Positions 1-64,000 of a stretch of DNA of 64,000 nucleotides are shown piece by piece. Location of the stretch: contig CAVTOR010000032.1 of NCBI GenBank assembly GCA_963736235.1, forward strand, positions 109-64,108, in the 5' to 3' direction. Source of the stretch: an uncultured Gammaproteobacteria bacterium (GTDB taxonomy: Bacteria; Pseudomonadota; Gammaproteobacteria; Chromatiales; Chromatiaceae). The notes under the pieces were generated by a model. It was not told the DNA's origin and ran no database searches. It was given only the letters and a program-made list of their open reading frames with translations. The translations under genes and the position numbers were made by a program. How positions within the stretch are numbered: position 1 is the stretch's first letter; each line of letters starts with the position of its first letter.

Positions 1-1
1 T

Positions 2-256
2 TCGGTGCCCGAATCCCTGGTCGCCTTCCTGGAGTCCATCGACTACGAGAGCGCGGTACGGAACGCCGTCTCACTCGGCGGCGATGCCGACACCATGGCC
101 TGCATCGCCGCCGGTATTGCTCAGGCCTTCTACGGCGCTGTCCCCAAGCAGATTGCTCGGGAGGTCCGCTCGCGACTGCCGGAGGATTTCCGGAATGTCC
201 TGGATCGCTTGGAGAGCCGTTACGGATCAGTGAAAGCGAACCCCAGACTGGCATAG
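2..256 (+). CDS. ADP-ribosylglycohydrolase family protein, C-terminal part (5' end off-window)
   Basis: The frame is open from the window edge. 'SLGGDADTMACIAAGIAQAFYG' matches the C-terminal metal-binding region of DraG/ARH-type ADP-ribosylglycohydrolases. Confidence 0.6.
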   Translation, partial: SVPESLVAFLESIDYESAVRNAVSLGGDADTMACIAAGIAQAFYGAVPKQIAREVRSRLPEDFRNVLDRLESRYGSVKANPRLA

Positions 257-290
257 CGCGCCAGGTGCAGAACGTCGTCCCTAACCCGGA

Positions 291-491
291 TCACCGGCGA
301 AAGAGCCAGATCACCAGAGACAATATGAGACTCAGGAGGATCCCGGTCGTCAGGGGCAGATAGAAGCGGAAGCCCTCGCGCTCGACGGCGATATCGCCGG
401 GCAGCCGTCCAAGGGGAAGCTTTGAGAGCCAGGGCCACAGCAGCCCGATGACCAGGATGCTGAGGCCGGCGACGATCAGGGCCTTCTGCAT
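291..491 (-). CDS. DUF2905-like small membrane protein
   Basis: 66 aa with two hydrophobic helices flanking 'LPGDIAVEREGFRFYLP', the DUF2905 pattern. Its start abuts the stop of the upstream radical SAM gene. Confidence 0.7.
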   Translation of the reverse strand: MQKALIVAGLSILVIGLLWPWLSKLPLGRLPGDIAVEREGFRFYLPLTTGILLSLILSLVIWLFRR

Positions 492-1595
492 TCAGGACCC
501 GCTCATGCCGATCCCGTCGATCGTGGTGCCGCACTCCGGGCAGGCGCCTGCGCGGATCCGGTTCTGGCGCGCGAAGAAGCCGTGGCGCTCGATCAGCAGG
601 GCGCCGCACTGGTAGCAATGGGTATTTTCGCCGCCCTCGCCGGGCACGTTGCCCTCGTAGACATAGCGCAGGCCCGCCTTGCGGCCGATCTCGCAGGCCC
701 GGCGCAGGGTCTCGACCGGTGTCGGCGGATGATCGTGCATCCGGTAGGCGGGGTAGTACTGGCTGAGGTGCCAGGGGATAGCGGGATCGAGCCCGGACAG
801 GAACTCGGCGATCCCGCTTAGCTCCTCGTCGTTGTCGTTGAGGCCGGGGATCACCAACGTGGTGACCTCCACCCAGACCCCGAGCTCGTGATAGAGCCGG
901 ATGGCGTCCAGCACCGGCTGCAGCCGGGCGCGGCTGATGCGCCGGTAGGACTCCTCGCGGAAGAACTTGAGGTCGATGTTGACCGCATCGAGCAGCGGCG
1001 CGATCTCCCGCAGGGCCGCCTCGCCGATGAAGCCGTTGCTGACGAAGCTGTTCTTCAGGCCCTGCTCTTTGGCGAGCACCGCGGTGTCGTGGGCCAGCTC
1101 GTAGAAGATGGTGGGCTCCGTGAACGTATAGGAGATCGAGAGGCACCCCGTCTGCTTGGCCGCACGCACGATCTCCGCCGGCGTGACCGGCTCGCCGGGC
1201 ACCTGCGCGTCCAGGGCCTCGAGCTGGGGGCAAATGGGCTCCGGCGCATCCGCTTCCGACTGCTTGTCGAGCTTCTTCGGCAGATGGTCCTTCGGCCATT
1301 GGGAGATCTGCCAGTTCTGGCAGTAGGAGCAGCGCAGGTTACACCCGACCGTCGAGATCGAGTAGGCATAGGATCCAGGGTGGAAGTGGAACAGGGGCTT
1401 CTTCTCGATCGGGTTGACCTCGCGGGCAACCACCTTGTCGTAGACGAGCGTATAGAGCTTGCCGTCGCGGTTGTAGCGCACGCTGCAGGCGCCGCGTCCA
1501 CCGTTCGGGATGCGGCAGTCGTGCGGGCACAGGGTACAGAGCACCTTCTTGTCGGCGAGGGGCTGGTAGAAGCGGGCTTCGTGCACAGAGGTCAT
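492..1595 (-). CDS. AmmeMemoRadiSam-system-type radical SAM enzyme (copy 1)
   Basis: Motifs: 'CTLCPHDC', radical-SAM 'CNLRCSYCQNWQIS' (CxxxCxxC), 'ISYTFTEPTIFYE' and a C-terminal 'CYQCG...CPECG' ribbon. Start chosen at ATG 1595 (MTSVHEARFY). The upstream 45 codons of the listed ORF look non-coding. Confidence 0.8.
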   Translation of the reverse strand: MTSVHEARFYQPLADKKVLCTLCPHDCRIPNGGRGACSVRYNRDGKLYTLVYDKVVAREVNPIEKKPLFHFHPGSYAYSISTVGCNLRCSYCQNWQISQWPKDHLPKKLDKQSEADAPEPICPQLEALDAQVPGEPVTPAEIVRAAKQTGCLSISYTFTEPTIFYELAHDTAVLAKEQGLKNSFVSNGFIGEAALREIAPLLDAVNIDLKFFREESYRRISRARLQPVLDAIRLYHELGVWVEVTTLVIPGLNDNDEELSGIAEFLSGLDPAIPWHLSQYYPAYRMHDHPPTPVETLRRACEIGRKAGLRYVYEGNVPGEGGENTHCYQCGALLIERHGFFARQNRIRAGACPECGTTIDGIGMSGS

Positions 1596-1740
1596 GCGTG
1601 CAACTCTAGCACTTGGCAGGCTGCCGGGCGCCGGTCCGTTAAACGGCGGTCCGTGGATCCTTGACCGGATCCTCGGCCGGTATGCATCGCGCGGCCATGA
1701 CAACAATGTTTCCGATTCAGAAACACGCAAAACGGCGTCT

Positions 1741-2124
1741 ATGCGAACCCTGATCCTGACCTACCCGAGGGAGATCGACGACCAAGCGCCGCTGGAGGGC
1801 AAGTTTCTTCAGCTCCTGTGGGCTGGTCGCACTTATCTGCTCTTCGCCAGCGCCGAGGAGCACCGCTACCACAACCAGATCCTCGGGCGTTTCCTCTCGG
1901 AGCAAGGTATCCCCCACCGCTGGGAGGGGGTGGAGAACCTGCTCGTGGATCACCCCGAGCTTTCGGTCATTGGGGGCGGACGCTTCCGTCTTGATCTCCT
2001 CACGAAGCAACTTCGGGTGTGGGATGCGTCCAGCGTTTACGGTCGCTTTGATGCGTCCGCCCTGTCAGTGCAGCTCGCCGCGGCGGATCCGCACTGGCAG
2101 GGGCTCGTACTCAGCGTCGCTTGA
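1741..2124 (+). CDS. hypothetical protein, possible Janus/PHPT1-like (14-kDa phosphohistidine phosphatase) fold
   Basis: 127 aa from ATG 1741. 'EEHRYHNQIL', 'IGGGRFRL' and 'LRVWDASSVYGRFD' line up by eye with the 'AEYHADIY ... LGGGRISH ... IHVYGYSMAYG' pattern of PHPT1. The family call is tentative. Confidence 0.45.
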   Translation: MRTLILTYPREIDDQAPLEGKFLQLLWAGRTYLLFASAEEHRYHNQILGRFLSEQGIPHRWEGVENLLVDHPELSVIGGGRFRLDLLTKQLRVWDASSVYGRFDASALSVQLAAADPHWQGLVLSVA

Positions 2125-2186
2125 GCCCGAATGCTCCGCGGTGAGAATGCAACGATTATGAGGTGCGAGCGGATCCTCACAGCCCG

Positions 2187-3365
2187 TCAGATGCCGAGGT
2201 AGCCCTCGGGCGCCAGGCTCGTGGCGAGCATGACCGAGTTGATATCCTCATGCTCCTTCCAGGTCCGGCTGCTCCGATTCGCCGGTTCCAGCCAGAAGCC
2301 CTCGATCGTATCGATCATGGGGGCATAGTGCATCAGCCGTTCGAGGCGCGGGCCGAGGGAGGAAACAGAATCCAAGGTCCCGGGATACTGTGCGGCCAGC
2401 TCCCGTGTGCGCTTGACCGCGCGCAGTCCGATCGACAGCCCGAGCTCGCGGAACGCGAGCCGGTAATCCGCCGGCATCGACAGGGCATCCCTGTCTCTTG
2501 ACTCGTACTCGAGTCCGGGCAAGGACGCGTCGAGCACGGTGTTGATGAGACCGCCATATCCTGAAACACCCGCCAGGGTGAGCTGCGCCAGCGTGTGCGC
2601 TGCGGTCAGCAGGCCGCCGATCCCGAGGGGGTCGGCGGTGGCAAGAGGCTGACTCTCTGTCATGACGGCCAGATGGGCGATCTGTCGATCGAGATCGGGG
2701 CCAGCGACTTCACCCAATCTGCTGGCCGCGTGACGCAACTCGAGGCAGGTGACCAAGCCGTCCAAGGGATCGTGCTGGCCCTGCGAGTCGACCAGCGGCC
2801 GGGAGAGGTCGATGCTCATCTTCCAGACCATGCGCCGCGGGCCGCCGGACGGCGGACCATAGCTGAAGCGCTCAACAGCGGTCTCCGCGAGCTCCCCCGC
2901 CCAATGGGCATAGTGCGCCTCACCAGTTACTTTGCCCACGCGGGCCAGGGCGTGCATCCACTTGGTCAGGTAGTGGAAGTACTGGCCGTCCCGATACCAT
3001 TCGAGACGTTCGTCGAATGGTTCATCCGGTCCGCGCTCGTTGAGCGCCTTGCCGATTCTTAAGCCCCCTTTGGTTGGGTGCCGCTCTCCCTCTTTGTCAT
3101 CCAGACCGCTGACCCATCCGTCCCTCGGGTCGTCCGCTCGATGTCGCCCGAGGACGTGGTGTACCTGGTCCACGAGGCGCAGCGCGAGCTCGCGATAGGT
3201 CTTGTCGCCCGTTCGCTGCGCGAGTGTTAGGAAGCTGCAGATGGCGAAGGCGTCGGTCCACAGATAGCGTGTCGACGGTCGTTCTCCGATCAAGCCCGAG
3301 CGTTCGGCGAAGTCCGTCATGAGGTTGCGGACAAAATACGCTACTTCTTGTTGGGTCATAGCCAT
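2187..3365 (-). CDS. conserved hypothetical protein (helical-repeat-like)
   Basis: 392 aa from ATG 3365 (MAMTQQEVAYF). Coding-like composition, no recognisable catalytic motif. The upstream part of the 551-aa listed ORF is Arg/Pro/Ser-rich junk overlapping the next gene. Confidence 0.6.
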   Translation of the reverse strand: MAMTQQEVAYFVRNLMTDFAERSGLIGERPSTRYLWTDAFAICSFLTLAQRTGDKTYRELALRLVDQVHHVLGRHRADDPRDGWVSGLDDKEGERHPTKGGLRIGKALNERGPDEPFDERLEWYRDGQYFHYLTKWMHALARVGKVTGEAHYAHWAGELAETAVERFSYGPPSGGPRRMVWKMSIDLSRPLVDSQGQHDPLDGLVTCLELRHAASRLGEVAGPDLDRQIAHLAVMTESQPLATADPLGIGGLLTAAHTLAQLTLAGVSGYGGLINTVLDASLPGLEYESRDRDALSMPADYRLAFRELGLSIGLRAVKRTRELAAQYPGTLDSVSSLGPRLERLMHYAPMIDTIEGFWLEPANRSSRTWKEHEDINSVMLATSLAPEGYLGI

Positions 3366-3438
3366 TGGCACGTTCCCAGCGAGTCCCATTTGTTTCCCGC
3401 AGGGCGCATCGGCCTGTTCGGGGGGCAGGACATTGATT

Positions 3439-4485
3439 CTATCTCTTTGCGTCTGGCACAGATTCGAACACTCGGGCCAAGCCGTCACGCTTCGGCAGTG
3501 GGTACGGCTCCCAGCCCGATCCGGTCCGTTGCAGGACTCGCGGCGGTCCCTCGGTGACCTCGCCGATCTCTGTGCAGGGGATACCCTCCTGTTCGAGGGC
3601 ACCGCGAATAGCCTCCGCATCCGGCGTCGGCGCGGTGAGAAGCAAAGCTCCGGAGGCAATGGCGGTGAGGGGATCGATGGCGAAGGCGGCGCACACCTGC
3701 CCCGAGAGCAGCGTGACCGATACCGCCGCCGGATCGAACCGCAAACCTCTTCCCGAAGCCTGGGCGAGCTCCCACAGGGCGGCGGCCAGTCCGCCCTCGG
3801 TAGGATCGTGCATGGCGGTGACCCGGCCGGCATCCAGGGCAATCCGGGCGTCCCGGGTGACCCCGATCCCCGGGTCGTTCAGGTAGCCTTGGGCCTGACT
3901 GAGGTCGGCGGCGGTCAGAACCTCTCTCAGCTGCTCCGACCGCTCCCGGGCCAGGATGGCGGTGGCCTCGATGGGGACGGACCTGGTCAGCAGCAGGCGG
4001 TCCCCCGGCTGGGCCCCGCGCGGGGTAACCAAGCGGTCCCGGTCTACCAGGCCGAGCAGGGACCCCACCGCCACCGGGCGGTCCAGCCCGTAGGTGATCT
4101 CCGTATGGCCTCCGACGAGGGAGATGTCCAGCCCCCTACAAGCGTCGCCGATCTGCCCGATGAGCCGTTCGGCCATGGCCTCGTCGGCCGTGTTCTCGGG
4201 TAGGAGCAGCGTGACCAGCAGCCAGCTGGGTGTGGCGCCGGTGGTGGCGAGGTCGTTGGCGTTCACCTGCACCAGATAGTCGCCGAGCTGGTCGGTGGCG
4301 AAGGTGACCGGGTCGGACTTACACACCAGAAGCTGCTCGCCCAGGTCAATCACCGCGCAGTCGAGACCCACGCCCGGCCCCACCAGGACGCGCGGGTCGT
4401 CGACCGGGGCCGCCGCCAGGAGACGAGCGAGTATCTCAGGCGGCAGCTTGCCGACGGGGAGCGATGGTGCGTCGCGATCGCGCAT
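3439..4485 (-). CDS. AIR synthase-related protein (PurM/HypE/ThiL superfamily)
   Basis: Motifs 'GLDCAVIDL', 'VNANDLATTGATP', 'LVGGHTEIT' and 'AMHDPTEGGLAAAL'. Start at ATG 4485 (MRDRDAPSLPVGKLPPE). Confidence 0.7.
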   Translation of the reverse strand: MRDRDAPSLPVGKLPPEILARLLAAAPVDDPRVLVGPGVGLDCAVIDLGEQLLVCKSDPVTFATDQLGDYLVQVNANDLATTGATPSWLLVTLLLPENTADEAMAERLIGQIGDACRGLDISLVGGHTEITYGLDRPVAVGSLLGLVDRDRLVTPRGAQPGDRLLLTRSVPIEATAILARERSEQLREVLTAADLSQAQGYLNDPGIGVTRDARIALDAGRVTAMHDPTEGGLAAALWELAQASGRGLRFDPAAVSVTLLSGQVCAAFAIDPLTAIASGALLLTAPTPDAEAIRGALEQEGIPCTEIGEVTEGPPRVLQRTGSGWEPYPLPKRDGLARVFESVPDAKR

Positions 4486-4896
4486 GGCGTTACTGTGCCA
4501 GTGCCGCGGCAGGCTTGTCACAACCGATCGTTTCCGGCTTCTGGATCGTCGCCTCGTTGGCGGCGAGTGCCAAGAGGGCCAATAGGCCCTGCACGCCCGC
4601 GCTCTGTAGTACCGCATTGACAGCCCAGTTCATCCGCGATGTCTGCGCGCGGCGGATTTGGTACCGGGATCTGGGCAGTGCATACCTGGCGAGAAGGTTT
4701 CTTCTAGACTGTGCAGGGAGTCCCGGGGAAGCAAGAAGGCCGCGGAGGAGACCGAGACTCCACCCGAGTGCTGGCCCTGCATGACGTTCGGTCACTGCAT
4801 CGCCGACGTCAACGGGGTCGAAGCCAAGCAACCAAGGTTTATCGAACGCAATTGTGGCGAAACCGGCGTAGCAGTGGATCGTACAGCGGCCTCCTT

Positions 4897-5658
4897 ATGA
4901 AGGCCGCGCTTGACTACGGTCGCCTGGGTTGGTCGGTCATCCCGATCGAGCCCCGCGGTAAGCGCCCGGTGATCCGCTGGCAGGTCTACCAGCACCGGCA
5001 CCCGGAAAAGATAGAGGTCGCCAATTGGTTCCGACACTGGCCGGACGCCAATATCGCCGTTGTAACGGGCATCGTCTCCGGTCTTGCGGTGCTGGACATC
5101 GACCCGCGCCATGGGGGGGATTCCAGTTTCCACGAATTGGAGCGCCAACATGGGCTCGCCACGGAGACCGTCGAGGCCCGCACCGGTGGAGGCGGGCGCC
5201 ATCTCTACTTCGCACATCCCGGCGAGATGCTGCACAACCGGGTCGGCCTCGCCCCGGGTGTCGACCTGCGCAGCGACGGCGGGTACGTGGTGGCGCCGCC
5301 CTCGGTCCACGCCAGTGGCGAGCCCTATCGGTGGGAACGCTCCCCTGATGTCTGCCCCTTGGCGCCGCTGCCGGACTGGCTGAGTGAGGCGTCGGAGGAA
5401 CAGGGCCATCGCGGACACCCGATCTCTCACTGGCGCCGCCTTCTGCGGGAAGGCGTTGGCGAGGGCGAGCGCAACAACAGCATCGCCTCCCTGGCCGGAC
5501 ACCTGCTGTGGCACGGCGTCGATCCCGAGGTCGCAACGGAGCTCCTGCTCGCGTGGAATGCGACGCGCTGCCGACCGCCGCTCGAGCCGGAGGAGGTCGT
5601 ACGCACCGTCGCGTCGATTAGCCGTCTCCACCAGCAGGGAGAGGACAGCGTTACCTGA
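4897..5658 (+). CDS. bifunctional DNA primase/polymerase (Prim-Pol, AEP superfamily) with PriCT-like tail
   Basis: Motifs 'GWSVIPIEPRGKRP', 'LAVLDIDPRHGG' (DxD), 'TGGGGRHLYF' (sxH), 'GVDLRSDGGYVVAPPSVHASG', then 'ERNNSIASLAGHLL'. Start at ATG 4897. Confidence 0.75.
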   Translation: MKAALDYGRLGWSVIPIEPRGKRPVIRWQVYQHRHPEKIEVANWFRHWPDANIAVVTGIVSGLAVLDIDPRHGGDSSFHELERQHGLATETVEARTGGGGRHLYFAHPGEMLHNRVGLAPGVDLRSDGGYVVAPPSVHASGEPYRWERSPDVCPLAPLPDWLSEASEEQGHRGHPISHWRRLLREGVGEGERNNSIASLAGHLLWHGVDPEVATELLLAWNATRCRPPLEPEEVVRTVASISRLHQQGEDSVT

Positions 5659-5672
5659 CGCTGAACCCTGCT

Positions 5673-6167
5673 TCATCCAGACTTATCATTCAGACTCGAG
5701 CCGGCTGCCAGCAGCTCCGGCCGAATCATCCAGGCCAATACCCACCGACTCTCCGCGTCCTTTTCCAGGCAGGCCATGGTCCCGGGCTGAAAGGCGAGCA
5801 GCGGCCGATCCGGGTCCGCGGCGAGCAGCAACGAGGCCAGCCGCCCGAGGTAGGGCAGGTGACCCACGATCAGGGTATCGACGGACCAGAAGGCGATCTC
5901 CGGGGAGACCTTCTCGAGGGGATCCTTCGGTCCCAGACCGGCGTGTTCCTGCGGCTCCCCGGTGGAAAGCAGGGCCTCGGCCAGAATCGCCGCGGTCTGC
6001 TCGGCCCGGGTCTTGCCGCTGTGCAGGGCCTGGCCGACTTGGATGCCGGCTTTGTCCAGGAACTCGGCGAGGCGCCGCACGTCCTCGCGGCCTTGCTCGT
6101 TCAATGGTCGGTCGGGGTCGACGTCCTTGGGGACGGCCAGGCCGTGTTGGGTGAGATAAATGCGCAT
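5673..6167 (-). CDS. sixA: phosphohistidine phosphatase SixA-like
   Basis: Histidine-phosphatase layout 'MRIYLTQHGLA ... SGKTRAEQTA ... IVGHLPYL'. The usual RHG motif reads QHG here. Confidence 0.75.
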   Translation of the reverse strand: MRIYLTQHGLAVPKDVDPDRPLNEQGREDVRRLAEFLDKAGIQVGQALHSGKTRAEQTAAILAEALLSTGEPQEHAGLGPKDPLEKVSPEIAFWSVDTLIVGHLPYLGRLASLLLAADPDRPLLAFQPGTMACLEKDAESRWVLAWMIRPELLAAGSSLNDKSG

Positions 6168-6189
6168 ATCAGGCTCTGATCGTGGTGGT

Positions 6190-6483
6190 TCAGGTGGAGG
6201 ACAGGCGGGTCTCGGCGCGGCGGGCGCTGTCGTACAGGGTCATCTCCCAGCGGTCCTCGATGGTGTCCTGGCGCAGCAGGTAGATGCCGCCGTCGTCGCC
6301 GCGCAGCTTGAAAAAGCGATGGCGCGGGTCCAGCCACCGTTCGATGATCTCGGTCACGGTTACCTCGCGCCGTCCAATATGCAGTAGACGGGGCTCGGCG
6401 TCCGCACGATGACCGGCGTAGCACTCGACCCGGAGGGCTGTTTCGTCGTCCGTGCCGGCGTCTTTCTCCAAAGGTTCGCTCAT
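6190..6483 (-). CDS. hypothetical protein (97 aa)
   Basis: ATG 6483 overlaps the stop of the upstream gene (ATGA). Coding-like composition, no family recognised. Confidence 0.5.
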   Translation of the reverse strand: MSEPLEKDAGTDDETALRVECYAGHRADAEPRLLHIGRREVTVTEIIERWLDPRHRFFKLRGDDGGIYLLRQDTIEDRWEMTLYDSARRAETRLSST

Positions 6484-6761
6484 CGTTTCTCCTCCAGGGA
6501 AATCAGCGGCTCGCTGATCCAAGTCCCCTTGCAGCGCGGGCACTTGCCCGGCTTGTGCAGCTTGTGCTCGTCGAACCGGAAGCCGCACTTGCGGCAGGTC
6601 GCGGGCGTGATCACCGGGCACAGGGGATCCTTACGCAGTGAGCGGAGCAGGTGCTGCAGGTCGTCCTCCAGATCCCGCGGCCTTTCGTCGAGCAGCAGGG
6701 CCAGCTCGTGCAGCGAGATGGGGCGTTCCTTGAGAATGTCGATCAGGTCCCTGCGGAACAT
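6480..6761 (-). CDS. HTH + zinc-ribbon transcriptional regulator (COG3357-like)
   Basis: N-terminal winged-helix-like 'LIDILKERPISLHELALLL' and a C-terminal 'CRKCG...CPRCKG' ribbon. Confidence 0.6.
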   Translation of the reverse strand: MFRRDLIDILKERPISLHELALLLDERPRDLEDDLQHLLRSLRKDPLCPVITPATCRKCGFRFDEHKLHKPGKCPRCKGTWISEPLISLEEKR

Positions 6762-7842
6762 GGCTCCTCCGCTTCCCGGGTCAGGCCGCGTGGATCGGCT
6801 GGTCCTGGCCGTACCTGGACGGTGGCGGGACCGCCGAGGGGGCCGTCCACGCAGATCTCCGCCGGCAGGAACAGCCGAATCACCTCCGCGTTGGTGAGCA
6901 GGTGCGCGGTGACCTGGCTAGTGCGCAGCTCGGAAGGTCCGTCGGCCAGCGCCAGCGGTAACAGGAGCTGGTCGGCCAGCCAGGGATCGACGGCGCCGTC
7001 GCTGCCCAGGAAGGCCACCAGCGCATCCACCGCCTCGTCGGCCACGCGCTCCGCGCGCTTGCCGCGGGCGCCGAGGGCGAAGCAGCAGGCACGGCCGGGC
7101 TCGCATTCTGCCAGCAACAGAAGGACGGTGCCCCGGCTGGCCGCCGGAAGTTCTTCGACGATGACCTCGGGCTCTATGTCGGGCAGCAGGTTTTGCAGCC
7201 GGCGCAAGGCCTGGCGGCGCTGGCGCTCGGCGATCTCCCGCGGCAGGTTGGCGACGGCGGAAAGTCCGCGGACGGATCGAAGAGGACCGCGCTCGGTTAG
7301 TCGAAATGGCTTCGGGCGGGCGACGCCAGGGATCTGCGTTTGTAGCTCGCCGCCGCCCTGGGGGTAGAAGCCGGCCATGGTCATGGTCAGATCGAAGGGG
7401 ACACCGATTGGTTGAGAAACGGACGCCACTGCCAGTCCAGGTAGTGAAAACAGGGGCTCCAGGGCACGTGAGTACCCCCGCGGATGGTGATGCTCGATGT
7501 GCCCGGTGCCCGCGCCAGCGGCAGCAGCAGGGTCTGCAGCACCAGCGAGGTGGCCCCGGCGGTGCCGATGTCGAAGAAGTAGTCGCCTGGCCGCACTGGA
7601 CCCGGCGCGAAAGCGATCTCCTCGGAGCCGACCCGGTCGCCTCGGACTTCGGCGCTGGCCACTCGTGCGGCGGCCCGCACCGCCGCCAGGTGCTGGGGCC
7701 GTAGTCCGGGTCGGTCCCGGTTGGAGCGGATGCGCGAGAGGCGAAAGCACTGTCCGGTCAGCAGGGACAGGCTCAGCGCGCTGCGTAGCACTTGGCCGCC
7801 GCCTTCGCCCATGGCGCCGTCGACTTCGATCGGTGTCGTCAC
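6743..7842 (-). pseudogene. rtcA: RNA 3'-terminal phosphate cyclase RtcA, one frameshift near 7405-7425
   Basis: The N-terminal half ('EVDGAMGEGGGQVLRSALSLSLLTG ... FDIGTAGATSLVLQTLL ... GGTHVPWSP') is in the frame of ORF 7387..8076. The C-terminal half ('GFYPQGGGEL ... DPWLADQLLLPLALA') is in the frame of ORF 6743..7750. Probable GTG start at 7842. Confidence 0.75.
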
Positions 7843-8059
7843 CCTCGTCCTCGCGCTCAGCTCATTGCGCCATTGCCCCTCTATTCGATTGTAGGCAATC
7901 GACCCGTTCGCTAAATCGGGCCCATGGTTCGGATCAGGTTCTCGATAACCGCGGTCGCGCGCCGAATGATCTTCGCCGATACGCCACAAGTTACCGTCCG
8001 GGGCGGCATCGGCGTTGGTGTTGGTCAGCTTCTTGGAGTCAGTCTGGGGATCCTTCCGC

Positions 8060-8815
8060 TCACGGAGATCGTGCATCGAATCGGCCGTTGCGAAGAAAGT
8101 GCAGCGTCTGGTCGATGACCTCGTTCGCGTTCATGATGAACGGGTGGGAATAGGGGAGCACCAGGAAATCGGCCATACCCTCGACCTTTGCTCGCTCCAC
8201 CGACACCTTGCCGTCGTCTGTCCCGGGAATGACGTCGGCAAGCCAGACATCGAATAAGCTGTGTTGGTTGCCGGTGATGATACCCAGCGGAAAGTCTACC
8301 GGTCCGAGCTGCTCGGGAAGTCCCTCGGGGCCGGTCACGAGCTGTTGTCCTGCGGGGCCGTTGAACCACTCGTAAAGGGCCGAATCTCGCAGGTGATCGG
8401 CGGCCTCGCTGCCCTGATTCGGTGGGCTCAGCATGACGACCCGGCCCAGATTCTCGGGCCGATGTCGACTCAGGTAGTAGCGTACCAGTACCCCGCCCAT
8501 GGAGTGCGTAACGAAGTGAATGGTCCGGGCCTGCATCCCGGCGCAGCGGCTCAAGCCGCGCCCTATCGTCTCCATCGCCAGGTTTTGGATCGTCTTTTTG
8601 CGCGATGGGTAGTCGAGATTCACCGGTCTGAATCCAGCAGCCTGCAGAGCGTCCGCCATCTTGCTCAGGGAGCGGCTTGTCCTGCCGAGCCCGTGCAACA
8701 GGATCACGCATTCCGGACCTACGGTTGCCCGTTCTTTTTCTTGGCCCGCGCCGACCTCGGGAGGACCGAGGACAACGAGCGCGAGAATCAAGAGCGTGAA
8801 TGTGGTTCTGCGCAT
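8060..8815 (-). CDS. secreted alpha/beta hydrolase (lipase/esterase-like)
   Basis: Signal peptide 'MRRTTFTLLILALVVLG', then 'LLHGLGRTS' and the nucleophile elbow 'THSMGG'. Confidence 0.75.
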   Translation of the reverse strand: MRRTTFTLLILALVVLGPPEVGAGQEKERATVGPECVILLHGLGRTSRSLSKMADALQAAGFRPVNLDYPSRKKTIQNLAMETIGRGLSRCAGMQARTIHFVTHSMGGVLVRYYLSRHRPENLGRVVMLSPPNQGSEAADHLRDSALYEWFNGPAGQQLVTGPEGLPEQLGPVDFPLGIITGNQHSLFDVWLADVIPGTDDGKVSVERAKVEGMADFLVLPYSHPFIMNANEVIDQTLHFLRNGRFDARSP

Positions 8816-8953
8816 TGATCGTGCACCCGGACCTTGGCCCGCAGGACGTGGACGACGCTCTCGTGTCTGAGGAAGTTGAGCCGTTCGACCGAGCCTTGCA
8901 GGTGTTCAGGTGCGGTCGCTACCGACTTTGGATGTTGGTGAAGCATTCGCCGC

Positions 8954-9388
8954 TCAACGCCCCGCCGTCTCGGGACCCTCGCCGCCGAAGCGGGTCGCGA
9001 AGATAACCAATGACCAGGCCGATGATGGCACCCTCGGCGGTGAACCAGAACGGAGATCGGATAACCCGTCCTCACCGAACATCGCGACGAGCATCGCCGC
9101 CATCGTGTCGTAGGCAAAGAAGGTCAGTACGAAGTTCATCCAGGCGCCCACGAACGGGGCGCGGAACCACCAGGGCAGCGGAAGCTTCAGGATCGGGTGG
9201 CGGGTATAGACGCCAAAGACCCCAATGATCGCGCCGACGGTCGTGTACCACAGCAGGATGCCCCATCGGAACAGCCAGCCCGCATCCGGGAGAAAGGACG
9301 GCAGCAGCAGAAAGCCCGCAAGGCCGAAGAGAAAGCCAATGCCCTTGCCGATGGCGATGCGTGTGGTCAAGGATGGGTTGTCGAACAT
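8954..9388 (-). CDS. integral membrane protein, family unknown
   Basis: About 4 hydrophobic helices. The last ~40 codons may be affected by compensating indels (see the rejected list). Confidence 0.5.
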   Translation of the reverse strand: MFDNPSLTTRIAIGKGIGFLFGLAGFLLLPSFLPDAGWLFRWGILLWYTTVGAIIGVFGVYTRHPILKLPLPWWFRAPFVGAWMNFVLTFFAYDTMAAMLVAMFGEDGLSDLRSGSPPRVPSSAWSLVIFATRFGGEGPETAGR

Positions 9389-9403
9389 ACCTGCTCCGAG
9401 GGG

Positions 9404-10342
9404 TTACGGGTGGATTGACTGCGTGCCATTCTGCAGGCAGCGGTCCCAGTAAGGGACGCCGGCGAAACGCGTAGCCAGGAAGTCGACAAACGCCCGAACA
9501 CGCTGGGACAAATGCCTGGTACGAGGGTAGATCGCATGGGCGTAAATTGTCGGCCATTGGAAGTCCGAAAGGATGGGGATCAGCTTCCGTTCCTCGATCG
9601 ACCGATAAAGGATAAAGCTCGGTTCCAGGACGATGCCGTGACCGTCCTCCGCGGCTTGGCGCAGGCAGTCTCCGTTGTTGGCCCGCAAACGCGCTCGGAC
9701 CTGCACGCTGCCCTGCCGGCCGGTGGAATCGGAATATGCCCAGACACCGGGGTTGCGCGCATTGGCGTAGATCAGGCAGTGGTGGTCGGCGAGCTCGGCG
9801 GGACTGCGGGGGGTGCCGTGCTCCGCCAGGTAGGCAGGACTCGCGCAGACCACATGGCGCACGGGTGCGAGCCGCCGGGCGATCAGCGTGGAATCGGCGA
9901 GCTCCGCGATCCGTACCGCCAGGTCGAACCCTTCGGCAAGCAGGTCGACCTGCCGGTCGTTGAGGTCCAGGTCGAACTCGATCCCCGGGTGCGTCCGCAG
10001 GAAGTCGTCGATAGCCGGGCCCAAGTGGTTCAGGCCGAACGAGAGGGGGACCGCCACCCGCAGCCGCCCCTGCAGATCGCCGTGTTGCTGCGAGACCGCC
10101 AGCTCCGCCTCCTCGACATCGGCGAGGATGCGCAGGCAACGCTCGTAGAAACTCCGTCCGGTGTCCGTCAGATCGAGTCGGCGGGTGGTGCGGCGAAACA
10201 GCTGGATCGACAGGCGCTCCTCCAGGTCCGCCAAGCGGCGGCTGACGGCCGACTTGGCGATGCCAAGGCGCTCCGACGCCGCTGTGATGCTGCCTGCCTC
10301 CACCACGCCGACGAAGGTGCGCATCTCTTCGAATCGATCCAT
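9404..10342 (-). CDS. LysR-family transcriptional regulator
   Basis: HTH 'FVGVVEAGSITAASERLGIAKSAVSRRLADLEERL' plus a LysR substrate-binding domain. Divergent from the azoR-like gene. Confidence 0.9.
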   Translation of the reverse strand: MDRFEEMRTFVGVVEAGSITAASERLGIAKSAVSRRLADLEERLSIQLFRRTTRRLDLTDTGRSFYERCLRILADVEEAELAVSQQHGDLQGRLRVAVPLSFGLNHLGPAIDDFLRTHPGIEFDLDLNDRQVDLLAEGFDLAVRIAELADSTLIARRLAPVRHVVCASPAYLAEHGTPRSPAELADHHCLIYANARNPGVWAYSDSTGRQGSVQVRARLRANNGDCLRQAAEDGHGIVLEPSFILYRSIEERKLIPILSDFQWPTIYAHAIYPRTRHLSQRVRAFVDFLATRFAGVPYWDRCLQNGTQSIHP

Positions 10343-10473
10343 TGTTCTCGATCGCGGGAAAGTGATTTCGCCATCGTACCCTTTATACGCCGTGGAGCAA
10401 TGCCAAACTGTCCCCTAACGGCGCGCCAAGGTGCGCCCCGGCAATTCGGCAGACACATACCCGAGGTACTCAG

Positions 10474-11133
10474 ATGCAAACGAGGAATGACCATCATCCG
10501 CGGTTCGGCAACCTGAAGGTGCTGCGCGTGGACAGCAGCGCCCGCTCGGAAGGCTCGATGAGCCGCAGGCTCGCCGACGAACTGATCGAGCAACTGCAGC
10601 AAAACGAGGGCGCGGTCGAGGTCAGGGTACGGGATCTCGCGGTCGAAGCCCCGTCCTTCGTCGATGCGGACTGGGTGGACGCCAACTTCACGCCCGCGGA
10701 GCAGCGCAGCGAGGAGCAGAAGGTGGCGCTCGCGGAGTCTGACGCCCTGGTTTCCGAACTCAAGTCCGCCGATGTCCTGGTCATCGGCGTGCCGATCTAC
10801 AACTTCGGGATTCCATCGGCACTCAAGGCCTGGGTGGACATGGTCGCGCGTGCTCGGCTCACCTTCCGCTATGCGGACAACGGCCCCGTGGGACTTCTGA
10901 AAGGCAAGCGGGCCTACCTGGCGGTCGCATCGGGCGGCACGGCGATCGGCAGTGAGATGGACTTCGCCACCGGCTACCTGCGCCATGTGTTGGGTTTTCT
11001 GGGGATCGACGATGTGCACGTCGTGGCGGCCGATCGACTGATGGCGAGGGGAGAAGAAGAGGCAGTGCGCAATGCCCGCGCGCAGATCGATCGTTTGCTA
11101 CCTGCTCCCGAGCCGCTTGCGGAGACCGCCTGA
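10474..11133 (+). CDS. azoR: FMN-dependent NADH-azoreductase
   Basis: Motifs 'LRVDSSAR' and 'VIGVPIYNFGIPSALKAWVD', flavodoxin-like fold. The start could lie a few codons downstream. Confidence 0.8.
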   Translation: MQTRNDHHPRFGNLKVLRVDSSARSEGSMSRRLADELIEQLQQNEGAVEVRVRDLAVEAPSFVDADWVDANFTPAEQRSEEQKVALAESDALVSELKSADVLVIGVPIYNFGIPSALKAWVDMVARARLTFRYADNGPVGLLKGKRAYLAVASGGTAIGSEMDFATGYLRHVLGFLGIDDVHVVAADRLMARGEEEAVRNARAQIDRLLPAPEPLAETA

Positions 11134-11176
11134 GCGGATCGAAAAACGCGATGTCCCACGGGGTCGAGTAGACAGC

Positions 11177-12130
11177 ATGAAGACGAACACGGCCGGAGCG
11201 TTCATTCGCTCGGAATCTAGCTTCCGAAACTGGGTGACGGTGGACGGTCGTCCGGGGCCGTCAGGGGAGGGCGGATTTCAGGCAGCGCCTGGGCGCTATC
11301 ACCTGTACGTGTCTTATGCCTGCCCCTGGGCCCATCGCACCCTGATCTTTCGGAAGCTGAAGGGACTGGAGCGGGCGATTTCGGTTTCAGTGGTCCATCC
11401 GCTGATGCCGGCGGAGAGTTGGGTGTTCGGAGACTATCCCGGCTCGACTCCGGACCATCTGCACGGGTTCCGGAAGCTACACCAGCTATACAACCAAAGT
11501 GCGCCTGGATTCGACGGGTTGGTGACCGTACCTGTCCTGTATGACAAGCAGTGTCGCGTCATCGTCAACAACGAGTCGTCCGAGATCATCCGCATGCTCA
11601 ACGGAGCCTTCGACGAGTGGGGACGCAAAGCCGTCGATTTCTACCCTGAACCCCTGCGCGCCGAGATCGATGCCATCAACGCGGTCGTCTACGAGAACGT
11701 CAACAACGGTGTGTACCGGGCGGGATTCGCAACGACCCAATCGGCCTATGAGGCGGCCTTCGATCGGTTGTTCGAGACACTTGATGACTTGGAGGCGCGC
11801 CTGTCAGCGCAGCGCTATCTGGTCGGAGACAGGCTGACGGAAGCCGACTGGCGGCTGTTCACGACCTTGGTGCGCTTCGATGCGGTCTACCATGGACACT
11901 TCAAGTGCAACCGCCGCCGGCTGGTGGACTATCCGAATCTCTGGGCGTACACCCGCGACTTGTACCAGGTGCCCGGCGTCTCGGAGACGGTGAACATGGA
12001 CCACATCAAACTCCACTACTACGGCAGTCACCGGGGAATCAATCCGACGGGTATCGTACCCAAGGGTCCCGAACTGGATTTTCTGGCGCCCCACGGGCGC
12101 GGTGAAGCCGGTGCACGACTCTATGCGTGA
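11177..12130 (+). CDS. glutathionyl-hydroquinone reductase (Xi-class GST, YqjG-like)
   Basis: Motifs 'RYHLYVSYACPWAHRTLI' (CPWA active site) and 'VPVLYDK...IVNNESSEIIRML'. ATG at 11177. Confidence 0.85.
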   Translation: MKTNTAGAFIRSESSFRNWVTVDGRPGPSGEGGFQAAPGRYHLYVSYACPWAHRTLIFRKLKGLERAISVSVVHPLMPAESWVFGDYPGSTPDHLHGFRKLHQLYNQSAPGFDGLVTVPVLYDKQCRVIVNNESSEIIRMLNGAFDEWGRKAVDFYPEPLRAEIDAINAVVYENVNNGVYRAGFATTQSAYEAAFDRLFETLDDLEARLSAQRYLVGDRLTEADWRLFTTLVRFDAVYHGHFKCNRRRLVDYPNLWAYTRDLYQVPGVSETVNMDHIKLHYYGSHRGINPTGIVPKGPELDFLAPHGRGEAGARLYA

Positions 12131-12171
12131 AGCCAATGGAATGACGTGATCGCGATGGCGGAGAGAGGACG

Positions 12172-12760
12172 ATGTGGGACCAGCGTTACGGCAGTGAAGA
12201 ATACGCCTACGGGACCGAGCCCAACGAGTTCCTATTTGCCATGTCATCCAGGCTGCCGATGGGCAGGGTCCTGTGCCTTGGCGAAGGAGAAGGTCGCAAC
12301 GCCGTGTGGTTAGCCCGGCAGGGTTACGAGGTGACGGCGGTGGACGCCTCACGAGTCGGGCTTGAGAAGGCGCAACGGCTCGCGGCGGAGCACGGGGTGA
12401 GGATTTCGACGGTGCACGCGGACCTTGCGGATTACGACATCGGCCGGAGGTACTCGCATGGCATCGTCTCCGTTTTCTGTCACCTTCCACCGGCTCTTCG
12501 CGCCGACGTCCACCGCCGCTGCATCGTTGGTCTGCGCCCGGCGGCGTTATGCTGCTCGAGGCCTACAGGCCGGATCAGCTGGCGCATCGGAACCGGCGGG
12601 CCGCCCGCGGCAGAGCTGATGATGGACGCAGGAAACAGTGCGCGCGGAGCTCGCCGGCCTCGAGTTTCTGCACCTGCAAGAGTGCGAACGCGAGATACAT
12701 GAAGGCGCGTTCCACGACGGGCTTGGCGCGGTCGTTCAGATGGTGGGGCGAAAGCCATAG
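12172..12760 (+). pseudogene. class I SAM-dependent methyltransferase, three frameshifts (about 12541, 12587, 12637)
   Basis: 'VLCLGEGEGRNAVWLARQGYEVTAVD' (SAM motif I) is in frame 1. The reading then passes to 'MLLEAYRPDQLAH' (frame 2), 'GTGGPPAAELMMDA' (frame 1) and 'VRAELAGLEFLHLQECEREIHEGAFHDGLGAVVQMVGRKP*' (frame 3). Confidence 0.7.
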
Positions 12761-12856
12761 GTGGTCCGCCTTTTCTGATCGCTCGCGCCGATGGTGGGCC
12801 GCCCTTTCAGGTGATCCAGAATTACCTGTTACGTGACCTTATCAGCATTCTGAAAT

Positions 12857-12875
12857 TATACGCAGATAACGTATA
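12857..12875 (+). promoter_or_regulatory. perfect palindrome TATACG-N7-CGTATA 10 nt upstream of higB (putative HigA operator overlapping a -10-like TATACT)
   Basis: Read directly from the sequence. The identical element is at 16751-16769 in front of the second copy. Confidence 0.4.
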
Positions 12876-12884
12876 CTTGTGCGC

Positions 12885-13244
12885 ATGAAGCTCGTCTTCT
12901 TCGAAACCCCGATCTTCACGCGGCTACTGCCTACCTATCTGGACGACGAAAGCTACAGAGCCCTCCAACGCCTGTTGCTGAGCTCGCCCGAGGCGGGCGC
13001 TGTCATGCCGGGCACCGGCGGTTTCCGAAAGCTCAGATGGGAGGATCCACGACGCGGAAAGGGCAAGCGGGGTGGTCTGCGGATCATCTACTTCTACCTT
13101 ACCGCGGATCGTCAGATCTGGTTCTTTACGATTTACGGAAAAGGTGAGGCCGTGGATCTCAGCCAGGAGGAGAAGAAGGCGTTGAAGAAAGCGATCCAAG
13201 CCGAGTTGGCCCTCAGGAGAAAAAGCGATGACCGGCAAGCGTAG
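12885..13244 (+). CDS. higB: type II toxin HigB-2 family (RelE/ParE superfamily)
   Basis: 'MKLVFFETPIFTRLL...GTGGFRKLRW...GKGKRGGLRIIYFYL...WFFTIYGKGEAVDLS' closely follows the Vibrio cholerae HigB-2 pattern. Toxin-first gene order. Confidence 0.8.
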   Translation: MKLVFFETPIFTRLLPTYLDDESYRALQRLLLSSPEAGAVMPGTGGFRKLRWEDPRRGKGKRGGLRIIYFYLTADRQIWFFTIYGKGEAVDLSQEEKKALKKAIQAELALRRKSDDRQA

Positions 13245-13560
13245 ATTGTTCGACGAGCTCATGGACGGCGTCGAGTCCATGGAGCGGCACCGCAAGGGCA
13301 AGATCACGCTTCGTTCAATCGAGGCCGATGATCTCGCGCCTCTCGAGATCGATGCCGAACTGATCCGTGACACCCGGGAACGGATGAATGTTTCGCGGGC
13401 GGTCTTTGCCCGTAGATTGCGAGTATCGACCCGCACGCTGGAGAACTGGGAACAGGGGCGGGCACGTCCGAACGCGCAAGCCGCCGCCCTCATCTTGATG
13501 GTAAGGAAGTATCCGGACACGCTTGAGAAACTTAGTGGTTTGGACAACCGGGCAGCGTGA
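13228..13560 (+). CDS. higA: HigA-2-type antitoxin (XRE-family HTH, COG2944-like)
   Basis: Motif 'IRDTRERMNVSRAVFARRLRVSTRTLENWEQGRARPNAQAAALILMV'. Overlaps the toxin stop by 17 nt. Confidence 0.8.
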   Translation: MTGKRRLFDELMDGVESMERHRKGKITLRSIEADDLAPLEIDAELIRDTRERMNVSRAVFARRLRVSTRTLENWEQGRARPNAQAAALILMVRKYPDTLEKLSGLDNRAA

Positions 13561-13792
13561 AGAGCAGGTTGCACGCATGGCTTCCCGAGCCACCCTTGTT
13601 CTCGCTCTGTTCATTGCATTCTTTTCTAGCGTGTATCCAAACTCCCAAGCACGGTGTTCCCGCACACCGGTCAAATCTCAGCCCCAGCGTTCTCAAAACT
13701 CCCTTGTATGTCCTTGTATTCATTTGTATCGACATGCAGGTCTGATTGTAGCGGGGAAGATTCGAAAAACGTTTAAAAACAATTGGATAAGG

Positions 13793-13853
<61 letters not shown>

Positions 13854-14186
13854 ATTTCAAAGACTTACGCATCATAGAACACCTGCAAGAGCAGGCTTGA
13901 TCGGCGGTTCACCGATTTGCATCCGACATCAGCCGTTCCGCAAGAAACAAACGTAAAACAAGAAGGTGGGGCGCAAAGCTCTCGTCGATTCGCGATATAA
14001 AAACGCCCACAGATCTTCTTCTCAAAACTTTCTTCAGACTTTCTGATAACACCGTTCTCCAGTGGCGGATTTTCCGCGGCGCTGCTGCCTTTGGCGGGTT
14101 ACTGTTGAGTGCGCGATTCTAGGCGGCGAAATGCCGTCGACGCGTTTTGCGGTCCTGTTGGTATCGTCCTCGGATCCGTGCCCCAT

Positions 14187-16673
14187 TTACTTTCCGCGTT
14201 CGAAGTCCAGCTCTAGATGAACGTTCTCGGGCGTCTCGTTTGTTCGGTAACCCATGGCGCGGTAGCCGCGCAGGCGTTTCTCGAACATTCGCGCGAGCAT
14301 CGGAACATGATCGTCAACGTAGTCCACGACGCGGACCTCATGTTTTGACGGGTGGATTCGGTGAAGTCGCCCGGCGTATTGCACTAAAGTCCCCTTCCAC
14401 GCAACCGGTAAAGTAAGAAACAAGGTGTCCAATCGCGCATCGTCGAAACCCTCACCGATGAAGCGACCGGTTGCGAGCAAGAGCCGCTCTTCGGATTCCG
14501 GAATCGATTCCAGCTGGGTTTGGACGGCACGTCGTTCTTTGGCCGAGCGGCCACCGTGCAGCACGACGATGTGCTCCACCAAGCCCAGAAGCCGTTCCTG
14601 AAGAAGTTCCAGGTGCTGCTTTCGTTCGGTCAATAAGATCGGGGAGCGTTGCTCTCCAAGTGCCTCTAACACGTCGTGGATGATCGCCGTGTTGCGGCCT
14701 TCATCGCGTGCCAGTAAACCGTAGATTTCCTGTATCGTCAGCTCATGGGCGTTCTCCGGGAACTCAAAATCCGTGTGACGGACGACCAGCCGATGCCGAA
14801 ATGGACGCTTCGCGTCCGGTATCCTCGGATCGACATTATGCCGTGTAGGACCGAGTTGCATGTGAAGGATCGGTTGGTGACCGTCTCTTCGGTGAGGTGT
14901 GGCGGTCAATCCGACGACGTAGCGAGCTTTCACCTCGGAAAGGACGCGCTCGAAGGAGACGGCCGGCAGGTGATGACACTCGTCCATGATCACCTGTCCG
15001 TATTCGGCCACAATGTCGTCGACGGCTTCTTTTCGCGCAAGGCTTTGCACCATCGCTACGTCGATCACGCCGGTCACCTTTCGCCTGCCGCCGCCGATCT
15101 GTCCGATGGACCTTGAGGGGATCCCGAGAAAGACTTCGAGCTGAGCCTTCCACTGTTCGAGCAGGGGTTGCCGATGAACGAGAATCAAGGTGTTTGTTTC
15201 CCGTGCGGCCAAGAGGTAGATTCCCAGCACTGTCTTACCGGTACCGGGAGGTGCGACCAAAACCCCTGTGTCTTGCTGCAACAGTGCTGTGGCCGCTTCC
15301 GCTTGGATGTCGGTGAGGTTGCCGCGGAAGGTCACATCGAGATGATTGCCGCTGACACGGAGATCCTCAACCACGAGCTTGCTGCCGTAGCTCTGCAGCA
15401 GATCATCAAGGTCGTCGCGGCATCCCCTCGGAAGGCTCACGTGCTCCGGGTAGTCCTCGGCGCAGTTGATAACCCTTGGCGTCAGAGCGGTGGAGAGCCG
15501 CAGAGACTGCTTCTTGTAGAACTCGGGATTCTGGAAGGCCGCCAACCGCTTGACTGCGTTTAGCAAGGGAGACGGGAGGGCCGCCTTTTCCACGTAAAGG
15601 CGTTGCGACAGTACTGCGTGAATCGTAGGCGGGATCGGTTCGCTGATGACAGGCCGCTGGGGCTTGCGCGAGGGTTCACGTAGCCAGGGCTGTAGATCCT
15701 GCTTTTCATCTCCTGCTTCGGCGATCCGCAGTCCGATGACCTGGCCGCGACTAGCAGCCGCTGCGGCGACCTCCGCAACACGTGCCGTCTCGATTCGCGG
15801 CAAGCGGGAGAGATATTCCCACTGATCGACATAGGGCTCGAAGTCGTCATCGAGGAATAGGGTGTTTCCCTCTTGTCGCGGATGAAACTGAAGGGGCAGG
15901 GCAATGAGATTGCCGAATCCGCCAGCAGGCATTGTGTCCTGATTCGGAAAGAGCCGATCGTAGGAGTTCATGTCCAGCTGATCTCGACGGGACATCGTCT
16001 CGGTGATCAAAAAGCAACCCATCTGACGTGCGATGGCGGCCGGCACCGGTTGCGCGAAGAAGAACCAGAGGTGGGCGCCGTTTCCAGACCGGGAACGCTC
16101 GATTGCGCAGGGTAGGTCAGTCGCCCAACAGGTCTCGGCGAAGGCAGTTACGTCGTCGCGCCACTTAGCCTTGTCGAAATCCACCGCGAGGAACCAACAG
16201 GTCTCGTCTGCGAGCAAGGGGTAAACACCGATGGTGTGCCGTCCTTGCAGGTGATCCAGAATGACCTGTTCCGTGACTGGCAGGAACGCCTGGTTGGGAC
16301 ACACGCTGCACTTGATGCGGGGTTTGCCGCAAACGCCTGGCCGCCACTCGTTGCTGCAGGCTGGCGAGTAGCCCTTCTTTCCGGAGCGCGTGTTGACCCA
16401 GAGCTTTGGGTATACGTCTGTCCGTCCGCGAAAGAGTCGTCGGAACAGATCGACCTTCTGTTCCGGAGACAACGGGGGTGCGTTACCCACCTGCGTCTCG
16501 GCCCCTCCAGGCGCTGCGTCGGAATCGACGGAGACGCGTTGGGTGGTGAACTCCGCTCGCAGGGACTGCAGCCGCGCGATGAGCTTCTTCTCACGCTCCT
16601 TGAGTTCTGCGAACTCCGCTTCCGCGGCGGCAATTTGTCGCAGCAACGATGGCTTTTCGCCCTGGATCGTCAT
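14187..16673 (-). CDS. archaeo-eukaryotic primase (AEP) domain - SF2 DEAD/DEAH helicase fusion protein
   Basis: N-terminal coiled coil, then a Cys cluster 'CSNEWRPGVCGKPRIKCSVCPNQ'. AEP motifs: 'WFLAVDFDK' (DxD), 'SGNGAHLWFFF' (sxH), 'GGFGNLIALPLQ'. Helicase motifs: I 'APPGTGKT', II 'DECHH', III 'LTATP', VI 'QYAGRLHR'. Confidence 0.85.
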   Translation of the reverse strand: MTIQGEKPSLLRQIAAAEAEFAELKEREKKLIARLQSLRAEFTTQRVSVDSDAAPGGAETQVGNAPPLSPEQKVDLFRRLFRGRTDVYPKLWVNTRSGKKGYSPACSNEWRPGVCGKPRIKCSVCPNQAFLPVTEQVILDHLQGRHTIGVYPLLADETCWFLAVDFDKAKWRDDVTAFAETCWATDLPCAIERSRSGNGAHLWFFFAQPVPAAIARQMGCFLITETMSRRDQLDMNSYDRLFPNQDTMPAGGFGNLIALPLQFHPRQEGNTLFLDDDFEPYVDQWEYLSRLPRIETARVAEVAAAAASRGQVIGLRIAEAGDEKQDLQPWLREPSRKPQRPVISEPIPPTIHAVLSQRLYVEKAALPSPLLNAVKRLAAFQNPEFYKKQSLRLSTALTPRVINCAEDYPEHVSLPRGCRDDLDDLLQSYGSKLVVEDLRVSGNHLDVTFRGNLTDIQAEAATALLQQDTGVLVAPPGTGKTVLGIYLLAARETNTLILVHRQPLLEQWKAQLEVFLGIPSRSIGQIGGGRRKVTGVIDVAMVQSLARKEAVDDIVAEYGQVIMDECHHLPAVSFERVLSEVKARYVVGLTATPHRRDGHQPILHMQLGPTRHNVDPRIPDAKRPFRHRLVVRHTDFEFPENAHELTIQEIYGLLARDEGRNTAIIHDVLEALGEQRSPILLTERKQHLELLQERLLGLVEHIVVLHGGRSAKERRAVQTQLESIPESEERLLLATGRFIGEGFDDARLDTLFLTLPVAWKGTLVQYAGRLHRIHPSKHEVRVVDYVDDHVPMLARMFEKRLRGYRAMGYRTNETPENVHLELDFERGK

Positions 16674-16750
16674 CTCAATGTCTCACGCTTGGCGCGGTAA
16701 CAGCGGTGCGAGAGCGGCAGGGGGCGCAGGCTTGATCAGCATTCTCAGAT

Positions 16751-16769
16751 TATACGCAGATAACGTATA
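16751..16769 (+). promoter_or_regulatory. second copy of the TATACG-N7-CGTATA palindrome, in the 105-nt divergent region between the AEP-helicase and higB copy 2
   Basis: Read directly from the sequence. Confidence 0.4.
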
Positions 16770-16778
16770 CTTCTGCCC

Positions 16779-17138
16779 ATGAAGCTCGTCTTCTTCGAAA
16801 CTCCAGTCTTTACGCGCCTACTGCCTACCTACCTGGACGACGAAAGCTACAGAGCCCTCCAACGCCTGTTGCTGAGCTCGCCGGAGGCCGGCGATGTCAT
16901 GCCAGGCACGGGGGGGTTTCGGAAGCTCAGATGGGAGGATCCAAGACGCGGAAAGGGCAAGCGGGGTGGTCTACGGATCATCTAGTACTACCTTACCGCG
17001 GATCGTCAGATCTGGTTCTTTTCGATCGACGGGAAAGATGAAGCTGTGGATCTGAGCCAAGAGGAGAAAAAAGCGTTGAAGAAAGCAATCCAAGCCGAGT
17101 TGGCCCTCAGGAGAAAAAGCGATGACCGAAAAGCGTAG
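16779..17138 (+). pseudogene. higB: higB-2 family toxin, copy 2, in-frame nonsense codon at 16983-16985
   Basis: Copy 1 reads 'atc atc tac ttc tac ctt'. Copy 2 reads 'atc atc tag tac tac ctt' (TAC to TAG). The frame stays open and homologous downstream to the TAG at 17136-17138. Confidence 0.75.
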
Positions 17139-17454
17139 CTTGTTCGACGAGCTCATGGACGGCGTCGAGTCCATGGAGCAGCACCGCAAGGGGAAGATCA
17201 CACTTCGTTCAATCGAGGCCGACGATCTCCCGCCACTCAAGGTCGACGCCGAATCGATCCGCGACACTCGGGAGCGGATGAATGTGTCGCGGGCGGTCTT
17301 TGCCCGCAGATTGCGAGTATCGACCCGCACGCTGGAGAACTGGGAACAGGGGCGGGCGCGGCCGAACGCGCAAGCCGCAGCCCTGATCTTGATGGTACGG
17401 AAGTATCCGGACACGCTCGATAGGCTCAGTGGATTGGACAACCGGGCGGCGTGA
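17122..17454 (+). CDS. higA: HigA-2-type antitoxin, copy 2 (intact)
   Basis: 110 aa, about 90% identical to copy 1 by eye. Confidence 0.8.
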   Translation: MTEKRSLFDELMDGVESMEQHRKGKITLRSIEADDLPPLKVDAESIRDTRERMNVSRAVFARRLRVSTRTLENWEQGRARPNAQAAALILMVRKYPDTLDRLSGLDNRAA

Positions 17455-17729
17455 CGAGCAGGTTGCGTTCATGGCTTCCCGAGCCGCCGTTGGCTTCACG
17501 TTATTCGTTACATTCTTCTCCCGCGTGTATCCACACTCGCAAGTACGGTTGTAAGTGATCAACAAAGCACCCGTCTCCCGCAGAACGAGGGAGCGCTCAA
17601 GCATCCGTCGGCCAGGTAATGGTTTCTGACTTTCAGAGACTTACGCGCTTGAAAATGGCGTTAGATCCATGTGCCGCGGGAAGCGCTGTCTTGATCTGTG
17701 TTTACCTTATGCCGCGTGTATGCGCTTGA

Positions 17730-19265
17730 TCAGGGCAGCAGATTCTCGGCGCGGGCGAACTCCCTCTCCAGTCCCTCACGGCGGGCGGCCCCGTCCGTCA
17801 GGCTGAAGATCCAGATGGCCAGCAGGGACAGCAGGAATCCCGGGACGATCTCGTAGAGATCGAACAGGCCGCCTTCGAGCTGCTTCCACACCACGACCGT
17901 GACCCCACCGGTCAAGACCCCGGCGAGCGCTCCGCGCCGCGTCATGCGCGGCCAGTACAGCGACAGGATCAGAGCCGGGCCGAATGCGGCACCGAAGCCG
18001 GCCCAGGCGTAGCTGACGAGATCGAGAATCAGCGTGTCCGGGTCCATGGCGAGCAGAAAGGCGAGCCCGGAGAGCACCACGACGGAGGCGCGCCCGACGG
18101 CCACCAACTCGCGCGGCCCCGCTGCGCGTCGCAGCACGGTGCGGTAGAAGTCCTCGGTGAAGGCGGATGAAGACACCAGCAGCTGGGAGTCGGCGGTACT
18201 CATGATTGCGGCCAGTATCGCCGCCAGACAGATCCCGGCGATCACCGGATGAAAGAGCAGACCCACGAGCTGGATGAAGACCTTTTCGCGATCGCCTCCT
18301 GCGAGCGGCGGATCGAGAATCAGGATCCCGGCGAGTCCCGAGAGCATGGCGCCGACGAGGGTGATCGCCACCCAGGAAACGGCGATGCGCCGCGCGCCCG
18401 TCACTTCCGCCGGGGAGCGGATGGCCTGGAATCTCGCCAGGATGTGCGGTTGGCCGAAGTAACCGAGCCCCCAGGCGGCGAGAGAGATGATGCCAACGAT
18501 GCCCAGGGCCTGGCCGTCGGCCCCGGTGAAGAGGGTCAGCAGGTTGGGGTCGATCGATTCGATGCGAGCCAATCCGACGCCAAGGCCACCCGCTTGCGAG
18601 AATGCCGCGATGGGCGCGGCCACCAGGGCGACCGCCATCAGCAGACCTTGGATGACATCGGTCCAGGAGACGGCCAGAAAGCCGCCCACGGCGGTGTAGA
18701 TCAGGATTGCCAGCGCTCCCGCGGCGACCGCCCAAAGGTAGGGCAGGCCGAAGACGGACGCGAACAGCTTGCCGCCAGCGGCGAGTCCGGAGCCGGTGTA
18801 GATAAGGAAAAAGAGCAGAATAAAGAAGGCGCAGATGCCGCGCAGCCATCCGCTGTCGTCGCCGAAGCGGTTGGCGAAGTATTCCGGCAGGGTGAGGGAG
18901 TCGCCGTAGGCCTCGCTGAACACCCGCAGCCGCACCGCCAGCAGGCGCCAGTTGAACCAGGTGCCGGCGAGCAGGCCACCGGCCAGCCAGACGGATTCCA
19001 GTCCCGACGCGTAGGCGAAACCCGGCAGCCCGAGCAGCAGCCAGCCACTCATGTCGGAGGCGCTGGCGCTGAGCGCCGCCACGCCGCCGCCAAGGCGGCG
19101 CCCGCCGAGGATGAAGTCCGAGAGATCGGCGGTCTGGCGATAGGCGTACCAACCGATGAAGAGCACGACGGCGAAGTAGGCGCCAAAGGTCAGGGCGATT
19201 GTCAGGTCGTCTTGCGCCAAGGTCTCGCCTCCGGGGTTAGGAGATCGCGCGGGTTGTTTGGCCAC
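17730..19265 (-). CDS. putP: sodium:solute symporter, PutP-like (sodium/proline)
   Basis: Motif 'DFILGGRRLGGGVAALSASASDMSGWLLLGLPG' and a multi-TM SSS-family layout. The true start may be a few codons downstream. Confidence 0.8.
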   Translation of the reverse strand: MAKQPARSPNPGGETLAQDDLTIALTFGAYFAVVLFIGWYAYRQTADLSDFILGGRRLGGGVAALSASASDMSGWLLLGLPGFAYASGLESVWLAGGLLAGTWFNWRLLAVRLRVFSEAYGDSLTLPEYFANRFGDDSGWLRGICAFFILLFFLIYTGSGLAAGGKLFASVFGLPYLWAVAAGALAILIYTAVGGFLAVSWTDVIQGLLMAVALVAAPIAAFSQAGGLGVGLARIESIDPNLLTLFTGADGQALGIVGIISLAAWGLGYFGQPHILARFQAIRSPAEVTGARRIAVSWVAITLVGAMLSGLAGILILDPPLAGGDREKVFIQLVGLLFHPVIAGICLAAILAAIMSTADSQLLVSSSAFTEDFYRTVLRRAAGPRELVAVGRASVVVLSGLAFLLAMDPDTLILDLVSYAWAGFGAAFGPALILSLYWPRMTRRGALAGVLTGGVTVVVWKQLEGGLFDLYEIVPGFLLSLLAIWIFSLTDGAARREGLEREFARAENLLP

Positions 19266-19324
19266 GCCAAGGCCGGTAGTTTAGTTGCCTCTCGTACGGG
19301 CATCCAGGTGGCGGAGAACAGCGA

Positions 19325-19891
19325 ATGGCGGAAAGCAGGCTCAAGGGGCGCCGGCAAGTCTTTCTGGGCAAGGTCATCGACGTCGGGGTAGAGGAGGTCG
19401 AGCTCCCCAACGGTCAGCTGGTCGAGCTCGAGATCATCCGCCATCCGGGCGGTGCCGCGGCGGTTGCCTTGGACGGGGACGGTCGGGTCTGCCTCCTGCG
19501 GCAGTACCGACATGCCGGAGGCGGCTGGCTCTGGGAGCTCCCCGCCGGCAAGATTGATCTTGGGGAAGGGCCCTTCGTCACGGCCCGCCGGGAACTGGAA
19601 GAGGAGGCCGGCGTGGTCGCGGAGGACTGGACCGACCTCGGCCCAATGATTAGCTCACCAGGGGTGTTCACCGAGGTCATTCATCTCTACCTTGCCCGCG
19701 GGCTGCAACAAGCCGGCCATGAGCACGAGCGGGATGAGGTCATCGAGATCCACTGGCTCCCCCTGACGCAGGTTCTCGACTGGTGTGTCGATGGCACCAT
19801 ACAGGATGCCAAAACCTTGATCGGACTGTTCCGCGCCAACGCGCTGCTCGGCGGGCGCGCGGGACTGGACCTCGAGAGCCCGGGTTGCTGA
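19325..19891 (+). CDS. NUDIX hydrolase (ADP-ribose pyrophosphatase-like)
   Basis: Nudix box 'GKIDLGEGPFVTARRELEEEAG'. Confidence 0.8.
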   Translation: MAESRLKGRRQVFLGKVIDVGVEEVELPNGQLVELEIIRHPGGAAAVALDGDGRVCLLRQYRHAGGGWLWELPAGKIDLGEGPFVTARRELEEEAGVVAEDWTDLGPMISSPGVFTEVIHLYLARGLQQAGHEHERDEVIEIHWLPLTQVLDWCVDGTIQDAKTLIGLFRANALLGGRAGLDLESPGC

Positions 19892-19943
19892 GTCCCACCG
19901 GCAGCGAACAAGAGCCAGGAGAACCTACGCGAGGCTATCGACC

Positions 19944-20636
19944 ATGCGAATCCTCTGTCTGCAGCATGTTCCTTTCGAAGGCCCCGCCGCGATCGCCGAT
20001 TGGGCTGCCGCCAACGGTCATTCGCTGACCGTTCTGCCGCTCTACGAGAAGGCTGCATTGCCGGGTCAATCGGACTACGATCGGCTCGTCGTCATGGGGG
20101 GTCCGATGGGCGTGCAGGATGTCGACGCGCATCCCTGGCTAAGGGACGAGAAGCGGTTCATTGGAGCCGCCGTCGATAGTGGTAAGGCCGTCATCGGCGT
20201 CTGTCTGGGTGCCCAGCTCATCGCCGAGGCGCTTGGGGCCCGTGTTTATCGCAACCACCGGAAGGAGATCGGCTGGTATCCGATCGCGCTGACCGACGCC
20301 GGTCGGCGCTCGGACGCCCTCGGTTTCCTGCCGGAGCGCCTCGAGGTGTTTCATTGGCATGGGGACACCTTCGACTTGCCGCCGGGTTCGGTCCATCTCG
20401 CCTCCAGCGAGGCCTGTGAAAACCAGGCTTTCCTGCATCGGGGCAGGGTGCTCGGGCTTCAATTCCACCTGGAGTCCACGCCCGGAAGCGTAAGGGATAT
20501 TGTCGACAACTGCGGCGATGAGATCGAGGAGGCGCCTTACGTTCAGAGCGCCGAGCGAATGCTGGCCGCCGGCAACGCTGATTACCAGCGCATCAATCAG
20601 GCCCTGTACGGCGTTCTGGACCGCCTGCCCGCATAG
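19944..20636 (+). CDS. class I glutamine amidotransferase-like protein
   Basis: Motifs 'IGVCLGAQLIAEALG' (nucleophile Cys), 'FHWHGD' and 'GLQFHLE'. Confidence 0.8.
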   Translation: MRILCLQHVPFEGPAAIADWAAANGHSLTVLPLYEKAALPGQSDYDRLVVMGGPMGVQDVDAHPWLRDEKRFIGAAVDSGKAVIGVCLGAQLIAEALGARVYRNHRKEIGWYPIALTDAGRRSDALGFLPERLEVFHWHGDTFDLPPGSVHLASSEACENQAFLHRGRVLGLQFHLESTPGSVRDIVDNCGDEIEEAPYVQSAERMLAAGNADYQRINQALYGVLDRLPA

Positions 20637-20753
20637 CTGCTTCAATGCGTCTGCTTCGTTGTCGAGGTCAACCTCTGGCAGCAGTGGCGGTGACGTACTC
20701 CTTCGGTGACGATTGGAGTCCCGGGCCACCGGCCTGACCGCACTCGCCGAAAC

Positions 20754-20782
20754 GTGACAAACACCTGGGTCGCCAATATACT
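20754..20782 (+). promoter_or_regulatory. sigma70-type promoter for the tRNA-Cys/tRNA-Leu unit
   Basis: -35 GTGACA (20754-20759), 17-nt spacer, -10 TATACT (20777-20782), then a GC-rich discriminator 'gcgccc' 11 nt before the tRNA 5' end. Confidence 0.5.
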
Positions 20783-20793
20783 TTGCGCCCTTA

Positions 20794-20867
20794 GGCTGAG
20801 TGGCAGAGTGGTTATGCAGCGGCCTGCAAAGCCGTGTACCTCGGTTCGATTCCGGGCTCAGCCTCCA
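20794..20867 (+). tRNA. tRNA-Cys (GCA)
   Basis: Folded by hand. Acceptor GGCTGAG/CTCAGCC, anticodon loop CTGCAAA, T-loop GGTTCGATTCC, encoded CCA. Confidence 0.9.
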
Positions 20868-20947
20868 TTTCTTCCTCCGTGGTTCGTCCCGCCTGACCGG
20901 TAAGCGGTATCCGTCATCTTCATGGCGATACGCCGTCCAACACGCCC

Positions 20948-21033
20948 GCCCGGGTGGCGAAATCGGTAGACGCAAGGGACTTAAAATCCCTCGGCCTTTG
21001 GCCATGCGGGTTCGAGTCCCGCCCCGGGCACCA
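20948..21033 (+). tRNA. tRNA-Leu (TAA)
   Basis: Acceptor GCCCGGG/CCCGGGC, anticodon loop CTTAAAA, long variable arm, T-loop GGTTCGAGTCC, encoded CCA. Confidence 0.9.
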
Positions 21034-21410
21034 ACAAGCACAATCAGCCTGGATTTCGAGCCAGAGCGTCCCCTCCCTAGGGGGAATCCTGGGGGAAACT
21101 CCGTTGTCACAACTGACTGCACTTCGGCACAGGCAAGAAAAGCCCGCCGAAGTGGACATGGCCCCCTGAAAAGCGGCAAATCACGACGGCACCCAAGCAG
21201 GGATAGGCGACGCTTTCGTTACCGATCGCTCCGCGCGGGGAGACAACCTTGACAGTGGGCACGTATTTTCCCTCGCGCGCGGTCGCCGGTATCACGCGGT
21301 CCGCTGACATCGAACGGTAATAAATGCGTGCCATCGTTTGCAGGATATTTTCGCCACGAAAAAGGCGCTGTTCTGGCGCCAAACAGTATAGTTTCAGGAG
21401 GACGTGAAGG

Positions 21411-24400
21411 ATGACGATGCAGCAGTTGCAACCGATTGATGCAGAGAGCGAATCGGTCGATACGCCGGGACCCGCGCTCGTTTCCCTGGATGCATCCGAC
21501 GACGCCGCACCGCGCGGCGATTTCAAGTACCCCGGCATCGAGACCGTGATCCACGGCAACGGGGCGGTGGCTCATGTCATGGGGCACGTGTGCGGTGGGG
21601 TCATTGGCTACCCGATCACGCCGTCCACCGAGATCTCGGAGCTGTTCGAGGCCTTTCGCGCGCGGGGTGGCTGCAACGTCTGGGGCAAGCATCCCTTCTT
21701 CTTCGAGCCCGAGGGAGAACATTCGGCCCAGAGCGGCGCCATGGGGGCGGCGTTGACGGGCGGCAAGTACATCTCCAACGCCTCGTCGAGCCAGGGAATC
21801 CTCTACGGGCTGGAATCCCACTACGTGACCGTGGGGAAAAAGATCGGCGGCTTTGTGCTGCAGATCGCCGCGCGCGTCGTCTCCAAGCACTCCCTGAACG
21901 TCATGGCGGGGCACGACGACGTGTACGCGCTGCTGCCCTCGGGTTACACGGTCCTATTTGGCAGCAATCCCCAGGAGGCCGCCGATCTGGCCGCGATTGC
22001 CTACCGGGTCAGCGCTTTGTCGCTGATCCCGGTAGCCAATGCAATGGACGGTTTCGCGACCAGTCACATGCAGAGCGAGGCCCGCCTGCCGGAGCCCGAG
22101 CTGCTGAACGAGTTCCTGGGCGATCCGGCGGGCAGGATCAAGGCGCCGACGGTGGCCCAGGAGATGCTGCACGGCGCCAAGGGTCGGGTCTGCCAGCTGG
22201 AGCAGTACCTGGTCCGGCATCAAGGGGATATCGTGTCCGGCGATCTGGAGGCGCTGCGGGCATTTGTCGACGCCCGCGGTGATGAAATCGAAGGGGACAA
22301 TGCGGGCGCCATGATCCCACAGACCCTGCACTGGATACCCGACGAGCTGCGCGGGCAATGGCGCCGCCAGTGGCTCAATGCCCACGAACGAGGGACCCGC
22401 CAGCTGGTGCCCGCGCTGGTCGACGTCAACAACCCCGGTCTCACCGGTGGGGTGCAGAATCAGCCGGATTTCCAGGCCGGTTCCGTCGATCACAAGACGC
22501 ACTTCGCCAACGAGGTGCCGCGCTTCGTCAGGCAGGCGATGGTGGAATACGGAGCATTCACCGGGCGCTTCTATTCGCCGGTAAGGAGCTTCCTGGCCGA
22601 CGACGCCGATCACGTCATCGTTGGCCTGGGCTCCGTGACGGACGACGCCGAGGCGGTGGCCTCCTACCTGCGGGGACAGGGGAAAAAGGTAGGCGTCGTC
22701 TCCATCAAGCTGTTGCAGCCCTTCCCGGAGGGAGACGTCGTCGCGGCCCTGGCCGGGAAGAAGGCGGTGACCGTGCTGGAGCGCTCGGACGTCACCGCCC
22801 TGACCAACCTGGTCACCCAGGCCCTGTTCAAGGCACGAGAGAATGGCGATCTGATCCGCCACCAGGGAATCCCACCGATCAACAGCCTGCCCAAGATCAG
22901 CACTGGCATCTTCGGTCTGGGCGCCCATGATCTGCAGCCCCGTCACCTGATTGCTGCCTTCAAGAACATGGACAGCGCGCTCAACGTGCCATTCTTCTAC
23001 CTGGGCTCCCAGTTCTTCGCGAAGGACCCGTCGCCACGGGTCGCCGAGCTGCAGGACAGGCTGCGGGCGGCCTACCCGGAGACGGAGTTCATGGCGTTCG
23101 AGACGGAAGAAAACCCGAGCCTCCTGCCGCCCGGAGCCTTCCGGCTGCGGTTCCATTCGGTTGGCGGTTACGGCACCATCGCCACGGGTAAACTCCTCAC
23201 CGACATCTTGGCGGGATTGCTCGGCATGCATTCCAAGTCGGCCCCCAAGTACGGCTCCGAGAAGAGTGGCGCCCCGACGAACTTCTACATTTCCCTGAGC
23301 CCCGAGCCGATCAAGATCACGAACGCCGAGCTCGAGGACGTCGAGATCGTCGTCTCTCCGGATCACAAGGTGTTCAGTCACACCAGCGCCCTGCGCGGCT
23401 TGGCGGAAGATGGCACCCTGATCATGCAGTCGCACCACACCCCGATCGAGGTGTGGAAAGAGTTGCCGGCCCACGCCCGACGGACCATTCGGGACCGAAG
23501 AATCAAGCTCTACATCGTCGATGCCTTCGGCGTGGCCAAGAAGCACGCGCCCGCCCCGGACCTGGAGATCCGGATGATGGGCATCGCCTTCATCGGCGCC
23601 GTTTGCGGCCACGTGGACCGGATCGCCGCGGATGCCCCTATCGATACGCTCTTGGACAAGGTGCGCCGCCAGGTCACCAAGAAGTTCGGGGCCAAGGGCG
23701 ACGCGGTGGTCGAGAGCAACATGGCCGTCATCCGAGAAGGGCTGGAGGCCACGCGGCGGGTCGACTACCGCGATCCGGCCTTCGCCGAGGCGGAGCGGCT
23801 CGCGGCGGTGGATGGCGGCCCCGGCGTGGCGGTCTCCGCCGCCATGGTGAAGTCGGCCTGCGGCGCACCAACCTGCGGGGTCTTCGAGCGGGAGTACTAC
23901 AACGAGGTTTTGGCGGATCGTTTCTCGGACGGCACCATTGCCGAGGCCCCGGTCCTTCCAGGCACGGGGCTCTTCATGCCAGTGGCGAGCGCCGCCTGGA
24001 GAGACAAGGGCCTGTTCCGGCTTACGGTGCCGGAGTACACGGCGCACCTGTGCACCGGCTGCATGGAATGCGCCATGGTCTGTCCGGATGCGGCCATCCC
24101 GAACACGGTGCACGAGATCCACGACCTGCTGCTCGGCGCCATCTCCAGGCTTGACGTGACCGCGCAGCAAAAGACGCTCATGTCGAGCTATGTCTTCCCG
24201 CTGACCAAGACGATTCGCGACGCCTACCGCAGGCTGCCGAGCAAGGACCCCAAGCCCCTGCACGAGATCGCCGCGGAGGCCGTCGCGGACATCGACACGG
24301 AAAACGCATCCCTGCGGCGCGGCTTCGAGAAGATGCTCGAGGGCCTGACCCTCTATCCGGTGGCCAAGACGCGGCCCTTCTTCGATGCCATGGAGGGGAA

Positions 24401-26528
24401 GGTCCCGGGTACCGGCGGCCTCTACTCGGTCAATATCGATCCCTGGAAGTGCAGCGGCTGCCTGGAGTGCGTCGATGTCTGCGGACCCGGGGCGCTCAGC
24501 GCCCGGCGCCAGAGCTCCCAGGTCCTGCGCGAGCTGCAGACCCGTTTCGAGGCCCTGAGCCGCTTGCCGAACACCGCCGCGCGTTTCCATGAGAACGCGG
24601 TCAGCCCCGGCGGCGACACCAAGCGCCTGATCCTGGACCACGACAACTACTATGCCATGACCGGCGGTCACGGTGCCTGCCGAGGCTGTGGCGAGGTGAC
24701 CGCGATTCGCCTGCTCACCGCCGCCAACCGGGCCATCCACCAGAAAAAACGCAGGGACCACATTCGCGAGCTGGAGGGCCTGATCGACGGCCTCAACGAC
24801 AAGATGGGCAGGGTGAAGCACGACGACCACGACCCGGACCGGCTACAGCGCATGCGGGAGACGGTCGAGACCCTGGAGCGGCGCCTGTACCAGTTCGAGG
24901 GGGGACCCACGGGGAACGGCCCGGCGGGCGCGGCCTTCGCCAACGCCACGGGGTGCAGCAGCGTCTATGCCTCGACCTTTCCCTACAACCCCTACACGGA
25001 TCCCTGGGTGAACAGCCTGTTTCAGGATGCCGCACCCCTGGCAAAGGGCATCTTCGAAGGCATCTGCGCCACGGCGGTGGACGACTTCCGCGCCCTGCGC
25101 ACCGCCAAGCTGGACCTGGAGGATCACTACAACCCGGAGATCCACGACCGGTTCTTCCGCTACTTCCACTGGAGCCAGTTCTCCGAGGAGGAGCGAGCCC
25201 TGCTGCCTGCCGTCATCAGCATGGGCGGGGACGGCGCGACCTACGATATCGGCTTCGGCGCCCTGTCGCGGCTGCTGGTCACCGACACCCCGATCAAGGT
25301 GGTGGTGCTCAACACGGGCGCCTACTCCAACACCGGCGGTCAGACGTCCACGGCGAGCTTCACGGCCCAGGACTCGGACTTGACCCGCTTCGGCGTCGCG
25401 CACATCGGCAAGCAGGAGGACCGCAAGGAGCTGGGGCTGATCGCCGCCTTCCACCCGCGGGTATTGGTAATCCAGACCAACGCCGCCCTGCAGGGGCACT
25501 TCATGAAGAACGTCATGGAGTTCCTGACCTACAACGAGTCACCGGCGGTGCTCGACACCTACACCACCTGTCAGTCCGAGCACGGCATCGCGGACGATGC
25601 GGGCAGCCGCCGCGCCCGTCTGGCGGTAGACAGCCGGATGAGCCCGGTCTTCGTGCACGACCCGAGGCGAGGCGACACCCTGGCCGAGCGTTTCACGCTC
25701 GAGGGCAACCCCGACATCGGCAAGGACTGGGTCATGACGACCCTGGAGTACGTGGATTCCCAGGGTAATCCCCAGCTCAAGGAGATCCCCTTCACGCCAG
25801 CGGACTTCGCGGTGGACGAAGGACGCTTCCAGAAGCATTTCCATCCGGTGAACGGTGAAGGGCAACCGGTGCCGGTGCACGAGTACATCGACCTTACCCC
25901 GGAGGCGCGTCACGGCAAGGTTCCCTTCATCTGGTCCGCGGACGAGGACAAGCGGCTGGTCAAGCTGGCGGTCTCCCCGGCCATCATCGACCTGACCGAG
26001 GAGCGGCGCAGGAATTGGCGCATGCTTGAGTATCTGAGCGGGCTGCACGTGGACCGCCTGCAGGCGACCCACCGCCAGGAGCTGGAAACATGGCAGCAGA
26101 GGTGTCAGCAGTCGAACACGGAGCGTGAGCATTCCATCGACTCGATCGCCCGCGGAATGGCCGAGCTCGCCTCTGTGTCCGGCGCCCCGGCCGTTGCGAA
26201 CACCGCCACCGTGCCCCTGGCCAGCATCGCTGCGCAGACCAAGTCGCAGGAGATGCCCTCGATTGCGGATGGAGCCGCAACCCAGCCCTTGGTGGAGATC
26301 GCCGCTGGTGACATGCCAAAGTGCACCAACTGCAAGACCTGCTATCAGGATCTCAGCGAGCTGTTTGAGAAGACCAAGATCATGGTTGCGGGAGAGCCGA
26401 AAGAGGTGAGCCGGGTGATCCCCGGCGTGCTCGACAGAATCGAGCTGACGGCGGACCTGATCCATCGCGCATCCCGGGTGGCCGACGACTGCGATGCGGA
26501 GATCATCCGCTTCCACCGGCCGGCCTAA
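21411..26528 (+). CDS. PFOR-like 2-oxoacid:acceptor oxidoreductase, single 1705-aa polypeptide
   Basis: 'GYPITPSTEISE' (domain I), 'FHSVGGYGTIATGKLL' (gamma domain), 'CTGCMECAMVCPDAAIP' and 'CSGCLECVDVCGPGAL' (2x[4Fe-4S]). TPP domain 'GHGACRGCGE' and 'GGDGATYDIGFGAL...NTGAYSNTGGQ'. Extra C-terminal region containing 'CTNCKTCYQD'. RBS AGGAGG at 21397. Confidence 0.85.
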   Translation: MTMQQLQPIDAESESVDTPGPALVSLDASDDAAPRGDFKYPGIETVIHGNGAVAHVMGHVCGGVIGYPITPSTEISELFEAFRARGGCNVWGKHPFFFEPEGEHSAQSGAMGAALTGGKYISNASSSQGILYGLESHYVTVGKKIGGFVLQIAARVVSKHSLNVMAGHDDVYALLPSGYTVLFGSNPQEAADLAAIAYRVSALSLIPVANAMDGFATSHMQSEARLPEPELLNEFLGDPAGRIKAPTVAQEMLHGAKGRVCQLEQYLVRHQGDIVSGDLEALRAFVDARGDEIEGDNAGAMIPQTLHWIPDELRGQWRRQWLNAHERGTRQLVPALVDVNNPGLTGGVQNQPDFQAGSVDHKTHFANEVPRFVRQAMVEYGAFTGRFYSPVRSFLADDADHVIVGLGSVTDDAEAVASYLRGQGKKVGVVSIKLLQPFPEGDVVAALAGKKAVTVLERSDVTALTNLVTQALFKARENGDLIRHQGIPPINSLPKISTGIFGLGAHDLQPRHLIAAFKNMDSALNVPFFYLGSQFFAKDPSPRVAELQDRLRAAYPETEFMAFETEENPSLLPPGAFRLRFHSVGGYGTIATGKLLTDILAGLLGMHSKSAPKYGSEKSGAPTNFYISLSPEPIKITNAELEDVEIVVSPDHKVFSHTSALRGLAEDGTLIMQSHHTPIEVWKELPAHARRTIRDRRIKLYIVDAFGVAKKHAPAPDLEIRMMGIAFIGAVCGHVDRIAADAPIDTLLDKVRRQVTKKFGAKGDAVVESNMAVIREGLEATRRVDYRDPAFAEAERLAAVDGGPGVAVSAAMVKSACGAPTCGVFEREYYNEVLADRFSDGTIAEAPVLPGTGLFMPVASAAWRDKGLFRLTVPEYTAHLCTGCMECAMVCPDAAIPNTVHEIHDLLLGAISRLDVTAQQKTLMSSYVFPLTKTIRDAYRRLPSKDPKPLHEIAAEAVADIDTENASLRRGFEKMLEGLTLYPVAKTRPFFDAMEGKVPGTGGLYSVNIDPWKCSGCLECVDVCGPGALSARRQSSQVLRELQTRFEALSRLPNTAARFHENAVSPGGDTKRLILDHDNYYAMTGGHGACRGCGEVTAIRLLTAANRAIHQKKRRDHIRELEGLIDGLNDKMGRVKHDDHDPDRLQRMRETVETLERRLYQFEGGPTGNGPAGAAFANATGCSSVYASTFPYNPYTDPWVNSLFQDAAPLAKGIFEGICATAVDDFRALRTAKLDLEDHYNPEIHDRFFRYFHWSQFSEEERALLPAVISMGGDGATYDIGFGALSRLLVTDTPIKVVVLNTGAYSNTGGQTSTASFTAQDSDLTRFGVAHIGKQEDRKELGLIAAFHPRVLVIQTNAALQGHFMKNVMEFLTYNESPAVLDTYTTCQSEHGIADDAGSRRARLAVDSRMSPVFVHDPRRGDTLAERFTLEGNPDIGKDWVMTTLEYVDSQGNPQLKEIPFTPADFAVDEGRFQKHFHPVNGEGQPVPVHEYIDLTPEARHGKVPFIWSADEDKRLVKLAVSPAIIDLTEERRRNWRMLEYLSGLHVDRLQATHRQELETWQQRCQQSNTEREHSIDSIARGMAELASVSGAPAVANTATVPLASIAAQTKSQEMPSIADGAATQPLVEIAAGDMPKCTNCKTCYQDLSELFEKTKIMVAGEPKEVSRVIPGVLDRIELTADLIHRASRVADDCDAEIIRFHRPA

Positions 26529-26576
26529 GGTCTTCCGTGCGAGGTTCGAGCCATCTAAGGAAAACGAGGTAGCGCC

Positions 26577-29483
26577 ATGTCACAACCTTTCGACGAACCG
26601 TCCAAAAGGGTCGGAATTGGGGTGAGCTCGCCTCCGCCCTGTCCCTATGACCAGGGCGACGTGCAGCACTATTATCAGGCGAGTCGCGAGATCGAGGCCA
26701 GCCGGCACCGCATCGAGGACGCCAGGCAGGAGATCCGGGCGCTGGAGCACAGCGAGGCCGTCGAGCTGTTCCAGAAGCAGATCGGCCTGTTGCAAAGGCG
26801 TCTGGTCAATGACCCGCAGTTCTTTCGTCAGGTGTTCATCGCCGAGGGCACCAACGCGATTGCCTGGGAGTTTCAGCAGGAGGAGCTGAGCGGGGCCTTT
26901 ACCAAGATGCTCTGGAATCTGCTGCTCCGCGGGGACGACATGAGCGCCCTGCTGCAGCGGTTCCTCTGGAACATTCCGCTCAAGTTCAAACGCAAGTTCA
27001 TCCGCGCGATCGACGAGCATCTGTCCGACCGCTACCCGATGTTCCGAGGGCTCTCCCAGGGTTGGCCGGGGGAAAACAGCATCCCGCCCTACATCCGCCC
27101 GCCCGAGGAAAGGGCCAAGGACTTCGACCTGGTCAACCAGGGCTACCTCGGATACCTGGGGCTCGGCTACGACTTTCGCGAAGTGGAGCTGCTGGTCTGG
27201 CTGGAGGTGCTGCGCGACAAGCAGTGCGACGACCGCCCCTGCGAGATCGGTCTCCCGGTGATGGACCGCGGGGAGAACAAGGGGGGATGCCCGGTCAAGA
27301 TCCACATCCCCCAGGTCCTCCATCTAATGGGCGAGGGCAAGTTCAAGCAGGCCCTGCAGCTGATCAAGGAATCCAACCCGCTGCCCAACGTCACCGGCCG
27401 CGTGTGCCCGCAGGAGATCCAGTGTCAGGGGGTCTGCACCCACAACGCGCGCCCGATCGAGATCGGGCAGTTGGAGTGGTACCTGCCCCAGAGCGAGAAG
27501 GTCCTCAATCCGGAGGCGACCTTCGTGCTCCAGGACTCGGTCAACCCTTGGGCCAAGGCGGACAGGCCGCCCATCGCCATCGTCGGCTCCGGCCCCGCGG
27601 GCCTGATCAACGCCTATCTGCTTGCGAAGGAGGGCTATCCGGTCACCGTGTTCGAGGCATTTCACGCGCTTGGCGGCGTTTTGCGTTACGGCATTCCCGA
27701 ATTTCGCCTGCCCAACGAGCTGATCGACGACGTGGTGGCGAAGATCACCAGGATGGGCGGAAAGTTCGTGACCAACTTCATCGTCGGCAAGACCGCCACG
27801 CTCGAGGCCCTGAAGCGAGCCGGATTCTGGAAGATCTTCATCGGCACCGGCGCCGGGCTGCCGCGGTTCATGAACGTGCCGGGCGAGCACCTGCTCGGCG
27901 TCCTGTCGGCGAACGAGTTCCTCACCCGCGTCAACCTGATGCAGGGCCACAAGGAGGGTTACGAGACGCCGCTGCCGGAGACCCGTGACAAGGAGGTGAT
28001 CGTCATCGGCGGTGGCAATACCGCGATGGACGCGGCGCGCACGGCCCGGCGTCTTGGGGGCAAGGTGACCATCGTCTACCGTCGCACCCAGAACGAGATG
28101 CCGGTCCGGGTGGAAGAGCTGCACCATGCCCTGGAGGAGGGCATCCAGCTCAAGGCGCTCCGGGCGCCGCGGGAGTTCATCGGCAGCGACAAGACTCACT
28201 TCGTCACCCACGCCGTGCTGGACATCATGGAGCTGGGTGAGCCAGACGTATCCGGAAGGCGCAGTCCGCTGGTCACCGGCGAGACCGAGGAGATGCGGGT
28301 CGACCTGGTCATCATGGCGCTCGGCAATGCCTCGAACCCCATAGTCAAGGACGCCGAGCCGGACCTCAAGACCAGCAAGTGGGGCACCATCGAGATTCGC
28401 CCTGGCACCCACGAGACCTCGGTGGACGGCGTCTACACGGGCGGCGACGCCAACCGCGGCGGCTCGACGGCGATCAAGGCCGCCGGCGACGGGCAGGCTG
28501 CCGCCCGTGAGATCGCGGGCGAGATCCCCTTCTCCCTGAGCGAGATCAAATCCCTGGTCGCCAGCGCCGAGCGTTACACCAAGCTCGGCCAGGCAACCCA
28601 GACGATCGTCGAGAAGATCGATCTGGCCGAGGGCATCGTCGAGTTCGTGGTCCGGTCGCCGCTGGTCGCCAAGGCGGCGAAAGCCGGTCAGTTCGTGAGG
28701 GTCCTCGCCTGGGAGCAAGGCGAGTTGATCCCGCTGACCCTGGCCGACTGGGACGCCGAGGCCGGCACCATCGACCTGGTCATCCAAGGTCTCGGCAGCA
28801 GCTCGATGATGATGAACCGGATGGTCGTGGGCGACGCCTTCGCCGGCATCGCCGGCCCGCTGGGCCTGCCGAGCCAGCTGCACCGATACGAGAACGGCGA
28901 GACCGTTGTCTTCACCGCCGGCGGCGTCGGCCTGCCGCCCGTGTACCCGATCATGCGCGAGCACCTGCGCATGGGTAATCACGTGACCCTGATCGCTGGC
29001 TTCCGCACCGACAAGCTCAAGTTCTGGACCGGCGAGGGTGAACGCATCGGGCTGCTGCAGGCCGAGTATCCGGAACTGCTGGACGTGGTCTACACCAGCA
29101 ACGACGGCAGCTTCGGCGTCGAGGGTTTCGTTACCGGTCCTCTGGGGGAGATGCTCGAACAGGCGAACTCCGGTGCCGGTCGCGAGCTCGGGGAGGTCGT
29201 GACCATCGGGCCGCCGCTGATGATGCGCGCCGTCAGCGACCTCACCAAGGGCTACGGGGTGCGCACCGTAGCCAGCCTCAACTCCATCATGGTGGACGCC
29301 ACCGGCATGTGCGGCGCCTGCATGGTGCCGGTGATGCAGGAGGGGCGCTTGGTGCGCAAGCACGCCTGCATCGACGGTCCCGAGATCGACTCCCACATCA
29401 TCGACTGGGACAAGTTCCTGCCCCGGTTCCATCAGTTCAAGGCGCAGGAGGACCGCAACCGCCAGCGGCATGGATTAAGGTGA
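26577..29483 (+). CDS. GltD/NfnB-like NAD(P)H flavoprotein fused to a PyrK/NfnA-like FAD/[2Fe-2S] module, with a ~165-aa N-terminal extension of unknown type
   Basis: 'GRVCPQEIQCQGVC' (Fe-S), 'IAIVGSGPAGL' and 'VIVIGGGNTAMDAA' (two dinucleotide folds). Then 'GQFVRVLAW..IPLTLAD', 'VFTAGGVGLPPVYPI' and a terminal Cys cluster 'GMCGACMV...C'. Confidence 0.8.
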   Translation: MSQPFDEPSKRVGIGVSSPPPCPYDQGDVQHYYQASREIEASRHRIEDARQEIRALEHSEAVELFQKQIGLLQRRLVNDPQFFRQVFIAEGTNAIAWEFQQEELSGAFTKMLWNLLLRGDDMSALLQRFLWNIPLKFKRKFIRAIDEHLSDRYPMFRGLSQGWPGENSIPPYIRPPEERAKDFDLVNQGYLGYLGLGYDFREVELLVWLEVLRDKQCDDRPCEIGLPVMDRGENKGGCPVKIHIPQVLHLMGEGKFKQALQLIKESNPLPNVTGRVCPQEIQCQGVCTHNARPIEIGQLEWYLPQSEKVLNPEATFVLQDSVNPWAKADRPPIAIVGSGPAGLINAYLLAKEGYPVTVFEAFHALGGVLRYGIPEFRLPNELIDDVVAKITRMGGKFVTNFIVGKTATLEALKRAGFWKIFIGTGAGLPRFMNVPGEHLLGVLSANEFLTRVNLMQGHKEGYETPLPETRDKEVIVIGGGNTAMDAARTARRLGGKVTIVYRRTQNEMPVRVEELHHALEEGIQLKALRAPREFIGSDKTHFVTHAVLDIMELGEPDVSGRRSPLVTGETEEMRVDLVIMALGNASNPIVKDAEPDLKTSKWGTIEIRPGTHETSVDGVYTGGDANRGGSTAIKAAGDGQAAAREIAGEIPFSLSEIKSLVASAERYTKLGQATQTIVEKIDLAEGIVEFVVRSPLVAKAAKAGQFVRVLAWEQGELIPLTLADWDAEAGTIDLVIQGLGSSSMMMNRMVVGDAFAGIAGPLGLPSQLHRYENGETVVFTAGGVGLPPVYPIMREHLRMGNHVTLIAGFRTDKLKFWTGEGERIGLLQAEYPELLDVVYTSNDGSFGVEGFVTGPLGEMLEQANSGAGRELGEVVTIGPPLMMRAVSDLTKGYGVRTVASLNSIMVDATGMCGACMVPVMQEGRLVRKHACIDGPEIDSHIIDWDKFLPRFHQFKAQEDRNRQRHGLR

Positions 29484-30150
29484 GGCACCGACGTGCGCGG
29501 CTACGCGCCGCGTGTGCTCGGCGTGTGTCGCCCGTGATCGTTTTGTTCGGCGCTGGCTCGTCACTCCGTCTGATTGGAGCAGTCGATCTGTGCTCAACCG
29601 ACCTGCTGGCGAAGAAAACCTGAGAGATGCGTCCCAGGTGGTTCAGGAAGGCCGAGAGCACGCTGTGCAGCGTGAACATTCCGACCGCCAACACCGGCAT
29701 CGATAAGTACCCCAGCAGATTTCCAGGGAGCGCGAACGCCAGCATGCCGAGCGGCACACCAGGCTGCCGATGACCAGCGTGCGAAGCTCGTGGCCGATCA
29801 AACGGATCAGGTGCGGCGACCCGAGAGCCAGCGCAGCGTCGATCAGGTAGCCGGTGTAGACCAGCGCGATACGAAGGGGCCACAGTGTAGGGCCTGATGC
29901 GCGCGGTCAGATTCCACTCAATCCCAGCGGATGTGCCGTGCAGATAGGCCGAGCCCCCTTCGGTTTGATTTGGCACAGGGACACCCCGCAAGTCCACGCT
30001 TAAGATGTTCGATGCCACTCTCGATGCGCTGCGCAGGGACCTCAACGCGCATGGCCTTCCATTGCGGCTGGCAAGCCGCGAGGAAGAGCCAGAGCGGTGA
30101 TTCAAAAAAAGAAAGAACCATGCAGACACCGATACGAAGAGGAAAGCACC

Positions 30151-30711
30151 ATGACGAAGCTTGTCGCGGCAATCGCCGCGCTTACCATCGCAGCACCCGC
30201 TCACGCCCTGCTGACGGTCGAACCCGAGGCCGTATCACGCGGGTCGCTCTACACCGCTACGCTGGAACGACTTTACGCTTTCGCCGTGAACAGCCACGGG
30301 CACATTGCCGGAACCCGCATCACCGCGGACTACGAACATTGCATGATTTGGACCCCGCTCGGCGGCACACGGGACATCTCCCCGGACGCTAAGAGCTGTT
30401 GGGTCCAGGGCTATAGCGATGACGAGGAGGTCGTCGGCGTCATTGACCAGGAGTATTTCAGCTGGACGGAAGAAACCGGCATCGTTCTGGAGGACAAGCG
30501 TTTGCCGCAGATGGTCGTCATGCAAAGCTTCCCCATGCCATCGGTCGGCGACTACAACGCCTACGGCATGTGGACCGACAATGCCGGAAACGTCTTCGGC
30601 GCAATTGAGCTGCAGCCTTTCTCCAGCTTTCAGTCCGGCGTGTGGTGGGACGGGGTCGAGTTCGAGAACCTGACGCCGGACACGGTGTTATTCCGCTTAC
30701 GAGACCTGTAA
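30151..30711 (+). CDS. secreted hypothetical protein
   Basis: ATG 30151 followed by the signal peptide 'MTKLVAAIAALTIAAPAHA'. No family recognised. Confidence 0.5.
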   Translation: MTKLVAAIAALTIAAPAHALLTVEPEAVSRGSLYTATLERLYAFAVNSHGHIAGTRITADYEHCMIWTPLGGTRDISPDAKSCWVQGYSDDEEVVGVIDQEYFSWTEETGIVLEDKRLPQMVVMQSFPMPSVGDYNAYGMWTDNAGNVFGAIELQPFSSFQSGVWWDGVEFENLTPDTVLFRLRDL

Positions 30712-30832
30712 CCAGGGCGATACCCGAGCGTTCTGCACCGCTAGGGTCGCGGAAACGTCTGTCTACGATTGCCGCCGCGAAGCGAGCGAGTATGACTACC
30801 GGCTCAAAGTCTGGTCCTGGCGCACGGATGGG

Positions 30833-31156
30833 ATGCCACTGGTGGCGCAGCTCGAGGAAGCGCGGGCAGGGCTGGACAGCCTGGTGGAGGAAGGCCTGCT
30901 GCTTCCGGCTCGGCGCGACAACCTTGTTCACTACAACATCCGTCCCAACCTAGATCGACTGGAGTCTGGAAAAGCGGGCAAGATGCCTTATGCGGTCACT
31001 GGGCTGTTCAGGATGCTCGACAAGCTCAAGCGGTTCCTGGGCGACAACGCCGACCATCCGACCGCATCCGGCATCGCCTGGACTGTGCGCGAGATGATCC
31101 AGACGCTGAACAAGACATATGGCTTGGCAAGTTGTGACTGGGAGCCGCTGCCCTGA
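30833..31156 (+). CDS. hypothetical protein (start uncertain; frame open further upstream)
   Basis: Coding-like 107-aa ORF. The same frame stays open back across the previous stop with no obvious start codon. Confidence 0.3.
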   Translation: MPLVAQLEEARAGLDSLVEEGLLLPARRDNLVHYNIRPNLDRLESGKAGKMPYAVTGLFRMLDKLKRFLGDNADHPTASGIAWTVREMIQTLNKTYGLASCDWEPLP

Positions 31157-31479
31157 CTTCAACCCCTGCCAAGGATGGCTTTCACGCAACGATGCGCAGG
31201 GGGCTGGTCGTGCTCATCGTCGCTGACCTCCCGCTCGGGGTCTCCGCCGAAGTTCAGCGGGAGCGGCAAGGCGAGGGCGTTCGGGTTCGTCCCGCTCCTG
31301 CCGCGGTCGGGCAATAGCGGTTGTCGGCAACTGCTAACGAGAGACTGAATTCGCGTCGAATATCGAAAATCGAACATAGGCCGTTTATCGCAGCCAGATG
31401 CCGGCGGACCCGACGGAAACCTTCATCCCGAGGGCGGAAATCGATAGCATGTGCCGAAACGAAAAAAAAGGATGAATCG

Positions 31480-34293
31480 ATGCCAATAATTTCCACGGCT
31501 TCACTGCGCTGCAGGATTCTTGCGGCTCTGTCGATAGCCTTCACATCGATTGCCGCCGCCGAGATGCGGTTTGAAGACGTGACATCGACAGCGGGAATTG
31601 CCGACACTGGCGAATCGGTCGGAGCCGCTTGGGCGGACGTAAACGGTGACGGTTTCCCCGACATTTGGCTTGACAAGCATCAATTCACGCCGACCGTCGT
31701 CTACCGCAATCGAGGAGACGGTACCTTTGTGGAGTTCATCGAGGGTTCCGACGAACCCTGGGGAATCCTCGATGTCTTCGAGGAACGTACGGACAGCCAT
31801 GGAAGGGCATGGGCGGATTTCGATAACGACGGCGACGACGATGTGCTGGAAGTCTCGGACCTCACTTGGGAAAATCTTTTCTGGGTCAATGACGGACTAG
31901 GTGCGTTCAAAGATCAGATGTCGGAGTTGGGATTCGAGTACCCGTTCGACAGCTCAATCTGCACACAAGCCGGCAACTGCAATCCATTTGGTCGTCGGAT
32001 GCCCTTGTGGCTGGACTACGACAGGGACGGCGATCTCGACGTAATGATCACGGCGATCGTCGATTACGACGAGCCCTTTTCGCCGACGGCCGTGTTCGAG
32101 CAAACCGTCTCGTCCGGCGGGGCACCCCTGTTCAGGTACGCGGAAGAGACTGGGGTGAACTATGCGGCGTCGGCTTTCTGCCGATACGCAGTCATGGCAG
32201 AGCTCTCCGGTGATGATTCCTTGGATGTCATCTGTGCCGACCAGGGCTCGGTCACTCGGGTGTGGGACACGAGTCAGTTGCCTTTCAGGGACCTGGAGAG
32301 CCAAATTGGCGGGGTTCTTTTTTCCACTGGAATCTCGGATCTTGCCGTCGGCGACTTCGACGGTGACTTGCGTGACGACTTGTTCGGCGTACGCGCGTCG
32401 TTCGGCCAAACGGTCGTTGATCAGGTGGGGCAGAGAACGCTTCACGCACGTTTCAATGCGGCCCCTGGAACCAGTGCAGCGCTATCCTTCCGCGCCGAGG
32501 GTGGGCTCCGGATCGACTTCGACTGGGCGACTAGGGTTGACTCGGTGTTTATCGGAAGCGACGGCGTTAATCCCCCAGCCAGCGCGGATATCAGCGCTTA
32601 CAACGGCTGGAGGAACCGTGTGCAACTCGACCTTTCCCCGGCTGACGTCGCCAATCATGGCATCGCAACGAGCACCGGGGGAGGTGTCTACATCGGCTTC
32701 GTGGACGGGCGCTGGATCATTCGATTCGAAACTGACCAAAGTTCGAGCGAAGTGCAGATCGTGGTGGAGGCCGACGGCACGATCTCGGACCTGATTGCGG
32801 ACCAGCCCTTCGCGGTCGGGCAGCCAGCCAACCGAAGACCTGTCCTTTTCACTCCCGATCAGGCAGGGGTTTTGACGGATGCCTCGAGCAAGATTTCGGG
32901 TCCGCAGAGCTCCTGCGCTTCCGCCGTAGCCGGAGATTTCGACAATGACGGTGACCTTGACGTCTTCGCCGGATGCAGCGGCATCGTCGCGAATCTCGAC
33001 AACATACTCTACGAGAACGATGGTCTGGGAAACTTCACCGCCATCACCGGCGATCTTCTCGGGGATGCGCGAGGCGATATCTACGGCCGCACCGACGCGG
33101 TGCTGACTGCCGACTACGATCATGACGGAAGACTGGACTTGTTCGTCACCAACGGTCAGCCGTTTCGCCCGTTTTCGTACGCTGCCAGGCAACAATTGTT
33201 CAAGAACGTGACCGCTAACGGTAATCATTGGATTGAGTTGGACCTAGATGGGGTTGCTTCGAATCGCGATGGAATTGGCGCGCGGGTATTCGCGTATACG
33301 CCAGACGGCAAGACACAGCTCCGGGAGCAAGGCAACGGGATGCATCGGGATGCCCAGAATTTTCGCCGGATCCATTTCGGCCTGGGAACTAACACCACGG
33401 TCAACCTCGAGGTGCACTGGCCGAGCGGGGTGGTCGACAACTTCAACGGCCTCGCCGTCGACCAGATCCACGACCTGGCGGAGGGCACGGGCGGTAGCAT
33501 CGGCTACGTGCTCCGCGTCGGCAACGTGTCCGTCAACGAGAGCGCGCGAGCCGCGCCGTCCACAGTAACCCTCTCGCCGGCGCCCCGTCCCGGGGAGTCG
33601 GTGGTGGTGAGCTACCAGACGCAGAACGGCAGCGCCCGGGCTGGCAGCGACTACACGGCCGTTTCGGGCACGCTGACCTTCACGGAGGGCCAGACGAAGA
33701 AGGCGGTCTGGGTGCCGATCACGGACGACGCGGTTGCGGAGAGCAGCGAGAGCTTCACTCTGAATGTTTCCAGCGCCGACTCCAACTCCGTGACGGCCAG
33801 CGTCACCATCCTCGATGACGACAGCGGCGGTGCGCTGCCGCGGCAGAAGGTCTACACGGTTTCTCCCTGCCGGGTGGTCGACACCCGCGGCGCCGACCCG
33901 CAGCTTTCCACCTTCTCGGGGGATCGTCTGGCACCCGGAGAGACCGTGTCGTTCTTCGTCACCGCGAACCTGATCAATGGTCAGGGCGGAGCGGGGAATT
34001 GCGGCATCCCCCCAGAGGCCACCGGCGTGTTCGCCAACGTCGTGGCGGTGCTTCCGCAAGGCAGCGCGACGAGCAACTATCTGGCGCTCTATCCCTCCGG
34101 CGGGAGCCGACCGCTCTCCTCGGCCATCAACTATTCAGCAGACATCACCGCCGTGGCCAACGGCGTGCTGGTTCCCCTGTGTGATCCGGCGGCGGCGACC
34201 TGCGACTATGACCTCGACGTCTACAACCACACCAGCCTCGCGGTGCACTTGGTGATCGATGTTACCGGGTATCTCGCGGTTCCAGCGCCCTGA
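31480..34293 (+). CDS. secreted FG-GAP/VCBS repeat - ASPIC/UnbV - Calx-beta protein with 4-Cys C-terminal domain (paralog A)
   Basis: Signal peptide. FG-GAP-type repeats 'WADVNGDGFPDIW', 'WADFDNDGDDDV', 'AGDFDNDGDLDVF', 'TADYDHDGRLDLFVTNG'. ASPIC/UnbV 'NHWIELDLDGVASNRDGIGARV...HFGLG...VHWPSG'. Calx-beta 'VVVSYQTQNGSARAGSDYTAVSGTLTF'. C-terminal 'SPCRVVDTR...NCGIP...PLCDPAAATCDYD'. Confidence 0.85.
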   Translation: MPIISTASLRCRILAALSIAFTSIAAAEMRFEDVTSTAGIADTGESVGAAWADVNGDGFPDIWLDKHQFTPTVVYRNRGDGTFVEFIEGSDEPWGILDVFEERTDSHGRAWADFDNDGDDDVLEVSDLTWENLFWVNDGLGAFKDQMSELGFEYPFDSSICTQAGNCNPFGRRMPLWLDYDRDGDLDVMITAIVDYDEPFSPTAVFEQTVSSGGAPLFRYAEETGVNYAASAFCRYAVMAELSGDDSLDVICADQGSVTRVWDTSQLPFRDLESQIGGVLFSTGISDLAVGDFDGDLRDDLFGVRASFGQTVVDQVGQRTLHARFNAAPGTSAALSFRAEGGLRIDFDWATRVDSVFIGSDGVNPPASADISAYNGWRNRVQLDLSPADVANHGIATSTGGGVYIGFVDGRWIIRFETDQSSSEVQIVVEADGTISDLIADQPFAVGQPANRRPVLFTPDQAGVLTDASSKISGPQSSCASAVAGDFDNDGDLDVFAGCSGIVANLDNILYENDGLGNFTAITGDLLGDARGDIYGRTDAVLTADYDHDGRLDLFVTNGQPFRPFSYAARQQLFKNVTANGNHWIELDLDGVASNRDGIGARVFAYTPDGKTQLREQGNGMHRDAQNFRRIHFGLGTNTTVNLEVHWPSGVVDNFNGLAVDQIHDLAEGTGGSIGYVLRVGNVSVNESARAAPSTVTLSPAPRPGESVVVSYQTQNGSARAGSDYTAVSGTLTFTEGQTKKAVWVPITDDAVAESSESFTLNVSSADSNSVTASVTILDDDSGGALPRQKVYTVSPCRVVDTRGADPQLSTFSGDRLAPGETVSFFVTANLINGQGGAGNCGIPPEATGVFANVVAVLPQGSATSNYLALYPSGGSRPLSSAINYSADITAVANGVLVPLCDPAAATCDYDLDVYNHTSLAVHLVIDVTGYLAVPAP
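33841..34293 (+). repeat. C-terminal-domain coding module, copy in paralog A (about 90% nt identity to 38151-38603 and 41618-42061, lower to 38704-39148)
   Basis: Aligned by eye, e.g. 'gtctacac[cg]gtttctccctgccgggt[ga]gtcgacacccgc'. Confidence 0.8.
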
Positions 34294-34661
34294 TCAGTTT
34301 TTGGGAAAGGAACACATGCGCACACGGACTCGATACGGACTCATCGGCACCCTCGACGACGAGGCCTGTATGCCATTGCCAAGTAAGGCGAGAGGGGAAG
34401 GGAAGCCACCCCGCCGATCGTTCGTAGCGATCGACTGCCGGCTGCCCATTCCGTTAGGATCAACGAGCCCGATGCCGGCCAAGGGTGCAGTCCCGAGACC
34501 TGCTTCGTTTCGGACGCGCCATGTCTGTTGATACGCCACGCCGCAAGGATCCAGCGCTCCCCGTCAGGGTTGCCGGATTCTGGTGCGTGCTCTCCCATAT
34601 ACGGGCTTGCGAGCCGACAAGTTCAACCCACCCGAGAGGCATCATCGGCTATCGTTCGTTT

Positions 34662-37600
34662 ATGGGTACCGAAGACTTCTGCGACTGTTTCCGTCATCGC
34701 CCTCACTTCGGGAGCAAAACACCGATCACGAAGTCTTTGATCGGCGTGAGTTGCGCGCTCTCGTTGGCGCTATCTCCGGCGGCGCTCGCTATCGAGTTCC
34801 TGGATGTTACGGCGACGGCCGGTCCCTTTCCTGTCACCGAATCCTGGGGAGCAACGGCCGTCGATGTGAACGGCGACGGCTGGACGGATCTTTGGCACAA
34901 CAGCCATAGATCCCGTCCGTACCTGTATCTGAACGAGGGGAATGGGGTCTTCTCCGATATCACCTTGGCGGCCGACAGGTCCGATACCTGGATCGGAGAA
35001 TACGGGGCGGATCAGCATGCGGGCACCTGGGGTGACTTCGACAACGACGGCGACCAGGACCTTTTCGTCGCGACCGGCATCAATTTCGACGCGCAGTTAC
35101 TGGTGAATCAGGGCGGCTACTTTGTCGATCAGACAGCGTACTACGGCATGCTCGTCGACTACGAGGGACAAGGGGCCTACTGGTTGGACTTCTCGGGAGA
35201 CGCGTATCTGGACGTCTTGTCCAGTCGGCCCGATGGGGGCAAGCTCTACGAACAGCTGCCGTTGGTCGGATTCAGGAACCGCACCCTCCAAACCGGATTC
35301 GAATGCCAGCGCGGATGGATCAACCTGGCGGATCTGTCCGTGGATGGCAAGCCGGATGTGTTGTGCGCGTTCACCGACGGCATCAAGTCCGTGTTCGACA
35401 TCTCCCCATATGCCACGTCGGATGGCGCCACACCCTTCGCCGACATCACATCGATTCTACCGGCTGTGCCGGCATTGACGGACACCGTTGCCGGGGACTT
35501 CGACGGCAACCTGCAGAGCGACATCGTGGGGTTGTTGGGGGTGCTCAGGAGAAATGGCGCGGACCTGGTGACGCCTGATCGCATCGAGGCGAATTTTCAG
35601 GTGTCGGCGCCCAAGCCATACGTGGGGTTCGATTTCGCCGGCGGCGATCAGCTAAAGATCACCGTCCAGTCCGTCCAGTTCAATCCTAACCACATCCTCA
35701 TCGGCAGCGCCGGGACAAGAGCGCCGGATAGTGTGTTCACCCTCGACAGTGCCGATGGTTCCACCCATGGGTTGGCGGAAGCGGATCCCAACGCGCAGAG
35801 CTTGAACATCGGCTACATGGGAGCAGGGCGCTGGGAGGTGCGGGTGTATCCCGATCCTGTCCGCAACTGGCGCGGCCACATCATCGTGGAACGCCTGTCC
35901 GGTGCCTCCTTTTCCGAGCTGGGTTATACCGGCCAGAGCCAATGGGATCTGCCGGCGCAACCGGTTCTGCTGATGAACGAGAACGGATTCTTTACCAATC
36001 AAGCGGCGACGAGAGGATTGGATCAGGCCGTGTCCTGCGCCAGCGCAGGGGTCGGTGATTTCGACAACGACATGGATCTGGACCTGTATTTCGTCTGCCA
36101 GACGGCCGCATCGAATATCGCCAATCGCCTGTACGAGAACCTCGGAGACGGAACATTCGTCGAGGTCGCCAGCGCCGGCGGGGCTATGGGACCGGTTGGC
36201 GGTTCGTCGGGTGACGCCGTGGGCGCCGGGGATTCTGTGGTGGTGGCGGACCTCGATGCTGACGGCTTTCTCGATCTTTTCGTGACCAACGGTCTCAATC
36301 TTGAACCTGTCAGGGTCGGCGGTCCGGTCAAACTCTACCGTAACGTTGGGAACTCGAACCGTTGGATCGAGCTTGATCTGGTAGCGACGAGCACTAGCCG
36401 AGATGCCCTCGGCGCCCAGGTGTTCGTGATGGCGGGTGGCGTGACCCAGTTGCGCGAGCAGGGGGGGGGGTACCATCGCTGGTCCCAGGACGACAAGCGG
36501 ATCCATTTCGGTCTCGGGCAGAACACCCTGGTCGAGACGATCACGGTACACTGGCCGAGTGGGGTCATCGACACATACTTTGACGTTCCAGTGAACGCCC
36601 TTTATCGCATCACCGAGGGTATGGGTGGACTTGCGGGCGTCCTGGAGGCGGTCAACCTCGACTCCGTCGGACCCCTGCCGAGCCCCGGTCTGGGTGACGA
36701 ATGCGGCGAGCCGGTCTACGATCACGAATACGGGCCGGCGCTGCTTCTGTGGCGCGACTGCCCAACTGATACTTGGCACGTCAGGGCAAAGGGTGGACGC
36801 AACGAGGATGCCGTGCGCTATTTCAGCGGCAGCCTCCAGGCGGACGCCGCCTTCCCGTCGGTGGCCGGGTTTCAGCTCGATGGCAACGACACCCTCTATG
36901 TGGGCATGGAAGACAGAATCGAGTTCTCGCTCGGCGTATGGTTTGCGAATGACAACGGGTTCGACTTCGATGCAACAGGGCTCACGTCGCTGTGTCTTGC
37001 GCTGGACGCTCCCGTGGGTACCAGAGTCCTGTTTGGCGTCGGGCGTTGGCCGGTCCAGGGTGCGCTTGACCTTCTGAGCCTGCGGCCGTGCGCCGGTCCT
37101 GCGTACACCCTCGATGTCCCCGATATCTCGGCTGCTGAAGGCGGAGGTGCCGCACGATTCACCGTCAACCTCACGCCCGCGCCCGGTGCCGGGGAATCGG
37201 TGGTGGTGAGCTACCAGACCCAGGACGGCAGCGCCGTGGCCGGCAGCGACTACACGACCATGGCCGGCACGCTGACCTATACCCAGGGACAAACGCAGAA
37301 GACGGTCTCGGTGCCGATCACCAACGACACCACCCCCGAGAGCAGCGAGAGCTTCACTTTGAATCTCACCAGCGCTGACACCAACACCGTGAACGCCAGC
37401 GCCACCATCCTTGACGACGACAGCAGCGGCACGCTGCCCGCGTGCGGTCAACCGGCCTACGACAATGCCACGGAGTCGGCGGTATTCGTGTGGAACGACT
37501 GCGGCACCAACGACTGGCACGTGCGGGTGACTGCCGGCGGTCAGACGCTGTCTTACCAGGGCACCCTGACCTCGGATCAGGGCTTTACTACCATGACGGC

Positions 37601-38603
37601 CTTCTCCTTCGAGAGTAACGACGTGCTGCCGCCGAGCTATGTCATGAACGTCGCCAACACCGGCCAGGACGGACTCGACTTCAGTTTCCCGGCCGGAGCG
37701 GCGGTATGCCTGACGCTGAATTCACCGAGCCTGCCGGTGTACGCCGGGTCGGATCGGGCACTCATGGACAACGCGGTGAGCCTACCCGACTTCGGATCCT
37801 GCGACCCCGGCGGCTCAATCCTCAGCGCCGGTGACGTGACGGTGACGGAGAATGCCGGAACGGCGGTATTCACCGTCAATCTCTCGCCGGCGCCCGGTGC
37901 CGGGGAATCGGTGGTCGTCGGCTACCAGACCCAGAATGGCAGCGCCGTGGCCGGTAGCGACTACACGACCACGGCCGGCACGCTGACCTATACCCAGGGA
38001 CAAACGCAGAAGACCGTCTCGGTGCCAATCACCAACGACACGACCCCGGAGAGCAACGAGAGCTTTGGTCTGCAACTGACCAGCGCCGACACTAACACGG
38101 TGAATGCCAGGGCCATCATCCTCGACGACGACAGCGGCGGTGCGCTGCCGCGGCAGAAGGTCTACACCGTTTCTCCCTGCCGGGTGGTCGACACCCGCGG
38201 CGCCGACCCGCAGCTTTCCACCTTCTCTGGGGATCGTCTGGCCCCCGGAGAGACGGTGTCGTTCTACGTCACCGGAAACCTGATCAACGGTCAGGGTGGA
38301 GCGGCGATCTGCGGCATCCCCCCCGAGGCCACCGGTGTGTTCGCCAACGTCGTGGCGGTGCGTCCGCAGGGCAGCGCGATCAGCAACTATCTGACGGTCT
38401 ACCCTTACGGCGAGAGCCGACCGCTCGCCTCGACCGTCAACTACCCGGCAGACATCACCGCCTTGGCCAACGGCGTGCTGGTGCCCCTGTGTGATCCGGC
38501 AGCAGCGACCTGTGACTACGATCTCAACGTCTACAACTACACCAGCCTCGCGGCGCACCTGGTGATCGATGTCACCGGATACCTCGCCGCGTCGGCGCCT
38601 TGA
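34662..38603 (+). CDS. secreted FG-GAP/VCBS - ASPIC/UnbV - (unknown module + Calx-beta) x2 protein with 4-Cys C-terminal domain (paralog B)
   Basis: Same architecture as A, plus a duplicated ~130-aa Cys-containing module, each copy followed by a Calx-beta domain. Start at ATG 34662 is provisional (long n-region before 'LIGVSCALSLALSPAALA'). Confidence 0.8.
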   Translation: MGTEDFCDCFRHRPHFGSKTPITKSLIGVSCALSLALSPAALAIEFLDVTATAGPFPVTESWGATAVDVNGDGWTDLWHNSHRSRPYLYLNEGNGVFSDITLAADRSDTWIGEYGADQHAGTWGDFDNDGDQDLFVATGINFDAQLLVNQGGYFVDQTAYYGMLVDYEGQGAYWLDFSGDAYLDVLSSRPDGGKLYEQLPLVGFRNRTLQTGFECQRGWINLADLSVDGKPDVLCAFTDGIKSVFDISPYATSDGATPFADITSILPAVPALTDTVAGDFDGNLQSDIVGLLGVLRRNGADLVTPDRIEANFQVSAPKPYVGFDFAGGDQLKITVQSVQFNPNHILIGSAGTRAPDSVFTLDSADGSTHGLAEADPNAQSLNIGYMGAGRWEVRVYPDPVRNWRGHIIVERLSGASFSELGYTGQSQWDLPAQPVLLMNENGFFTNQAATRGLDQAVSCASAGVGDFDNDMDLDLYFVCQTAASNIANRLYENLGDGTFVEVASAGGAMGPVGGSSGDAVGAGDSVVVADLDADGFLDLFVTNGLNLEPVRVGGPVKLYRNVGNSNRWIELDLVATSTSRDALGAQVFVMAGGVTQLREQGGGYHRWSQDDKRIHFGLGQNTLVETITVHWPSGVIDTYFDVPVNALYRITEGMGGLAGVLEAVNLDSVGPLPSPGLGDECGEPVYDHEYGPALLLWRDCPTDTWHVRAKGGRNEDAVRYFSGSLQADAAFPSVAGFQLDGNDTLYVGMEDRIEFSLGVWFANDNGFDFDATGLTSLCLALDAPVGTRVLFGVGRWPVQGALDLLSLRPCAGPAYTLDVPDISAAEGGGAARFTVNLTPAPGAGESVVVSYQTQDGSAVAGSDYTTMAGTLTYTQGQTQKTVSVPITNDTTPESSESFTLNLTSADTNTVNASATILDDDSSGTLPACGQPAYDNATESAVFVWNDCGTNDWHVRVTAGGQTLSYQGTLTSDQGFTTMTAFSFESNDVLPPSYVMNVANTGQDGLDFSFPAGAAVCLTLNSPSLPVYAGSDRALMDNAVSLPDFGSCDPGGSILSAGDVTVTENAGTAVFTVNLSPAPGAGESVVVGYQTQNGSAVAGSDYTTTAGTLTYTQGQTQKTVSVPITNDTTPESNESFGLQLTSADTNTVNARAIILDDDSGGALPRQKVYTVSPCRVVDTRGADPQLSTFSGDRLAPGETVSFYVTGNLINGQGGAAICGIPPEATGVFANVVAVRPQGSAISNYLTVYPYGESRPLASTVNYPADITALANGVLVPLCDPAAATCDYDLNVYNYTSLAAHLVIDVTGYLAASAP
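38151..38603 (+). repeat. C-terminal-domain coding module, copy in paralog B
   Basis: See 33841-34293. Confidence 0.8.
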
Positions 38604-38623
38604 TCAGCTTTTGGGAGAAACAC

Positions 38624-39148
38624 ATGCGCACACTGACTCGATATGGATTCATCAGCACCCTGCTGGCTTCGTTCACCTTCAACCCCGCGGCCCAGGCGGG
38701 TGGCCCCTACGTCATCCACACCGTGTCGCCGTGCCGTGCGGTCGACACCCGTACCGCCGACCCGCAGCTTTCCACCTTCTCCGGGGATCGCCTCGCCCCT
38801 GGAGAGACCGTGCCCTTCTTCGTGACCGGTGCCCTGATCACCGGCCAGGGCGGAGAAGCCGACTGCGGCGTGCCCGCCGCGGCAACGGGCGTGTTCGTCA
38901 ACGTCACGGCCGTGCGCCCACTGGGCAGCGGCACCAGCGGCTACTTGACTCTCTATCCCTATGGTGAGAGCCAGCCGACGGCCTCCACCATCAACTACAT
39001 GTCAGACGCCACCGCCGTGGCCAACGGCGTGCTGGTACCCCTGTGTGATCCGGCCGCAGCGACCTGTGACTACGATCTCAATGTCTACAACTTCACCAAC
39101 CTCGCGGTGCATCTGGTGCTGGACGTTACCGGGTACCTGACCGAATGA
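38624..39148 (+). CDS. stand-alone secreted copy of the 4-Cys C-terminal domain (174 aa)
   Basis: Signal peptide 'MRTLTRYGFISTLLASFTFNPAAQA'. The rest is collinear with the last ~150 aa of paralogs A, B and C, with all four Cys conserved. Confidence 0.8.
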   Translation: MRTLTRYGFISTLLASFTFNPAAQAGGPYVIHTVSPCRAVDTRTADPQLSTFSGDRLAPGETVPFFVTGALITGQGGEADCGVPAAATGVFVNVTAVRPLGSGTSGYLTLYPYGESQPTASTINYMSDATAVANGVLVPLCDPAAATCDYDLNVYNFTNLAVHLVLDVTGYLTE

Positions 39149-39207
39149 GGTTAATCGTGTCGACCATCTCAACTTCCTGCGGCGGTTCTCTGACGGACAA
39201 GCCGGAC

Positions 39208-42061
39208 ATGCCGAGGCGTTCACCGATGTTAAGCCGGGCTTGGCGCAGCAGGGCAGCCGTGAATGCCGCGGGCAGATCGCTGCTCAAGCTCACCCGCCGT
39301 CATGGGCTCATTGCCGGATCCGCCCTCCTGCTCTTTCTGCCGATCGCGGCCCAAGCCGCCATCGGCGCCAACCAGTTTGTGGAAGCCACCGCCGGAGGCG
39401 TGCCGGTGATCGACAGCCCCGGTGAGACCTGGGGTGCTTCCTGGGGAGACTACGACGCCGACGGCGATCCCGACCTGTGGATGGGCAAGCACCAGTTCAC
39501 CCCAAGCGCCCTGTATCGCAACAACGGCAACGGCAGCTTCACGAACGTCATCGACAGCGCCGTGATCAATGCCGTCGATCACTACACAGACGACACCCAT
39601 GGCGCGGCCTGGGCGGACTTCGACAACGATGGCGACCAGGACCTGATCGAGGTCTGCGGCGCCGGCGCCGGCGCGGTCGGCAGCGATCCGGTCATCAGCG
39701 ACGCCTGGCGCAACAACCTGTACATTAACGACGGCGGGACCCTCGCAGAGGACGCCCTGAGCTACGGCGAGATCGAATACCCCACCGGGCGCTCGCGCAC
39801 CCCCCTGTGGCTCGATTTCGACACCGACGGACTGCTCGACTTCGCCATCTCCGCCCTGCAGACGACTCCCGAGCAGGCCCCCTCGGCGGTGCTGCGCCAG
39901 GACCTGCTCGGCTTCTTCGATGCCAATGCCGCGGCGGGCTTCCCTGGCGGTAGCTGCCAGAACATGATGCTTGGACACCTCGGGCCGAACGGGGAGCCGG
40001 CGCTGATCTGCGGTGGCGGTGTGCAGATCCAGAGCATCCACGACATCTCCGCCGAACCCTTCATCGACCTGCGCCCGGTCCTCGGCAACGCCGTCTTCAA
40101 CGCCTTTGTCTACGATATGGCCATCGGTGACTTCAACGGCGATCTGCGCCCGGACATCGTCGCCGGCATCACGCCTCCCAGCCTCTCCACGGCGGTGCGC
40201 ATCGGGCCGGCCAACGACCGCATTCACGCCTATCTCGCCCCCTCCGTGACAGAGCGCGGGTTCTCCTTCACCGCCCCCGGCAACGTCGACATCGAATTCG
40301 GCTGGGAGACCGACGAGCAGGACATCTTCCTCGGCGCCAACGCCGTGCCCCCGCCGGCGGACGCCGATCAGGGGCTGCAGGGGCCCGATCGCTTCCCCCA
40401 CCACGTGCAGCTCACCCTCTCCAGCGCCAACTCCGATCATCTGGGCATGGCCGCCAACCGCAGCGCCGGGATCTACATCGGCTATGTCAGCGGCCGTTGG
40501 GAAGTGCGCGTGGTCAATGCCGGAGCCGATGTCAACGTCCTCGCGCGTGCCGGCGGCATCTCCGCCCCGGCCGCCATCGGCGATACCAGCCTCACCCAAG
40601 GTGCTCCCGTTGCCCCGGCGCTCTTCGAGAATCAGGCCGGGGAACTGGTCGCACGTGCCACGGGTGATGTCTTCCTCGATCCACTCGCCAGTGTCCAGAC
40701 CTACGCCCGATCCGTCGTGGCCGGCGACCTCGACAACGACATGGACCTCGACATTTACGTCGGATCCAGCGGGCGCGTGGCCAATGTACCCAACCTCCTG
40801 TTCGACAACCAGGGCGACGGCACCTTCCGCCTGGTGGGCAACGCCGCCGGCGCCGCCGGCGCCACGCCTCGGGCGCACCGACACCGTGACCCTGGTCGAC
40901 TACGATCAGGACGGTTTTCTCGATCTCTTCGCTACCCAGGGCAACTACCCCGCGCCCTTCTCCTACGACGCCGAGCAGCAGCTCTTCCGCAACCAGGGCA
41001 ACGCCAATCACTGGGTCCTGGTCAACCTGCGCGGGGTTGTCTCCAATCGCGACGGCGTCGGCGCCGTCGTCTACGCCAGCACCCCCGACGGCAAGATCCA
41101 GCTGCGCGAACAGGCCAACGGGGTTCACCGCTACGCCCAGGATTACGTGCAGACCCACTTCGGCTTGGGAGCGAATACCACCGTCGATCTCGAGGTGCAC
41201 TGGCCGAGTGGCATCGTCGAAAGCTTCAACGACCTGGCCGCGGATCAGATCTACACCCTGGTCGAAGGTACGAGCGGCGGCTACGCGCTCAGCGCCGGCA
41301 ACGTAACGGTGGACGAGGCTGCGGGAACGGCGGTATTCACCGTCAACCTCTCGCCCGCGCCCGGCGCCGGGGAATCCGTGGTGGTGAGCTACCAGACCCA
41401 GGATGGCAGCGCCCAGTCCGGGAGCGACTACACGGCCGTTTCGGGCACCCTTACCTTCACGGAGGGCCAGACAAAGAAGCCGGTCTGGGTGCCGATCACA
41501 GACGACGCGGCCGCCGAGAGCAACGAGAGCTTCAACCTGCAACTGACCAGCGCTGACACCAACACCGTGAACGCCAGCGCCACCATCCTCGATGATGACA
41601 GCGGCGGCGCGCTGCCGCGGCTGAAGGTCTACACCGTTTCTCCCTGCCGGGTAGTCGACACCCGCAGCGCCGACCCGCAGCTTTCCACCTTCTCCGGGGA
41701 CCGTCTGGCCCCCGGAGAGACCGTGTCTTTCTTCGTCACCGCAAACCTGATCAATGGTCAGGGCGGAGCGGCGAACTGCGGCATCCCCGCTGCGGCCACC
41801 GGGGTGTTCGCCAACGTCGTCGCGGTCCTTCCGCAAGGCAGCGCGATGAGCAACTATCTGACGGTCTATCCTTACGGCGAGAGCCGCCCGCTCGCCTCGA
41901 CCATCAATTACCCGGCAGACATCAATGCCTTGGCCAATGGCGTGCTGGTACCCCTGTGTGATCCGGGCGTAGCGACCTGTGACTACGATCTCAACGTCTA
42001 CAACTACACCAGCCTCGCGGCGCATCTGGTGATCGATGTCACCGGGTATCTGGCCGAATGA
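39208..42061 (+). pseudogene. FG-GAP/VCBS - ASPIC/UnbV - Calx-beta protein with 4-Cys C-terminal domain (paralog C), one frameshift near 40845-40870
   Basis: The N-terminal ~550 aa are in the frame of ORF 39145..41556. From 'LGRTDTVTLVDYDQDGFLDLFATQG' onward the protein is in the frame of ORF 40484..42061. The junction lies in a gccgccggc repeat. Start is ATG 39208 or 39226. Confidence 0.8.
41618..42061 (+). repeat. C-terminal-domain coding module, copy in paralog C
   Basis: See 33841-34293. Similarity to the region after the stand-alone gene continues ~80 nt past the stop (42062-42140 versus 39149-39230). Confidence 0.75.
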
Positions 42062-42593
42062 GGTGGACCGCGTCGACCATCTCGGCTTCCCGCAGCGGCT
42101 CTCTGGTGGAAAAGCCAGGCATGTCGAGGCGCTCATCATAGGTGAGCCGGGGGAGACACAACGGCCATCAGGCGGGGGTGACGCCGAAGCACGGCCTACC
42201 GCCGCCCCCCACCGTCAAGCCCTGTTCCGCCGGCTTTGAGTTGGACCGATGTCCGCTCTCGGGGACGGTGGCCCGCTGAGGCCCCGGCGGGGAAGGTCCG
42301 CTTGGGGTCGACAACCGAAGATGATAGCCGCCGCCTCCCCAGCCTGCTGAGTCAGGCAGACGGCATGGGAATCGTCACCGGCAGCCCAACGACAAGCTGC
42401 CGGATACGCCACTTTCGAAGTGTCGCCTTGGCAGGGAAGCATACGGGATGACGCGGTTGTTCCTGAGCGTCAGGGACTGGTCCGGGCCGGAAAGGCTGTC
42501 GATCTGCCCCTGCTCCAGCTCCCGGAGGATGCGCTGCCCGGCGGTCTCGTCAATCACCAGCACTTGCCTGTTCCAGAACGGGCAGCGCGGGAA

Positions 42594-43070
42594 TCAGGCG
42601 GTGCGGTTTTGCCACCATTCTCGGTAGGCGTCGTCAGGGGCGATGAGCTTGGCCTTCGCCGTGGTGTACCTGTTGCCGTTGGGATCGTCCAGCGTGATGT
42701 CGACCTCGACGATGGCACCGCGGAGCCGCGTGATCTCGACGGTGACCAGGATCTCGTCCCCCGGACACACAGGCTTGCGCAGCCGTTCGGGAGTGAAGGT
42801 GAGTCCGAGCGTGCCGTCGCCGGGAAACTCGCTGCCGAAGATGCCCGAGATGCTGATCTGGATCAGCCCGCCGGGAACGACGATGTCCCTGACATCGGGG
42901 AACCGCAAGCGGGCCGCCTCCAGCTCACGATGGATCGCGTTCCTGTCCCCGCTCAAGGCGCAGTATTGAGCCACCTGCTCGTGGGTGAAGTTGAGCCTGG
43001 TCCGGTGCGTCATTCCGACCCCAAGCATGGGGGCGGTCATACAATCTGTGTCAGCCATCGGGATCTCCAT
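42594..43070 (-). CDS. MaoC-like (hot-dog fold) dehydratase domain protein
   Basis: Motif 'FTHEQVAQYCALSGDRNAIHRELEAA' followed by a hot-dog beta region. Several candidate ATG starts. Confidence 0.65.
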   Translation of the reverse strand: MEIPMADTDCMTAPMLGVGMTHRTRLNFTHEQVAQYCALSGDRNAIHRELEAARLRFPDVRDIVVPGGLIQISISGIFGSEFPGDGTLGLTFTPERLRKPVCPGDEILVTVEITRLRGAIVEVDITLDDPNGNRYTTAKAKLIAPDDAYREWWQNRTA

Positions 43071-43226
43071 GACGAAAGGCCTGCGGACGATACTCGCGCG
43101 CCTCGGACGCGCGCTGACAGTGCGAAAGATCCGCTAGTATAAATCGGTAGTCCCCGCGAGTTCCTGGTCTCGACGAGCCCGGCGGCCTCGCGGTGCGGTC
43201 ATCCCTATCGGGTTCCAGCTGGCACA

Positions 43227-46200
43227 GTGGCCTTCAAGCATCGCATTCTGTTGGTGATTCTGGCTCTTGGGGCCTATTCTCAGATCGTGCAGGCCATGTT
43301 GATCCGCGAGGGCCTGGTGGTCTTCTACGGCAACGAGATCAGCCTCGGCGCCTTCTACGGCAGTTGGCTGTTCTGGCTCGCGGTAGGCTCGGTGGCGGTG
43401 GTGCGCGCGCGGGACCGGCGCCTTGTCCGCGATGCGGCGGCCTCATTGCGGTGGCTGCTCCTGCTGCTGCCGCTGCTCCTCGTCGGACAGGTGCTCGCGC
43501 TGCGCTCGCTGCGGCTGCTCCTGGATGTCTCCTCCAGTGAATTCGTGCCCCTTGGGGAGCTTTTCCTGTCTTTGTTCTTGATCACCATCCCAAGCGGACT
43601 GGTGCTCGGTATTTCCTTCCCGCTGGCGTGCAAGGCGCTCCGGGACGCCGCCGGGGATCTCGGCGCAGCCGGTGCGGTGACTGTGGTGTCGCGTCTTTAC
43701 GCTGTGGATGCGGTGGGGGCACTGCTGGGCGGAGTGCTCTTCACCTTTGTTCTCATCCAGTGGTTTGGCCTCGTTCAGACGCTGGGACTCGTCACCCTGG
43801 CGCTCGCGATTGGGGCCTGGTCGTTGGGGACGGAGCCTGGGCGGCACGGATGGGGGGCACTCGCGCTTGCCACGGTCGGCTTGATGGTGGCGGTGACCCC
43901 GATTGCGCATCTTCTCGAACGCGAGTTGGAAGAGCTTCGTTTCGCTACCCTGCAGCCGGGCATGGAGCTGCTCGACGCGGTGGATACCCGCTACGGTCAC
44001 GTCGCCCTTGCCCGGATCGGAGAGCAGATCTCCGTGGTGGGTGATGGCCAGGTGCGAGAGAGCTTCCCGCTGAGGCGGGAGGTGCAGCAACAGGCGGCCT
44101 ATTTCTACAGCCAGGCGGCGGGCGGAAAGCGGGCGCTTCTGTTCGGCGGCTTCGCGGGTGGCCTGCCTGCGGAGCTGCTGCGCTATCCGCTTGAGCGGAT
44201 GGAGGTGGTGGAGGAGGATCGGGTCGCCTTCGATCGGGTGCGGCCCTTCATGACCCCGGAGGCCGAGCAGGCGCTCGATGATCCGCGCCTGAGACTCACG
44301 TTTCTGGACGGGCGCCGGTTCGTCAACCGGTTGCCGTCGGATCAACTCTACGACCTGGTCCTAGTGCTCAACGCCGCCCCCTCCAGTGCCAGCAGCAATC
44401 GCTACTTCACCCGCGATTTTTACCTGCAGGTGCGCGAGCATCTGTCTCCGGACGGCGTCTTCTGCACCCAGGTCAGCGGAGCCTCCAATTACCTCGGACG
44501 AGAGGTCGGCGGATACGCGGGCTCGGTCTACAGGACGCTCCAAGCCATCTTTCCGCATGTCGCCATTGTGCCCGGGGACGTGCAGATCTTCTGCGCCTCG
44601 TCCACCCCGGGGCGGGTGAGTGAGGAGGCGGTGACGCTGGAGCGGCGCTATCTCGCCACTCCTCTGGACGAGCACCGCTTCCCGGCGGCGACCTTCTACA
44701 GCCTGCTGTCCGCGGAGGAGATCGACTACATGCGAGGGCGGCTCGAGGCGGCCACGGGGGAGGTCAATACCGACGAGCGGCCCGTGACCTACTACCTGAA
44801 CATGGTCCTGTGGGGGAAGTTCAGCGCCTCGGGCTTCGTCGATTGGCTGGAGCGGTTGCGGGGCATGGGTCCGTGGCCCTATCTGCTGCCGGCATGTCTG
44901 TTCGTCGCGCTGTGGTTGCTGCGCGCGGGTTTCGAGGGGTTCCGCCGGCCGGTCATGCAGCGCCAGGGGGCGACCTTCCTGCTCGGGATTCTCGGCCTGA
45001 TCGCGATGGCGGCGCAGCTCGCGGTGCTTTTCAGCTATCAGTCCCACGTCGGGTTCATGTTCGAACGTGTGGCGGTGCTCAACGGGCTGTTCATGACGGG
45101 GCTCGCCCTGGGCGCCGGGTTGGGGCGGAACCTGGCGCTCAAGCGGAGGCCCGTCACCGCGCTGACGGTGGTCATGATCCTGGTCGCCGGGGGGTTGCTC
45201 GCGCTCCCGGCGGCGATGACGCAGTTGGGCGCGGGCGCCTCCTCGTGGCAGGAGGCCGGTTATCTGATCCTGGCCCTCATGGTCGGTCTGCTGACCGGGA
45301 CCGCCTTTCCGCTCGGATTCCACCTGGCCCATGCCGACCTCGGGGAGATCGTCCACAGCGGCGGCATCGCGCAGGCGGCGGACAACCTGGGTGGAGCGGT
45401 CGGCGGGTTGATAGCCGGGGCGCTGATGGTGCCGCTGCTGGGGGTGGAGGGCACCTGCCGAGTCCTGGCCGTATTGTCTCTGGTCTGCCTTCTGCCTCTG
45501 TTGTACGCACGGCTGGCGCCGGAATCGGTGGCCCGGGACAGGGGGTTCGTGTCCTTCCCCTGGCCGCGATTGGGTTGGACTCTCGCCTTTGCCGTGCTGC
45601 TGGTCTACGGGTGGAGCCTGCTGGAGCGTGGGACCGAGCCGGGGCCGCGGGTCCGTTTCGACGATGGCCGCCTGGCGGATGTGAGCGGAGACGGGCGATT
45701 CGAGCTGGTGGAGAAGCCTTTTCCCCACTACCTGGTCACGCCCGCCGGCGCGTCGGGTGCGGATGCCGCCATTCTCTCTACCATGGCGGCCGCGCCCGAG
45801 GTGAGCGGGTTCGCCGGTCCCATCAACCTGCTCCTTGCCATCGGCCGGGAGGGGAGGTTGAGGGGCGTGCGTTATCTGCAGTCCGATGAGACGCCATCCT
45901 ACATCGTCGGGATCGACGGCTGGCTCGTGGGCTTGGCGGGTCAGGATCTCTCCTCCGGTCCCCTCGAGTTGGATCGGATTGACGCCCTGAGCGGCGCCAC
46001 GGTCACCAGTCGCGCCGTCCTCGACGCGATCAACCGCAGCGCACGCCGGGTTACCGAGGCCGCCTTCGGGTCTCCCGTTCCGCCGGAGGAAGAGGGGTCG
46101 CGGCCAGCACTGGATGCCGCCTTTTATGCGACCTTGGCGTTGTTGTTGGCCTTCTTTCCCATCTATCTGTCGGGCAGCGAGCGGCTCCGAATCTTGTATC

Positions 46201-46853
46201 AGGTGGCCGCTCTGGGCACGCTTGGCCTGTGGCTCAACACCCCCATCACCGAGATCGACCTGGTGAATCTCAGCCTGGGCCACGCCGCCTCTCCACTGGA
46301 GAACCCTCAGCGCTGGCTGCTCTTGGGTTTCGTCCCCGTGACCGGCCTGCTGTTCGGCCAGGTCTGGTGCGGCTATATCTGTCCCTTCGGCGCCCTGCAA
46401 GAGTTGGTCTCGCGGCTAGGCCGCCTGCTCGGCCTGCGCGCCTATCCGGATCGGCGCCTGGAGCAACGGGCGCGCTTTCTCAAGTTCGTCTTCCTGGCCC
46501 TGATGCTGGTGGCGGTCTGGGTCGGCGGCGATACCCTGTGGGCTTCCTTCGACCCCATGCAGCACATCTTCGGCGGGCGGCTCGCGGGCTGGATGCTGAT
46601 CCTGGCCGGGACCGTGCTTCTCGGGTCCCTGTTCTACGTGCGCTTCTGGTGCCGATACTTCTGTCCCCTCGGTGCCCTGCTGGCGCTCGGGAACAAGATC
46701 GCCCTGCTGGAGCGCTTCGCCCCCAGGCGCCGCTTCGAACACTGCGATCTGGGCGTGAAGGACAGATTCGACGTGGACTGCATCCGCTGCAGCCGTTGCC
46801 TCTCCGGTGCCGATACCCGGGTGCGCCATCGCCGGCGGGAGACCGGGGCCTGA
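43227..46853 (+). CDS. membrane fusion protein: TM block - spermidine-synthase-like domain - TM block - FMN_bind domain - NapH/NosR-like Fe-S membrane domain
   Basis: GTG start. Spermidine-synthase-like core 'DTRYGHVALARIGE...LLFGGFAGGLPAELL...LDGRRFV...YDLVLVL'. FMN_bind with flavinylation-type motif 'DALSGATVTS' (SGAT at 45990-46001). Two CX3CP motifs, 'WCGYICPFGALQE' and 'WCRYFCPLGALLAL'. Terminal 'CIRCSRC'. Confidence 0.8.
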   Translation: MAFKHRILLVILALGAYSQIVQAMLIREGLVVFYGNEISLGAFYGSWLFWLAVGSVAVVRARDRRLVRDAAASLRWLLLLLPLLLVGQVLALRSLRLLLDVSSSEFVPLGELFLSLFLITIPSGLVLGISFPLACKALRDAAGDLGAAGAVTVVSRLYAVDAVGALLGGVLFTFVLIQWFGLVQTLGLVTLALAIGAWSLGTEPGRHGWGALALATVGLMVAVTPIAHLLERELEELRFATLQPGMELLDAVDTRYGHVALARIGEQISVVGDGQVRESFPLRREVQQQAAYFYSQAAGGKRALLFGGFAGGLPAELLRYPLERMEVVEEDRVAFDRVRPFMTPEAEQALDDPRLRLTFLDGRRFVNRLPSDQLYDLVLVLNAAPSSASSNRYFTRDFYLQVREHLSPDGVFCTQVSGASNYLGREVGGYAGSVYRTLQAIFPHVAIVPGDVQIFCASSTPGRVSEEAVTLERRYLATPLDEHRFPAATFYSLLSAEEIDYMRGRLEAATGEVNTDERPVTYYLNMVLWGKFSASGFVDWLERLRGMGPWPYLLPACLFVALWLLRAGFEGFRRPVMQRQGATFLLGILGLIAMAAQLAVLFSYQSHVGFMFERVAVLNGLFMTGLALGAGLGRNLALKRRPVTALTVVMILVAGGLLALPAAMTQLGAGASSWQEAGYLILALMVGLLTGTAFPLGFHLAHADLGEIVHSGGIAQAADNLGGAVGGLIAGALMVPLLGVEGTCRVLAVLSLVCLLPLLYARLAPESVARDRGFVSFPWPRLGWTLAFAVLLVYGWSLLERGTEPGPRVRFDDGRLADVSGDGRFELVEKPFPHYLVTPAGASGADAAILSTMAAAPEVSGFAGPINLLLAIGREGRLRGVRYLQSDETPSYIVGIDGWLVGLAGQDLSSGPLELDRIDALSGATVTSRAVLDAINRSARRVTEAAFGSPVPPEEEGSRPALDAAFYATLALLLAFFPIYLSGSERLRILYQVAALGTLGLWLNTPITEIDLVNLSLGHAASPLENPQRWLLLGFVPVTGLLFGQVWCGYICPFGALQELVSRLGRLLGLRAYPDRRLEQRARFLKFVFLALMLVAVWVGGDTLWASFDPMQHIFGGRLAGWMLILAGTVLLGSLFYVRFWCRYFCPLGALLALGNKIALLERFAPRRRFEHCDLGVKDRFDVDCIRCSRCLSGADTRVRHRRRETGA

Positions 46854-46981
46854 GCGAATTCCCGGCGCATGCCCTGAAGCGGGGACAGTTCGCATCTCCC
46901 TACTCATAGATGAGGGGGAGCTCCGGCCCGACGCCGATCGTCTAAGCTTTTGATAGCGCGGTCATTCGGGAACCCCAAGTT

Positions 46982-47236
46982 ATGGGCGTGTGGATCAAGC
47001 GGTTGCACCTTCGCGAGCTGAGGTTTCTCGGCCTGATTGCGATCTCCGTCTCGCTCATGGCGCTGCACCTGGGTTCCAGCCTGCGTCTCAACGATCAGGA
47101 AGGATCGGGCTGGCGCAAGATCGACCTGGAGGCCCTGCAGCGGCGCATCGAGACCGGGGAGCTTAGGGAGAGGGAGGCGGATTGGTATCACCCGGCCACG
47201 CCGGAGGAGATCAGACCCTCGAGAGGCGCGCCATGA
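46982..47236 (+). CDS. small single-pass membrane protein (84 aa) with C-terminal 'READWYHP' motif
   Basis: Positively charged N-terminus, TM helix 'FLGLIAISVSLMALHL', hydrophilic tail. The stop overlaps the next ATG (ATGA at 47233-47236). Confidence 0.55.
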   Translation: MGVWIKRLHLRELRFLGLIAISVSLMALHLGSSLRLNDQEGSGWRKIDLEALQRRIETGELREREADWYHPATPEEIRPSRGAP

Positions 47237-48211
47237 GCGAGGTCACCTGCGAGCTCTGTCCGCGTGGCTGCGTGATCCCCGAGGGCGGGGCGGGGGATTG
47301 CCGGATCCGGGTCAATCTGGACGGCAAGCTGCGGGCCACCACCTACGGGCGTCCCTCCGCCATCCACATCGACCCGATGGAAAAGAAGCCCCTCTACCAC
47401 TTCCGCCCTGGCTCCCCGGTGTTCTCCATCGCCACCGCCGGGTGCAACCTGCATTGCCTCAACTGTCAGAACTGGCAGCTCTCACAGCGCGGGGGAGGAA
47501 ATGGAGACGGTCTATAGGGCCGATCCCTGGGAGCTGGTCCAGGCCGCTAAGGAAGAGGGCTGCCAGAGCATCGCCTACACCTACTCGGACCCGGTCGTCT
47601 TCTACGAGTACGTTTACGACAGCAGCGCGCTGGCCCATCGGGAGGGCCTGACAAACCTCTTCATCACCGCCGGCTACATCAACCGAAAACCCCTGCGCAA
47701 GCTCTGCCGGGTTCTGGACGCGGCCAATGTCGATCTCAAGGCCTTCGACGACGACTTTTACCGGCGCGTGAGCGGCGCCACGCTCCAGCCGGTGCTGGAC
47801 GCCCTGGTCACCTTGCGCGAGGAGGGGGTGTGGCTCGAGGTGACGAATCTGCTGATTCCCACGTTGAACGACGACCTGGCGCTGATTCGGCGCATGGTGC
47901 GGTGGATCCGCGATGAGCTGGGGGAGGGCACGCCCCTGCATTTCAGCCGCTTCCATCCCCAGTACCGGATGCGAAATCTGCCGCCGACGCCGGGGGAGGC
48001 GCTGGACCGTGCCCGCGGCGAGGCCTTGGACGCGGGCCTGCACTATGTCTACGTCGGAAACATTCCCGGTCACGAGGGTGGTTCGACCTATTGTCCGAAC
48101 GATGGCACCCTGCTGATCGGGCGTACCGGCTTTTTGATCACCGAGAACAACCTGACAGCGGATGGCCGCTGTCCCTCCTGTAACGAGAAGATTCCGGGAG
48201 TCTGGCAATGA
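47233..48211 (+). pseudogene. AmmeMemoRadiSam-system-type radical SAM enzyme (copy 2), one frameshift in the G5 run 47491-47495
   Basis: 'CELCPRGC' and 'CNLHCLNCQNWQLSQ' (CxxxCxxC) are in frame 1. 'EEMETVYRADPWELVQAAKEEGCQSIAYTYSDPVVFYEY ... CPNDG...CPSC' are in frame 2. Confidence 0.8.
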
Positions 48212-48384
48212 AATCCAAACCTGAGTGGGAGCCGAAGCGGCTCGGGCGCAGGCGTTTCCTCGGTTTCCTAGGCGGCGTGGGCGCGGCTGGATTGCCTCTG
48301 CCGCTGCTGCATCGACAATGGATGGCCGACGAGCGGAGTCTCAAGGAGGCGGATTTCTACCGTCCCCACGACCTGGCCGGGTGA
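48208..48384 (+). CDS. 58-aa twin-arginine (Tat) signal protein with C-terminal 'KEADFYRPHDLAG' (below the ORF-track length cutoff)
   Basis: 'MKSKPEWEPKRLGRRRFLGFLGGVGAAGLPLPLL' matches the Tat consensus (RRxFL + h-region). The ATG overlaps the rSAM stop (ATGA). It ends 5 nt before the next ATG. Confidence 0.55.
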   Translation: MKSKPEWEPKRLGRRRFLGFLGGVGAAGLPLPLLHRQWMADERSLKEADFYRPHDLAG

Positions 48385-48389
48385 AAGCG

Positions 48390-49979
48390 ATGGGGCGAAG
48401 GCTGTTGCTGAGGAGGCTGGCCTGGCTCGGGGCGGGTTGGCTCCTTGCCTTGTCGGTCGCCGCTGACGGGCGGGTGCGAGAGAGCGCCCTTGCGGGTGCC
48501 TGGTACCCCGACGACCCTGGCGAGCTGTCCGAGTATGTGGACGGCCTGCTCGATGCCGCAACCACCGCGCCGCCGCTGGAACCCATCCGTGCGCTGATTC
48601 TCCCCCACGCGGGCTATGTCTACAGCGGCGCGACCGCGGCACAAGCCGTCGTCCTGGTGCGGGGGCGCGAGTTCCGGCGGATTATGATTCTCGCCCCCTC
48701 GCACCAAAGCGGATTCGCGGGTCTGTCCATCCCCGACGTGGACGCCTACGAGACGCCGCTGGGGGAGGTTCCGCTCGATACGGCGGCGATCGCCGGTCTG
48801 CGCGGTTCACGGTTGGTCCTCAACGACCCCGCCGCGCACGAACGTGAGCATGCGATCGAGATCGAGCTGCCTTTGCTCCAGCGTGCGCTCTCACCCGGAT
48901 GGAAGCTGGTTCCGGTGTTGGTTGGTCGGATGGCGTCCGACGACTATGCCGAGGCGGCCGATCTGCTACGGCCTCTGGCCGACGCCGAGACCCTGATGGT
49001 CGTCTCCAGCGACTTCACCCACTACGGACCCCGGTTCGGCTACATGCCCTTCCCGCCGGATCAGGGGGTCGCCGACCGCATCCGTGAGCTGGACGACGGG
49101 GCCATCGCCCGCATCCTGGCCGGCGACGGGCCGGGACTCCTGGACTATCAGGCGCAGACCGGGATCACCATCTGCGGCTACCGGCCCCTGACGCTGCTGC
49201 TCCACATGCTCCCCGCCGATGCGCGTATACAACCGGTGGCTTATGCCACGAGCGGCGCGCTCACCGGGGACTGGAGCAACTCGGTCAGCTACGCAGCCAT
49301 GCTGGTCACGGGTCCCAGCCCTTTGTCGGGGGTCGAGGCGCCATCGCCTGCGCCCGATCAAGGTTCATATGACGAGGAGGATCTGCACCTGCTTCACCGC
49401 CTGGCGGTGCTCGGCGTCGAGCGCACTGTGCTTGGCCCCTCCGCAGACCGCGACGCCCGGATCAGTGCCCTCGTGAGCCGAATGCCTGAACATCTGGGGG
49501 CGCCCGGCGGGGCGTTCGTCACGCTCAAGCAGGGCGGGCACCTGCGCGGCTGTGTCGGCTATATCTGGCCGCGGAAACCCCTCTATCAGACCGTGCTGGA
49601 AAATGGCGCCAACGCCGCAGCGAACGACAGGCGCTTCCGGCCCGTGGGGGCGGACGAGCTGGAGCGCCTGGAAGTGGAGGTGAGCGTGCTGTCGCCACCT
49701 CGCCCCATCGCCTCCCCGGGTGATTTCCGGGTGGGGGATGAGGGCGTCATCCTGCGCAAGGATGGCCGGCAGGCCGTATTTCTGCCGGAAGTGGCGCGCG
49801 AGCAGGGGTGGACACGGGAGGAGACGCTCTCCGAGCTCGCACGCAAGGCCGGGCTGGAGGGCGGCGACTGGCGCGAGGGGGCCTCGTTCGAGGTCTTCAG
49901 CAGCACCAAGTACGCGGCACCCTACCTGGGCTCATCCCAGGCCGATTCGGCTCAGGGCAACTCCACCACCCTGAGATAG
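48390..49979 (+). CDS. AmmeMemoRadiSam system protein B (MEMO-like) fused to protein A (AMMECR1-like), with N-terminal signal/anchor
   Basis: N-terminus 'MGRRLLLRRLAWLGAGWLLALSVAADG'. MEMO motifs 'AGAWYPDDP', 'PHAGYVYSG', 'EHAIEIELPLLQ', 'SSDFTHYGPRFGY'. AMMECR1 motifs 'GAFVTLKQGGHLRGCVGYI' and 'AVFLPEVAREQGW'. Confidence 0.85.
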   Translation: MGRRLLLRRLAWLGAGWLLALSVAADGRVRESALAGAWYPDDPGELSEYVDGLLDAATTAPPLEPIRALILPHAGYVYSGATAAQAVVLVRGREFRRIMILAPSHQSGFAGLSIPDVDAYETPLGEVPLDTAAIAGLRGSRLVLNDPAAHEREHAIEIELPLLQRALSPGWKLVPVLVGRMASDDYAEAADLLRPLADAETLMVVSSDFTHYGPRFGYMPFPPDQGVADRIRELDDGAIARILAGDGPGLLDYQAQTGITICGYRPLTLLLHMLPADARIQPVAYATSGALTGDWSNSVSYAAMLVTGPSPLSGVEAPSPAPDQGSYDEEDLHLLHRLAVLGVERTVLGPSADRDARISALVSRMPEHLGAPGGAFVTLKQGGHLRGCVGYIWPRKPLYQTVLENGANAAANDRRFRPVGADELERLEVEVSVLSPPRPIASPGDFRVGDEGVILRKDGRQAVFLPEVAREQGWTREETLSELARKAGLEGGDWREGASFEVFSSTKYAAPYLGSSQADSAQGNSTTLR

Positions 49980-50791
49980 ATGTCGCGATCGACGCGCCGC
50001 TGGCCGTCGGCGCGGTGAAACAGGCCCTGCCGCGAATGGCTCTCCGCGACCGACGCACCACCCAGGGATATCCACTCGCCTAGATTCCCGCTGACCTGAG
50101 ACTCTACCGCCCCGGTAGGGGTAGATCCGCGCCGATCCAGCGAGCCGCTGGCGAAGGCGCTGATCTCCAGCGTTACCCGATTGCCGGTCACACGAGGCAG
50201 CACATAGAAGCCGGACCCGCTCCGCTCATAGGTCACCCCGCCGCGGCTGTAGGTCCCGCCGGGGCCTCTGTAGCGCTCCTGGTAACCCACGGGAGAGTCG
50301 CTCCCGACGGCGATGAAGGCGCGATGGCCTTCGAGCACCCGCACCTCCTGAGATACCGCCTGCTCCCCCCGGCGACTGCCGCTGAGGGCCTCGATGCGGG
50401 TTCCACCGCCTGATCGCGGCGGGCCCGTGCGAATTCGCACCCGGTCTCCCGCCACCTCGTCAATCGCCACGCCGACACCCGACCCGGAGCGGTCCGACTC
50501 GGTGTTTTGGCGTACCTGGATCAGCAGGTTACGGGGAGCGCGGTCCAGATGCCGCAGCGCCCGCCGGATCTCTTCCAAGGTCTGCGGCGAGGCGCGGATG
50601 AAAAGCGTGTTCCCGGTGCCGGCGACCGTGCCGTCGGGACCCGCGATTGGCGCCAGCAGGGGGATAAGATCCTCCGCGGGTCGGCTCGAAAGGTTGACGA
50701 TCTCCAGCGGATAGTCCGCCCACGCCACGGAGTGGAGAAGGGACCAGACCGAAACGGCGACGATGACTGCTCGTGAGAAATTCGACCTCAT
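49952..50791 (-). CDS. short secretin-like periplasmic/outer-membrane protein (Secretin_N-type domain plus compact beta region)
   Basis: Signal peptide, then 'LEIVNLSSRPAEDLIPLLAPI...GNTLFIRASPQTLEEIRRALRHLD'. The later 'VRVLEGHRAFIAVG ... GFYVLPRV ... VSGNLGEWISLGG' resembles a secretin core. The 3' end overlaps the convergent gene by 28 nt. Confidence 0.5.
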   Translation of the reverse strand: MRSNFSRAVIVAVSVWSLLHSVAWADYPLEIVNLSSRPAEDLIPLLAPIAGPDGTVAGTGNTLFIRASPQTLEEIRRALRHLDRAPRNLLIQVRQNTESDRSGSGVGVAIDEVAGDRVRIRTGPPRSGGGTRIEALSGSRRGEQAVSQEVRVLEGHRAFIAVGSDSPVGYQERYRGPGGTYSRGGVTYERSGSGFYVLPRVTGNRVTLEISAFASGSLDRRGSTPTGAVESQVSGNLGEWISLGGASVAESHSRQGLFHRADGQRRVDRDIYLRVVELP

Positions 50792-50814
50792 GTTGACCCC
50801 GGTGACGTTGGCGC

Positions 50815-51348
50815 TCAGAGATGCAGGTGGCGCAGCTCCGGGAGAGCCTCGCCCCGCTCCCAGATGTGATCGAATTGCTCTCGCAGCCGGCGCACCGTCG
50901 CGGGTGCGTTGTAGTCCGCGTTGCCCTCGAATACGTCGGCCAGCCGGCGCAGGATGTAGCCGCTGTCGTCCGCCAGCAGATAGGCCTCGGTGTGGCGGGA
51001 AAACTCCGCCGGGACGCCCCGAATCTGGATATGAGAGGTGTGCTGGCGCGCGAGCTCCACCAGCCGGTGGCCACTCCGGACGGCCGGCTCGGGATCGAAC
51101 AGCAGGACACGCACGGGTAACCGTGGGCCGCCCTGCAGGGCGAGCTGACGCAAAGGCTCCAGGAAGTCCTGAAAATCGTACAAAGAGGCGTCGAGGTCAC
51201 GGCTGAAGATCGCGAGCTCACGCGTGGCCTGTCCGGCCATGTGCGCGCTCGCGCTCCGGAGAGAGGGCTGATCCGGGAGCGTGAGGGCACCAGCACTCAG
51301 CCCGAGGCGGTGGCGCTTAAGCTCATTCTGCAGTTGCATGGGAGGCAC
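50815..51348 (-). CDS. conserved hypothetical protein
   Basis: 177-aa coding-like ORF. No family recognised. Confidence 0.5.
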   Translation of the reverse strand: MPPMQLQNELKRHRLGLSAGALTLPDQPSLRSASAHMAGQATRELAIFSRDLDASLYDFQDFLEPLRQLALQGGPRLPVRVLLFDPEPAVRSGHRLVELARQHTSHIQIRGVPAEFSRHTEAYLLADDSGYILRRLADVFEGNADYNAPATVRRLREQFDHIWERGEALPELRHLHL

Positions 51349-51799
51349 CAGCGAGCGTCATTCTGCGGTGGGGGATGCCCGCCTCGTCGAAGGCGTGTCC
51401 AACAGGTTGGAATCCGGCACGCAAATAGAAGGGGAGGGCCGAGGTCTGGGCATTGAGAAAGATGTCCGGGTATCCGTCGTCGGCCGCGATCTGCAGGATC
51501 TCACGCAACAGGGCGCTGCCCACGCCCTGCCCGCGCCGCTCCGGAAGGACTGCCATGCGCCCGATCTGGCCGGTCGGCAGCAGGCGGGCCGTGCCGATGG
51601 GGCGGCCGGCGCCGTCCAGCGCCAGCAGGTGGACGGCGGTCGTGTCCTGGTCGTCCCATTCCGACGACTCCGGGACTCCCTGTTCGTGCACGAATACATC
51701 CAGGCGTATCCGCCTGAGGGCACCGCGATCGCGGCCCCAGTCCGCACGTCGGATGCGGTAGGCGGTCGGGTCAGGCGTCGAGCTCATGATGGCCGTCAT
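51323..51799 (-). CDS. GNAT-family N-acetyltransferase
   Basis: Motif 'RMAVLPERRGQGVGSALL' (acetyl-CoA binding R-x-x-G-x-G). Confidence 0.8.
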   Translation of the reverse strand: MTAIMSSTPDPTAYRIRRADWGRDRGALRRIRLDVFVHEQGVPESSEWDDQDTTAVHLLALDGAGRPIGTARLLPTGQIGRMAVLPERRGQGVGSALLREILQIAADDGYPDIFLNAQTSALPFYLRAGFQPVGHAFDEAGIPHRRMTLAGASHATAE

Positions 51800-52946
51800 T
51801 GTACAGTCGACAGAGCAGGGTCAGACAATCGGGTCGCGCGAGCCATGGAGCGAGCGTTTCGAGCTCCAATGTGGCTTCCCGGGTGATGAGAGAGAGCAGG
51901 GGGCGGTGCTCCGATGCGAGCGAATAGGCCTCTCCGTTCGCGAACAGCAGATCTTCGCCGCCCCTCCCGCGGCACCAGGCAAGCCGGCTGAAGCCGTTGC
52001 GGCGGAGCGCACCGCCCCCTCGCATGGCTTCGAGAAACTCATCGGGCGCCAGCGGCGTCTCGCTCGGAAAGACCTGCAAATGCTCTTTCGGTTCGGTGGC
52101 GAACCGCCCAAACCACTCTTGGAACAGGCGCTCGGGTGCCTCCGCGAGCCCTTGCTCGAGGGTGTGCCGAATCTGGTCGAATACCTCCGGGCGGATCTCG
52201 CCCGGGTCCAGATCGGGTGGCAGGTCGCCATCGCGGTAGCGGCCGGGTGACAGGGTGGACTCGGACGCCCGATCGCACCAGGATGCGGCCATCTCCCGCC
52301 AGGTGGCGGAGCGGAACCCGACCGACCAGGTCATGCAGGGACCCTCGGCGATGCCCCAGTGGGGGATTCCGGGCGGAAGGTAGAGGACGTCACCGGGTTT
52401 CATCAGGTAATCCTCCCGAGGCTCGAACCGTTGCAGGATGCGCAGGTCGATGTCCGGGATGACGGGGCCGTTCGGCCCCGGGATCGGGTCGATGCGCCAG
52501 CGCCGCCTACCCTCGGCTTGGATCAGGAATACGTCGTACTCGTCCACGTGCGGGCCCACCGATCCTTTGTCCGCCGCAAAGCTGACCATGATGTCGTCCA
52601 CCCGCCAGCTTGGGAGGAAGCGGAAGACGGAGAGCAGCTCGGCCACGTGCGGGACAAACTTGTCCGCGTCCTGTACCAGCAGGGTCCAGTGGCTGGCCGG
52701 TAGCTTGGCGAAGTCGGCTATATCGAGGGGGCCGTGACGAACCTCCCAGGGACGCTCGCCGTCGCGTTCCAGGATCAGGCGCGACTCAAGCTCGGGCTCG
52801 CAGGCGAGCCCGGCCAACTCCTCCGCGTCGAGCGGGCTGGAGAATCCCGGCAGGGCCTGCGGCATCGGCAGCGGCCGGCGTTGCCAGTAGGCGGCGAGAA
52901 AGGACGCGGCGTCGATACCGGGCGGAAAGCGCAGTTGCGTGAACAC
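51771..52946 (-). CDS. roxA: JmjC/cupin ribosomal protein uL16 arginine hydroxylase (RoxA/YcfD-like)
   Basis: Collinear by eye with E. coli YcfD: 'FLAAYWQRRPL', 'DAEELAGLA', 'WTLLVQDADKF', 'GSVGPHVDEYDVFLIQAEGRRRWRI', 'GDVLYLPPGIPH'. GTG start at 52946, 27 nt after the upstream gene. Confidence 0.8.
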   Translation of the reverse strand: MFTQLRFPPGIDAASFLAAYWQRRPLPMPQALPGFSSPLDAEELAGLACEPELESRLILERDGERPWEVRHGPLDIADFAKLPASHWTLLVQDADKFVPHVAELLSVFRFLPSWRVDDIMVSFAADKGSVGPHVDEYDVFLIQAEGRRRWRIDPIPGPNGPVIPDIDLRILQRFEPREDYLMKPGDVLYLPPGIPHWGIAEGPCMTWSVGFRSATWREMAASWCDRASESTLSPGRYRDGDLPPDLDPGEIRPEVFDQIRHTLEQGLAEAPERLFQEWFGRFATEPKEHLQVFPSETPLAPDEFLEAMRGGGALRRNGFSRLAWCRGRGGEDLLFANGEAYSLASEHRPLLSLITREATLELETLAPWLARPDCLTLLCRLYNDGHHELDA

Positions 52947-52972
52947 GGGCGGAGGCTCCCTGATGGTTTCGG

Positions 52973-53872
52973 TCAGATTTCCTGGGTGCGAGCGACCGGT
53001 TGCCCGTCCGCGCGCCACGGCCAGATCCGTCGGGAGCCGACCAGCAGTCCGGCGACCAGGATCAGCAGTGATCCGGCGACGGTCCACCACGCGAGAATCT
53101 CGTCCCAGAGCAGCCAGCCGTAGGCGGCGCCGAAGATGACCGAGAAATAGCCAAAGGTGCCCATCCGTGCCGCCGGAGCGAGCGACAGACCCCGCGTGAG
53201 GCAGACTTGCCCGAGGGTCGCGAACAGGGCGACCGCGAGGAGCCAGCCCACGGCCTCGAGCGAAGGGGTCGTCCATGCCCAGGCGAGCGGGATGGCGGAA
53301 ATCAGGCCGGCGGTGAGCGCGAAGAAAAAGACAATGCGCAGAGGCGGCTCGGTGCGCGACAGTCGGCGCACCGTCACCTTGGCGACCGCCGCGAACAGTC
53401 CGCCGAGCAGCGCGATCAGGGCTACTGGTGAGATACCCTGCAGGCTCGGGCGCAAGATCAGCAGCACGCCGCAGAATCCGATGGCGATGGCGAGCCAGAC
53501 CCTGGGATTTACCTCCTCATGCAGCCATATCAGTGCGACCAGGGGCATAAACAGGGGTGATGTGAGCTTGAGCAGCATCGCATCCGCCAACGGCATGTGG
53601 GCGATGGCGTAGAAAAAGCAGTACATTGCGCTGACCCCAGCGATGCCGCGGAGAAGATGCAGGTGAGGAACCGACGTACGCAAGCCGGGGAGACCGGGAC
53701 GCAGCAGCCAGGGGGCCAGCAGGCAGAGCCCGAACAGGTTGCGGAAGAAGACGATCGACTCGTTGGGGAGGGCGTGGGCGACCAGGCGTATGGCCACCCC
53801 CATGGATGCGAACATGAGCTCGCCGGCGACGATGAAGGCGGCGCCCAGCCAGAGATTCTGCCGGATGTCCAC
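52973..53872 (-). CDS. DMT-superfamily (EamA-type) transporter
   Basis: About 10 TM helices in two EamA-like halves. Confidence 0.75.
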   Translation of the reverse strand: MDIRQNLWLGAAFIVAGELMFASMGVAIRLVAHALPNESIVFFRNLFGLCLLAPWLLRPGLPGLRTSVPHLHLLRGIAGVSAMYCFFYAIAHMPLADAMLLKLTSPLFMPLVALIWLHEEVNPRVWLAIAIGFCGVLLILRPSLQGISPVALIALLGGLFAAVAKVTVRRLSRTEPPLRIVFFFALTAGLISAIPLAWAWTTPSLEAVGWLLAVALFATLGQVCLTRGLSLAPAARMGTFGYFSVIFGAAYGWLLWDEILAWWTVAGSLLILVAGLLVGSRRIWPWRADGQPVARTQEI

Positions 53873-54247
53873 GAAAGTCAGAACGAACGAAGAATGTTGC
53901 TAAAAGAATACAGTATCAAACCGATCACGGTTTTACCGTTCGGAACGAAGCTTTTGAGATCAATTGGTTGTGCATATCGGGGCTTAGGTTCGTTGCAGAA
54001 TTGTATGAAAGGCAAAAAAGGTTGCACTTTTGTCTGAATTTTACGCTACAATAATCGTCGACGGACGATTCGTCACAACACGGCTTCAACCTGGTGCTTC
54101 GGAGGGCAACTGTTCGGGCACGCGTTAACCGGATAGACGAGGCAATGAATGTCGTTGTTGTTTTTCGTCTACAGCTTGTTCTGGCCGGTGCCGAAACGCC
54201 GATTTTTAACCAAGTCCTTCCAACCTGAAAGAGAGGAAACGATAGCA

Positions 54248-59049
<4,802 letters not shown>

Positions 59050-59191
59050 GTGTGGATTCCGCCTGTGCGCTGGAACGAAACAAGGATTCTAACGAAAAAT
59101 AGACGACCGGGACGTTTACGCACGGAAGTGTGGACTATGCGAGCGATTTCCGCCTTGCATAGTCGGATTTAAGCGCGGGTAGGAGCGGCCC

Positions 59192-59818
59192 TCAGTGGCT
59201 GGATCTGCGCAGATACGCCTCGGCGCTGTCCAGCAGGCGTCTGCGTCCCAGCAGGATGGTCCAGCGGCTGCCTCCCACCTGCCGCCAAAGCCAGGCGGCG
59301 CGGATGCCCGCCAGCAGCATGGTCCGGATCCGGTTCTGATTGTCGGGGTTCTGCAGGTAGCCGGGCTCGCCCCGGACCATGATGCGCGGCTGCAGATTGC
59401 TGATGTTACCGCTGTAGATCTCCGCGAGGTGGGCCAGCAGATTGGGGTGGAGCATCGAGAAGTGCTCGAGCTTGGCGCGCGCCTCCTCGATCCCGTCGGC
59501 GATCTTCGCCACCAGGACCTTGCGTCCGGCGAGCACCCGTTCGAGCTTGAGCAGGGTGACGACGTAGCGCGTCAGCTCCAGGTCGCGGGGCTGCTTTCCG
59601 GTGAGCTGTCCGATCAGCTGGCGCACGCCTGGCGTCAGGACGCCGGGGTCGCCAAAGATGGCCCCGGTGCTCTCCGCGTCGGTCTGGAACAGGCTGTGGA
59701 CGCATGGCGCCATGGTATCCGTGTCAACCGTACCCTTGCGGGCGATCTGGCGCACGCACAACGCGGCCTGATAGATGCCGGCGAGGGCGATGAGGCGGTC
59801 TTGGTCGTTGTAGGCCAT
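59192..59818 (-). CDS. hflD: high-frequency-of-lysogenization protein HflD
   Basis: Motifs 'LAGIYQAALCVRQIARKG' and 'ELTRYVVTLLKLER'. Conserved position beside mnmA. Confidence 0.8.
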   Translation of the reverse strand: MAYNDQDRLIALAGIYQAALCVRQIARKGTVDTDTMAPCVHSLFQTDAESTGAIFGDPGVLTPGVRQLIGQLTGKQPRDLELTRYVVTLLKLERVLAGRKVLVAKIADGIEEARAKLEHFSMLHPNLLAHLAEIYSGNISNLQPRIMVRGEPGYLQNPDNQNRIRTMLLAGIRAAWLWRQVGGSRWTILLGRRRLLDSAEAYLRRSSH

Positions 59819-59869
59819 GGTGGTGAAGGTCCAGATTTTTCGGGTTCGGGTTGTCGGGGGCTTGGGCGC

Positions 59870-60991
<1,122 letters not shown>

Positions 60992-61156
60992 GAAGAACTG
61001 CGTCCGGCTTTGGGTGTCGATCTGTCCTGGCGGCGGTGCGCCGACCCGGCATGATACGGTCTGACGTCCCCTCGCGCATCACCGGGAGCGGGCGGTACGC
61101 AAGTCTCGATCCTGGATGCTAGACTCAAAACTTTGTTGCAACCGCGAAGAGACGAC

Positions 61157-62413
<1,257 letters not shown>

Positions 62414-62512
62414 CGCGGAGAGCGCTCGGACCGCAGCGGATGTCAGGGGCCGAAAGCCCCTGAATGGGTTTCGACGGGCGACGGCCCCGCGGGGTGGGGC
62501 CGCTGCCTCCGG

Positions 62513-62722
62513 TCAGAGCACGCGGTGCACCTTGGCCGCGTGCAAGCCCTTCGGGCCCTGGCTGATCTCGAATTCGACCTTCTGTCCTTCCTTCAGGGTC
62601 TTGTATCCGTCCATGTCGATCGCCGAGAAGTGGACGAAGACGTCTTCGTCTCGTCCATCGGGCTTCACGAACCCGTACCCCTTGGCATTGTTAAACCACT
62701 TCACAATACCCGTCATCATCAC
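62513..62722 (-). CDS. cold-shock protein, CspA family
   Basis: RNP1 'KGYGFV' and RNP2 'VFVHF'. Three consecutive ATG codons, so the start could be 62716-62722. Confidence 0.9.
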
Positions 62723-63053
62723 ATCACTCCTCCGGGGGTTATCCGAGGCTTACCTCTGGCAGTCTTCAGGTTGTTATCCAGCGCGTTTGCTTGTGTCATC
62801 GATGCCGCGCCTTACCTGCGAAGTATAGTGAGCTGATTTCACTGGTCAAATTTGGTGGATTTGCCGGCTTGGCCGCACTTTGAAGAGCGGCACGGGCGGT
62901 TGCTTTGGTGCGAGCCCCGGCAAGCATCGCGCGCGGGCCTCTGACGGGGGGAATGGCATTTCCACAATGGGTGCAACCCTTTTAGAAACGCGCGAAAGTC
63001 CCTACTCTATTAACCCGGAACGGCGTCGAATTTTGACTAGACTCGGAAGCAGA

Positions 63054-63377
63054 ATGAGCGGCCAGAACCCAAACGAGGAGCGTGAATCCGGGCTCTCGGT
63101 CCAGGAAGCCAGACCCAAGCTGAAGAAGCCGCCGTTGTTCAAGGTCCTGATCCTGAACGACGACTACACGCCCATGGAGTTCGTGGTGCAGGTGTTGGAG
63201 ACCTTCTTTCGCATGAGTAGGGAGAAGGCGACGCAGGTCATGCTGCACGTGCATACGCGCGGCGTGGGCGTCTGCGGCGTCTTCACGCGGGATATTGCCG
63301 AGACCAAGGTGTCACAGGTGAACGACTTCTCCCGCAGCCATCAGCACCCGCTGATGTGCACCATGGAGGAGGCCTGA
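63054..63377 (+). CDS. clpS: ATP-dependent Clp protease adaptor ClpS
   Basis: Motif '[23 protein letters not shown]'. ATG at 63054. Confidence 0.9.
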
Positions 63378-63529
63378 GGAGACGCGGATGGATTCAGCGC
63401 TTCCCGCGTCACACGGATGTCGCGCTGATTTTGGCCAGGATGGCTAATAGTCAGCGTCTACCTAAGGGCCGGACGATAGAGGCATCGGTTGGCAATTAAC
63501 GGGGTTCCTTTCCCGGGATCGAAGAGGCC

Positions 63530-64000
63530 ATGCTAAGCAAAGAGCTTGAATTCACGCTGAACCAGGCTTTCAAGGAAGCCCGTGAGAAGCACCACGAGTA
63601 CATGACCGTGGAGCACCTGCTGTTGTCCCTGCTCGACAACCCGACGGCGGCCAAGGTGCTGCGGGCCTGCGGCGCCAACACGGATCGATTGCGCAGCGAG
63701 GTCGCGACCTTCATCGAGGAGACCACCCCGGTCATTCCGCAGGAAGAAGGACGCGAGACGCAGCCCACCCTCGGTTTTCAGCGGGTGCTGCAGCGGGCGG
63801 TGTTCCACGTCCAATCGGCCGGGAAGAAGGAGGTGACCGGGGCCAATGTGCTGGTCGCCCTGTTTAGCGAGCAGGACTCCCAGGCCGTGTATCTGCTTGG
63901 CGAGCAGGACGTCACCCGGCTCGACGTCGTCAACTACATCTCCCATGGCATCTCCAAGGTCCCGGGAGAGAGCCTCGACGAGGAGGGCCAGCAGGAGCCG
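63530..64000 (+). CDS. clpA: ATP-dependent Clp protease ATP-binding subunit ClpA, N-terminal part (3' end off-window)
   Basis: Clp_N repeats 'LEFTLNQAFKEAREKHHEYMTVEHLLLSLL' and 'LGFQRVLQRAVFHVQSAGKKEVTGANVLVALF'. The frame is open to the window edge. Confidence 0.9.
   Translation, partial: MLSKELEFTLNQAFKEAREKHHEYMTVEHLLLSLLDNPTAAKVLRACGANTDRLRSEVATFIEETTPVIPQEEGRETQPTLGFQRVLQRAVFHVQSAGKKEVTGANVLVALFSEQDSQAVYLLGEQDVTRLDVVNYISHGISKVPGESLDEEGQQEP

Follow-up and report, generated by a model that had tools for sequence, protein, structure and literature searches.

An IEE-family polymerase-ATPase gene flanked by two higBA blocks in an uncultured gammaproteobacterium of the Chromatiaceae

The closest characterised relative of the protein described here is the IS-excision enhancer IEE of E. 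coli, which we used as comparison sequence (ECs_1305, NP_309332.1, annotated 'IS-excision enhancer IEE' on the Sakai chromosome). IEE promotes the transposase-dependent excision of elements of the IS3, IS1 and IS30 families (PMC9943667; 10.1101/2023.06.07.543989). As a DNA polymerase it is error-prone and depends on, or at least prefers, Mn; it lets primer and template slip, and it joins 3' overhangs with at least 4 bases of microhomology, thereby using both of its domains (PMC9943667). Its SF2 domain hydrolyses ATP in a DNA-dependent manner without unwinding duplexes, but is required to hold two ends together (PMC9943667). In the parts of PMC9943667 drawn on here, IEE is shown to act in IS excision and microhomology end-joining rather than in defence or replication. 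The preprint by Chandler (10.1101/2023.06.07.543989) described homologues of IEE from many phyla, as well as a structural match to the CRISPR adaptation primase-polymerase CAPP. Among the non-CRISPR relatives of CAPP, fusions of an AEP with a helicase are the most frequent and typically lie in mobile elements (PMC8211822). The TOTE conflict systems, whose name stands for TPR, OB, TBP and Effector (a definition taken second-hand from PMC12458937), have lent their name to the AEP domain of such proteins.

The window, i.e. the whole stretch of DNA analysed, comprises 64,000 nucleotides of contig C32 of an uncultured gammaproteobacterium of the Chromatiaceae. It contains a minus-strand gene whose product of 828 amino acids is read without an internal stop (Table 1). 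A preliminary description of this DNA had called the product an AEP primase-polymerase fused to an SF2 helicase with intact motifs, and this call was right. In a Pfam scan, AEP-TOTE matched aa 72-301 with 331 bits (cut-off 27), and ResIII/DEAD (aa 452-595) and Helicase_C (aa 673-773) matched the C-terminal half. All three AEP motifs are present, namely LAVDFD (D165/D167), GNGAHLWFFF (H201) and GGFGNLIALPL, and the catalytic residues are invariant in the 42 sequences of our alignment (41 of 120 homologues, plus IEE). The core SF2 motifs are present, too (Walker A with K480, DECH at 564-567, motif VI with R769). Sequence and fold searches of the PDB led from the C-terminal half to XPB-type SF2 proteins and from the AEP half to the Marinitoga CAPP (TM 0.76 by target length for 7NQD). 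The AlphaFold model of the whole protein reached a mean pLDDT of 72 and a pTM of 0.52. It contains a single long helix at aa 7-49 (pLDDT 84-90 across aa 11-40), which is consistent with the N-terminal coiled coil proposed earlier.

The cysteine spacing reported in the preliminary description (C-x7-C-x8-C-x2-C, ahead of the catalytic motifs) is absent from the protein. The actual cluster is C-x8-C-x6-C-x2-C and lies inside the AEP domain. It is kept in all 42 aligned sequences and, by pattern, in 118 of 120 proteins, and forms a putative metal-binding site; the model has a pLDDT below 50 in this region and is hence silent on metal binding. The word 'cysteine' does not occur in the main text of PMC9943667, where a role of the cluster seems undiscussed. 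A single 366-nt contig from an RNA library matches the gene with one difference; as it could stem from DNA, it was not counted as expression.

Table 1. Positions of the gene, its domains and the neighbouring features in the window
Feature	Position	Strand	Remarks
IEE-family AEP polymerase / SF2 ATPase fusion gene	14187..16673	minus	828 aa, intact
AEP domain (Pfam AEP-TOTE; Z1568-like family)	15771..16460	minus	catalytic D165, D167, H201, D239; Pfam and IEE mapping
SF2 (XPB/RadD-like) ATPase, two RecA folds	14355..15320	minus	K480, DECH, R769; Pfam, PDB sequence and fold searches
Long N-terminal helix aa 7-49, probable coiled coil	16527..16655	minus	AlphaFold model; IEE equivalent shorter (alignment)
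Cys4 cluster C106-x8-C115-x6-C122-x2-C125 within AEP domain	16299..16358	minus	corresponds to IEE C83/C92/C99/C102; alignment
Divergent intergenic region	16674..16778		105 nt; only 16674-16734 outside the duplicated higBA block
higBA palindrome TATACG-N7-CGTATA, probable HigA operator	16751..16769	plus	overlaps -10-like hexamer
higBA copy 1 block	12841..13655	plus	higB 12885-13244, higA 13228-13560, both intact; palindrome 12857-12875
higBA copy 2	16779..17454	plus	higB broken by TAG at 16983-16985; higA 17122-17454 intact
Remnant of a second IEE-like gene copy, joined to start of higBA copy 1	12788..12837	minus	50 nt; local alignment
tRNA-Pro(GGG) 3' fragment from anticodon loop, att-type scar	13808..13853	plus	between higA of copy 1 and 3' end of the gene
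Dispersed genomic repeat, right edge of accessory region	17619..17709		58 other BLAST matches in the genome

Compared with IEE, the protein exhibits the same two-domain order over its whole length; an alignment of 796 columns, with residues 20-810 of the protein and 9-776 of IEE, shows 46% identity and 63% positives. We mapped 14 positions of IEE, ten of them cited as catalytic or nucleotide-binding in the parts of PMC9943667 drawn on here and four being the cysteines. Besides the cysteines, D142/D144/D216 correspond to D165/D167/D239, H178 to H201, Y128 to Y151, S171 to S194, G176 to G199, K451 to K480 and R735 to R769. Thereby, 13 of the 14 positions are identical, and the same 13 are invariant in all 42 aligned sequences. 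The sole mismatch, N198 in place of IEE Q175, counts against an IEE-like function. Like IEE, the gene has no fixed partner, lies on an island and shares its host genome with IS3-family elements. The two differ in a slightly longer N-terminal helix and C-terminal tail of the protein studied here, and in their location, IEE lying in SpLE1 and the present gene between higBA copies and beside a tRNA-Pro att scar.

A quick IQ-TREE phylogeny of 47 proteins (SH-aLRT support, no bootstrap; 7 of 43 homologue loci omitted as broken or partial) contained an IEE clade proper of 12 rows with SH-aLRT 100, whose members are 57-72% identical to IEE. The protein was found outside this clade, in a separate one of 16 rows, also with SH-aLRT 100, which again counts against an IEE-like function. 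A clade of 37 rows (SH-aLRT 99) unites both, with the Bacteroidota member and most Bacillota placed outside. Collinear domains, shared catalytic residues, a patchy island-borne distribution and IS3-type elements in the host all accord with the broad IEE family of Z1568-like AEP plus SF2 proteins, and we regard the protein as an IEE-family polymerase-ATPase with near certainty. By its sequence it belongs to the IEE / Z1568-like family without being an IEE sensu stricto. Because it is placed in a sister subclade of IEE proper, its function can only be inferred. All 8,000 candidates scored passed E<=1e-50, which puts the number of related sequence clusters at 8,000 or more. The gene hence adds an ordinary case to a large family already described and does not amount to a new system of defence or replication.

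The gene is flanked by two higBA blocks (12841-13655 and 16735-17549) which are 89.3% identical over 815 nt. Codon differences between the copies are mostly synonymous (25 versus 8 in higB, 19 versus 9 in higA). The second higBA, on the other side of the gene, had been missed in the preliminary description, and so had the in-frame TAG in the adjacent higB. The gene remnant at higBA copy 1 is identical to 16228-16277 in 45 of 50 nt (90%), corresponding to codons 133-149, and its local alignment scores 80, whereas 200 shuffles reached no more than 37. The junction between remnant and higBA copy 1 is covered by contigs from two further sequencing runs. We considered this junction as a microhomology footprint of the enzyme itself and rejected the idea, as by eye it offers at most about one base. 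A joint arising from recombination between the two higBA blocks, i.e. excision of the gene, was detected in none of the contigs of four runs, none of which spans the stretch.

The tRNA-Pro fragment, not called as a tRNA, matches the intact tRNA-Pro of the host (contig C6) in 45 of 46 nt. Tandem islands with a crossover in the anticodon loop are known from tRNA genes. The fragment likewise begins at the anticodon loop, but the intact tRNA lies on another contig and no integrase was found on C32. Tyrosine integrases gave 13 matches on other host contigs and none on C32, which counts against the reading of the gene as island cargo. In both same-genus genomes, the sequence diverges from the host, or the contig ends, at the 3' end of tRNA-Pro(GGG), and the putP side joins host contig C12, not C6. 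Positions 1-17,700 of the window have no close match in either of them, and shared sequence resumes at 17712. We infer that the higBA blocks, the 50-nt remnant and the tRNA-Pro fragment are remains of two related units of gene plus higBA stacked at an integration site, one of which would now be nearly deleted.

The protein most likely works like IEE (probability about 0.6), promoting the excision of IS elements by microhomology joining, and is encoded by cargo of an acquired island. The gene would be carried on this horizontally acquired island and encode an error-prone polymerase joined to a non-unwinding SF2 ATPase. Its substrates would be DNA ends or bridged intermediates left by transposases of IS3/IS1/IS30-type elements, and their resolution via microhomology joining would remove the IS, either alone or together with flanking DNA. 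The neighbouring higBA would regulate itself through its own palindrome, might help to keep the island in the population and would probably exert no control over the IEE-like gene.

Possible substrates in the host are the copies of an IS3-family element with TG...CA-type ends, present in two full copies of ~1,388 bp (98% identical) and a partial one on contig C12. Its orfA/orfB encode HTH_Tnp_1, HTH_21, rve and rve_3 domains. IS110-type transposases occur in the host genome, too; IS256 was not found there. The low IS load of the assembly (two full IS3 copies) counts against an IEE-like function, though repeats often remain unassembled. The same applies to the fact that IS excision was demonstrated for the E. 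coli protein only, as far as covered by the parts of PMC9943667 and 10.1101/2023.06.07.543989 drawn on here. Homologues are patchily distributed, occurring in 17 of 300 genomes of the same class and in 5 of 40 relatives, and a search of the two genomes from the same genus (88% and 97% complete) found none. This patchiness speaks for the reading as IEE-like island cargo, and so do the transposase or tyrosine integrase genes near homologues, at 8 of 32 loci within 6 kb and at all three plasmid loci that we opened.

Since mobile elements commonly use AEP-helicase fusions as replicases (PMC5862659), the protein might instead be the replicative primase-helicase of the element carrying it, as the preliminary description had also proposed. 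Homologues are indeed carried by 109 of 72,556 plasmids, 95 of them near full length, and a replication- or partition-type gene was located within 6 kb at 2 of 32 homologue loci (DUF927 in one, parAB in one). However, the three plasmid loci that we opened all adjoin transposase or integrase genes (IS3, tniABQ, IS630 or integrase), not rep genes, and none of 50,697 phage records had a match over 80% of the query; among the 25 phage matches listed of 64, only the helicase half was covered. Homologues thus do not sit consistently in plasmid or phage replication modules. Furthermore, the Pfam scan of the protein yielded neither a PriCT family nor an origin-binding domain at E<=0.1, and IEE itself does not unwind DNA according to the relevant parts of PMC9943667. 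A replicative role is therefore unsupported and we consider it very unlikely. Still more remote is a CRISPR adaptation primase-polymerase of the CAPP-helicase type. The protein resembles CAPP_A of this type in that a related AEP fold (7NQD/7NQE/7NQF) precedes a helicase domain, the Marinitoga CAPP was matched by both fold and sequence, and the PADLOC PrimPol model PDLC01465 scored 291 bits. The NCBIfam model CAPP A1 (NF040561), however, remained below its cut-off (104.5 versus 200), and the protein has no TPR or PriCT domain and no link to cas1/cas2. Cas1 was not detected in the host genome (90% complete; the control was positive in 7 of 14 genomes), nor were cas genes at any of the 32 homologue loci. 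A helicase fusion is, besides, the commonest architecture of the non-CRISPR homologues in the sections of PMC8211822 drawn on here. As to TOTE, the likeness to PF22548 AEP-TOTE is confined to the AEP domain, after which RefSeq names E. coli homologues, too. No TPR-OB(CSD) or TBP gene, the partners in TOTE systems, was found among the seven neighbours in the window or among 296 of the 348 ORFs within 6 kb of the gene at the 32 loci (E<=1e-8 and 1e-10; the 52 ORFs omitted were mostly short or distant). A genome search for TBP-TOTE gave no match in the host, the control being likewise positive in 0 of 14 genomes. The AEP-TOTE label here describes a domain, not a TOTE system, and membership in TOTE or CRISPR systems is unsupported.

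The 'conflict system' label used in the preliminary description exists as Pfam AEP-TOTE and is used by RefSeq, but the closest characterised relative acts in IS excision. A role as a stand-alone or toxin-antitoxin (TA)-coupled anti-phage or anti-mobile-element factor of a defence island is nevertheless a real, though much less likely, alternative. Thereby, the SF2 ATPase would sense or bind invading DNA, the AEP domain would make aberrant DNA or a signal, and IS excision would be a facet or side effect. This idea keeps some indirect support because the neighbourhoods of the homologues are rich in TA genes: within 6 kb, 21 of 32 loci had genes of TA type (type II, AbiE, Fic, PIN, zeta), 4 had restriction-modification or Druantia parts, and 8 had a transposase or tyrosine integrase. 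The predominance of TA genes over transposases and integrases counts against an IEE-like function and also fits defence. TA genes, however, crowd islands in general. AbiEii immediately precedes the IEE-like gene in the same orientation at 7 of 43 loci from several tree branches (two nearly identical, hence six independent), as detected with a profile built from 10 of the AbiEii ORFs of these loci; the background is 129 of 301 same-class genomes (counting one flagged unpublished). The same HigBA subfamily adjoins an IEE-like gene in 3 of the 9 other genomes possessing it, and Pfam catalogues the domain under a predicted conflict system. On the other hand, there is no fixed partner, and AbiEii was not found in the host genome. 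PADLOC yielded no whole-protein defence model for the protein, matching only CRISPR-associated PrimPol models or the helicase part. None of the titles and abstract openings we found, subscription papers lying outside this coverage, reports a defence role or an AbiE link for the IEE family.

On a more speculative and rather improbable view, IEE-family proteins would be general immunity factors against mobile elements, repeatedly coupled with TA modules. Cases of such coupling could be the abiEi-abiEii-iee operon in at least four tree branches, the tandem of iee and higBA within the IEE clade, and the divergent arrangement described here. When IS elements or phages invade, the polymerase might sabotage their DNA-end intermediates, with the TA pair standing guard or providing an abortive backup, and the conserved Cys4 insert might act as a sensor that binds metal or as a module contacting the transposase. 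What is seen as IS excision in pathogenic E. coli would on this view exemplify a widespread form of defence.

Returning to the reading as an IEE-like excision protein, the locus itself carries little weight, as there are at least 8,000 related clusters (E<=1e-50) and one member has been characterised biochemically. Its use lies in correcting annotation, since proteins of AEP-SF2 architecture named 'TOTE conflict system primase' are IEE homologues, and in providing a non-enteric case from a sister clade for asking whether IS excision is family-wide. The repeated coupling to AbiE and other TA modules, including HigBA, is a side lead and the only part perhaps worth following up. If functional, it would tie the control of IS elements to anti-phage defence.

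Whatever the function of the protein, HigA might co-regulate its gene through the shared 105-nt region, as had been suggested. The gap to higB and the palindrome are as described earlier, the palindrome lying 78 nt upstream of the start codon of the IEE-like gene, and two intact higA genes are nearby. Furthermore, the gene remnant abutting higBA copy 1 indicates that the pairing occurred twice in this lineage. Exact copies of the palindrome are found only twice in the genome, one ahead of each higB. A consensus scan for promoters in 12600-17800 gave two sites against 1.5 expected, and is thus weak either way; none of the promoter-like sites was on the minus strand. The HigB subfamily was detected in 9 of 299 other same-class genomes, in no viral contig and, at E<=1e-25, in no plasmid. 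The palindrome (up to two mismatches) was located 5' of higB at 9 of 10 higBA loci elsewhere, 7 of them having no IEE-like gene nearby (loci viewed with flanks of 1.5 kb only, some cut by contig ends). Because the palindrome precedes, and thus travels with, higB at these loci, it is probably the operator of higBA itself. None of the 37 homologue loci whose upstream sequence extends to 1 kb or more had a divergent higBA there, so that co-regulation by HigA is unsupported and appears quite unlikely.

Instead, higBA was downstream of the homologue, and on its strand, in all three cases in which the two are adjacent. The IEE-like gene or its 3' part adjoins 3 of the 10 higBA loci, always upstream of higB, and higBA homologues occur at 2 of the 43 homologue loci, in both cases downstream of the IEE-like gene. 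Three genomes combine the HigB subfamily with an adjacent IEE-like gene, compared to about 0.5 expected (from 9 and 17 of 300; related genomes are not independent). These values suggest, at the level of gene order, that the physical association of the IEE-like gene with higBA recurs beyond chance, whereas the shared divergent control region does not.

The IEE-like gene (an AEP polymerase-SF2 ATPase fusion) was directly preceded by abiEii in the same orientation in 7 of 43 homologue loci (see table), and in at least four of these seven abiEi precedes abiEii. The seven loci are spread over several branches of the tree. abiE and iee may form an operon; no mention of such an operon was found in the titles and abstract openings covered by our literature search.

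At three homologue loci, HigBA of the subfamily present in the window follows the stop codon of the IEE-like gene at once, the higBA palindrome lying only a few bases beyond it. In two of them higB is apparently broken. Each of the two IEE-clade genes detected in a single same-family genome (G012; L054, L014) adjoins a Fic gene. On plasmid NZ_CP116695.1 (L117) the IEE-like gene comes immediately after a transposase-tniB-tniQ cluster and is co-oriented with it, so placed that it may be cargo or an accessory gene of a transposon.

Loci and coordinates of the features (L, gene loci; G, genomes; G000, host; C6, host contig)
Feature	Location	Remark
abiEii directly upstream of IEE-like gene, co-oriented	L051, L055, L061, L068, L024, L074, L076
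HigBA right after IEE-like stop codon	L061 (G276), L069/L111 (G154), L113 (G278)
Dispersed repeat	window 17619-17709	about 60-90 nt; 58 further matches in host genome
Intact tRNA-Pro(GGG) region	G000:C6 1-2909 (L001)
Second primase-polymerase gene	window 4711-5658 (+)	Pfam Prim-Pol and PriCT_1
Radical SAM gene	window 492-1730 (-)
Memo/AMMECR1 and radical SAM genes	L051 9411-12178	flanking 66%-identical IEE-like homologue in G024
Methyltransferase gene	window 12172-12780	apparent frameshift

A REP- or MITE-like repeat, in which both same-genus genomes are also rich, marks the right-hand boundary of the accessory region. In these two genomes tRNA-Pro(GGG) is an integration hotspot. On C6 the intact tRNA gene precedes a HIT gene, a fragment of RHS and an ISAzo13-type transposase, after which the contig ends; a second att-like fragment is present in G002.

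The accessory region also harbours a second primase-polymerase, unrelated to the IEE-like gene and more plausible than it as the replication protein of an element, and a radical SAM gene that resembles the AmmeMemoRadiSam type. The methyltransferase gene may be a pseudogene or reflect an assembly error; contigs of other sequencing runs carry an inserted base near 12537-12539.

Follow-up and report, generated by a model that had tools for sequence, protein, structure and literature searches.

Two adjacent genes on the forward strand encode a long-form PFOR-family 2-oxoacid oxidoreductase and a flavoprotein in which NfnB-like and NfnA-like halves are fused. They lie in a 64,000-nt stretch of DNA from an uncultured gammaproteobacterium (contig CAVTOR010000032.1 of assembly GCA_963736235.1), here called the window. 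Both open reading frames are intact and on the same strand, and their lengths of 1705 and 968 aa and the 48 nt between them are exactly as the initial annotation of this DNA had given them. The features of the locus are as follows, in window coordinates.

20754–20782, forward strand: promoter-like site upstream of the pair (GTGACA-17-TATACT, 10/12 matches), a weak lead
21411–26528, forward strand: gene of the long-form PFOR-family 2-oxoacid oxidoreductase (P0001), 1705 aa
21546–22079, forward strand: domain I with the TPP/pyruvate site (YPITPST at aa 67, Arg155 in AAR), aligning with 6CIN residues 5–180
22068–22427, forward strand: family-specific insertion after domain I, aa 220–339, missing in the host's own PFOR of ~1170 aa
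23136–23750, forward strand: domain III, CoA-binding and gamma-like, aa 576–780 (Pfam POR 585–779; 6CIN alignment)
24027–24491, forward strand: domain V, 2x[4Fe-4S] ferredoxin (Cys motifs aa 881–891 and 1014–1024), split by an insertion of ~76 aa
24675–25700, forward strand: domain VI, TPP-binding and beta-like, with proximal-cluster cysteines and a coiled insertion at aa 1104–1173
25701–26177, forward strand: C-terminal beta/alpha domain, aa 1431–1542, and long helix, aa 1545–1589
26187–26291, forward strand: disordered tether rich in Ala, Pro and Ser, aa 1593–1627 (pLDDT below 50)
26292–26528, forward strand: tethered ferredoxin domain with a single predicted [4Fe-4S] cluster, aa 1628–1705 (Cys1638, 1641, 1644 and 1694)
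26529–26576, forward strand: spacer between both genes, 48 nt, carrying a Shine-Dalgarno sequence (GAGG) 7 nt ahead of the flavoprotein ATG
26577–29483, forward strand: gene of the fused NfnB-NfnA ("Pattern C" Nfn) flavoprotein (P0002), 968 aa
26577–27071, forward strand: N-terminal helical domain, aa 1–165 (conserved core aa 60–165), matching no Pfam family
27072–28517, forward strand: NfnB/GltD-like part, aa 166–647, with 2x[4Fe-4S] helical domain and FAD and NADPH sites
28584–29483, forward strand: NfnA/PyrK-like part, aa 670–968, with FAD and NAD domains and [2Fe-2S] site

The PFOR hallmarks ascribed to the first protein were borne out by Pfam, by motif scans and by alignment to solved structures. 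Pfam places POR_N at residues 64–237, PFOR_II at 399–463, POR at 585–779 and TPP_enzyme_C at 1267–1316, the solved PFORs 6CIN and 1B0P can be aligned across all domains, and the domains follow the PFOR order I-II-III-IV-V-VI. The motifs comprise YPITPST at residue 67, AAR at 153, a TPP motif spanning 1273–1311 (GDGATYD at 1273, NTGAYSNTGGQ at 1301), two CxxCxxCxxxC motifs at 881 and 1014, and the proximal-cluster cysteines of domain VI (GACRGCGE at 1088, ATGCSS at 1179 and TTCQSE at 1385). The threonine of YPITPST and the arginine of AAR align with conserved residues of 6CIN, at positions that we take to be the carboxylate contacts in D. africanus PFOR. Against the NifJ equivalog TIGR02176 the protein scored 378.3 bits in five stretches, below the cut-off of 911. 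The EKR signature that PMC13768988 defines for linker domain IV is absent from the whole protein, which carries WRDKG at the alignment position where 6CIN has YEKRG. Since the TIGR02176 score falls below its cut-off and the EKR signature is missing, pyruvate specificity is not assured.

The protein exceeds canonical single-chain PFORs by ~500 residues, as had been noted, but this length does not reside mainly in a C-terminal extension of ~330 aa, as had been proposed. When located relative to the host genome's own PFOR of ~1170 aa, it is distributed over the insertion after domain I, an insertion of ~76 aa that separates the Cys motifs of domain V (905–1000), another of ~64 aa in domain VI (1104–1173) and a C-terminal addition of about 200–250 aa. 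The insertion after domain I, already recognized in the initial annotation, is real; it occupies residues 220–293 and 325–339 in that comparison and is conserved within the long family, with an identity to the query of 0.66–0.80. Pfam searches run separately on each insertion and on the beta/alpha domain of the tail returned nothing above noise. This beta/alpha domain is modelled with high confidence (aa 1431–1542, pLDDT about 95, AF2 model m99888ad75035) and is also present in other long or split OFORs. The tether that follows the long helix varies in length and sequence among 31 homologues.

The "CTNCKTCYQD" motif pointed out earlier is indeed present, but its identity had been missed: it opens a complete ferredoxin domain. 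In the predicted model the C-terminal domain is a single-cluster ferredoxin on a flexible tether, and as such it is the key to the mechanism proposed below. It has the CxxCxxC...C motif, the beta-alpha-beta arrangement and the length of ~65 aa of single-cluster [4Fe-4S] ferredoxins of the Fer4_13/Fer4_15 type, and its Cys1638, Cys1641, Cys1644 and Cys1694 are invariant in the homologue alignment. VIA-align matched it to H. thermophilus Fd1 (7M1N; Z 8.1, rmsd 2.5 Å over 66 aa) and to the R. palustris ferredoxin 4OV1 (Z 8.0), a match that spans the entire domain. Foldseek on the tail model likewise returned ferredoxins with a probability of 1.00, and the E-value of only about 0.02 is due to the multi-domain nature of that query; the exhaustive VIA search settled the identity. 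Pfam Fer4_15 scored 17.6 bits, under its threshold of 22.4.

For the second protein, Pfam, NCBIfam and PDB matches concur with the earlier description of an NfnB/GltD-like and NfnA/PyrK-like fusion behind a region of ~165 aa. NCBIfam NF009415 matched with 1755.6 bits (cut-off 1519), residues 40–967 aligning with profile positions 16–943 of 944, and the solved structures NfnI-L (5JCA_L, E = 4e-105) and NfnI-S (5JCA_S, E = 3e-63) matched as well. NF009415 (PRK12779) is named putative bifunctional glutamate synthase subunit beta/2-polyprenylphenol hydroxylase, a name that is only a placeholder. The NfnB-like half has FAD and NADPH Rossmann domains, a helical domain for two [4Fe-4S] clusters and a glutamate at the proximal cluster, and the NfnA-like half has FAD and NAD domains and a [2Fe-2S] motif with one aspartate and three cysteines. 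The protein is thus neither a pair of subunits nor an A-then-B fusion, its single chain running B-then-A behind an additional N-terminal domain. A single-chain Nfn of this order has been classified as "Pattern C" (Liang et al. 2019, PMC6405883). AadN of R. palustris (PMC9973337) was considered as a characterised relative and set aside, as it is a Pattern B fusion in a different gene context.

D214, C217, C222, C238, C277, C283, C287, E300 and YRR501–503 are invariant in the NfnB-like part. E300 aligns with Glu126 of Pf NfnL, which is the site-differentiated ligand at that protein's proximal 4Fe-4S cluster, and the "YRR" motif at 501 retains that of the NADPH site. The likewise invariant D907-x4-C-x2-C...C motif (D907, C912, C915 and C931) is read as an NfnA-type Asp-ligated 2Fe-2S site, so that both of the unusual Fe-S ligands typical of bifurcating Nfn, E300 and D907, are kept. 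Candidate ligands of the distal [4Fe-4S] cluster are C217, C222 and C287 (or C238); an invariant Asp214 stands at the position expected for the first cysteine, 15–19 residues are inserted before C238, and the HMMER alignment left out the N-terminal ligand region of the solved NfnB. Mean column identity of the flavoprotein across phyla is 77%.

Many residues of the N-terminal domain are also invariant across phyla, and the domain is helical in the predicted model, with a pLDDT of about 80–88 for aa 90–155. Structure searches gave no fold match, the best being a VIA Z of 5.0 to helical segments from a poor model (overall pLDDT 57), and an Atlas feature search gave a sub-threshold lead (score 0.85) to clusters with PF27156 "RP005_N" (Pfam 38.1).

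Co-conservation of the two genes, on which the initial annotation had staked the pairing in advance, was upheld. The long PFOR lies directly upstream of the flavoprotein gene and on the same strand in 77/77 informative genome loci, which represent three phyla: Pseudomonadota (alpha, beta and gamma groups), Eremiobacterota-type MAGs and Gemmatimonas. Among metagenome loci, the flavoprotein gene directly follows the long PFOR in 56 of the 75 that were informative; the other 19 belong to one symbiont-like lineage and carry a tailed, full-length long PFOR with no Nfn partner within 4–10 kb. The tail therefore need not serve the Nfn partner exclusively, or adjacency is dispensable. A Thiosymbion contig (L015) bears the partner gene, and the 319 nt preceding it contain no PFOR 3' end. 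In about 25 loci the PFOR stop codon and the partner's start codon share an ATGA overlap of 4 nt, and the pairwise distances of the two proteins are correlated (r = 0.91, 58 loci). A survey of 5-kb flanks in 53 loci found no conserved third gene (ferredoxin, regulator or maturation factor) beyond synteny at the genus level, the sole cluster shared across taxa being a generic ABC ATPase. The module is rare: an even sample of 299 genomes of the class yielded it once. Its distribution apparently spans distant lineages, and it is also found in cultured bacteria such as Rhodopseudomonas palustris, Rhodoplanes, Blastochloris and Paludibacterium.

The PFOR start codon has an AGGAGG Shine-Dalgarno sequence ~11 nt ahead of it, and the 48-nt spacer holds no terminator-like hairpin. 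Promoter-like sites such as that listed above were no more numerous in the region than in shuffled sequence. Contigs from sediment RNA libraries of two studies match pieces of both genes at 99–100% identity, one of them spanning 26319–26573 with zero mismatches, and none of these metatranscriptome contigs bridges the gene junction. DNA carry-over is possible in such libraries, so that the contigs are no proof of transcription and uncovered bins are uninformative. The host, whose genome encodes RuBisCO and DsrA, is a sulfur-oxidising autotroph of the Gammaproteobacteria.

Judging from these sequence features, we consider it rather probable that both genes encode one electron-transfer machine, linking pyruvate and acetyl-CoA directly to NADPH and NADH without free ferredoxin. 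It would probably work as a pyruvate:NAD(P) oxidoreductase complete in itself, which may bifurcate and may be reversible; the direct coupling to pyridine nucleotides put forward in the initial annotation, possibly via bifurcation, is the best-supported reading. We infer a physical complex, together with its substrate, stoichiometry and direction, as follows. The long PFOR would oxidise pyruvate, the likeliest 2-oxoacid, with CoA at the TPP site, and electrons would travel along its three [4Fe-4S] clusters and on to a fourth in the ferredoxin domain of the tail, which is held to the PFOR C-terminus by the 45-residue helix and the disordered tether of ~35 residues. This captive ferredoxin would dock on the NfnB-like half at its distal [4Fe-4S] cluster, from where electrons would reach the NfnB-type FAD and reduce NADP+, and the NfnA-like half, with its 2Fe-2S cluster, FAD and NAD site, would give or take the second electron, as happens in Nfn. 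Overall, this path would amount to pyruvate + CoA + NADH + 2 NADP+ ↔ acetyl-CoA + CO2 + NAD+ + 2 NADPH. This net reaction lies near equilibrium in vivo, and the machine may therefore also work as an NADPH-driven pyruvate synthase. A bifurcating pyruvate synthase/oxidoreductase with captive ferredoxin (2 NADPH + NAD+ + acetyl-CoA + CO2 ↔ pyruvate + CoA + 2 NADP+ + NADH) is proposed here as a tentative possibility. The canonical PFOR (~1170 aa) and the several other OFOR-flavoprotein sets of the host count against the pyruvate:NAD(P) oxidoreductase preferred here.

The pair could instead be a non-bifurcating pyruvate:NADP+ oxidoreductase, an analogue of the Euglena PNO in which the tethered ferredoxin simply reduces NADP+ at the NfnB-like FAD and the NfnA-like half serves as NAD+ exit or is a structural remnant. 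We regard this as unlikely. Some Nfn homologues do not bifurcate (PMC6405883; PMC9973337), and the putative ligands of the distal cluster seem to deviate from four cysteines, given Asp214 and the 15–19 residues before Cys238. However, no cofactor ligand of the NfnA-like half varies between phyla, and neither do E300 and D907, the two site-differentiated ligands linked with the fidelity of coupling in NfnSL. The invariant ligands and the high mean column identity thus favour a working two-branch core under strong selection.

It is improbable that the same machine acts on another 2-oxoacid, such as 2-oxoglutarate, 2-oxobutyrate or an oxoacid with a branched or aromatic side chain. The pyruvate-specific equivalog score (378 versus 911 bits), the large insertions in the PFOR domains and the canonical PFOR already in the host could all point that way, but the nearest solved and curated relatives are all PFORs, the Thr and Arg positions align with conserved residues of 6CIN, and the order I-II-III-IV-V-VI is that of PFOR and unlike the III-I-II of KorA-type OGOR (PMC13768988).

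We give little credence to two independent enzymes in one operon, with the tailed PFOR feeding a ferredoxin pool or other acceptors and the fusion acting on its own as an Nfn transhydrogenase to keep the ferredoxin, NADH and NADPH pools in balance. The lineage with a tailed PFOR and no adjacent partner, and the partner on the Thiosymbion contig, are what such independence would produce; elsewhere, however, synteny is near-absolute, many pairs are translationally coupled, both proteins have co-diverged, the partner bears a family-specific N-terminal domain and the Pattern C fusion adjoins a long PFOR in every informative genome locus. Finally, a ferredoxin/NAD(P)/quinone bifurcating complex with quinone or quinol as redox partner of the NfnA-like half, as postulated for propionibacteria (PMC7650540), is highly improbable here, since the C-terminal half resembles soluble FAD/NAD/2Fe-2S proteins of the NfnS/PyrK type (5JCA_S, E = 3e-63) and Pfam and NCBIfam found no membrane or quinone-binding families in either protein.

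A role of the putative pyruvate:NAD(P) oxidoreductase in carbon fixation is plausible. PFOR chemistry requires electrons near −500 mV. How such electrons are supplied or disposed of outside strict anaerobes is a question that a 2026 PFOR review stresses with regard to direction and reversibility (PMC13768988). If the PFOR is wired via its own ferredoxin to an Nfn core, the pyruvate/acetyl-CoA node would be tied directly to NADPH and NADH, and reductive carboxylation from NADPH could become feasible. A bifurcating synthase, if real, would allow facultative, microaerobic and phototrophic bacteria without a strongly reducing ferredoxin pool to carboxylate acetyl-CoA or to dump excess reductant into CO2 using pyridine nucleotides only. 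It would also represent a class of bifurcating enzyme in which the substrate enzyme carries the low-potential acceptor as a tethered domain of its own. The wiring of the PFOR to an Nfn core would, in addition, provide a function for "Pattern C" Nfn homologues. Our literature search found neither biochemical or structural evidence for the complex, substrate or bifurcation nor an assay of the PFOR-Nfn pair in R. palustris or other organisms; occurrence in tractable cultured bacteria makes the hypothesis directly testable.

Compared with known systems, the long PFOR shares its domain order, TPP motif, three [4Fe-4S] sites and YPITP with Arg with single-chain PFOR (M. thermoacetica 6CIN, D. africanus 1B0P; NifJ/YdbK, TIGR02176). 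It differs in being ~500 residues longer, with inserts after domain I, in V and in VI, in lacking EKR, and in adding a beta/alpha domain, a helix, a tether and a ferredoxin with a putative fourth cluster. The partner shares with Nfn (NfnAB/NfnSL) both halves, the Glu-ligated proximal 4Fe-4S and Asp-ligated 2Fe-2S sites and the NADPH "YRR", and differs in being one B-then-A polypeptide with an inserted segment, an additional conserved N-terminal domain of ~165 aa and a distal cluster that probably involves Asp214, and in being encoded behind a PFOR (77/77 informative genome loci).

In the PNO of Euglena and Cryptosporidium a PFOR core passes electrons to NADP+ without free ferredoxin (PMC13768988, reference 135), being fused in one chain to an FMN/FAD module of the cytochrome-P450-reductase type. 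Pfam and NCBIfam found no flavodoxin or CPR domain, the hallmark of PNO, in either protein of the present pair, in which the partner is a separate Nfn-type protein that would be reached via the tethered ferredoxin. The 2-oxoglutarate:NADP+ oxidoreductase of Azoarcus evansii, consisting of KorAB and an FAD subunit, is another OFOR tied to NADP+ by a dedicated flavoprotein; its two-subunit KorAB core has another domain order and another substrate, and a separate cluster in the host (G000:C4 31724–36236) resembles the KorAB plus FAD design more closely. The analogies drawn earlier to these two enzymes hold as functional likeness only and do not extend to kinship, as their flavoprotein partners are of a different family.

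A precedent comes from Propionibacterium, where a PFOR gene (nifJ1) shares transcription and regulation with the gltD-like and DHOD-like genes on its flanks, and the products have been postulated to form a complex (McCubbin et al. 2020, PMC7650540). The idea of a PFOR-Nfn complex is therefore not new here. The nifJ1 set embodies the same idea and the same gene neighbourhood as the present pair, and differs in that the proposal is a postulate, involves quinol and concerns Actinobacteria, whereas the pair described here belongs to a sulfur-oxidising gammaproteobacterium, with its two genes 48 nt apart.

The genes for the long PFOR-family protein (P0001) and its partner, a fused NfnB-NfnA flavoprotein (P0002), form a real, conserved and uncharacterised pair whose parts belong to the known families of PFOR, single-cluster ferredoxin and Nfn. 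This is not a first sighting, as the pairing has already been noticed in print. In Propionibacterium, PFOR and flanking Nfn-like genes are co-transcribed and co-regulated, a nifJ1 knockout shows a severe growth defect, and a complex of PFOR with Nfn-like proteins has been postulated, with further study called for (McCubbin et al. 2020, PMC7650540). A 2026 review of characterised PFOR enzymes (PMC13768988) mentions neither a form of 1700 aa nor a ferredoxin on a tether, and no assay of the long PFOR/Nfn-fusion pair was found in the published literature. Both open reading frames had been placed exactly in the initial annotation, with a spacer of 48 nt:

21411..26528, plus strand: P0001 gene, intact ORF of 1705 aa
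26577..29483, plus strand: P0002 gene, intact ORF of 968 aa

An AGGAGG Shine-Dalgarno sequence lies ahead of the first ATG and a GAGG sequence within the spacer, 7 nt ahead of the second, and no terminator-like hairpin was found between the genes. The neighbours are unrelated to the pair on both sides (SSF symporter, NUDIX protein and GATase upstream, FG-GAP/Calx-beta exoproteins downstream), and the pair is therefore a stand-alone two-gene unit. The stretch separating the GATase gene from the PFOR start (20139-21252) holds a 346-aa ORF on the minus strand and a 150-aa ORF on the plus strand, neither with a Pfam family, and may be non-coding DNA upstream of the operon. Parts of both genes are matched, at 0-1 mismatches, by sediment metatranscriptome contigs from two studies; one contig spans 26319-26573, extending beyond the PFOR stop and ending 4 nt short of the second start, and none of the matches from these studies bridges the junction. 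Such matches are consistent with expression of both genes rather than proof of it.

The PFOR hallmarks attributed to P0001 were borne out by Pfam domains (POR_N 64-237, PFOR_II 399-463, POR 585-779, 4Fe-4S motifs and TPP_enzyme_C 1267-1316), by an alignment to the solved PFORs 6CIN (E = 5e-78), 1B0P and 7PLM spanning all domains, and by the catalytic motifs YPITPST at 67 and the Arg of 'AAR' at 155. CxxCxxCxxxC motifs are found at 881 and 1014, proximal-cluster cysteines at 1090/1093, 1182 and 1387, and the TPP motif GDG...NTGAYSNTGGQ at 1273-1311. P0001 is nevertheless no ordinary NifJ, since it scores 378 bits against a TIGR02176 cut-off of 911 and the EKR signature of domain IV, which was searched for, is absent. 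The extra ~500 residues were located by alignment with the host genome's own ~1170-aa PFOR, a reference that is cut at its N-terminus and makes the N-terminal mapping approximate:

variable N-terminus, ~40 residues (approximate mapping)
residues 220-293 and 325-339, inserts after domain I
residues 905-1000, insert of ~76 residues between the two domain V Cys motifs
residues 1104-1173, domain VI insert of ~64 residues, predicted coiled
C-terminal addition, ~200-250 residues

The insertion after domain I had thus been recognised at the outset and the domain V and VI inserts missed, while the proposed 330-aa C-terminal extension proved too large.

The tail was studied in an alignment of 31 sequences from Gamma-, Beta- and Alphaproteobacteria, Eremiobacterota-type MAGs and Gemmatimonas. 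It comprises a conserved region (1431-1590), an Ala/Pro/Ser-rich stretch (~1593-1627) varying in length and sequence, and a terminal domain of 65 residues in which four cysteines are invariant, C1638-x2-C1641-x2-C1644 ... C1694. In the AlphaFold model of the tail (mean pLDDT 81), a confident beta/alpha domain (1431-1542, pLDDT ~95) is followed by a single long helix (1545-1589), a stretch of disorder (1593-1623, pLDDT < 50) and a small alpha/beta domain (1628-1701). In an exhaustive structural search single-cluster ferredoxins matched the last of these over its full length, unrelated rows having Z of about 4.5-5.4:

Hydrogenobacter thermophilus Fd1 (7M1N): Z 8.1, rmsd 2.5 A, 66 aligned
R. palustris HaA2 ferredoxin (4OV1): Z 8.0
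M. tuberculosis Fdx: Z 6.6
B. thermoproteolyticus [4Fe-4S] ferredoxin: Z 6.3

The same ferredoxins take the top Foldseek ranks for the tail model (probability 1.00), and Pfam Fer4_15 is covered over its full profile on the terminal domain with a score just under threshold. The motif 'CTNCKTCYQD' thus supplies the first three ligands of a [4Fe-4S] ferredoxin tethered to the C-terminus of P0001. No Pfam family covers the beta/alpha domain, which is also present in further long or split OFORs, two of them paralogues in the host genome.

P0002 belongs over its full length to NCBIfam NF009415/PRK12779 (1755.6 bits, cut-off 1519), a model which already covers fusions of this type under a placeholder name. 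Its residues 236-646 align with P. furiosus NfnI-L (5JCA_L, E = 4e-105) and with T. maritima NfnB (4YLF_B), and residues 677-957 with NfnI-S (5JCA_S, E = 3e-63). The initial annotation was correct in setting apart a ~165-aa N-terminal region of unknown type, since the segment 'PPYIRPPEERAKDF' aligns to the NfnII-L N-terminus and 4YLF_B superposes on model residues 161-312, so that the NfnB-like part starts at about residue 165. Among 29 members from three phyla the mean column identity is 77%, and E300, the NADPH-site YRR501-503 and D907-x4-C912-x2-C915...C931 are invariant. By HMMER, E300 aligns with Pf NfnL Glu126, the site-differentiated ligand of the proximal [4Fe-4S] cluster whose mutation uncouples the two branches; D907, C912, C915 and C931 are read as a putative NfnA-type Asp + 3 Cys [2Fe-2S] site. 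The putative distal-cluster region holds invariant D214, C217 and C222 and then a 15-19-residue insertion ahead of C238, a spacing from which Asp214 would replace the first distal-cluster cysteine. Invariant aromatic and basic residues abound in the N-domain core (60-165), which is helical in a model of poor overall quality (pLDDT 57) that gave no fold match; a Pfam search of the domain returned no family. An Atlas feature search with residues 56-168 (window 26742-27080) points, as a lead only (0.85), to small clusters with Pfam 38.1 PF27156 'RP005_N', and the domain may thus already be named in Pfam.

A scan with P0002 at one genome per species gave 346 relatives, and the best 80 of the 346 loci were fetched. 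By tblastn with P0001, 77 of these best 80 have the long PFOR immediately upstream in the same orientation, at a distance of -96 to +447 nt, the remaining three being contig ends with < 330 nt upstream; the co-occurrence check proposed initially thereby found the genes co-conserved in 77/77 loci with enough upstream sequence. A 4-nt stop/start overlap occurs in ~25 loci, mostly of Alpha- and Betaproteobacteria, and no third conserved gene was found beside the pair among the loci examined. Pairwise distances of the two proteins correlate over 58 loci with r = 0.91, a figure inflated by kinship, and show that the genes travel together. Hosts include Chromatiaceae, Ectothiorhodospiraceae, many Rhodopseudomonas species, Blastochloris, Rhodoplanes, Rhodomicrobium, Rhodopila, Roseiarcus, Rhodoferax and Gemmatimonas, anoxygenic-phototroph groups whose genera make up a large raw share of the named hosts (L005-L084, record titles), as well as Thiosymbion, Propionivibrio, Sulfuritalea, Paludibacterium, Vulcanimicrobiaceae and 'Candidatus Velthaea'. 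The module is rare: in an even sample of 299 genomes from the host's class it occurs in 1, and the single further genome sampled from the host's family gave no match; this rarity and the low divergence across phyla suggest horizontal spread.

In the reverse direction, a search of metagenome contigs with the tail alignment gave 80 loci, with the partner directly downstream in 56, absent within 4 kb in 19 and 5 uninformative. Adjacency is hence the rule and not absolute. The 19 are closely related and share one layout, and one of them has no partner within 10 kb on either side. This lineage (Ga0209680_1000009, Ga0056129_1000038 and ERZ27247815; L169-L171) encodes a full-length tailed PFOR of 1711 aa (~74% identity) with rpiA upstream. 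On a Thiosymbion contig (L015) that carries the fusion, the 319 nt upstream contain no PFOR 3' end; the genes may have become separated in worm-symbiont-like bacteria, which would provide a natural experiment on the importance of adjacency.

In PFOR, electrons move from the TPP site to ferredoxin by way of three clusters. NfnAB exchanges electrons with ferredoxin, in either direction, at the NfnB distal cluster, and bifurcates at the NfnB FAD between this branch and the NfnA [2Fe-2S]/FAD/NAD+ branch. We propose that P0001 and P0002 would form a dedicated complex whose captive ferredoxin moves to and fro between the PFOR and Nfn distal clusters, with the net reaction pyruvate + CoA + NADH + 2 NADP+ <-> acetyl-CoA + CO2 + NAD+ + 2 NADPH. 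This reading as one dedicated unit, which we consider reasonably probable, is favoured by the tethered ferredoxin together with an Nfn core of conserved ligands, both unusual ones included, by the linkage of the two genes, and by the presence of an N-domain specific to the partner and of inserts specific to the PFOR. True bifurcation is given somewhat under an even chance, its rival being a PNO-like enzyme that does not bifurcate; the further alternatives to the dedicated pyruvate-linked complex are two enzymes acting independently, a different 2-oxoacid as substrate, and coupling to quinone. At textbook in-vivo potentials of ~-375 mV for NADPH, ~-280 mV for NADH and ~-500 mV for the pyruvate couple, the net reaction of the proposed complex would be close to equilibrium, and either direction is therefore possible.

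The host genome (4.4 Mb, 90% complete) contains the RuBisCO large subunit and DsrA and has neither Photo_RC nor nifH above cut-off. The autotrophy guessed initially agrees with the first two genes, which with the absence of Photo_RC mark the host, on gene content, as a non-phototrophic, sulfur-oxidising autotroph. Its aceE (G000:C17:238419-241060) is present, spread over three reading frames, as is a long PFOR paralogue (G000:C30:176503-181528; 34-48% identical to P0001, with neither a detected ferredoxin tail nor an Nfn partner) over at least four. This suggests that the assembly contains indel errors, and broken genes here should thus not be taken for pseudogenes without read support.

P0002 is the 'Pattern C' Nfn homologue, a B-then-A fusion with ~200 extra residues described in Actinobacteria, Alpha- and Gammaproteobacteria and left uncharacterised (Liang, Huang and Wang 2019, PMC6405883). 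A second OFOR cluster of the host (L085, G000:C5:468031-480768) has the following genes, in order:

minus strand: 804-aa gamma-alpha fusion (POR, POR_N, PFOR_II)
minus strand: 917-aa protein combining a domain VI-like part with the beta/alpha tail domain (27% identity to P0001 1431-1652) and, at its C-terminus, a Fer4_13 single-cluster ferredoxin
minus strand: 1587-aa PFOR-like protein
minus strand: RnfC/Nuo51-type FMN protein (452 aa)

It may represent another design of OFOR with captive ferredoxin plus NADH module, and its split pair is similar to the alpha'beta' arrangement that has been reported for M. marinus PFOR. In a third set (L086, G000:C4:31724-36236) OFOR alpha, beta and gamma-like genes adjoin a 540-aa GltD/NfnB-like flavoprotein ending in a 2x[4Fe-4S] ferredoxin domain, a layout closer than the P0001/P0002 pair to the Azoarcus-type 'KorAB plus flavoprotein' arrangement.

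What the first reader, a model, noticed from the sequence alone, without database searches (positions are those of the whole stretch)
31480..42061. Cluster of three giant secreted FG-GAP/ASPIC(UnbV)/Calx-beta paralogs plus a small protein, all sharing one uncharacterised 4-Cys C-terminal domain
Four consecutive same-strand genes (937 aa, ~1313 aa, 174 aa, ~950 aa). The large ones combine integrin-like FG-GAP/VCBS repeats, an ASPIC/UnbV domain and Calx-beta domain(s). Each ends in a ~150-aa domain 'V-S-P-C-R-[VA]-V-D-T-R ... G-x-C-G-[IV]-P ... N-V-[VT]-A-V ... Y-L-T-[VL]-Y-P ... A-N-G-V-L-V-P-L-C-D-P-x-x-A-T-C-D-Y-D ... D-V-T-G-Y-L'. I recognise a similar 'R-V-x-D-T-R ... N-V-T ... G-[FY]-L-T ... 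P' pattern from unnamed repeats in secreted actinobacterial proteins, but I cannot name a family. Four conserved Cys fit two disulfides in an extracellular domain, perhaps for surface anchoring or ligand binding. No dedicated secretion or sorting genes are nearby.
Basis: partly seen in the sequence, partly recalled or inferred. Interest (0 to 1): 0.65.

Follow-up and report, generated by a model that had tools for sequence, protein, structure and literature searches.

The report
Unnamed three-fold C-terminal module on exoproteins
Three large exported calcium-binding propeller proteins and one small protein share a C-terminal domain from a very large, still unnamed family of beta-sandwich modules that seem to work in threes and probably tether secreted proteins to a surface sugar polymer or to each other.

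Summary
Four same-strand genes (A 31480-34293, B 34662-38603, C 38624-39148, D 39208-42061) each end in a ~146-aa domain, here called X. The four copies are 74-86% identical and under purifying selection. D carries a 1-nt frameshift at 40865.

X matches nothing in Pfam-A, NCBIfam or PDB sequences. It is not a rarity: a profile finds 37,971 clusters in 1.84 billion representative proteins. AlphaFold predicts an eight-strand beta-sandwich with only weak jelly-roll fold matches.

In the highest-scoring relatives X forms contiguous C-terminal triplets (129 of 150 have three copies, 12 have six), and repeat positions are orthologous between proteins. In the single-copy lineages, Acidobacteriota and this gammaproteobacterium, arrays of X-tagged exoproteins are followed by a small X-only gene. 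FG-GAP propeller proteins are its most regular neighbour. X-only genes without such a neighbour lie in glycan-biosynthesis clusters.

Only the first Cys pair is family-wide. The second is a lineage-specific loop.

Best reading, at moderate confidence: X is a three-fold retention or assembly module, analogous to SLH or CWB2 triplets but unrelated to them. It is a new, uncurated domain family of a known functional kind.

The parts
31480..34293 (+). Gene A, 937 aa. Signal peptide, CRTAC1-like FG-GAP propeller, UnbV_ASPIC (33271-33468), Calx-beta (33523-33822), X domain.
33847..34290 (+). X domain of A (residues 790-937). Cys at 797, 841, 901 and 908.
34662..38603 (+). Gene B, 1313 aa from the ATG (ORF starts at 34485). 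Signal peptide, FG-GAP propeller, UnbV_ASPIC (36405-36605), two Calx-beta domains (37107-37421 and about 37824-38099), two copies of a second unnamed 4-Cys module, X domain.
36702..37091 (+). Second unnamed 4-Cys module in B, copy 1 (CG.P.YD...W.DC.T..WH.R). No Pfam hit.
37443..37802 (+). Second unnamed 4-Cys module in B, copy 2. The same module ends the Chromatiaceae homologs P0241 and P0245-P0247.
38157..38600 (+). X domain of B.
38624..39148 (+). Gene C, 174 aa. Signal peptide plus X domain only (the X-only partner). Shine-Dalgarno GGGAGA lies upstream, 20 nt after the B stop. Cys at 37, 81, 141 and 148.
39208..42061 (+). Gene D, 950 aa if the extra C at 40865 is removed. Signal peptide, FG-GAP propeller, UnbV_ASPIC (41054-41257), Calx-beta (41291-41599), X domain.
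40865..40865 (+). One extra C relative to the L003 ortholog. It splits D into two frames. Either an assembly indel or a very recent pseudogenisation.
41624..42058 (+). X domain of D.

Best explanation
Shown:
- A, B and D are exported CRTAC1-type proteins built from an FG-GAP beta-propeller, ASPIC and Calx-beta, all calcium-binding modules. C is an exported protein made of the shared domain X alone.
- X is a branch of a very large unnamed family of 125-150-aa all-beta modules. This branch carries an extra disulfide loop.
- The family sits at the extreme C-terminus of very diverse exoproteins.
- In the multi-copy members X occurs as contiguous triplets whose three positions are individually conserved.
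- In single-copy lineages X-tagged genes lie next to an X-only gene.
- X-only genes without an X-tagged gene beside them ('orphan' X-only genes) lie inside polysaccharide-biosynthesis clusters.

Inferred:
- X works as a three-fold unit, a pseudo-trimer when tandem and a trimer when single.
- That unit binds a cell-surface or matrix glycan and so retains its cargo at the cell surface or in the matrix. This is the role SLH x3 and CWB2 x3 play in other bacteria.
- In this cluster the X-only protein C forms such trimers and can take up the single X domains of A, B and D. That would display three calcium-dependent propeller adhesins on the glycan layer.

I cannot separate the glycan step from the oligomer step with the tools at hand.
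For: Family size and lack of annotation:
- 37,971 representative clusters at E<=1e-3.
- No Pfam, NCBIfam or PDB sequence hit.
- PGAP names carriers only by their other domains.

Fold:
- The AF2 model has pLDDT 83 and eight strands.
- Fold matches are weak and go to self-assembling jelly-rolls: a trimeric phage cement protein, Ena pilin, capsid proteins and a collagen-like protein with a C-terminal head.

Working in threes:
- Of the top 150 hits, 129 have exactly 3 copies, 12 have 6 and 1 has 9. Several 6-copy proteins show two triplets split by a ~60-75-aa linker.
- The median gap between copies is 1 aa, and 122 of 129 triplets lie at the C-terminus.
- Repeat positions are orthologous between proteins: R1 to R1 in 124/129, R2 to R2 in 116/129, R3 to R3 in 107/129.
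- Streptomyces and Curtobacterium proteins also carry three copies.
- One protein fuses a single X to a genuine C1q domain. C1q domains are known to trimerise.

Partner gene:
- 28 of 52 evaluable X-only genes have an X-terminal gene immediately upstream.
- FG-GAP-X proteins flank the X-only gene in 18 loci, 14 upstream and 4 downstream. In 2 more they lie nearby on the other strand.
- The same pairing occurs in L001, L002, L003, L081 and L093 with propeller, sulfatase and RHS/TSP3 cargo.
- X of large proteins scores best against the R1 profile in 95/116 cases. X-only proteins score best against R2 or R3 in 51/55.

Glycan link:
- X-only genes sit among GT2, GT4, methyltransferase, LPG_synthase_TM, Wzm/Wzt, sulfotransferase and sulfatase genes.
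- Homologs of those genes occur in 31 of 80 loci.

The C-terminal slot:
- CRTAC1 relatives carry T9SS CTD, RTX, dockerin or TSP3 modules. These are modules typically appended to the C-terminus, where the window proteins carry X.
Against: - There are no binding, localisation or oligomer data.
- The fold matches are weak (best E 8e-4, TM <= 0.6).
- The window cluster itself is not next to glycan genes.
- In the window lineage the large-protein and X-only copies all score best against R3, so the division of labour seen in Acidobacteriota is not visible here.
- Many single-X proteins have no X-only gene within 8 kb.
- The 80 loci were retrieved with the X-only protein as query and with one peptide pattern. 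Most come from related Acidobacteriota, so the counts are biased and not independent.
- The top-150 list favours multi-copy proteins because it ranks by summed score.
- The attempt to model a triplet failed.
Confidence: 0.4

Rival explanations
1. X is purely a protein-protein assembly module, either a C1q/TNF-like trimeriser or a dockerin-like connector. It joins X-tagged exoproteins and the X-only subunit into multi-protein complexes or fibres and binds no glycan.
For: - Triplet organisation and position-specific repeats.
- Arrays of X-tagged genes plus one X-only gene.
- Fold matches go to self-assembling jelly-rolls.
- Some CRTAC1 relatives carry a dockerin.
- An X-C1q fusion exists.
Against: - It does not explain why orphan X-only genes sit inside glycosyltransferase and Wzm/Wzt clusters.
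- hhalign finds no homology between X and a C1q domain.
- There are no oligomer data.
Confidence: 0.22
2. X is a substrate-targeting carbohydrate-binding module (CBM-like). It directs enzymes and adhesins to an environmental polymer rather than to the producer's own surface. X-only proteins are soluble lectins.
For: - X is attached to sulfatase, metalloproteases, cutinase, GSDH, and BNR or BACON proteins.
- A weak profile hit goes to a 127-aa PDB chain annotated as agarase (E 0.2), and a CBM70 appears among the fold matches.
- The predicted fold is a beta-sandwich.
Against: - Many cargo proteins are not enzymes.
- No carbohydrate-binding-module family appeared among the Pfam matches listed.
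- The strict triplet with orthologous positions is unusual for CBMs.
- X-only genes lie in glycan-biosynthesis loci, not degradation loci.
Confidence: 0.15
3. X is a C-terminal secretion or sorting signal domain, functionally like the T9SS CTD. An unidentified export or attachment machinery would recognise it.
For: - X lies at the extreme C-terminus in most proteins.
- Cargo is very diverse and genomes hold many paralogs.
- T9SS CTD and RTX modules, typically C-terminal, occur in CRTAC1 relatives.
Against: - X is found in single-membrane Actinomycetota as well as double-membrane Acidobacteriota and Gammaproteobacteria.
- Triplets can be N-terminal or internal.
- A 375-aa triple module is large for a signal.
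- X-only proteins have their own signal peptides.
- No conserved machinery gene was found in the neighbourhoods.
- PF18962 does not hit X.
Confidence: 0.08
4. X is a glycosylation acceptor or carrier domain. The nearly invariant N-x-T would be a sequon modified by the neighbouring glycosyltransferase or GT-C-like membrane proteins.
For: - N93 is invariant and T95 nearly invariant in the family alignment.
- GT2, LPG_synthase_TM and DUF2079 genes lie next to X-only genes.
Against: - A, B and D read N-V-V, not N-x-T.
- A conserved Asn/Thr pair in a beta-sandwich is often structural.
- There is no direct evidence.
Confidence: 0.05

Closest known systems
SLH-domain triplets and CWB2 triplets (cell-wall glycan anchors of Firmicutes and other bacteria)
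   Same: Three tandem copies sit at a terminus of many unrelated exoproteins, and single-copy variants exist. From general knowledge, those triplets fold as pseudo-trimers that bind a secondary cell-wall polysaccharide made by nearby genes. X shows the triplet, the terminal position, the diverse cargo and the glycan-gene neighbourhood.
   Different: There is no sequence match. X is predicted all-beta, whereas SLH is helical and CWB2 is alpha/beta. The taxa differ (Acidobacteriota, Actinomycetota, some Proteobacteria). No ligand is known. The resemblance is an analogy only.
C1q/TNF-like jelly-roll trimerisation heads (gC1q, BclA C-terminal domain, Pgp3 C-terminal domain)
   Same: A C-terminal beta-sandwich of about 130 aa on modular secreted proteins, with tandem genes whose products could heterotrimerise. 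Weak fold matches go to Pgp3 and to a collagen-like viral protein. X is found fused to a real C1q domain.
   Different: The Pfam C1q and BclA_C models do not hit X. hhalign of X against a C1q domain gives probability 0.1. The model has eight strands, not ten.
CRTAC1 / ASPIC-UnbV family proteins (the N-terminal two thirds of A, B and D)
   Same: FG-GAP propeller plus UnbV_ASPIC. There are more than 5,300 relatives, and NCBI names some of them 'CRTAC1 family protein'.
   Different: Of the 120 best relatives only the window protein itself carries X. Other relatives carry different accessory modules, such as T9SS CTD, RTX, dockerin, TSP3 or cadherin/PKD.
Vibrio cholerae matrix proteins Bap1/RbmC (beta-propeller plus lectin domain binding the Vibrio exopolysaccharide)
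   Same: From general knowledge these are secreted propeller proteins carrying a beta-sandwich lectin module that ties them to the cell's own exopolysaccharide. The architectural logic matches what is proposed for A, B and D.
   Different: No homology was tested or expected. Their lectin module is a beta-prism, not X, and they have no X-only partner gene.
T9SS C-terminal domain (PF18962)
   Same: A C-terminal beta-sandwich tag on diverse exoproteins. It also occurs in CRTAC1 relatives, in Bacteroidota-type architectures.
   Different: No sequence match. X is larger, comes in triplets, occurs in single-membrane bacteria, and exists as a stand-alone secreted protein.

Membership tests
CRTAC1 / ASPIC-UnbV proteins (N-terminal parts of A, B, D) | FG-GAP/VCBS repeats forming a propeller, followed by a UnbV_ASPIC domain | tested here: met
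   FG-GAP_3 scores 100, 76 and 72 bits. UnbV_ASPIC scores 55, 58 and 52 bits. All exceed the Pfam cut-offs. Homologs are named CRTAC1 family protein.
Calx-beta domain (PF03160) | Pfam model match above the gathering score | tested here: met
   A scores 71.6 bits, B 140 bits over two copies, and D 81 bits.
Any Pfam-A or NCBIfam family (for domain X) | Model match to the C-terminal ~146 aa | tested here: not met
   No hit for protein C. The 58 aligned family members give only scattered noise hits (best E 0.012) at a limit of E<=1. Nine further relatives, including triple-copy proteins, were scanned against NCBIfam only and gave only noise outside X.
Any solved structure (for domain X) | Sequence or profile match to a PDB chain, or a confident fold match | tested here: not met
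   The best phmmer hit has E 1.3 and the best profile hit E 0.2. Foldseek against PDB gives nothing at E<=0.001 and a best TM of about 0.5.
C1q/TNF-like superfamily (for domain X) | Detectable homology to C1q, a ten-strand jelly-roll, and a trimer | tested here: inconclusive
   PF00386 does not hit X. hhalign gives probability 0.1. Fold matches are only weak. The oligomeric state cannot be tested here.
SLH (PF00395) and CWB2 (PF04122) anchors | Sequence match and an alpha or alpha/beta fold | tested here: not met
   No Pfam hit. The model is all-beta. Only the triplet arrangement is shared.
T9SS CTD (PF18962) | Model match at the extreme C-terminus, with a T9SS present | tested here: not met
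   No hit in A-D. X also occurs in Actinomycetota.
Polymorphic toxin / RHS cassette systems | Conserved N-terminal region, variable C-terminal toxin, downstream immunity gene and orphan cassettes | tested here: not met
   The pattern here is the opposite: variable N-terminal parts and a conserved C-terminal X. The downstream small gene has its own signal peptide and forms its own conserved clade.
   C37 and C81 are both present in 690 domains, both absent in 73, and only one is present in 4. That is strong indirect support. The C141/C148 pair lies in one lineage-specific loop. No coordinates or chemistry were available.

The most novel reading that the evidence does not exclude
X defines an unrecognised, widespread surface-display system of soil bacteria (Acidobacteriota, Actinomycetota, some Proteobacteria). 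A three-fold jelly-roll anchor would bind a dedicated, possibly methylated or sulfated, surface glycan made by the adjacent glycosyltransferase cluster. In single-copy lineages, cargo such as A, B and D would be loaded onto that glycan by heterotrimerising with the X-only subunit.
Probability: 0.2. Interest if true: 0.8.

Novelty: new variant of a known kind. Interest (0 to 1): 0.58.

Why it matters
About 38,000 representative protein clusters carry a module that no curated library queried here names. That leaves the C-terminal 125-400 residues of very many secreted proteases, sulfatases, dehydrogenases, adhesins and RHS proteins unannotated. These proteins come from Acidobacteriota and Actinomycetota, two of the dominant soil phyla.

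If X is the surface or matrix retention module of these bacteria, three things would follow:
- It would explain how they keep exoenzymes close to the cell.
- It would provide a display tag for organisms that are hard to study.
- It would add a third, structurally unrelated case of the 'three repeats bind the wall glycan' solution known from SLH and CWB2.

Even on the minimal reading, the family deserves a Pfam entry and a solved structure.

Tried and rejected
- AF2 on a triple-copy protein (P0225) as a single sequence failed, with pLDDT 31.6. That used the last structure job, so the pseudo-trimer could not be modelled.
- The last homolog search, seeded with the C1q domain fused to X in L087, returned nothing.
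- hhalign of the X profile against that C1q domain was negative.
- The phage collection has no match.
- Literature searches found nothing on the domain. I searched motif strings and combinations of ASPIC, UnbV, FG-GAP, Acidobacteria and jelly-roll.
- The first all-vs-all neighbour clustering timed out.
- The second run gave a 43-ORF family without X in 23 loci. Its members have no Pfam hit and are probably shadow ORFs of GC-rich DNA, so I dropped it.
- I rejected the polymorphic-toxin or orphan-cassette reading. Here the C-terminus is conserved and the N-termini vary, and the small gene has its own signal peptide and forms its own clade.
- I rejected recent local duplication as the origin of C. 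C is 83-86% identical to the X-only proteins of three other loci but only 75-78% identical to the neighbouring large-protein X domains.
- The promoter and terminator scan of the cluster was uninformative.
Full report
**1. The observation**

The region holds four consecutive + strand genes.

- A runs 31480-34293 and encodes 937 aa.
- B lies in ORF 34485-38603.
- C lies in ORF 38600-39148. Its ATG at 38624 has GGGAGA upstream and follows the B stop by 20 nt.
- D is split between two frames. Aligned with the ortholog in a related MAG (L003), the window has one extra C at 40865 in GCCA[C]GCCTCGG, and L003 keeps one frame there. Without that base D, from 39208, is 950 aa.

L003 has frameshifts of its own elsewhere in A and D. 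An assembly indel is therefore at least as likely as a pseudogene.

Pfam confirms FG-GAP/FG-GAP_3, UnbV_ASPIC and Calx-beta, with two Calx-beta domains in B. All four N-termini read as Sec signal peptides (sequence).

The last ~146 residues are 74-86% identical to the copy in A, with four invariant Cys. The only correction is the frameshift in D.

**2. The shared domain (X) is unnamed but very common**

Protein C and 58 aligned relatives hit nothing meaningful in Pfam-A, NCBIfam or PDB sequences. Nine further relatives, including triple-copy proteins, hit nothing meaningful in NCBIfam.

A word-indexed search found 80 relatives. Nearly all are 150-180-aa secreted 'hypothetical proteins'.

An exhaustive profile search of 1.84 billion representative proteins found 37,971 clusters at E<=1e-3 and 12,660 at E<=1e-30.

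In RefSeq plasmids the carriers are annotated only by their other domains: PKD, RHS, cutinase, LamG or hypothetical. None occurs in phage genomes.

**3. Fold**

AlphaFold2 with the 58-sequence alignment gives pLDDT 83 and eight beta-strands. The low-confidence stretch is the lineage-specific GQGG loop.

Foldseek finds nothing at E<=0.001 in the PDB. The weak matches (TM 0.3-0.55) go to jelly-roll capsid proteins, a trimeric phage cement protein, the Ena pilin and Pgp3. In BFVD the top matches are a collagen-triple-helix protein, small phage jelly-rolls and tail fibres.

I read this as a jelly-roll-like sandwich without a close solved relative.

**4. Cysteines**

Across 767 distinct domains, C37 and C81 (protein C numbering) are both present in 690, both absent in 73, and singly present in 4. 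That is what a disulfide predicts.

The second pair, in P-L-C-D-P-x5-C, occurs in only 23 of 779 instances. These are the window lineage plus two acidobacterial loci. '4-Cys' therefore describes a sub-branch, not the family.

**5. X works in threes**

- Of the 150 best profile hits, 129 have exactly three copies, 12 have six and 1 has nine. Several six-copy proteins show two triplets split by a ~60-75-aa linker. Copies abut, with a median gap of 1 aa. In 122 of 129 cases the triplet ends the protein.
- Each repeat position finds the same position as its best match in other proteins: R1 in 124/129, R2 in 116/129, R3 in 107/129. The triplet is therefore an old, fixed unit.
- A Streptomyces PKD protein and a Curtobacterium 'cutinase family protein' also carry three copies.
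- One protein in L087 fuses a single X to a genuine C1q domain, at 28.5 bits against a cut-off of 23.7. C1q domains are known to trimerise.

The top-150 list is ranked by summed score, which favours multi-copy proteins. The excess of 3 and 6 over 4 and 5 within that list is still clear.

**6. A conserved gene arrangement**

A genome scan returned 80 loci. Three are from an uncultured gammaproteobacterial MAG and are the closest relatives. L003 is syntenic with the window but lacks B. The rest are mostly Thermoanaerobaculia, Holophagales and Vicinamibacteria.

In these lineages large proteins carry one X at the very C-terminus. They lie in same-strand arrays of one to five genes, usually closed by a small gene for signal peptide plus X only.

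- 28 of 52 evaluable small genes have an X-terminal gene directly upstream.
- Cargo is diverse: reprolysin-like proteases, glucose/sorbosone dehydrogenases, a P-domain/DUF11 protein, FG-GAP propellers and sulfatase.
- The most regular neighbour is an FG-GAP propeller with X. It lies directly upstream of the small gene in 14 loci and directly downstream in 4. In 2 more it lies nearby on the other strand. That is the architecture of the window cluster.
- In the window lineage the pair recurs with a propeller (L001), a sulfatase (L002), an RHS/TSP3 protein (L093) and an unannotated 387-aa protein (L081).

C is closer to those other X-only proteins (83-86%) than to the X domains next to it (75-78%). 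It is therefore a maintained gene, not a fresh local duplicate.

**7. Link to glycan synthesis**

X-only genes without an X-tagged neighbour sit inside clusters of GT2, GT1/GT4, methyltransferase, LPG_synthase_TM and epimerase genes. Other such contexts hold a GT2-sulfotransferase with a sulfatase. A two-copy protein lies beside Wzm/Wzt and Wzy_C.

Homologs of these genes occur in 31 of the 80 loci, including nearly all loci with an orphan small gene.

The window cluster itself lies between oxidoreductase genes and shows no such neighbours.

**8. The large proteins**

The N-terminal 760 aa of A has more than 5,363 relatives, the CRTAC1/ASPIC-UnbV family. Among the best 120 only the window's own protein carries X. 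Others carry T9SS CTD, RTX repeats, dockerin, TSP3 or cadherin/PKD modules. In these proteins C-terminal extensions are commonly secretion, anchoring or assembly modules.

A, B and D are about 32% identical in the propeller but 75-91% identical in the C-terminal cassette. Synonymous divergence (dS) between the X domains of A, B and D is only 0.24-0.32. The Calx-beta-plus-X cassette has therefore been exchanged or homogenised among them.

**9. Mechanism**

The facts that need explaining are these:
- the terminal position on unrelated exoproteins;
- the fixed triplets;
- single-copy lineages that keep an X-only gene beside the cargo genes;
- X-only genes inside glycan-biosynthesis loci.

The best single account is a three-fold module that binds a surface or matrix glycan and retains cargo there. 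This is the role SLH and CWB2 triplets play elsewhere, here with an unrelated all-beta fold. The X-only protein would form the trimer and admit single-X cargo.

One further result fits this account. In Acidobacteriota, the X of large proteins resembles triplet position 1 (95/116), and X-only proteins resemble positions 2 or 3 (51/55). The score differences are small, and the pattern is absent in the window lineage.

I give this account 0.4. The rivals are:
- pure protein-protein assembly, 0.22;
- a substrate-targeting CBM, 0.15;
- a sorting signal, 0.08;
- a glycosylation acceptor, 0.05.

None of the inferred steps (oligomer, ligand, localisation) could be tested with the tools left.

**10. 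Verdict**

It is not a curiosity of this cluster. It is a lineage-specific form of one of the larger unannotated extracellular domain families, with a recognisable genomic grammar.

I class it as a new variant of a known kind, namely accessory C-terminal retention or assembly modules. Interest is 0.58.

Noticed in passing
window 36702-37091 and 37443-37802 (gene B): B holds two copies of a second unnamed ~130-aa module with four Cys (CG.P.YD...W.DC.T..WH.R..GG). It has no Pfam hit.
   Followed up: partly
window 40865: A single extra C relative to the L003 ortholog frameshifts gene D. The related MAG has different frameshifts in its A and D orthologs, which suggests long-read indel errors rather than real pseudogenes.
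   Followed up: yes
window 33085-34290, 37680-38600, 40871-42058: A, B and D are mosaics. Their propeller halves are about 32% identical, but the C-terminal cassette (Calx-beta plus X, and from residue 536 onward for the A/D pair) is 75-91% identical, with dS of 0.24-0.32 in the X domains. This points to recombination or gene conversion of the cassette.
   Followed up: partly
window 14187-16673 (- strand), with 12000-18000 and 20794-21033: An 828-aa protein carries an AEP-TOTE primase domain plus ResIII/DEAD helicase domains (TOTE conflict system). It lies in a lower-GC stretch (0.58 against about 0.65) a few kb from tRNA-Cys and tRNA-Leu. This may be a genomic island.
   Followed up: no
L087 4162-5349 (- strand): A secreted protein has an N-terminal ~90-aa region that was not analysed, then one X domain, then a genuine C1q domain (PF00386, above the cut-off). 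In the same locus lie a two-copy X protein, another X-terminal protein, a sulfatase and Wzm/Wzt O-antigen-type genes.
   Followed up: partly
protein C residues 93-95 (window 38900-38908) and the family alignment A2: N93 is invariant and T95 nearly invariant in the family, which forms an N-x-T sequon. A, B and D have N-V-V instead. X-only genes often lie next to GT2, LPG_synthase_TM or DUF2079 membrane-protein genes, so glycosylation of X is conceivable.
   Followed up: no
L003 against window 34294-38603: The syntenic locus in the related MAG has A, C and D but no B. B is therefore an extra paralog in the window's genome, or it is missing from that MAG assembly.
   Followed up: partly
window 21411-29483: Directly upstream of the cluster lie two very large fused oxidoreductase genes. 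One encodes a 1705-aa POR/TPP/4Fe-4S protein. The other encodes a 968-aa protein with Pyr_redox_2, Fer4_20 and DHODB Fe-S domains. The second, and the gene downstream of the cluster, are conserved in L003; L003 does not reach the first. They appear unrelated to the cluster.
   Followed up: no

Follow-up and report, generated by a model that had tools for sequence, protein, structure and literature searches.

The genes of the operon and its membrane fusion

Within the window, by which we mean the whole 64,000-nucleotide stretch analysed, the ORF list places five same-strand genes between positions 43227 and 49979 (+). They encode a 1208-aa membrane fusion, an 84-aa single-TM protein, an AmmeMemoRadiSam-type radical SAM enzyme, a 58-aa twin-arginine (Tat-motif) protein and a 529-aa fusion of Memo (protein B) with AMMECR1 (protein A). 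A divergent MaoC-like gene (42594-43070, -) bounds the operon on one side and a convergent secretin-like gene (49952-50791, -) on the other. The ATGA start/stop overlaps at 47233-47236 and 48208-48211 and the 5-nt gap at 48385-48389 are exact in the letters, and relatives annotated independently retain the 4-nt stop/start overlaps, as expected from the translational coupling that the original prediction had claimed. Its observation of the operon is partly confirmed. The five genes, their coordinates and their overlaps hold, and all domain calls (SpdSyn-like, FMN_bind, NapH-like, AmmeMemoRadiSam and Memo-AMMECR1) are matched by Pfam and NCBIfam, but the reading frame of the radical SAM gene is interrupted in the window.

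Matches to Pfam and NCBIfam, homologues, a family alignment (A1, the basis for statements on invariant residues of the fusion family) and topology define the architecture of the 1208-aa protein (43227-46853, +), which has about 20 TM helices. Its order is seven TM helices, a spermidine-synthase (SpdSyn)-like domain, eight TM helices, an FMN_bind domain, a five-TM NapH-like part and a cytoplasmic Cys4 tail; the model matches comprise Spermine_synth (aa 299-416), FMN_bind (861-937) and two Fer4_5/NapH-like hits (~1032-1170). More than 270 full-length homologues share 54-96% identity. Topology was assigned solely from family hydropathy and K/R counts (the positive-inside rule), and the outcome is self-consistent, with FMN_bind outside and the Cys-rich tail inside.

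The SpdSyn-like Rossmann domain spans aa 229-548 (43911-44870, +). When aligned to the aminopropyltransferase 6qmm, GGGDG becomes GGFAG, with A310 invariant across the fusion family, the catalytic Asp of VDGSDP becomes an invariant Leu381, and the second Asp becomes Ala. Judged by this alignment, the domain is catalytically degenerate, without the catalytic aspartates. TM7 and TM8 flank it, and a periplasmic location is predicted because all K/R-rich loops lie on the opposite side of the membrane. Fused MFS/spermidine synthases (NF037959, 53.3 bits on the fusion vs a cutoff of 40) and membrane-bound SpeE (PRK03612) likewise place an N-terminal multi-TM region ahead of a SpeE-like Rossmann domain. 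Unlike those proteins, the present fusion is missing the aminopropyltransferase catalytic residues, has the domain predicted in the periplasm, and carries eight further TM helices and a NosR-like half.

The FMN_bind domain (aa 861-937; 45807-46037, +; PF04205, E=1.9e-11) is flanked by TM15 and TM16, has a predicted periplasmic location and also matches RnfG and NosR-type models. It contains the sequence DALSGAT (D919-T925; 45981-46001, +), an ApbE-type flavinylation motif as defined by Meheust 2021 (PMC8238504); alignment A1 shows no variation at D919 and A924 and at least 90% conservation at T925. The NapH-like membrane part follows with two CX3CP motifs, CGYICP and CRYFCP (46320-46736, +), in which C1048, C1052, P1053, C1142, C1146 and P1147 are invariant. 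PF12801 matches it twice, and TIGR02163 NapH/MauN and the NosR C-terminal region also align there. Beyond it, a C-x11-C-x2-C-x2-C motif (46743-46799, +) with invariant C1173, C1185, C1188 and C1191 forms a putative single [4Fe-4S] site; the tail that bears it is K/R-rich and therefore predicted to be inside.

The 84-aa protein, p84 (46982-47236, +), has homologues in gammaproteobacterial loci and no matching family in Pfam or NCBIfam. Its predicted orientation is N-in/C-out, and its tail reads WRKIDLEALQRRIETGELREREADWYHP. In Planctomycetota and in locus L015, a fusion protein of 1270-1380 aa carries the same module, TM and 'RDVDLQRIRTMIEQKRLSDREAEFYKK' together, at its C-terminus, and in loci L054 and L039 a p84-type TM and tail module is fused to a NapH-like protein. 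With the module joined to the conduit in Planctomycetota, this is a Rosetta-stone case; on such comparisons, p84 is a split-off C-terminal module of the 1208-aa fusion.

The radical SAM gene and its partners with export signals

The N-terminal part of the radical SAM enzyme is encoded in frame 1 (47233-47517, +), matches TIGR04337 positions 11-93 (E=1.5e-32), and carries a CxxCxxxC...C motif and the CNLHCLNC radical SAM motif. Owing to a frameshift, it stops early at 47515-47517. The C-terminal part, in frame 2 (47501-48211, +), matches positions 103-333 (E=8.7e-82) and by itself scores 274.8 bits vs a cutoff of 220. DNA alignment with L001, L002 and L003 places a 2-nt (GC) deletion within 47488-47496, near 47492, and putting GC back restores a 326-aa ORF. 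The original prediction overlooked this lesion and took the gene for a single intact ORF.

If the gene were a true pseudogene, the operon would be decaying in the source organism and would no longer be a functional unit. The deletion and its premature stop favor this reading, as does the Thiohalocapsa operon (L005), from which the radical SAM gene has been lost entirely. Against it, the GC deletion is the sole uncompensated indel of non-multiple-of-3 length across the 6.7-kb operon relative to L001, and the 326-aa gene is intact in two ~90%-identical strains, L001 and L085. Synonymous and nonsynonymous codon changes vs L001 number 43:12 over the whole gene and 35:10 downstream of the frameshift, a pattern that still looks like selection. 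Given the intact gene in these two strains and the selected-looking substitutions, the deletion arose either very recently or as an error of assembly, and decay of the operon appears unlikely. The neighbouring FG-GAP gene also differs from L001, by 1-nt indels at 39835 and 40865; these fit assembly error in one or both MAGs and weigh against decay in turn.

The 58-aa protein (48208-48384, +) carries an RRRF twin-arginine motif, followed by the tail ERSLKEADFYRPHDLAG, and scores 17.6 bits with TIGR01409 vs a cutoff of 16.7. Genes for small RRxF proteins separate the radical SAM gene from that for Memo in gammaproteobacterial, Magnetococcales, Planctomycetota, Bdellovibrionota, Nitrospirota and Desulfomonilaceae loci. 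In their alignment (A3), R14, R15 and F17 are invariant and conservation beyond the motif is poor.

The 529-aa protein (48390-49979, +) matches TIGR04336 over aa 30-306 (219 bits vs a cutoff of 26) and TIGR04335 over aa 364-508 (152 bits vs 99). The metal-site positions of human MEMO1 (structures 7kq8 and 3bcz) align to PHAGY, SH, SSDFTHYG and ICG, and this alignment shows a complete Memo metal site in the exported fusion; the AMMECR1 motif LRGC(I/V)G is retained as LRGCVG. The translation begins with the signal peptide MGRRLLLRRLAWLGAGWLLALSVAADG (48390-48470, +). A hydrophobic N-terminus, be it a signal peptide, a signal anchor or, in several cases, a lipobox, is present on all 33 of the 33 linked Memo-AMMECR1 homologues scored, which extends the signal or anchor originally proposed for this one protein. 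The proposed topology likewise stands: Memo-AMMECR1 bears a signal, the small proteins are N-in/C-out or twin-arginine, and FMN_bind is predicted outside.

Linkage of conduit and Memo-AMMECR1 across phyla

Linkage was counted over 45 informative fusion-encoding SpdSyn/FMN_bind/NapH loci in a 10-kb neighbourhood. Radical SAM and/or Memo/AMMECR1 genes lie within that distance in 38, drawn from the Gammaproteobacteria, Planctomycetota, Thermodesulfobacteriota, Bdellovibrionota and Nitrospirota; a gene set that recurs in 38/45 loci and at least five phyla is beyond chance. Four gene arrangements occur among the linked loci, with domain fusions and fissions: fusion-p84-rSAM-Tat-BA in Gammaproteobacteria, rSAM-Tat-BA-fusion in Planctomycetota and Bdellovibrionota, a divergent order in Desulfomonilaceae, and a split SpdSyn-TM plus FMN_bind-NapH in Nitrospirota. 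The linkage is kept despite this altered gene order, and the survey shows the pairing of the conduit with exported Memo-AMMECR1 to be conserved across at least five phyla. The second association suggested for the survey, with an ApbE gene, did not appear: none is found in the window, nor within 8-10 kb in L081, L082 and L085. In the searchable literature, a body that does not take in Burroughs 2019, we found no description of the AmmeMemoRadiSam-conduit pairing.

Two loci isolate the core of the association. L050 encodes FMN_bind-NapH and an exported Memo alone, with peptide and radical SAM genes absent, and the L005 operon holds the fusion and the Memo-AMMECR1 fusion alone, likewise with neither peptide nor radical SAM. 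As both retain conduit and Memo without the radical SAM, Memo(-AMMECR1) would be the direct partner of the conduit. Several observations count against the coupling that we favor, among them the absence of a nearby ApbE gene and the disrupted radical SAM gene of this assembly. Seven loci, mostly of Nitrospirota, have a conduit and no AmmeMemoRadiSam genes nearby, and L084 (Magnetococcales) has an exported rSAM-Tat-BA set with no conduit within 8 kb.

Database names call the fusion a 'spermidine synthase', and the NCBIfam models PRK03612 and NF037959 match it, so that it could be a polyamine (spermidine) synthase and transporter standing beside AmmeMemoRadiSam genes by chance adjacency. This explanation is hardly credible given linkage in at least five phyla despite reshuffled gene order and fusion events. 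Moreover, the family as a whole has lost the catalytic aspartates as well as that of GGGDG, the SpdSyn-like domain is predicted to face the periplasm, where decarboxylated SAM is absent, and equivalog scores fall far under their cutoffs (87 vs 472 and 64 vs 260).

A peptide-cofactor or RiPP-like pathway would instead make the small Tat protein, perhaps together with the p84 tail, the true substrate. By analogy with PqqA/PqqE or QhpC/QhpD, the cytoplasmic radical SAM would modify the C-terminal tail, Tat export would follow, and conduit-fed Memo-AMMECR1 would finish the reaction on the periplasmic side. In at least five lineages the small gene stands between those for the radical SAM and Memo with translational coupling, a Tat signal on a 40-70-aa protein suggests cytoplasmic maturation before export, and the radical SAM is PFL-activase-like, a group using protein substrates. 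Gammaproteobacterial and Magnetococcales tails share SLKEADFYRPHDxAG, whose E-x-x-x-Y we take to resemble the PqqA motif. Elsewhere, however, tails diverge beyond RRxF (KKAMFW in Nitrospirota, FVRAxRLKKYPG...KWSG in Planctomycetota), whereas the radical SAM enzymes are 51-62% identical over the same phyla, which argues for a better-conserved substrate. No peptide is known from the canonical three-gene systems, conduit and Memo persist in L005 and L050 without a peptide or radical SAM gene, and a p84-type tail, periplasmic and past a TM helix, would be out of reach of a cytoplasmic radical SAM. We consider a peptide substrate distinctly improbable.

Related systems and a candidate mechanism

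The canonical AmmeMemoRadiSam system is a three-gene set whose function is unknown (TIGRFAMs description). In the searchable literature its name occurs in six papers, in none of them in the title or the abstract. All three families (TIGR04335 for A, TIGR04336 for B and TIGR04337 for the radical SAM) are adjacent and translationally coupled here, and their curated cutoffs are passed, or would be after frame repair. The operon departs from the canonical set in several ways. B is joined to A in a single protein with an export signal, the gene of a small Tat-motif protein separates the radical SAM gene from that of B, a NapH-like conduit with predicted flavinylation is encoded alongside, and the membrane is predicted to lie between the radical SAM and its partner proteins.

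NosR/NirI is a flavinylated membrane Fe-S protein required for N2O reductase, and NosR has two ferredoxin-type motifs. The conduit resembles it in its periplasmic FMN_bind domain, TM helices with two CX3CP motifs, cytoplasmic Cys-rich tail and ApbE-type motif. It differs in having one Cys4 motif and in being fused behind 15 TM helices and an SpdSyn-like domain; the NosR model aligns over positions 476-626 with 70 bits vs an equivalog cutoff of 1000, and no nosZ or other nos genes lie near the operon. NapH/MauN (TIGR02163) shares the four to five TM helices with paired CX3CP motifs, but scores 53.5 bits vs a cutoff of 213; FMN_bind is an addition here, and NapG, NapA and mau genes are absent. 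The presence of a NapH-like protein among genes of periplasmic cofactor maturation has a precedent in MauN. MsrPQ and DsbD follow a comparable logic, in which a redox family that is also cytoplasmic is placed in the periplasm with a dedicated transmembrane electron supplier; they are functional analogues only, with no sequence relationship and with different cofactors and substrates.

In the fusion, the FMN_bind domain and the NapH-like half with its CX3CP motifs and Cys4 tail are arranged as in NosR and PceC, and PceC/RdhC and the NapH-like flavinylated systems share the combination of FMN_bind with a PF12801 membrane protein. Meheust 2021 (PMC8238504), which also covers MsrQ-like and DsbD systems, describes FMN_bind/NapH-like proteins as modules for electron transfer outside the cytosol, most of them with no known partner. 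The FMN_bind plus PF12801 unit is proposed there to exchange electrons with extracytosolic oxidoreductases, the partners named being NosZ, a reductive dehalogenase, NirS and ExaA. Its main text and the supplements searched contain no mention of Memo, AMMECR1, radical SAM or spermidine.

We assign a probability of about two in three to the reading that this operon encodes an extracytoplasmic AmmeMemoRadiSam variant coupled to a NosR-type flavinylated transmembrane electron conduit, and the interpretation first offered for it is supported, with linkage, topology and translational coupling all coming out in its favor in the sequence data. By analogy with NosR, PceC and NapH, we infer that electrons are supplied via the NapH-like module. 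Their source would be the quinol pool or a donor in the cytoplasm, and their route would lead via the Fe-S/CX3CP membrane module to covalently bound periplasmic FMN and on to the Memo metal centre of the exported enzyme, although the direction could be the reverse. The logic would be that of NosR-NosZ, PceC-PceA, MsrQ-MsrP and DsbD. A normally cytoplasmic enzyme family would, once exported, need its own membrane wire, and this conduit logic suggests that Memo-AMMECR1 is an oxidoreductase with a substrate in the envelope. Binding or presentation of that substrate probably falls to the catalytically dead SpdSyn-like domain in the periplasm, together with its 14-15 TM helices, and the 84-aa tail module would dock periplasmically within the same complex. 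The radical SAM would remain cytoplasmic and act ahead of export, its most likely target being either the small Tat-signal protein or the precursor of Memo-AMMECR1; export by the Tat route implies that maturation comes first. A cytoplasmic radical SAM with an exported partner is topologically awkward, and counts against this arrangement, as does the poor conservation of the small Tat proteins beyond RRxF.

The conduit might also run inward, with periplasmic FMN gathering electrons and the NapH-like Fe-S tail reducing the cluster of the cytoplasmic radical SAM, which would then be the conduit partner in place of Memo-AMMECR1. The invariant Cys4 motif is on the cytoplasmic side, radical SAM enzymes require a low-potential reductant, and in archaeal L062 and L067 about 1.6 kb separate a NapH-like gene from an AmmeMemoRadiSam-type radical SAM gene. 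Yet in both archaeal loci the genes are on opposite strands with unrelated genes between them, and the NapH-like protein is without FMN_bind. L005 and L050 hold the conduit and an exported Memo with no radical SAM gene, the linkage follows export of Memo-AMMECR1, and electrons at the potential of quinol or FMN could not reduce a radical SAM cluster unless energy were supplied. An inward conduit is accordingly very unlikely.

Coupling of an exported Memo-AMMECR1 enzyme to the conduit is the reading that we prefer. The Memo/AMMECR1/radical-SAM trio is widespread and unexplained, and its pairing with a membrane electron conduit would provide a testable clue that its members carry out redox chemistry.

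The operon and the radical SAM frameshift

Five ORFs, all on the plus strand, make up the operon at 43227-49979. Its neighbors both lie on the minus strand: a MaoC-like gene (42594-43070) transcribed divergently from it, and a secretin-like gene (49952-50791) that converges on it. The gene for the 1208-aa fusion is followed after a 128-nt gap by that for the 84-aa protein (p84). The ATGA overlaps at 47233-47236 and 48208-48211 recur exactly in the window sequence, as does the 5-nt gap (48385-48389) before the ATG at 48390. Neither sigma-70-like sites nor plus-strand terminator-like sites were found inside the operon, and Rfam matched only two tRNAs in the window (20.8-21.0 kb), with no structured RNA in the operon.

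Searches of Pfam and NCBIfam confirmed every domain call. The fusion carries Spermine_synth (aa 299-416), FMN_bind (PF04205, aa 861-937, 44.9 bits vs a cutoff of 22) and two Fer4_5 (CX3CP) matches, together with partial NCBIfam matches to NosR, NapH/MauN and RnfG. The 529-aa Memo-AMMECR1 protein passes the cutoffs of both AmmeMemoRadiSam models, protein B (TIGR04336, 219 bits vs 26, aa 30-306) and protein A (TIGR04335, 152 bits vs 99, aa 364-508). The AmmeMemoRadiSam genes are clustered here, adjacent with 4-nt overlaps or the 5-nt gap, and likewise in 30+ related loci. The interpretation of the operon in the original prediction is supported, and its observations were borne out with one exception: the radical SAM gene is not intact.

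Rather than forming a single ORF, this gene is split across two frames in the window. Its N-terminal part (47233-47517, plus strand, frame 1) matches TIGR04337 model positions 11-93 with 112.8 bits, and its C-terminal part (47501-48211, plus strand, frame 2) matches positions 103-333 with 274.8 bits, above the model's cutoff of 220 bits by itself. Alignment to three relatives places the lesion in CAGCGCGGCGGGGAGG, near 47492, where a GC dinucleotide is absent from the window. This 2-nt deletion is the sole uncompensated frameshifting indel across the 6.7-kb operon relative to L001, the locus of a close strain (89.5% identical); L001 and a second close strain, L085 (CALOEE010000017.1), encode an intact 326-aa radical SAM protein in the same synteny. 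With the GC restored, comparison of the gene with that of L001 gives 43 synonymous and 12 nonsynonymous codon differences, 35 and 10 of which lie downstream of the lesion. Because the indel stands alone, close strains are intact and the codon differences are split in this way, the lesion is either an assembly error or very recent. A programmed frameshift is ruled out, since the relatives keep the reading frame at this position. Local decay of the operon is an alternative that we consider fairly unlikely; being confined to this strain, it would be compatible with the main reading developed below.

The evidence leans towards assembly error, since 1-nt indels separate the window and L001 assemblies in a neighboring FG-GAP gene as well. 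Two long plus-strand ORFs inside this repeat gene (39145-41556 and 40484-42061) overlap in different frames, and relative to L001 the gene lacks 1 nt at 39835 and has an extra 1 nt at 40865, which points to frameshift errors in one of the assemblies or in both. It belongs to a run of very large secreted FG-GAP/Calx-beta/UnbV_ASPIC (CRTAC1-like) proteins of 990, 1372 and 803 aa just upstream of the operon (31321-41556), the DNA of which is internally repeated, with several cross-matching HSPs. The window also differs from L001 by an insertion of ~1.1 kb (51820-52941). In this region lies a 501-aa JmjC_2/ROXA-like ORF of ribosomal-oxygenase type (51771-53276, minus strand), which overlaps an EamA transporter ORF by ~300 nt and has no counterpart among the genes called for the syntenic part of L085.

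Elsewhere in the window, a second, unrelated radical SAM protein of 412 aa is encoded at 492-1730 (minus strand). The segment at 4711-16673 has lower GC (0.58-0.60), encodes a Prim-Pol/PriCT primase, an RtcA-like RNA cyclase and an 828-aa TOTE-conflict-system AEP and helicase protein, and is probably a mobile or defence island. Two tRNA genes (20794-21030) lie just upstream of the stretch at 21411-29483, which encodes a 1705-aa PFOR-like protein (POR_N, POR, PFOR_II, Fer4 and TPP_C domains) and, after it, a 968-aa glutamate synthase small chain/DPD-like protein with a DHODB Fe-S domain.

Architecture of the fusion and the two small proteins

The topology of the fusion was derived from family-averaged hydropathy and K+R counts on the fusion family alignment. 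Twenty TM helices are predicted, with all K/R-rich loops on one side. The N-terminus would lie inside, followed by TM1-7, the SpdSyn-like domain (aa 229-548) outside and TM8-15; in the C-terminal half, FMN_bind would lie outside, followed by TM16-20, whose cytoplasmic ends carry the CX3CP motifs, and the Cys4 tail inside. Sidedness agrees whether counted from the N-terminus or backwards from FMN_bind, and the periplasm-facing FMN_bind domain of the original prediction is recovered by these counts. A common motif is visible by eye in the alignment in TM5 (YAVDAVGALLGGVLF; aa 150-180, window ~43675-43766) and TM13 (AADNLGGAVGGLIAG; aa 715-745, window ~45370-45461), which suggests that the two 7-TM bundles on either side of the SpdSyn-like domain arose by internal duplication.

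Comparison of the SpdSyn-like domain with the aminopropyltransferase structure 6qmm reveals GGFAG in place of GGGDG and VLNAAP in place of VDGSDP; Leu381 and Ala310 of the domain are invariant in the fusion family. Neither the catalytic aspartates of the D-[GS]-[ST]-D-P motif nor the GGGDG loop that binds decarboxylated SAM is present, and the spermidine synthase equivalogs are missed by wide margins (87 bits vs a cutoff of 472; 64 vs 260). The fusion does pass the cutoff of a fused MFS/spermidine synthase subfamily (NF037959, 53.3 bits vs 40, aa 68-447). With catalytic residues gone and a predicted periplasmic location, we reject a genuine spermidine synthase; judged from its sequence, the domain is not a competent aminopropyltransferase.

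The FMN_bind domain contains the flavinylation motif DALSGAT, which fits D-x-x-[ST]-G-A-[ST] and is conserved in the family. In domain, motif and predicted extracytosolic position, the fusion has the features expected of an ApbE-flavinylated FMN_bind protein. ApbE itself (PF02424) had no match among the scanned window ORFs or in the flanks of three related loci (L081, L082 and L085), and no recognisable ApbE occurs among the clustered neighbor ORFs of the 80 loci described below. Across the family, both CX3CP motifs are invariant, as are the four cysteines of the tail. The C-terminal half is built like NosR and PceC; however, the fusion scores only 70.3 bits against the NosR cutoff of 1000 (NF046105), covering model positions 476-626 of 680, and in contrast to the NosR gene context of nosZ and nos accessory genes, no nos genes occur among the scanned window ORFs. 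Against NapH/MauN (TIGR02163) it scores 53.5 bits vs 213, although two CX3CP motifs are present. Scores and gene context exclude membership in the NosR or NapH equivalogs.

NCBIfam release 20 holds no model for either small protein and no specific model for the fusion. The 84-aa protein has no family match in Pfam at E up to 10 or in NCBIfam. Longer fusions of 1270-1380 aa, from planctomycetes and locus L015, end in an extra TM helix and 'GGQPRDVDLQRIRTMIEQKRLSDREAEFYKK', a tail that matches 'GSGWRKIDLEALQRRIETGELREREADWYHP' of the 84-aa protein and also terminates the NapH-like proteins of two further loci (L054 and L039). We identify p84 as a conduit module that has become detached. Its tail (IDxxxLQxRLxxGxL..EA.WY) may be loosely similar to the start of a rhodanese domain.

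The 58-aa protein, for which Pfam yields no match at E up to 10 and NCBIfam only a generic Tat-signal model (TIGR01409, 17.6 bits vs a cutoff of 16.7), carries the twin-arginine motif GRRRFLGFLGGVGAAGL. A motif of the [ST]-R-R-x-F-L-K type followed by a hydrophobic region fits the Tat-substrate pattern and predicts export. RRxF is invariant in 18/18 orthologues, and in six lineages the small gene separates the radical SAM gene from the Memo gene. The tail of the protein is lineage-specific: SLKEADFYRPHDxAG in Gammaproteobacteria and Magnetococcales, KKAMFW+K in Nitrospirota, KRAMFSRK in Desulfomonilaceae, and FVRAxRLKKYPG...KWSG in Planctomycetota.

Linkage across phyla and the exported Memo-AMMECR1 protein

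The 1208-aa architecture constitutes a family of its own with 272 matches, the best 120 of which are nearly all full length (54-96% identity); source records usually label these homologues 'spermidine synthase' or '4Fe-4S binding protein'. With each GTDB species represented by a single genome, a scan gave 80 loci, which were then searched with the window proteins. Forty-five were informative, having a SpdSyn/FMN_bind/NapH unit and sufficient flanking DNA, and in 38 of these, radical SAM and/or Memo/AMMECR1 genes lie within 10 kb of the conduit. The linkage is conserved across several phyla in differing gene orders. Gammaproteobacteria (Chromatiaceae, Sedimenticola, Ectothiorhodospiraceae and tubeworm endosymbionts) have the order fusion, p84, radical SAM, Tat protein, Memo-AMMECR1. 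In Planctomycetota (four orders) and one Bacteriovoracaceae MAG, the order is radical SAM, Tat protein, Memo-AMMECR1, fusion. The two halves are divergently transcribed in Desulfomonilaceae and other Thermodesulfobacteriota, and in Nitrospirota the conduit is split into a ~700-aa SpdSyn-TM and a ~406-aa FMN_bind-NapH protein adjoining the radical SAM, Tat protein and Memo-AMMECR1 genes. A search starting from Memo-AMMECR1 led to the five-gene operon again, in L081, L082 and L085. Seven loci, mostly of Nitrospirota, have the conduit without nearby AmmeMemoRadiSam genes. That the adjacency is meaningless, or that the protein is a true polyamine synthase, as its record labels say, is extremely improbable in view of the 38 linked loci and the altered SpdSyn-like domain.

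ORF clustering of all 80 loci gave no other broadly shared neighbor. The remaining neighbors are lineage-specific, for example PolX, DUF72, kinases and rhodanese-like proteins; the last (clusters c31 and c32, called by eye) recur just downstream of the fusion in the Desulfomonilaceae loci L041 (14197-15425), L034 and L013. In two archaeal loci (L062 and L067), NapH-like genes near radical SAM genes were set aside as probably coincidental: they lie on opposite strands, with unrelated genes between and no FMN_bind. The Magnetococcales locus L084 (JADGCK010000007.1; 6607-10825) has the exported radical SAM/Tat protein/Memo-AMMECR1 set and no conduit within 8 kb. Where the NapH-like fusion would be, it encodes a 432-aa Gate-domain (PF07670) membrane protein, which may be an alternative membrane partner.

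A hydrophobic N-terminus precedes the Memo domain in 33/33 scored linked Memo-AMMECR1 proteins, and in four more by eye. Cleavable signals occur in Gammaproteobacteria, lipoboxes in Nitrospirota and others, and long anchors in Planctomycetota. The signal or anchor noted in the original prediction is present in every linked homologue, which runs contrary to a cytoplasmic placement. In an exhaustive search of 1.84 billion representatives, the best 150 matches were all Memo-AMMECR1 fusions, about two thirds with a hydrophobic N-terminus and the rest beginning at the Memo domain. At least one of the latter, the apparently cytoplasmic P0241, proved to have a mis-called start that conceals a lipobox (lipoprotein signal). 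The Memo domain keeps the positions aligned to the human MEMO1 metal site (PHAGY, SH, DFTH, ICG), and the AMMECR1 motif LRGCVG is present in the 529-aa protein.

Two reduced loci bear on which partner the conduit serves. At L005 (Thiohalocapsa sp. PB-PSB1, CP050890.1; 13693-15669), the fusion is followed directly by exported Memo-AMMECR1, in an operon without p84, radical SAM and small Tat genes, and at L050 nothing remains of the set but FMN_bind-NapH and an exported Memo. Their gene content suggests that the conduit acts directly with Memo(-AMMECR1) rather than with the radical SAM enzyme. Set against these two loci, supply of the radical SAM enzyme by the conduit is very unlikely. A peptide-cofactor pathway, a somewhat less remote alternative, would give the radical SAM and small Tat genes the central part; as L005 has neither, we regard it as improbable.

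A proposed extracytoplasmic redox pathway

Components, conservation, co-location and predicted sidedness are the observations on which a mechanism can be built. FMN_bind/NapH-like units are described as modular wires that link membrane or cytoplasmic electron pools with extracytosolic oxidoreductases, and for most such units the reaction is stated to be unknown (Meheust et al., 2021, PMC8238504). In the simplest reading, exported Memo-AMMECR1 would be the terminal enzyme of the conduit wire: a family that is cytoplasmic elsewhere would have been relocated across the membrane with a dedicated electron supply, in the manner of MsrP/MsrQ and the clients of DsbD. As terminal enzyme, Memo-AMMECR1 would carry out redox chemistry, in agreement with the reported copper and iron redox behavior of MEMO1. 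More specifically, the enzyme could plausibly be a periplasmic Fe(III)/Cu(II) reductase or a metallochaperone. The pseudo-SpdSyn domain, its TM bundle and the p84 tail may have scaffold or substrate-presenting roles.

The radical SAM enzyme must work in the cytoplasm, with the Tat-signal protein and the Memo-AMMECR1 precursor before Sec export as candidate substrates; anSME and sulfatases offer a comparison for action on a precursor before export. We weakly favor the Tat-signal protein, since the Tat pathway implies maturation before export and its gene position is conserved. In the most far-reaching reading, to which we assign a probability of about one half, these parts would form a hitherto unrecognised, cross-phylum AmmeMemoRadiSam class outside the cytoplasm, comprising exported Memo-AMMECR1, a flavinylated NosR-like wire, a periplasmic pseudo-SpdSyn module, a small Tat-exported protein and a cytoplasmic radical SAM enzyme.

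In the literature searched, we found no paper that treats AMMECR1 together with NapH, NosR, FMN-binding or spermidine synthase, and the six papers that mention 'AmmeMemoRadiSam' use the term once each, outside title and abstract. The text and available supplements of Meheust et al. (2021, PMC8238504) contain no mention of Memo, AMMECR1, radical SAM or spermidine. The survey of Memo gene neighborhoods by Burroughs et al. (2019, JBC), as cited in PMC7159879, might include a prior mention of the conduit context. What appears to be new here is the extracytoplasmic, conduit-coupled variant of the known AmmeMemoRadiSam system. One of the many 'orphan' NapH-like flavinylated systems of the Meheust et al. 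(2021) catalogue would gain a partner, and hundreds of metagenomic records labeled 'spermidine synthase' describe proteins that are predicted not to be aminopropyltransferases.

Conservation of Memo and AMMECR1 extends from archaea to humans, where MEMO1 has been linked with cell motility and with copper and iron handling, and AMMECR1 with an X-linked syndrome; to our knowledge, the biochemical reaction of neither has been established. Export together with a dedicated transmembrane conduit offers independent genomic evidence for redox chemistry by this pair. If the proposed class is real, Memo/AMMECR1 catalysis would consume or yield electrons. The parts are physically separable into a periplasmic enzyme, a membrane wire and a cytoplasmic radical SAM enzyme, and the small Tat protein, the p84 tail module and the pseudo-SpdSyn domain are extra candidate partners that could be substrate or carrier. 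Such bacteria would then provide a genetically tractable system for the long-sought biochemical function of a pair conserved to humans as MEMO1 and AMMECR1.
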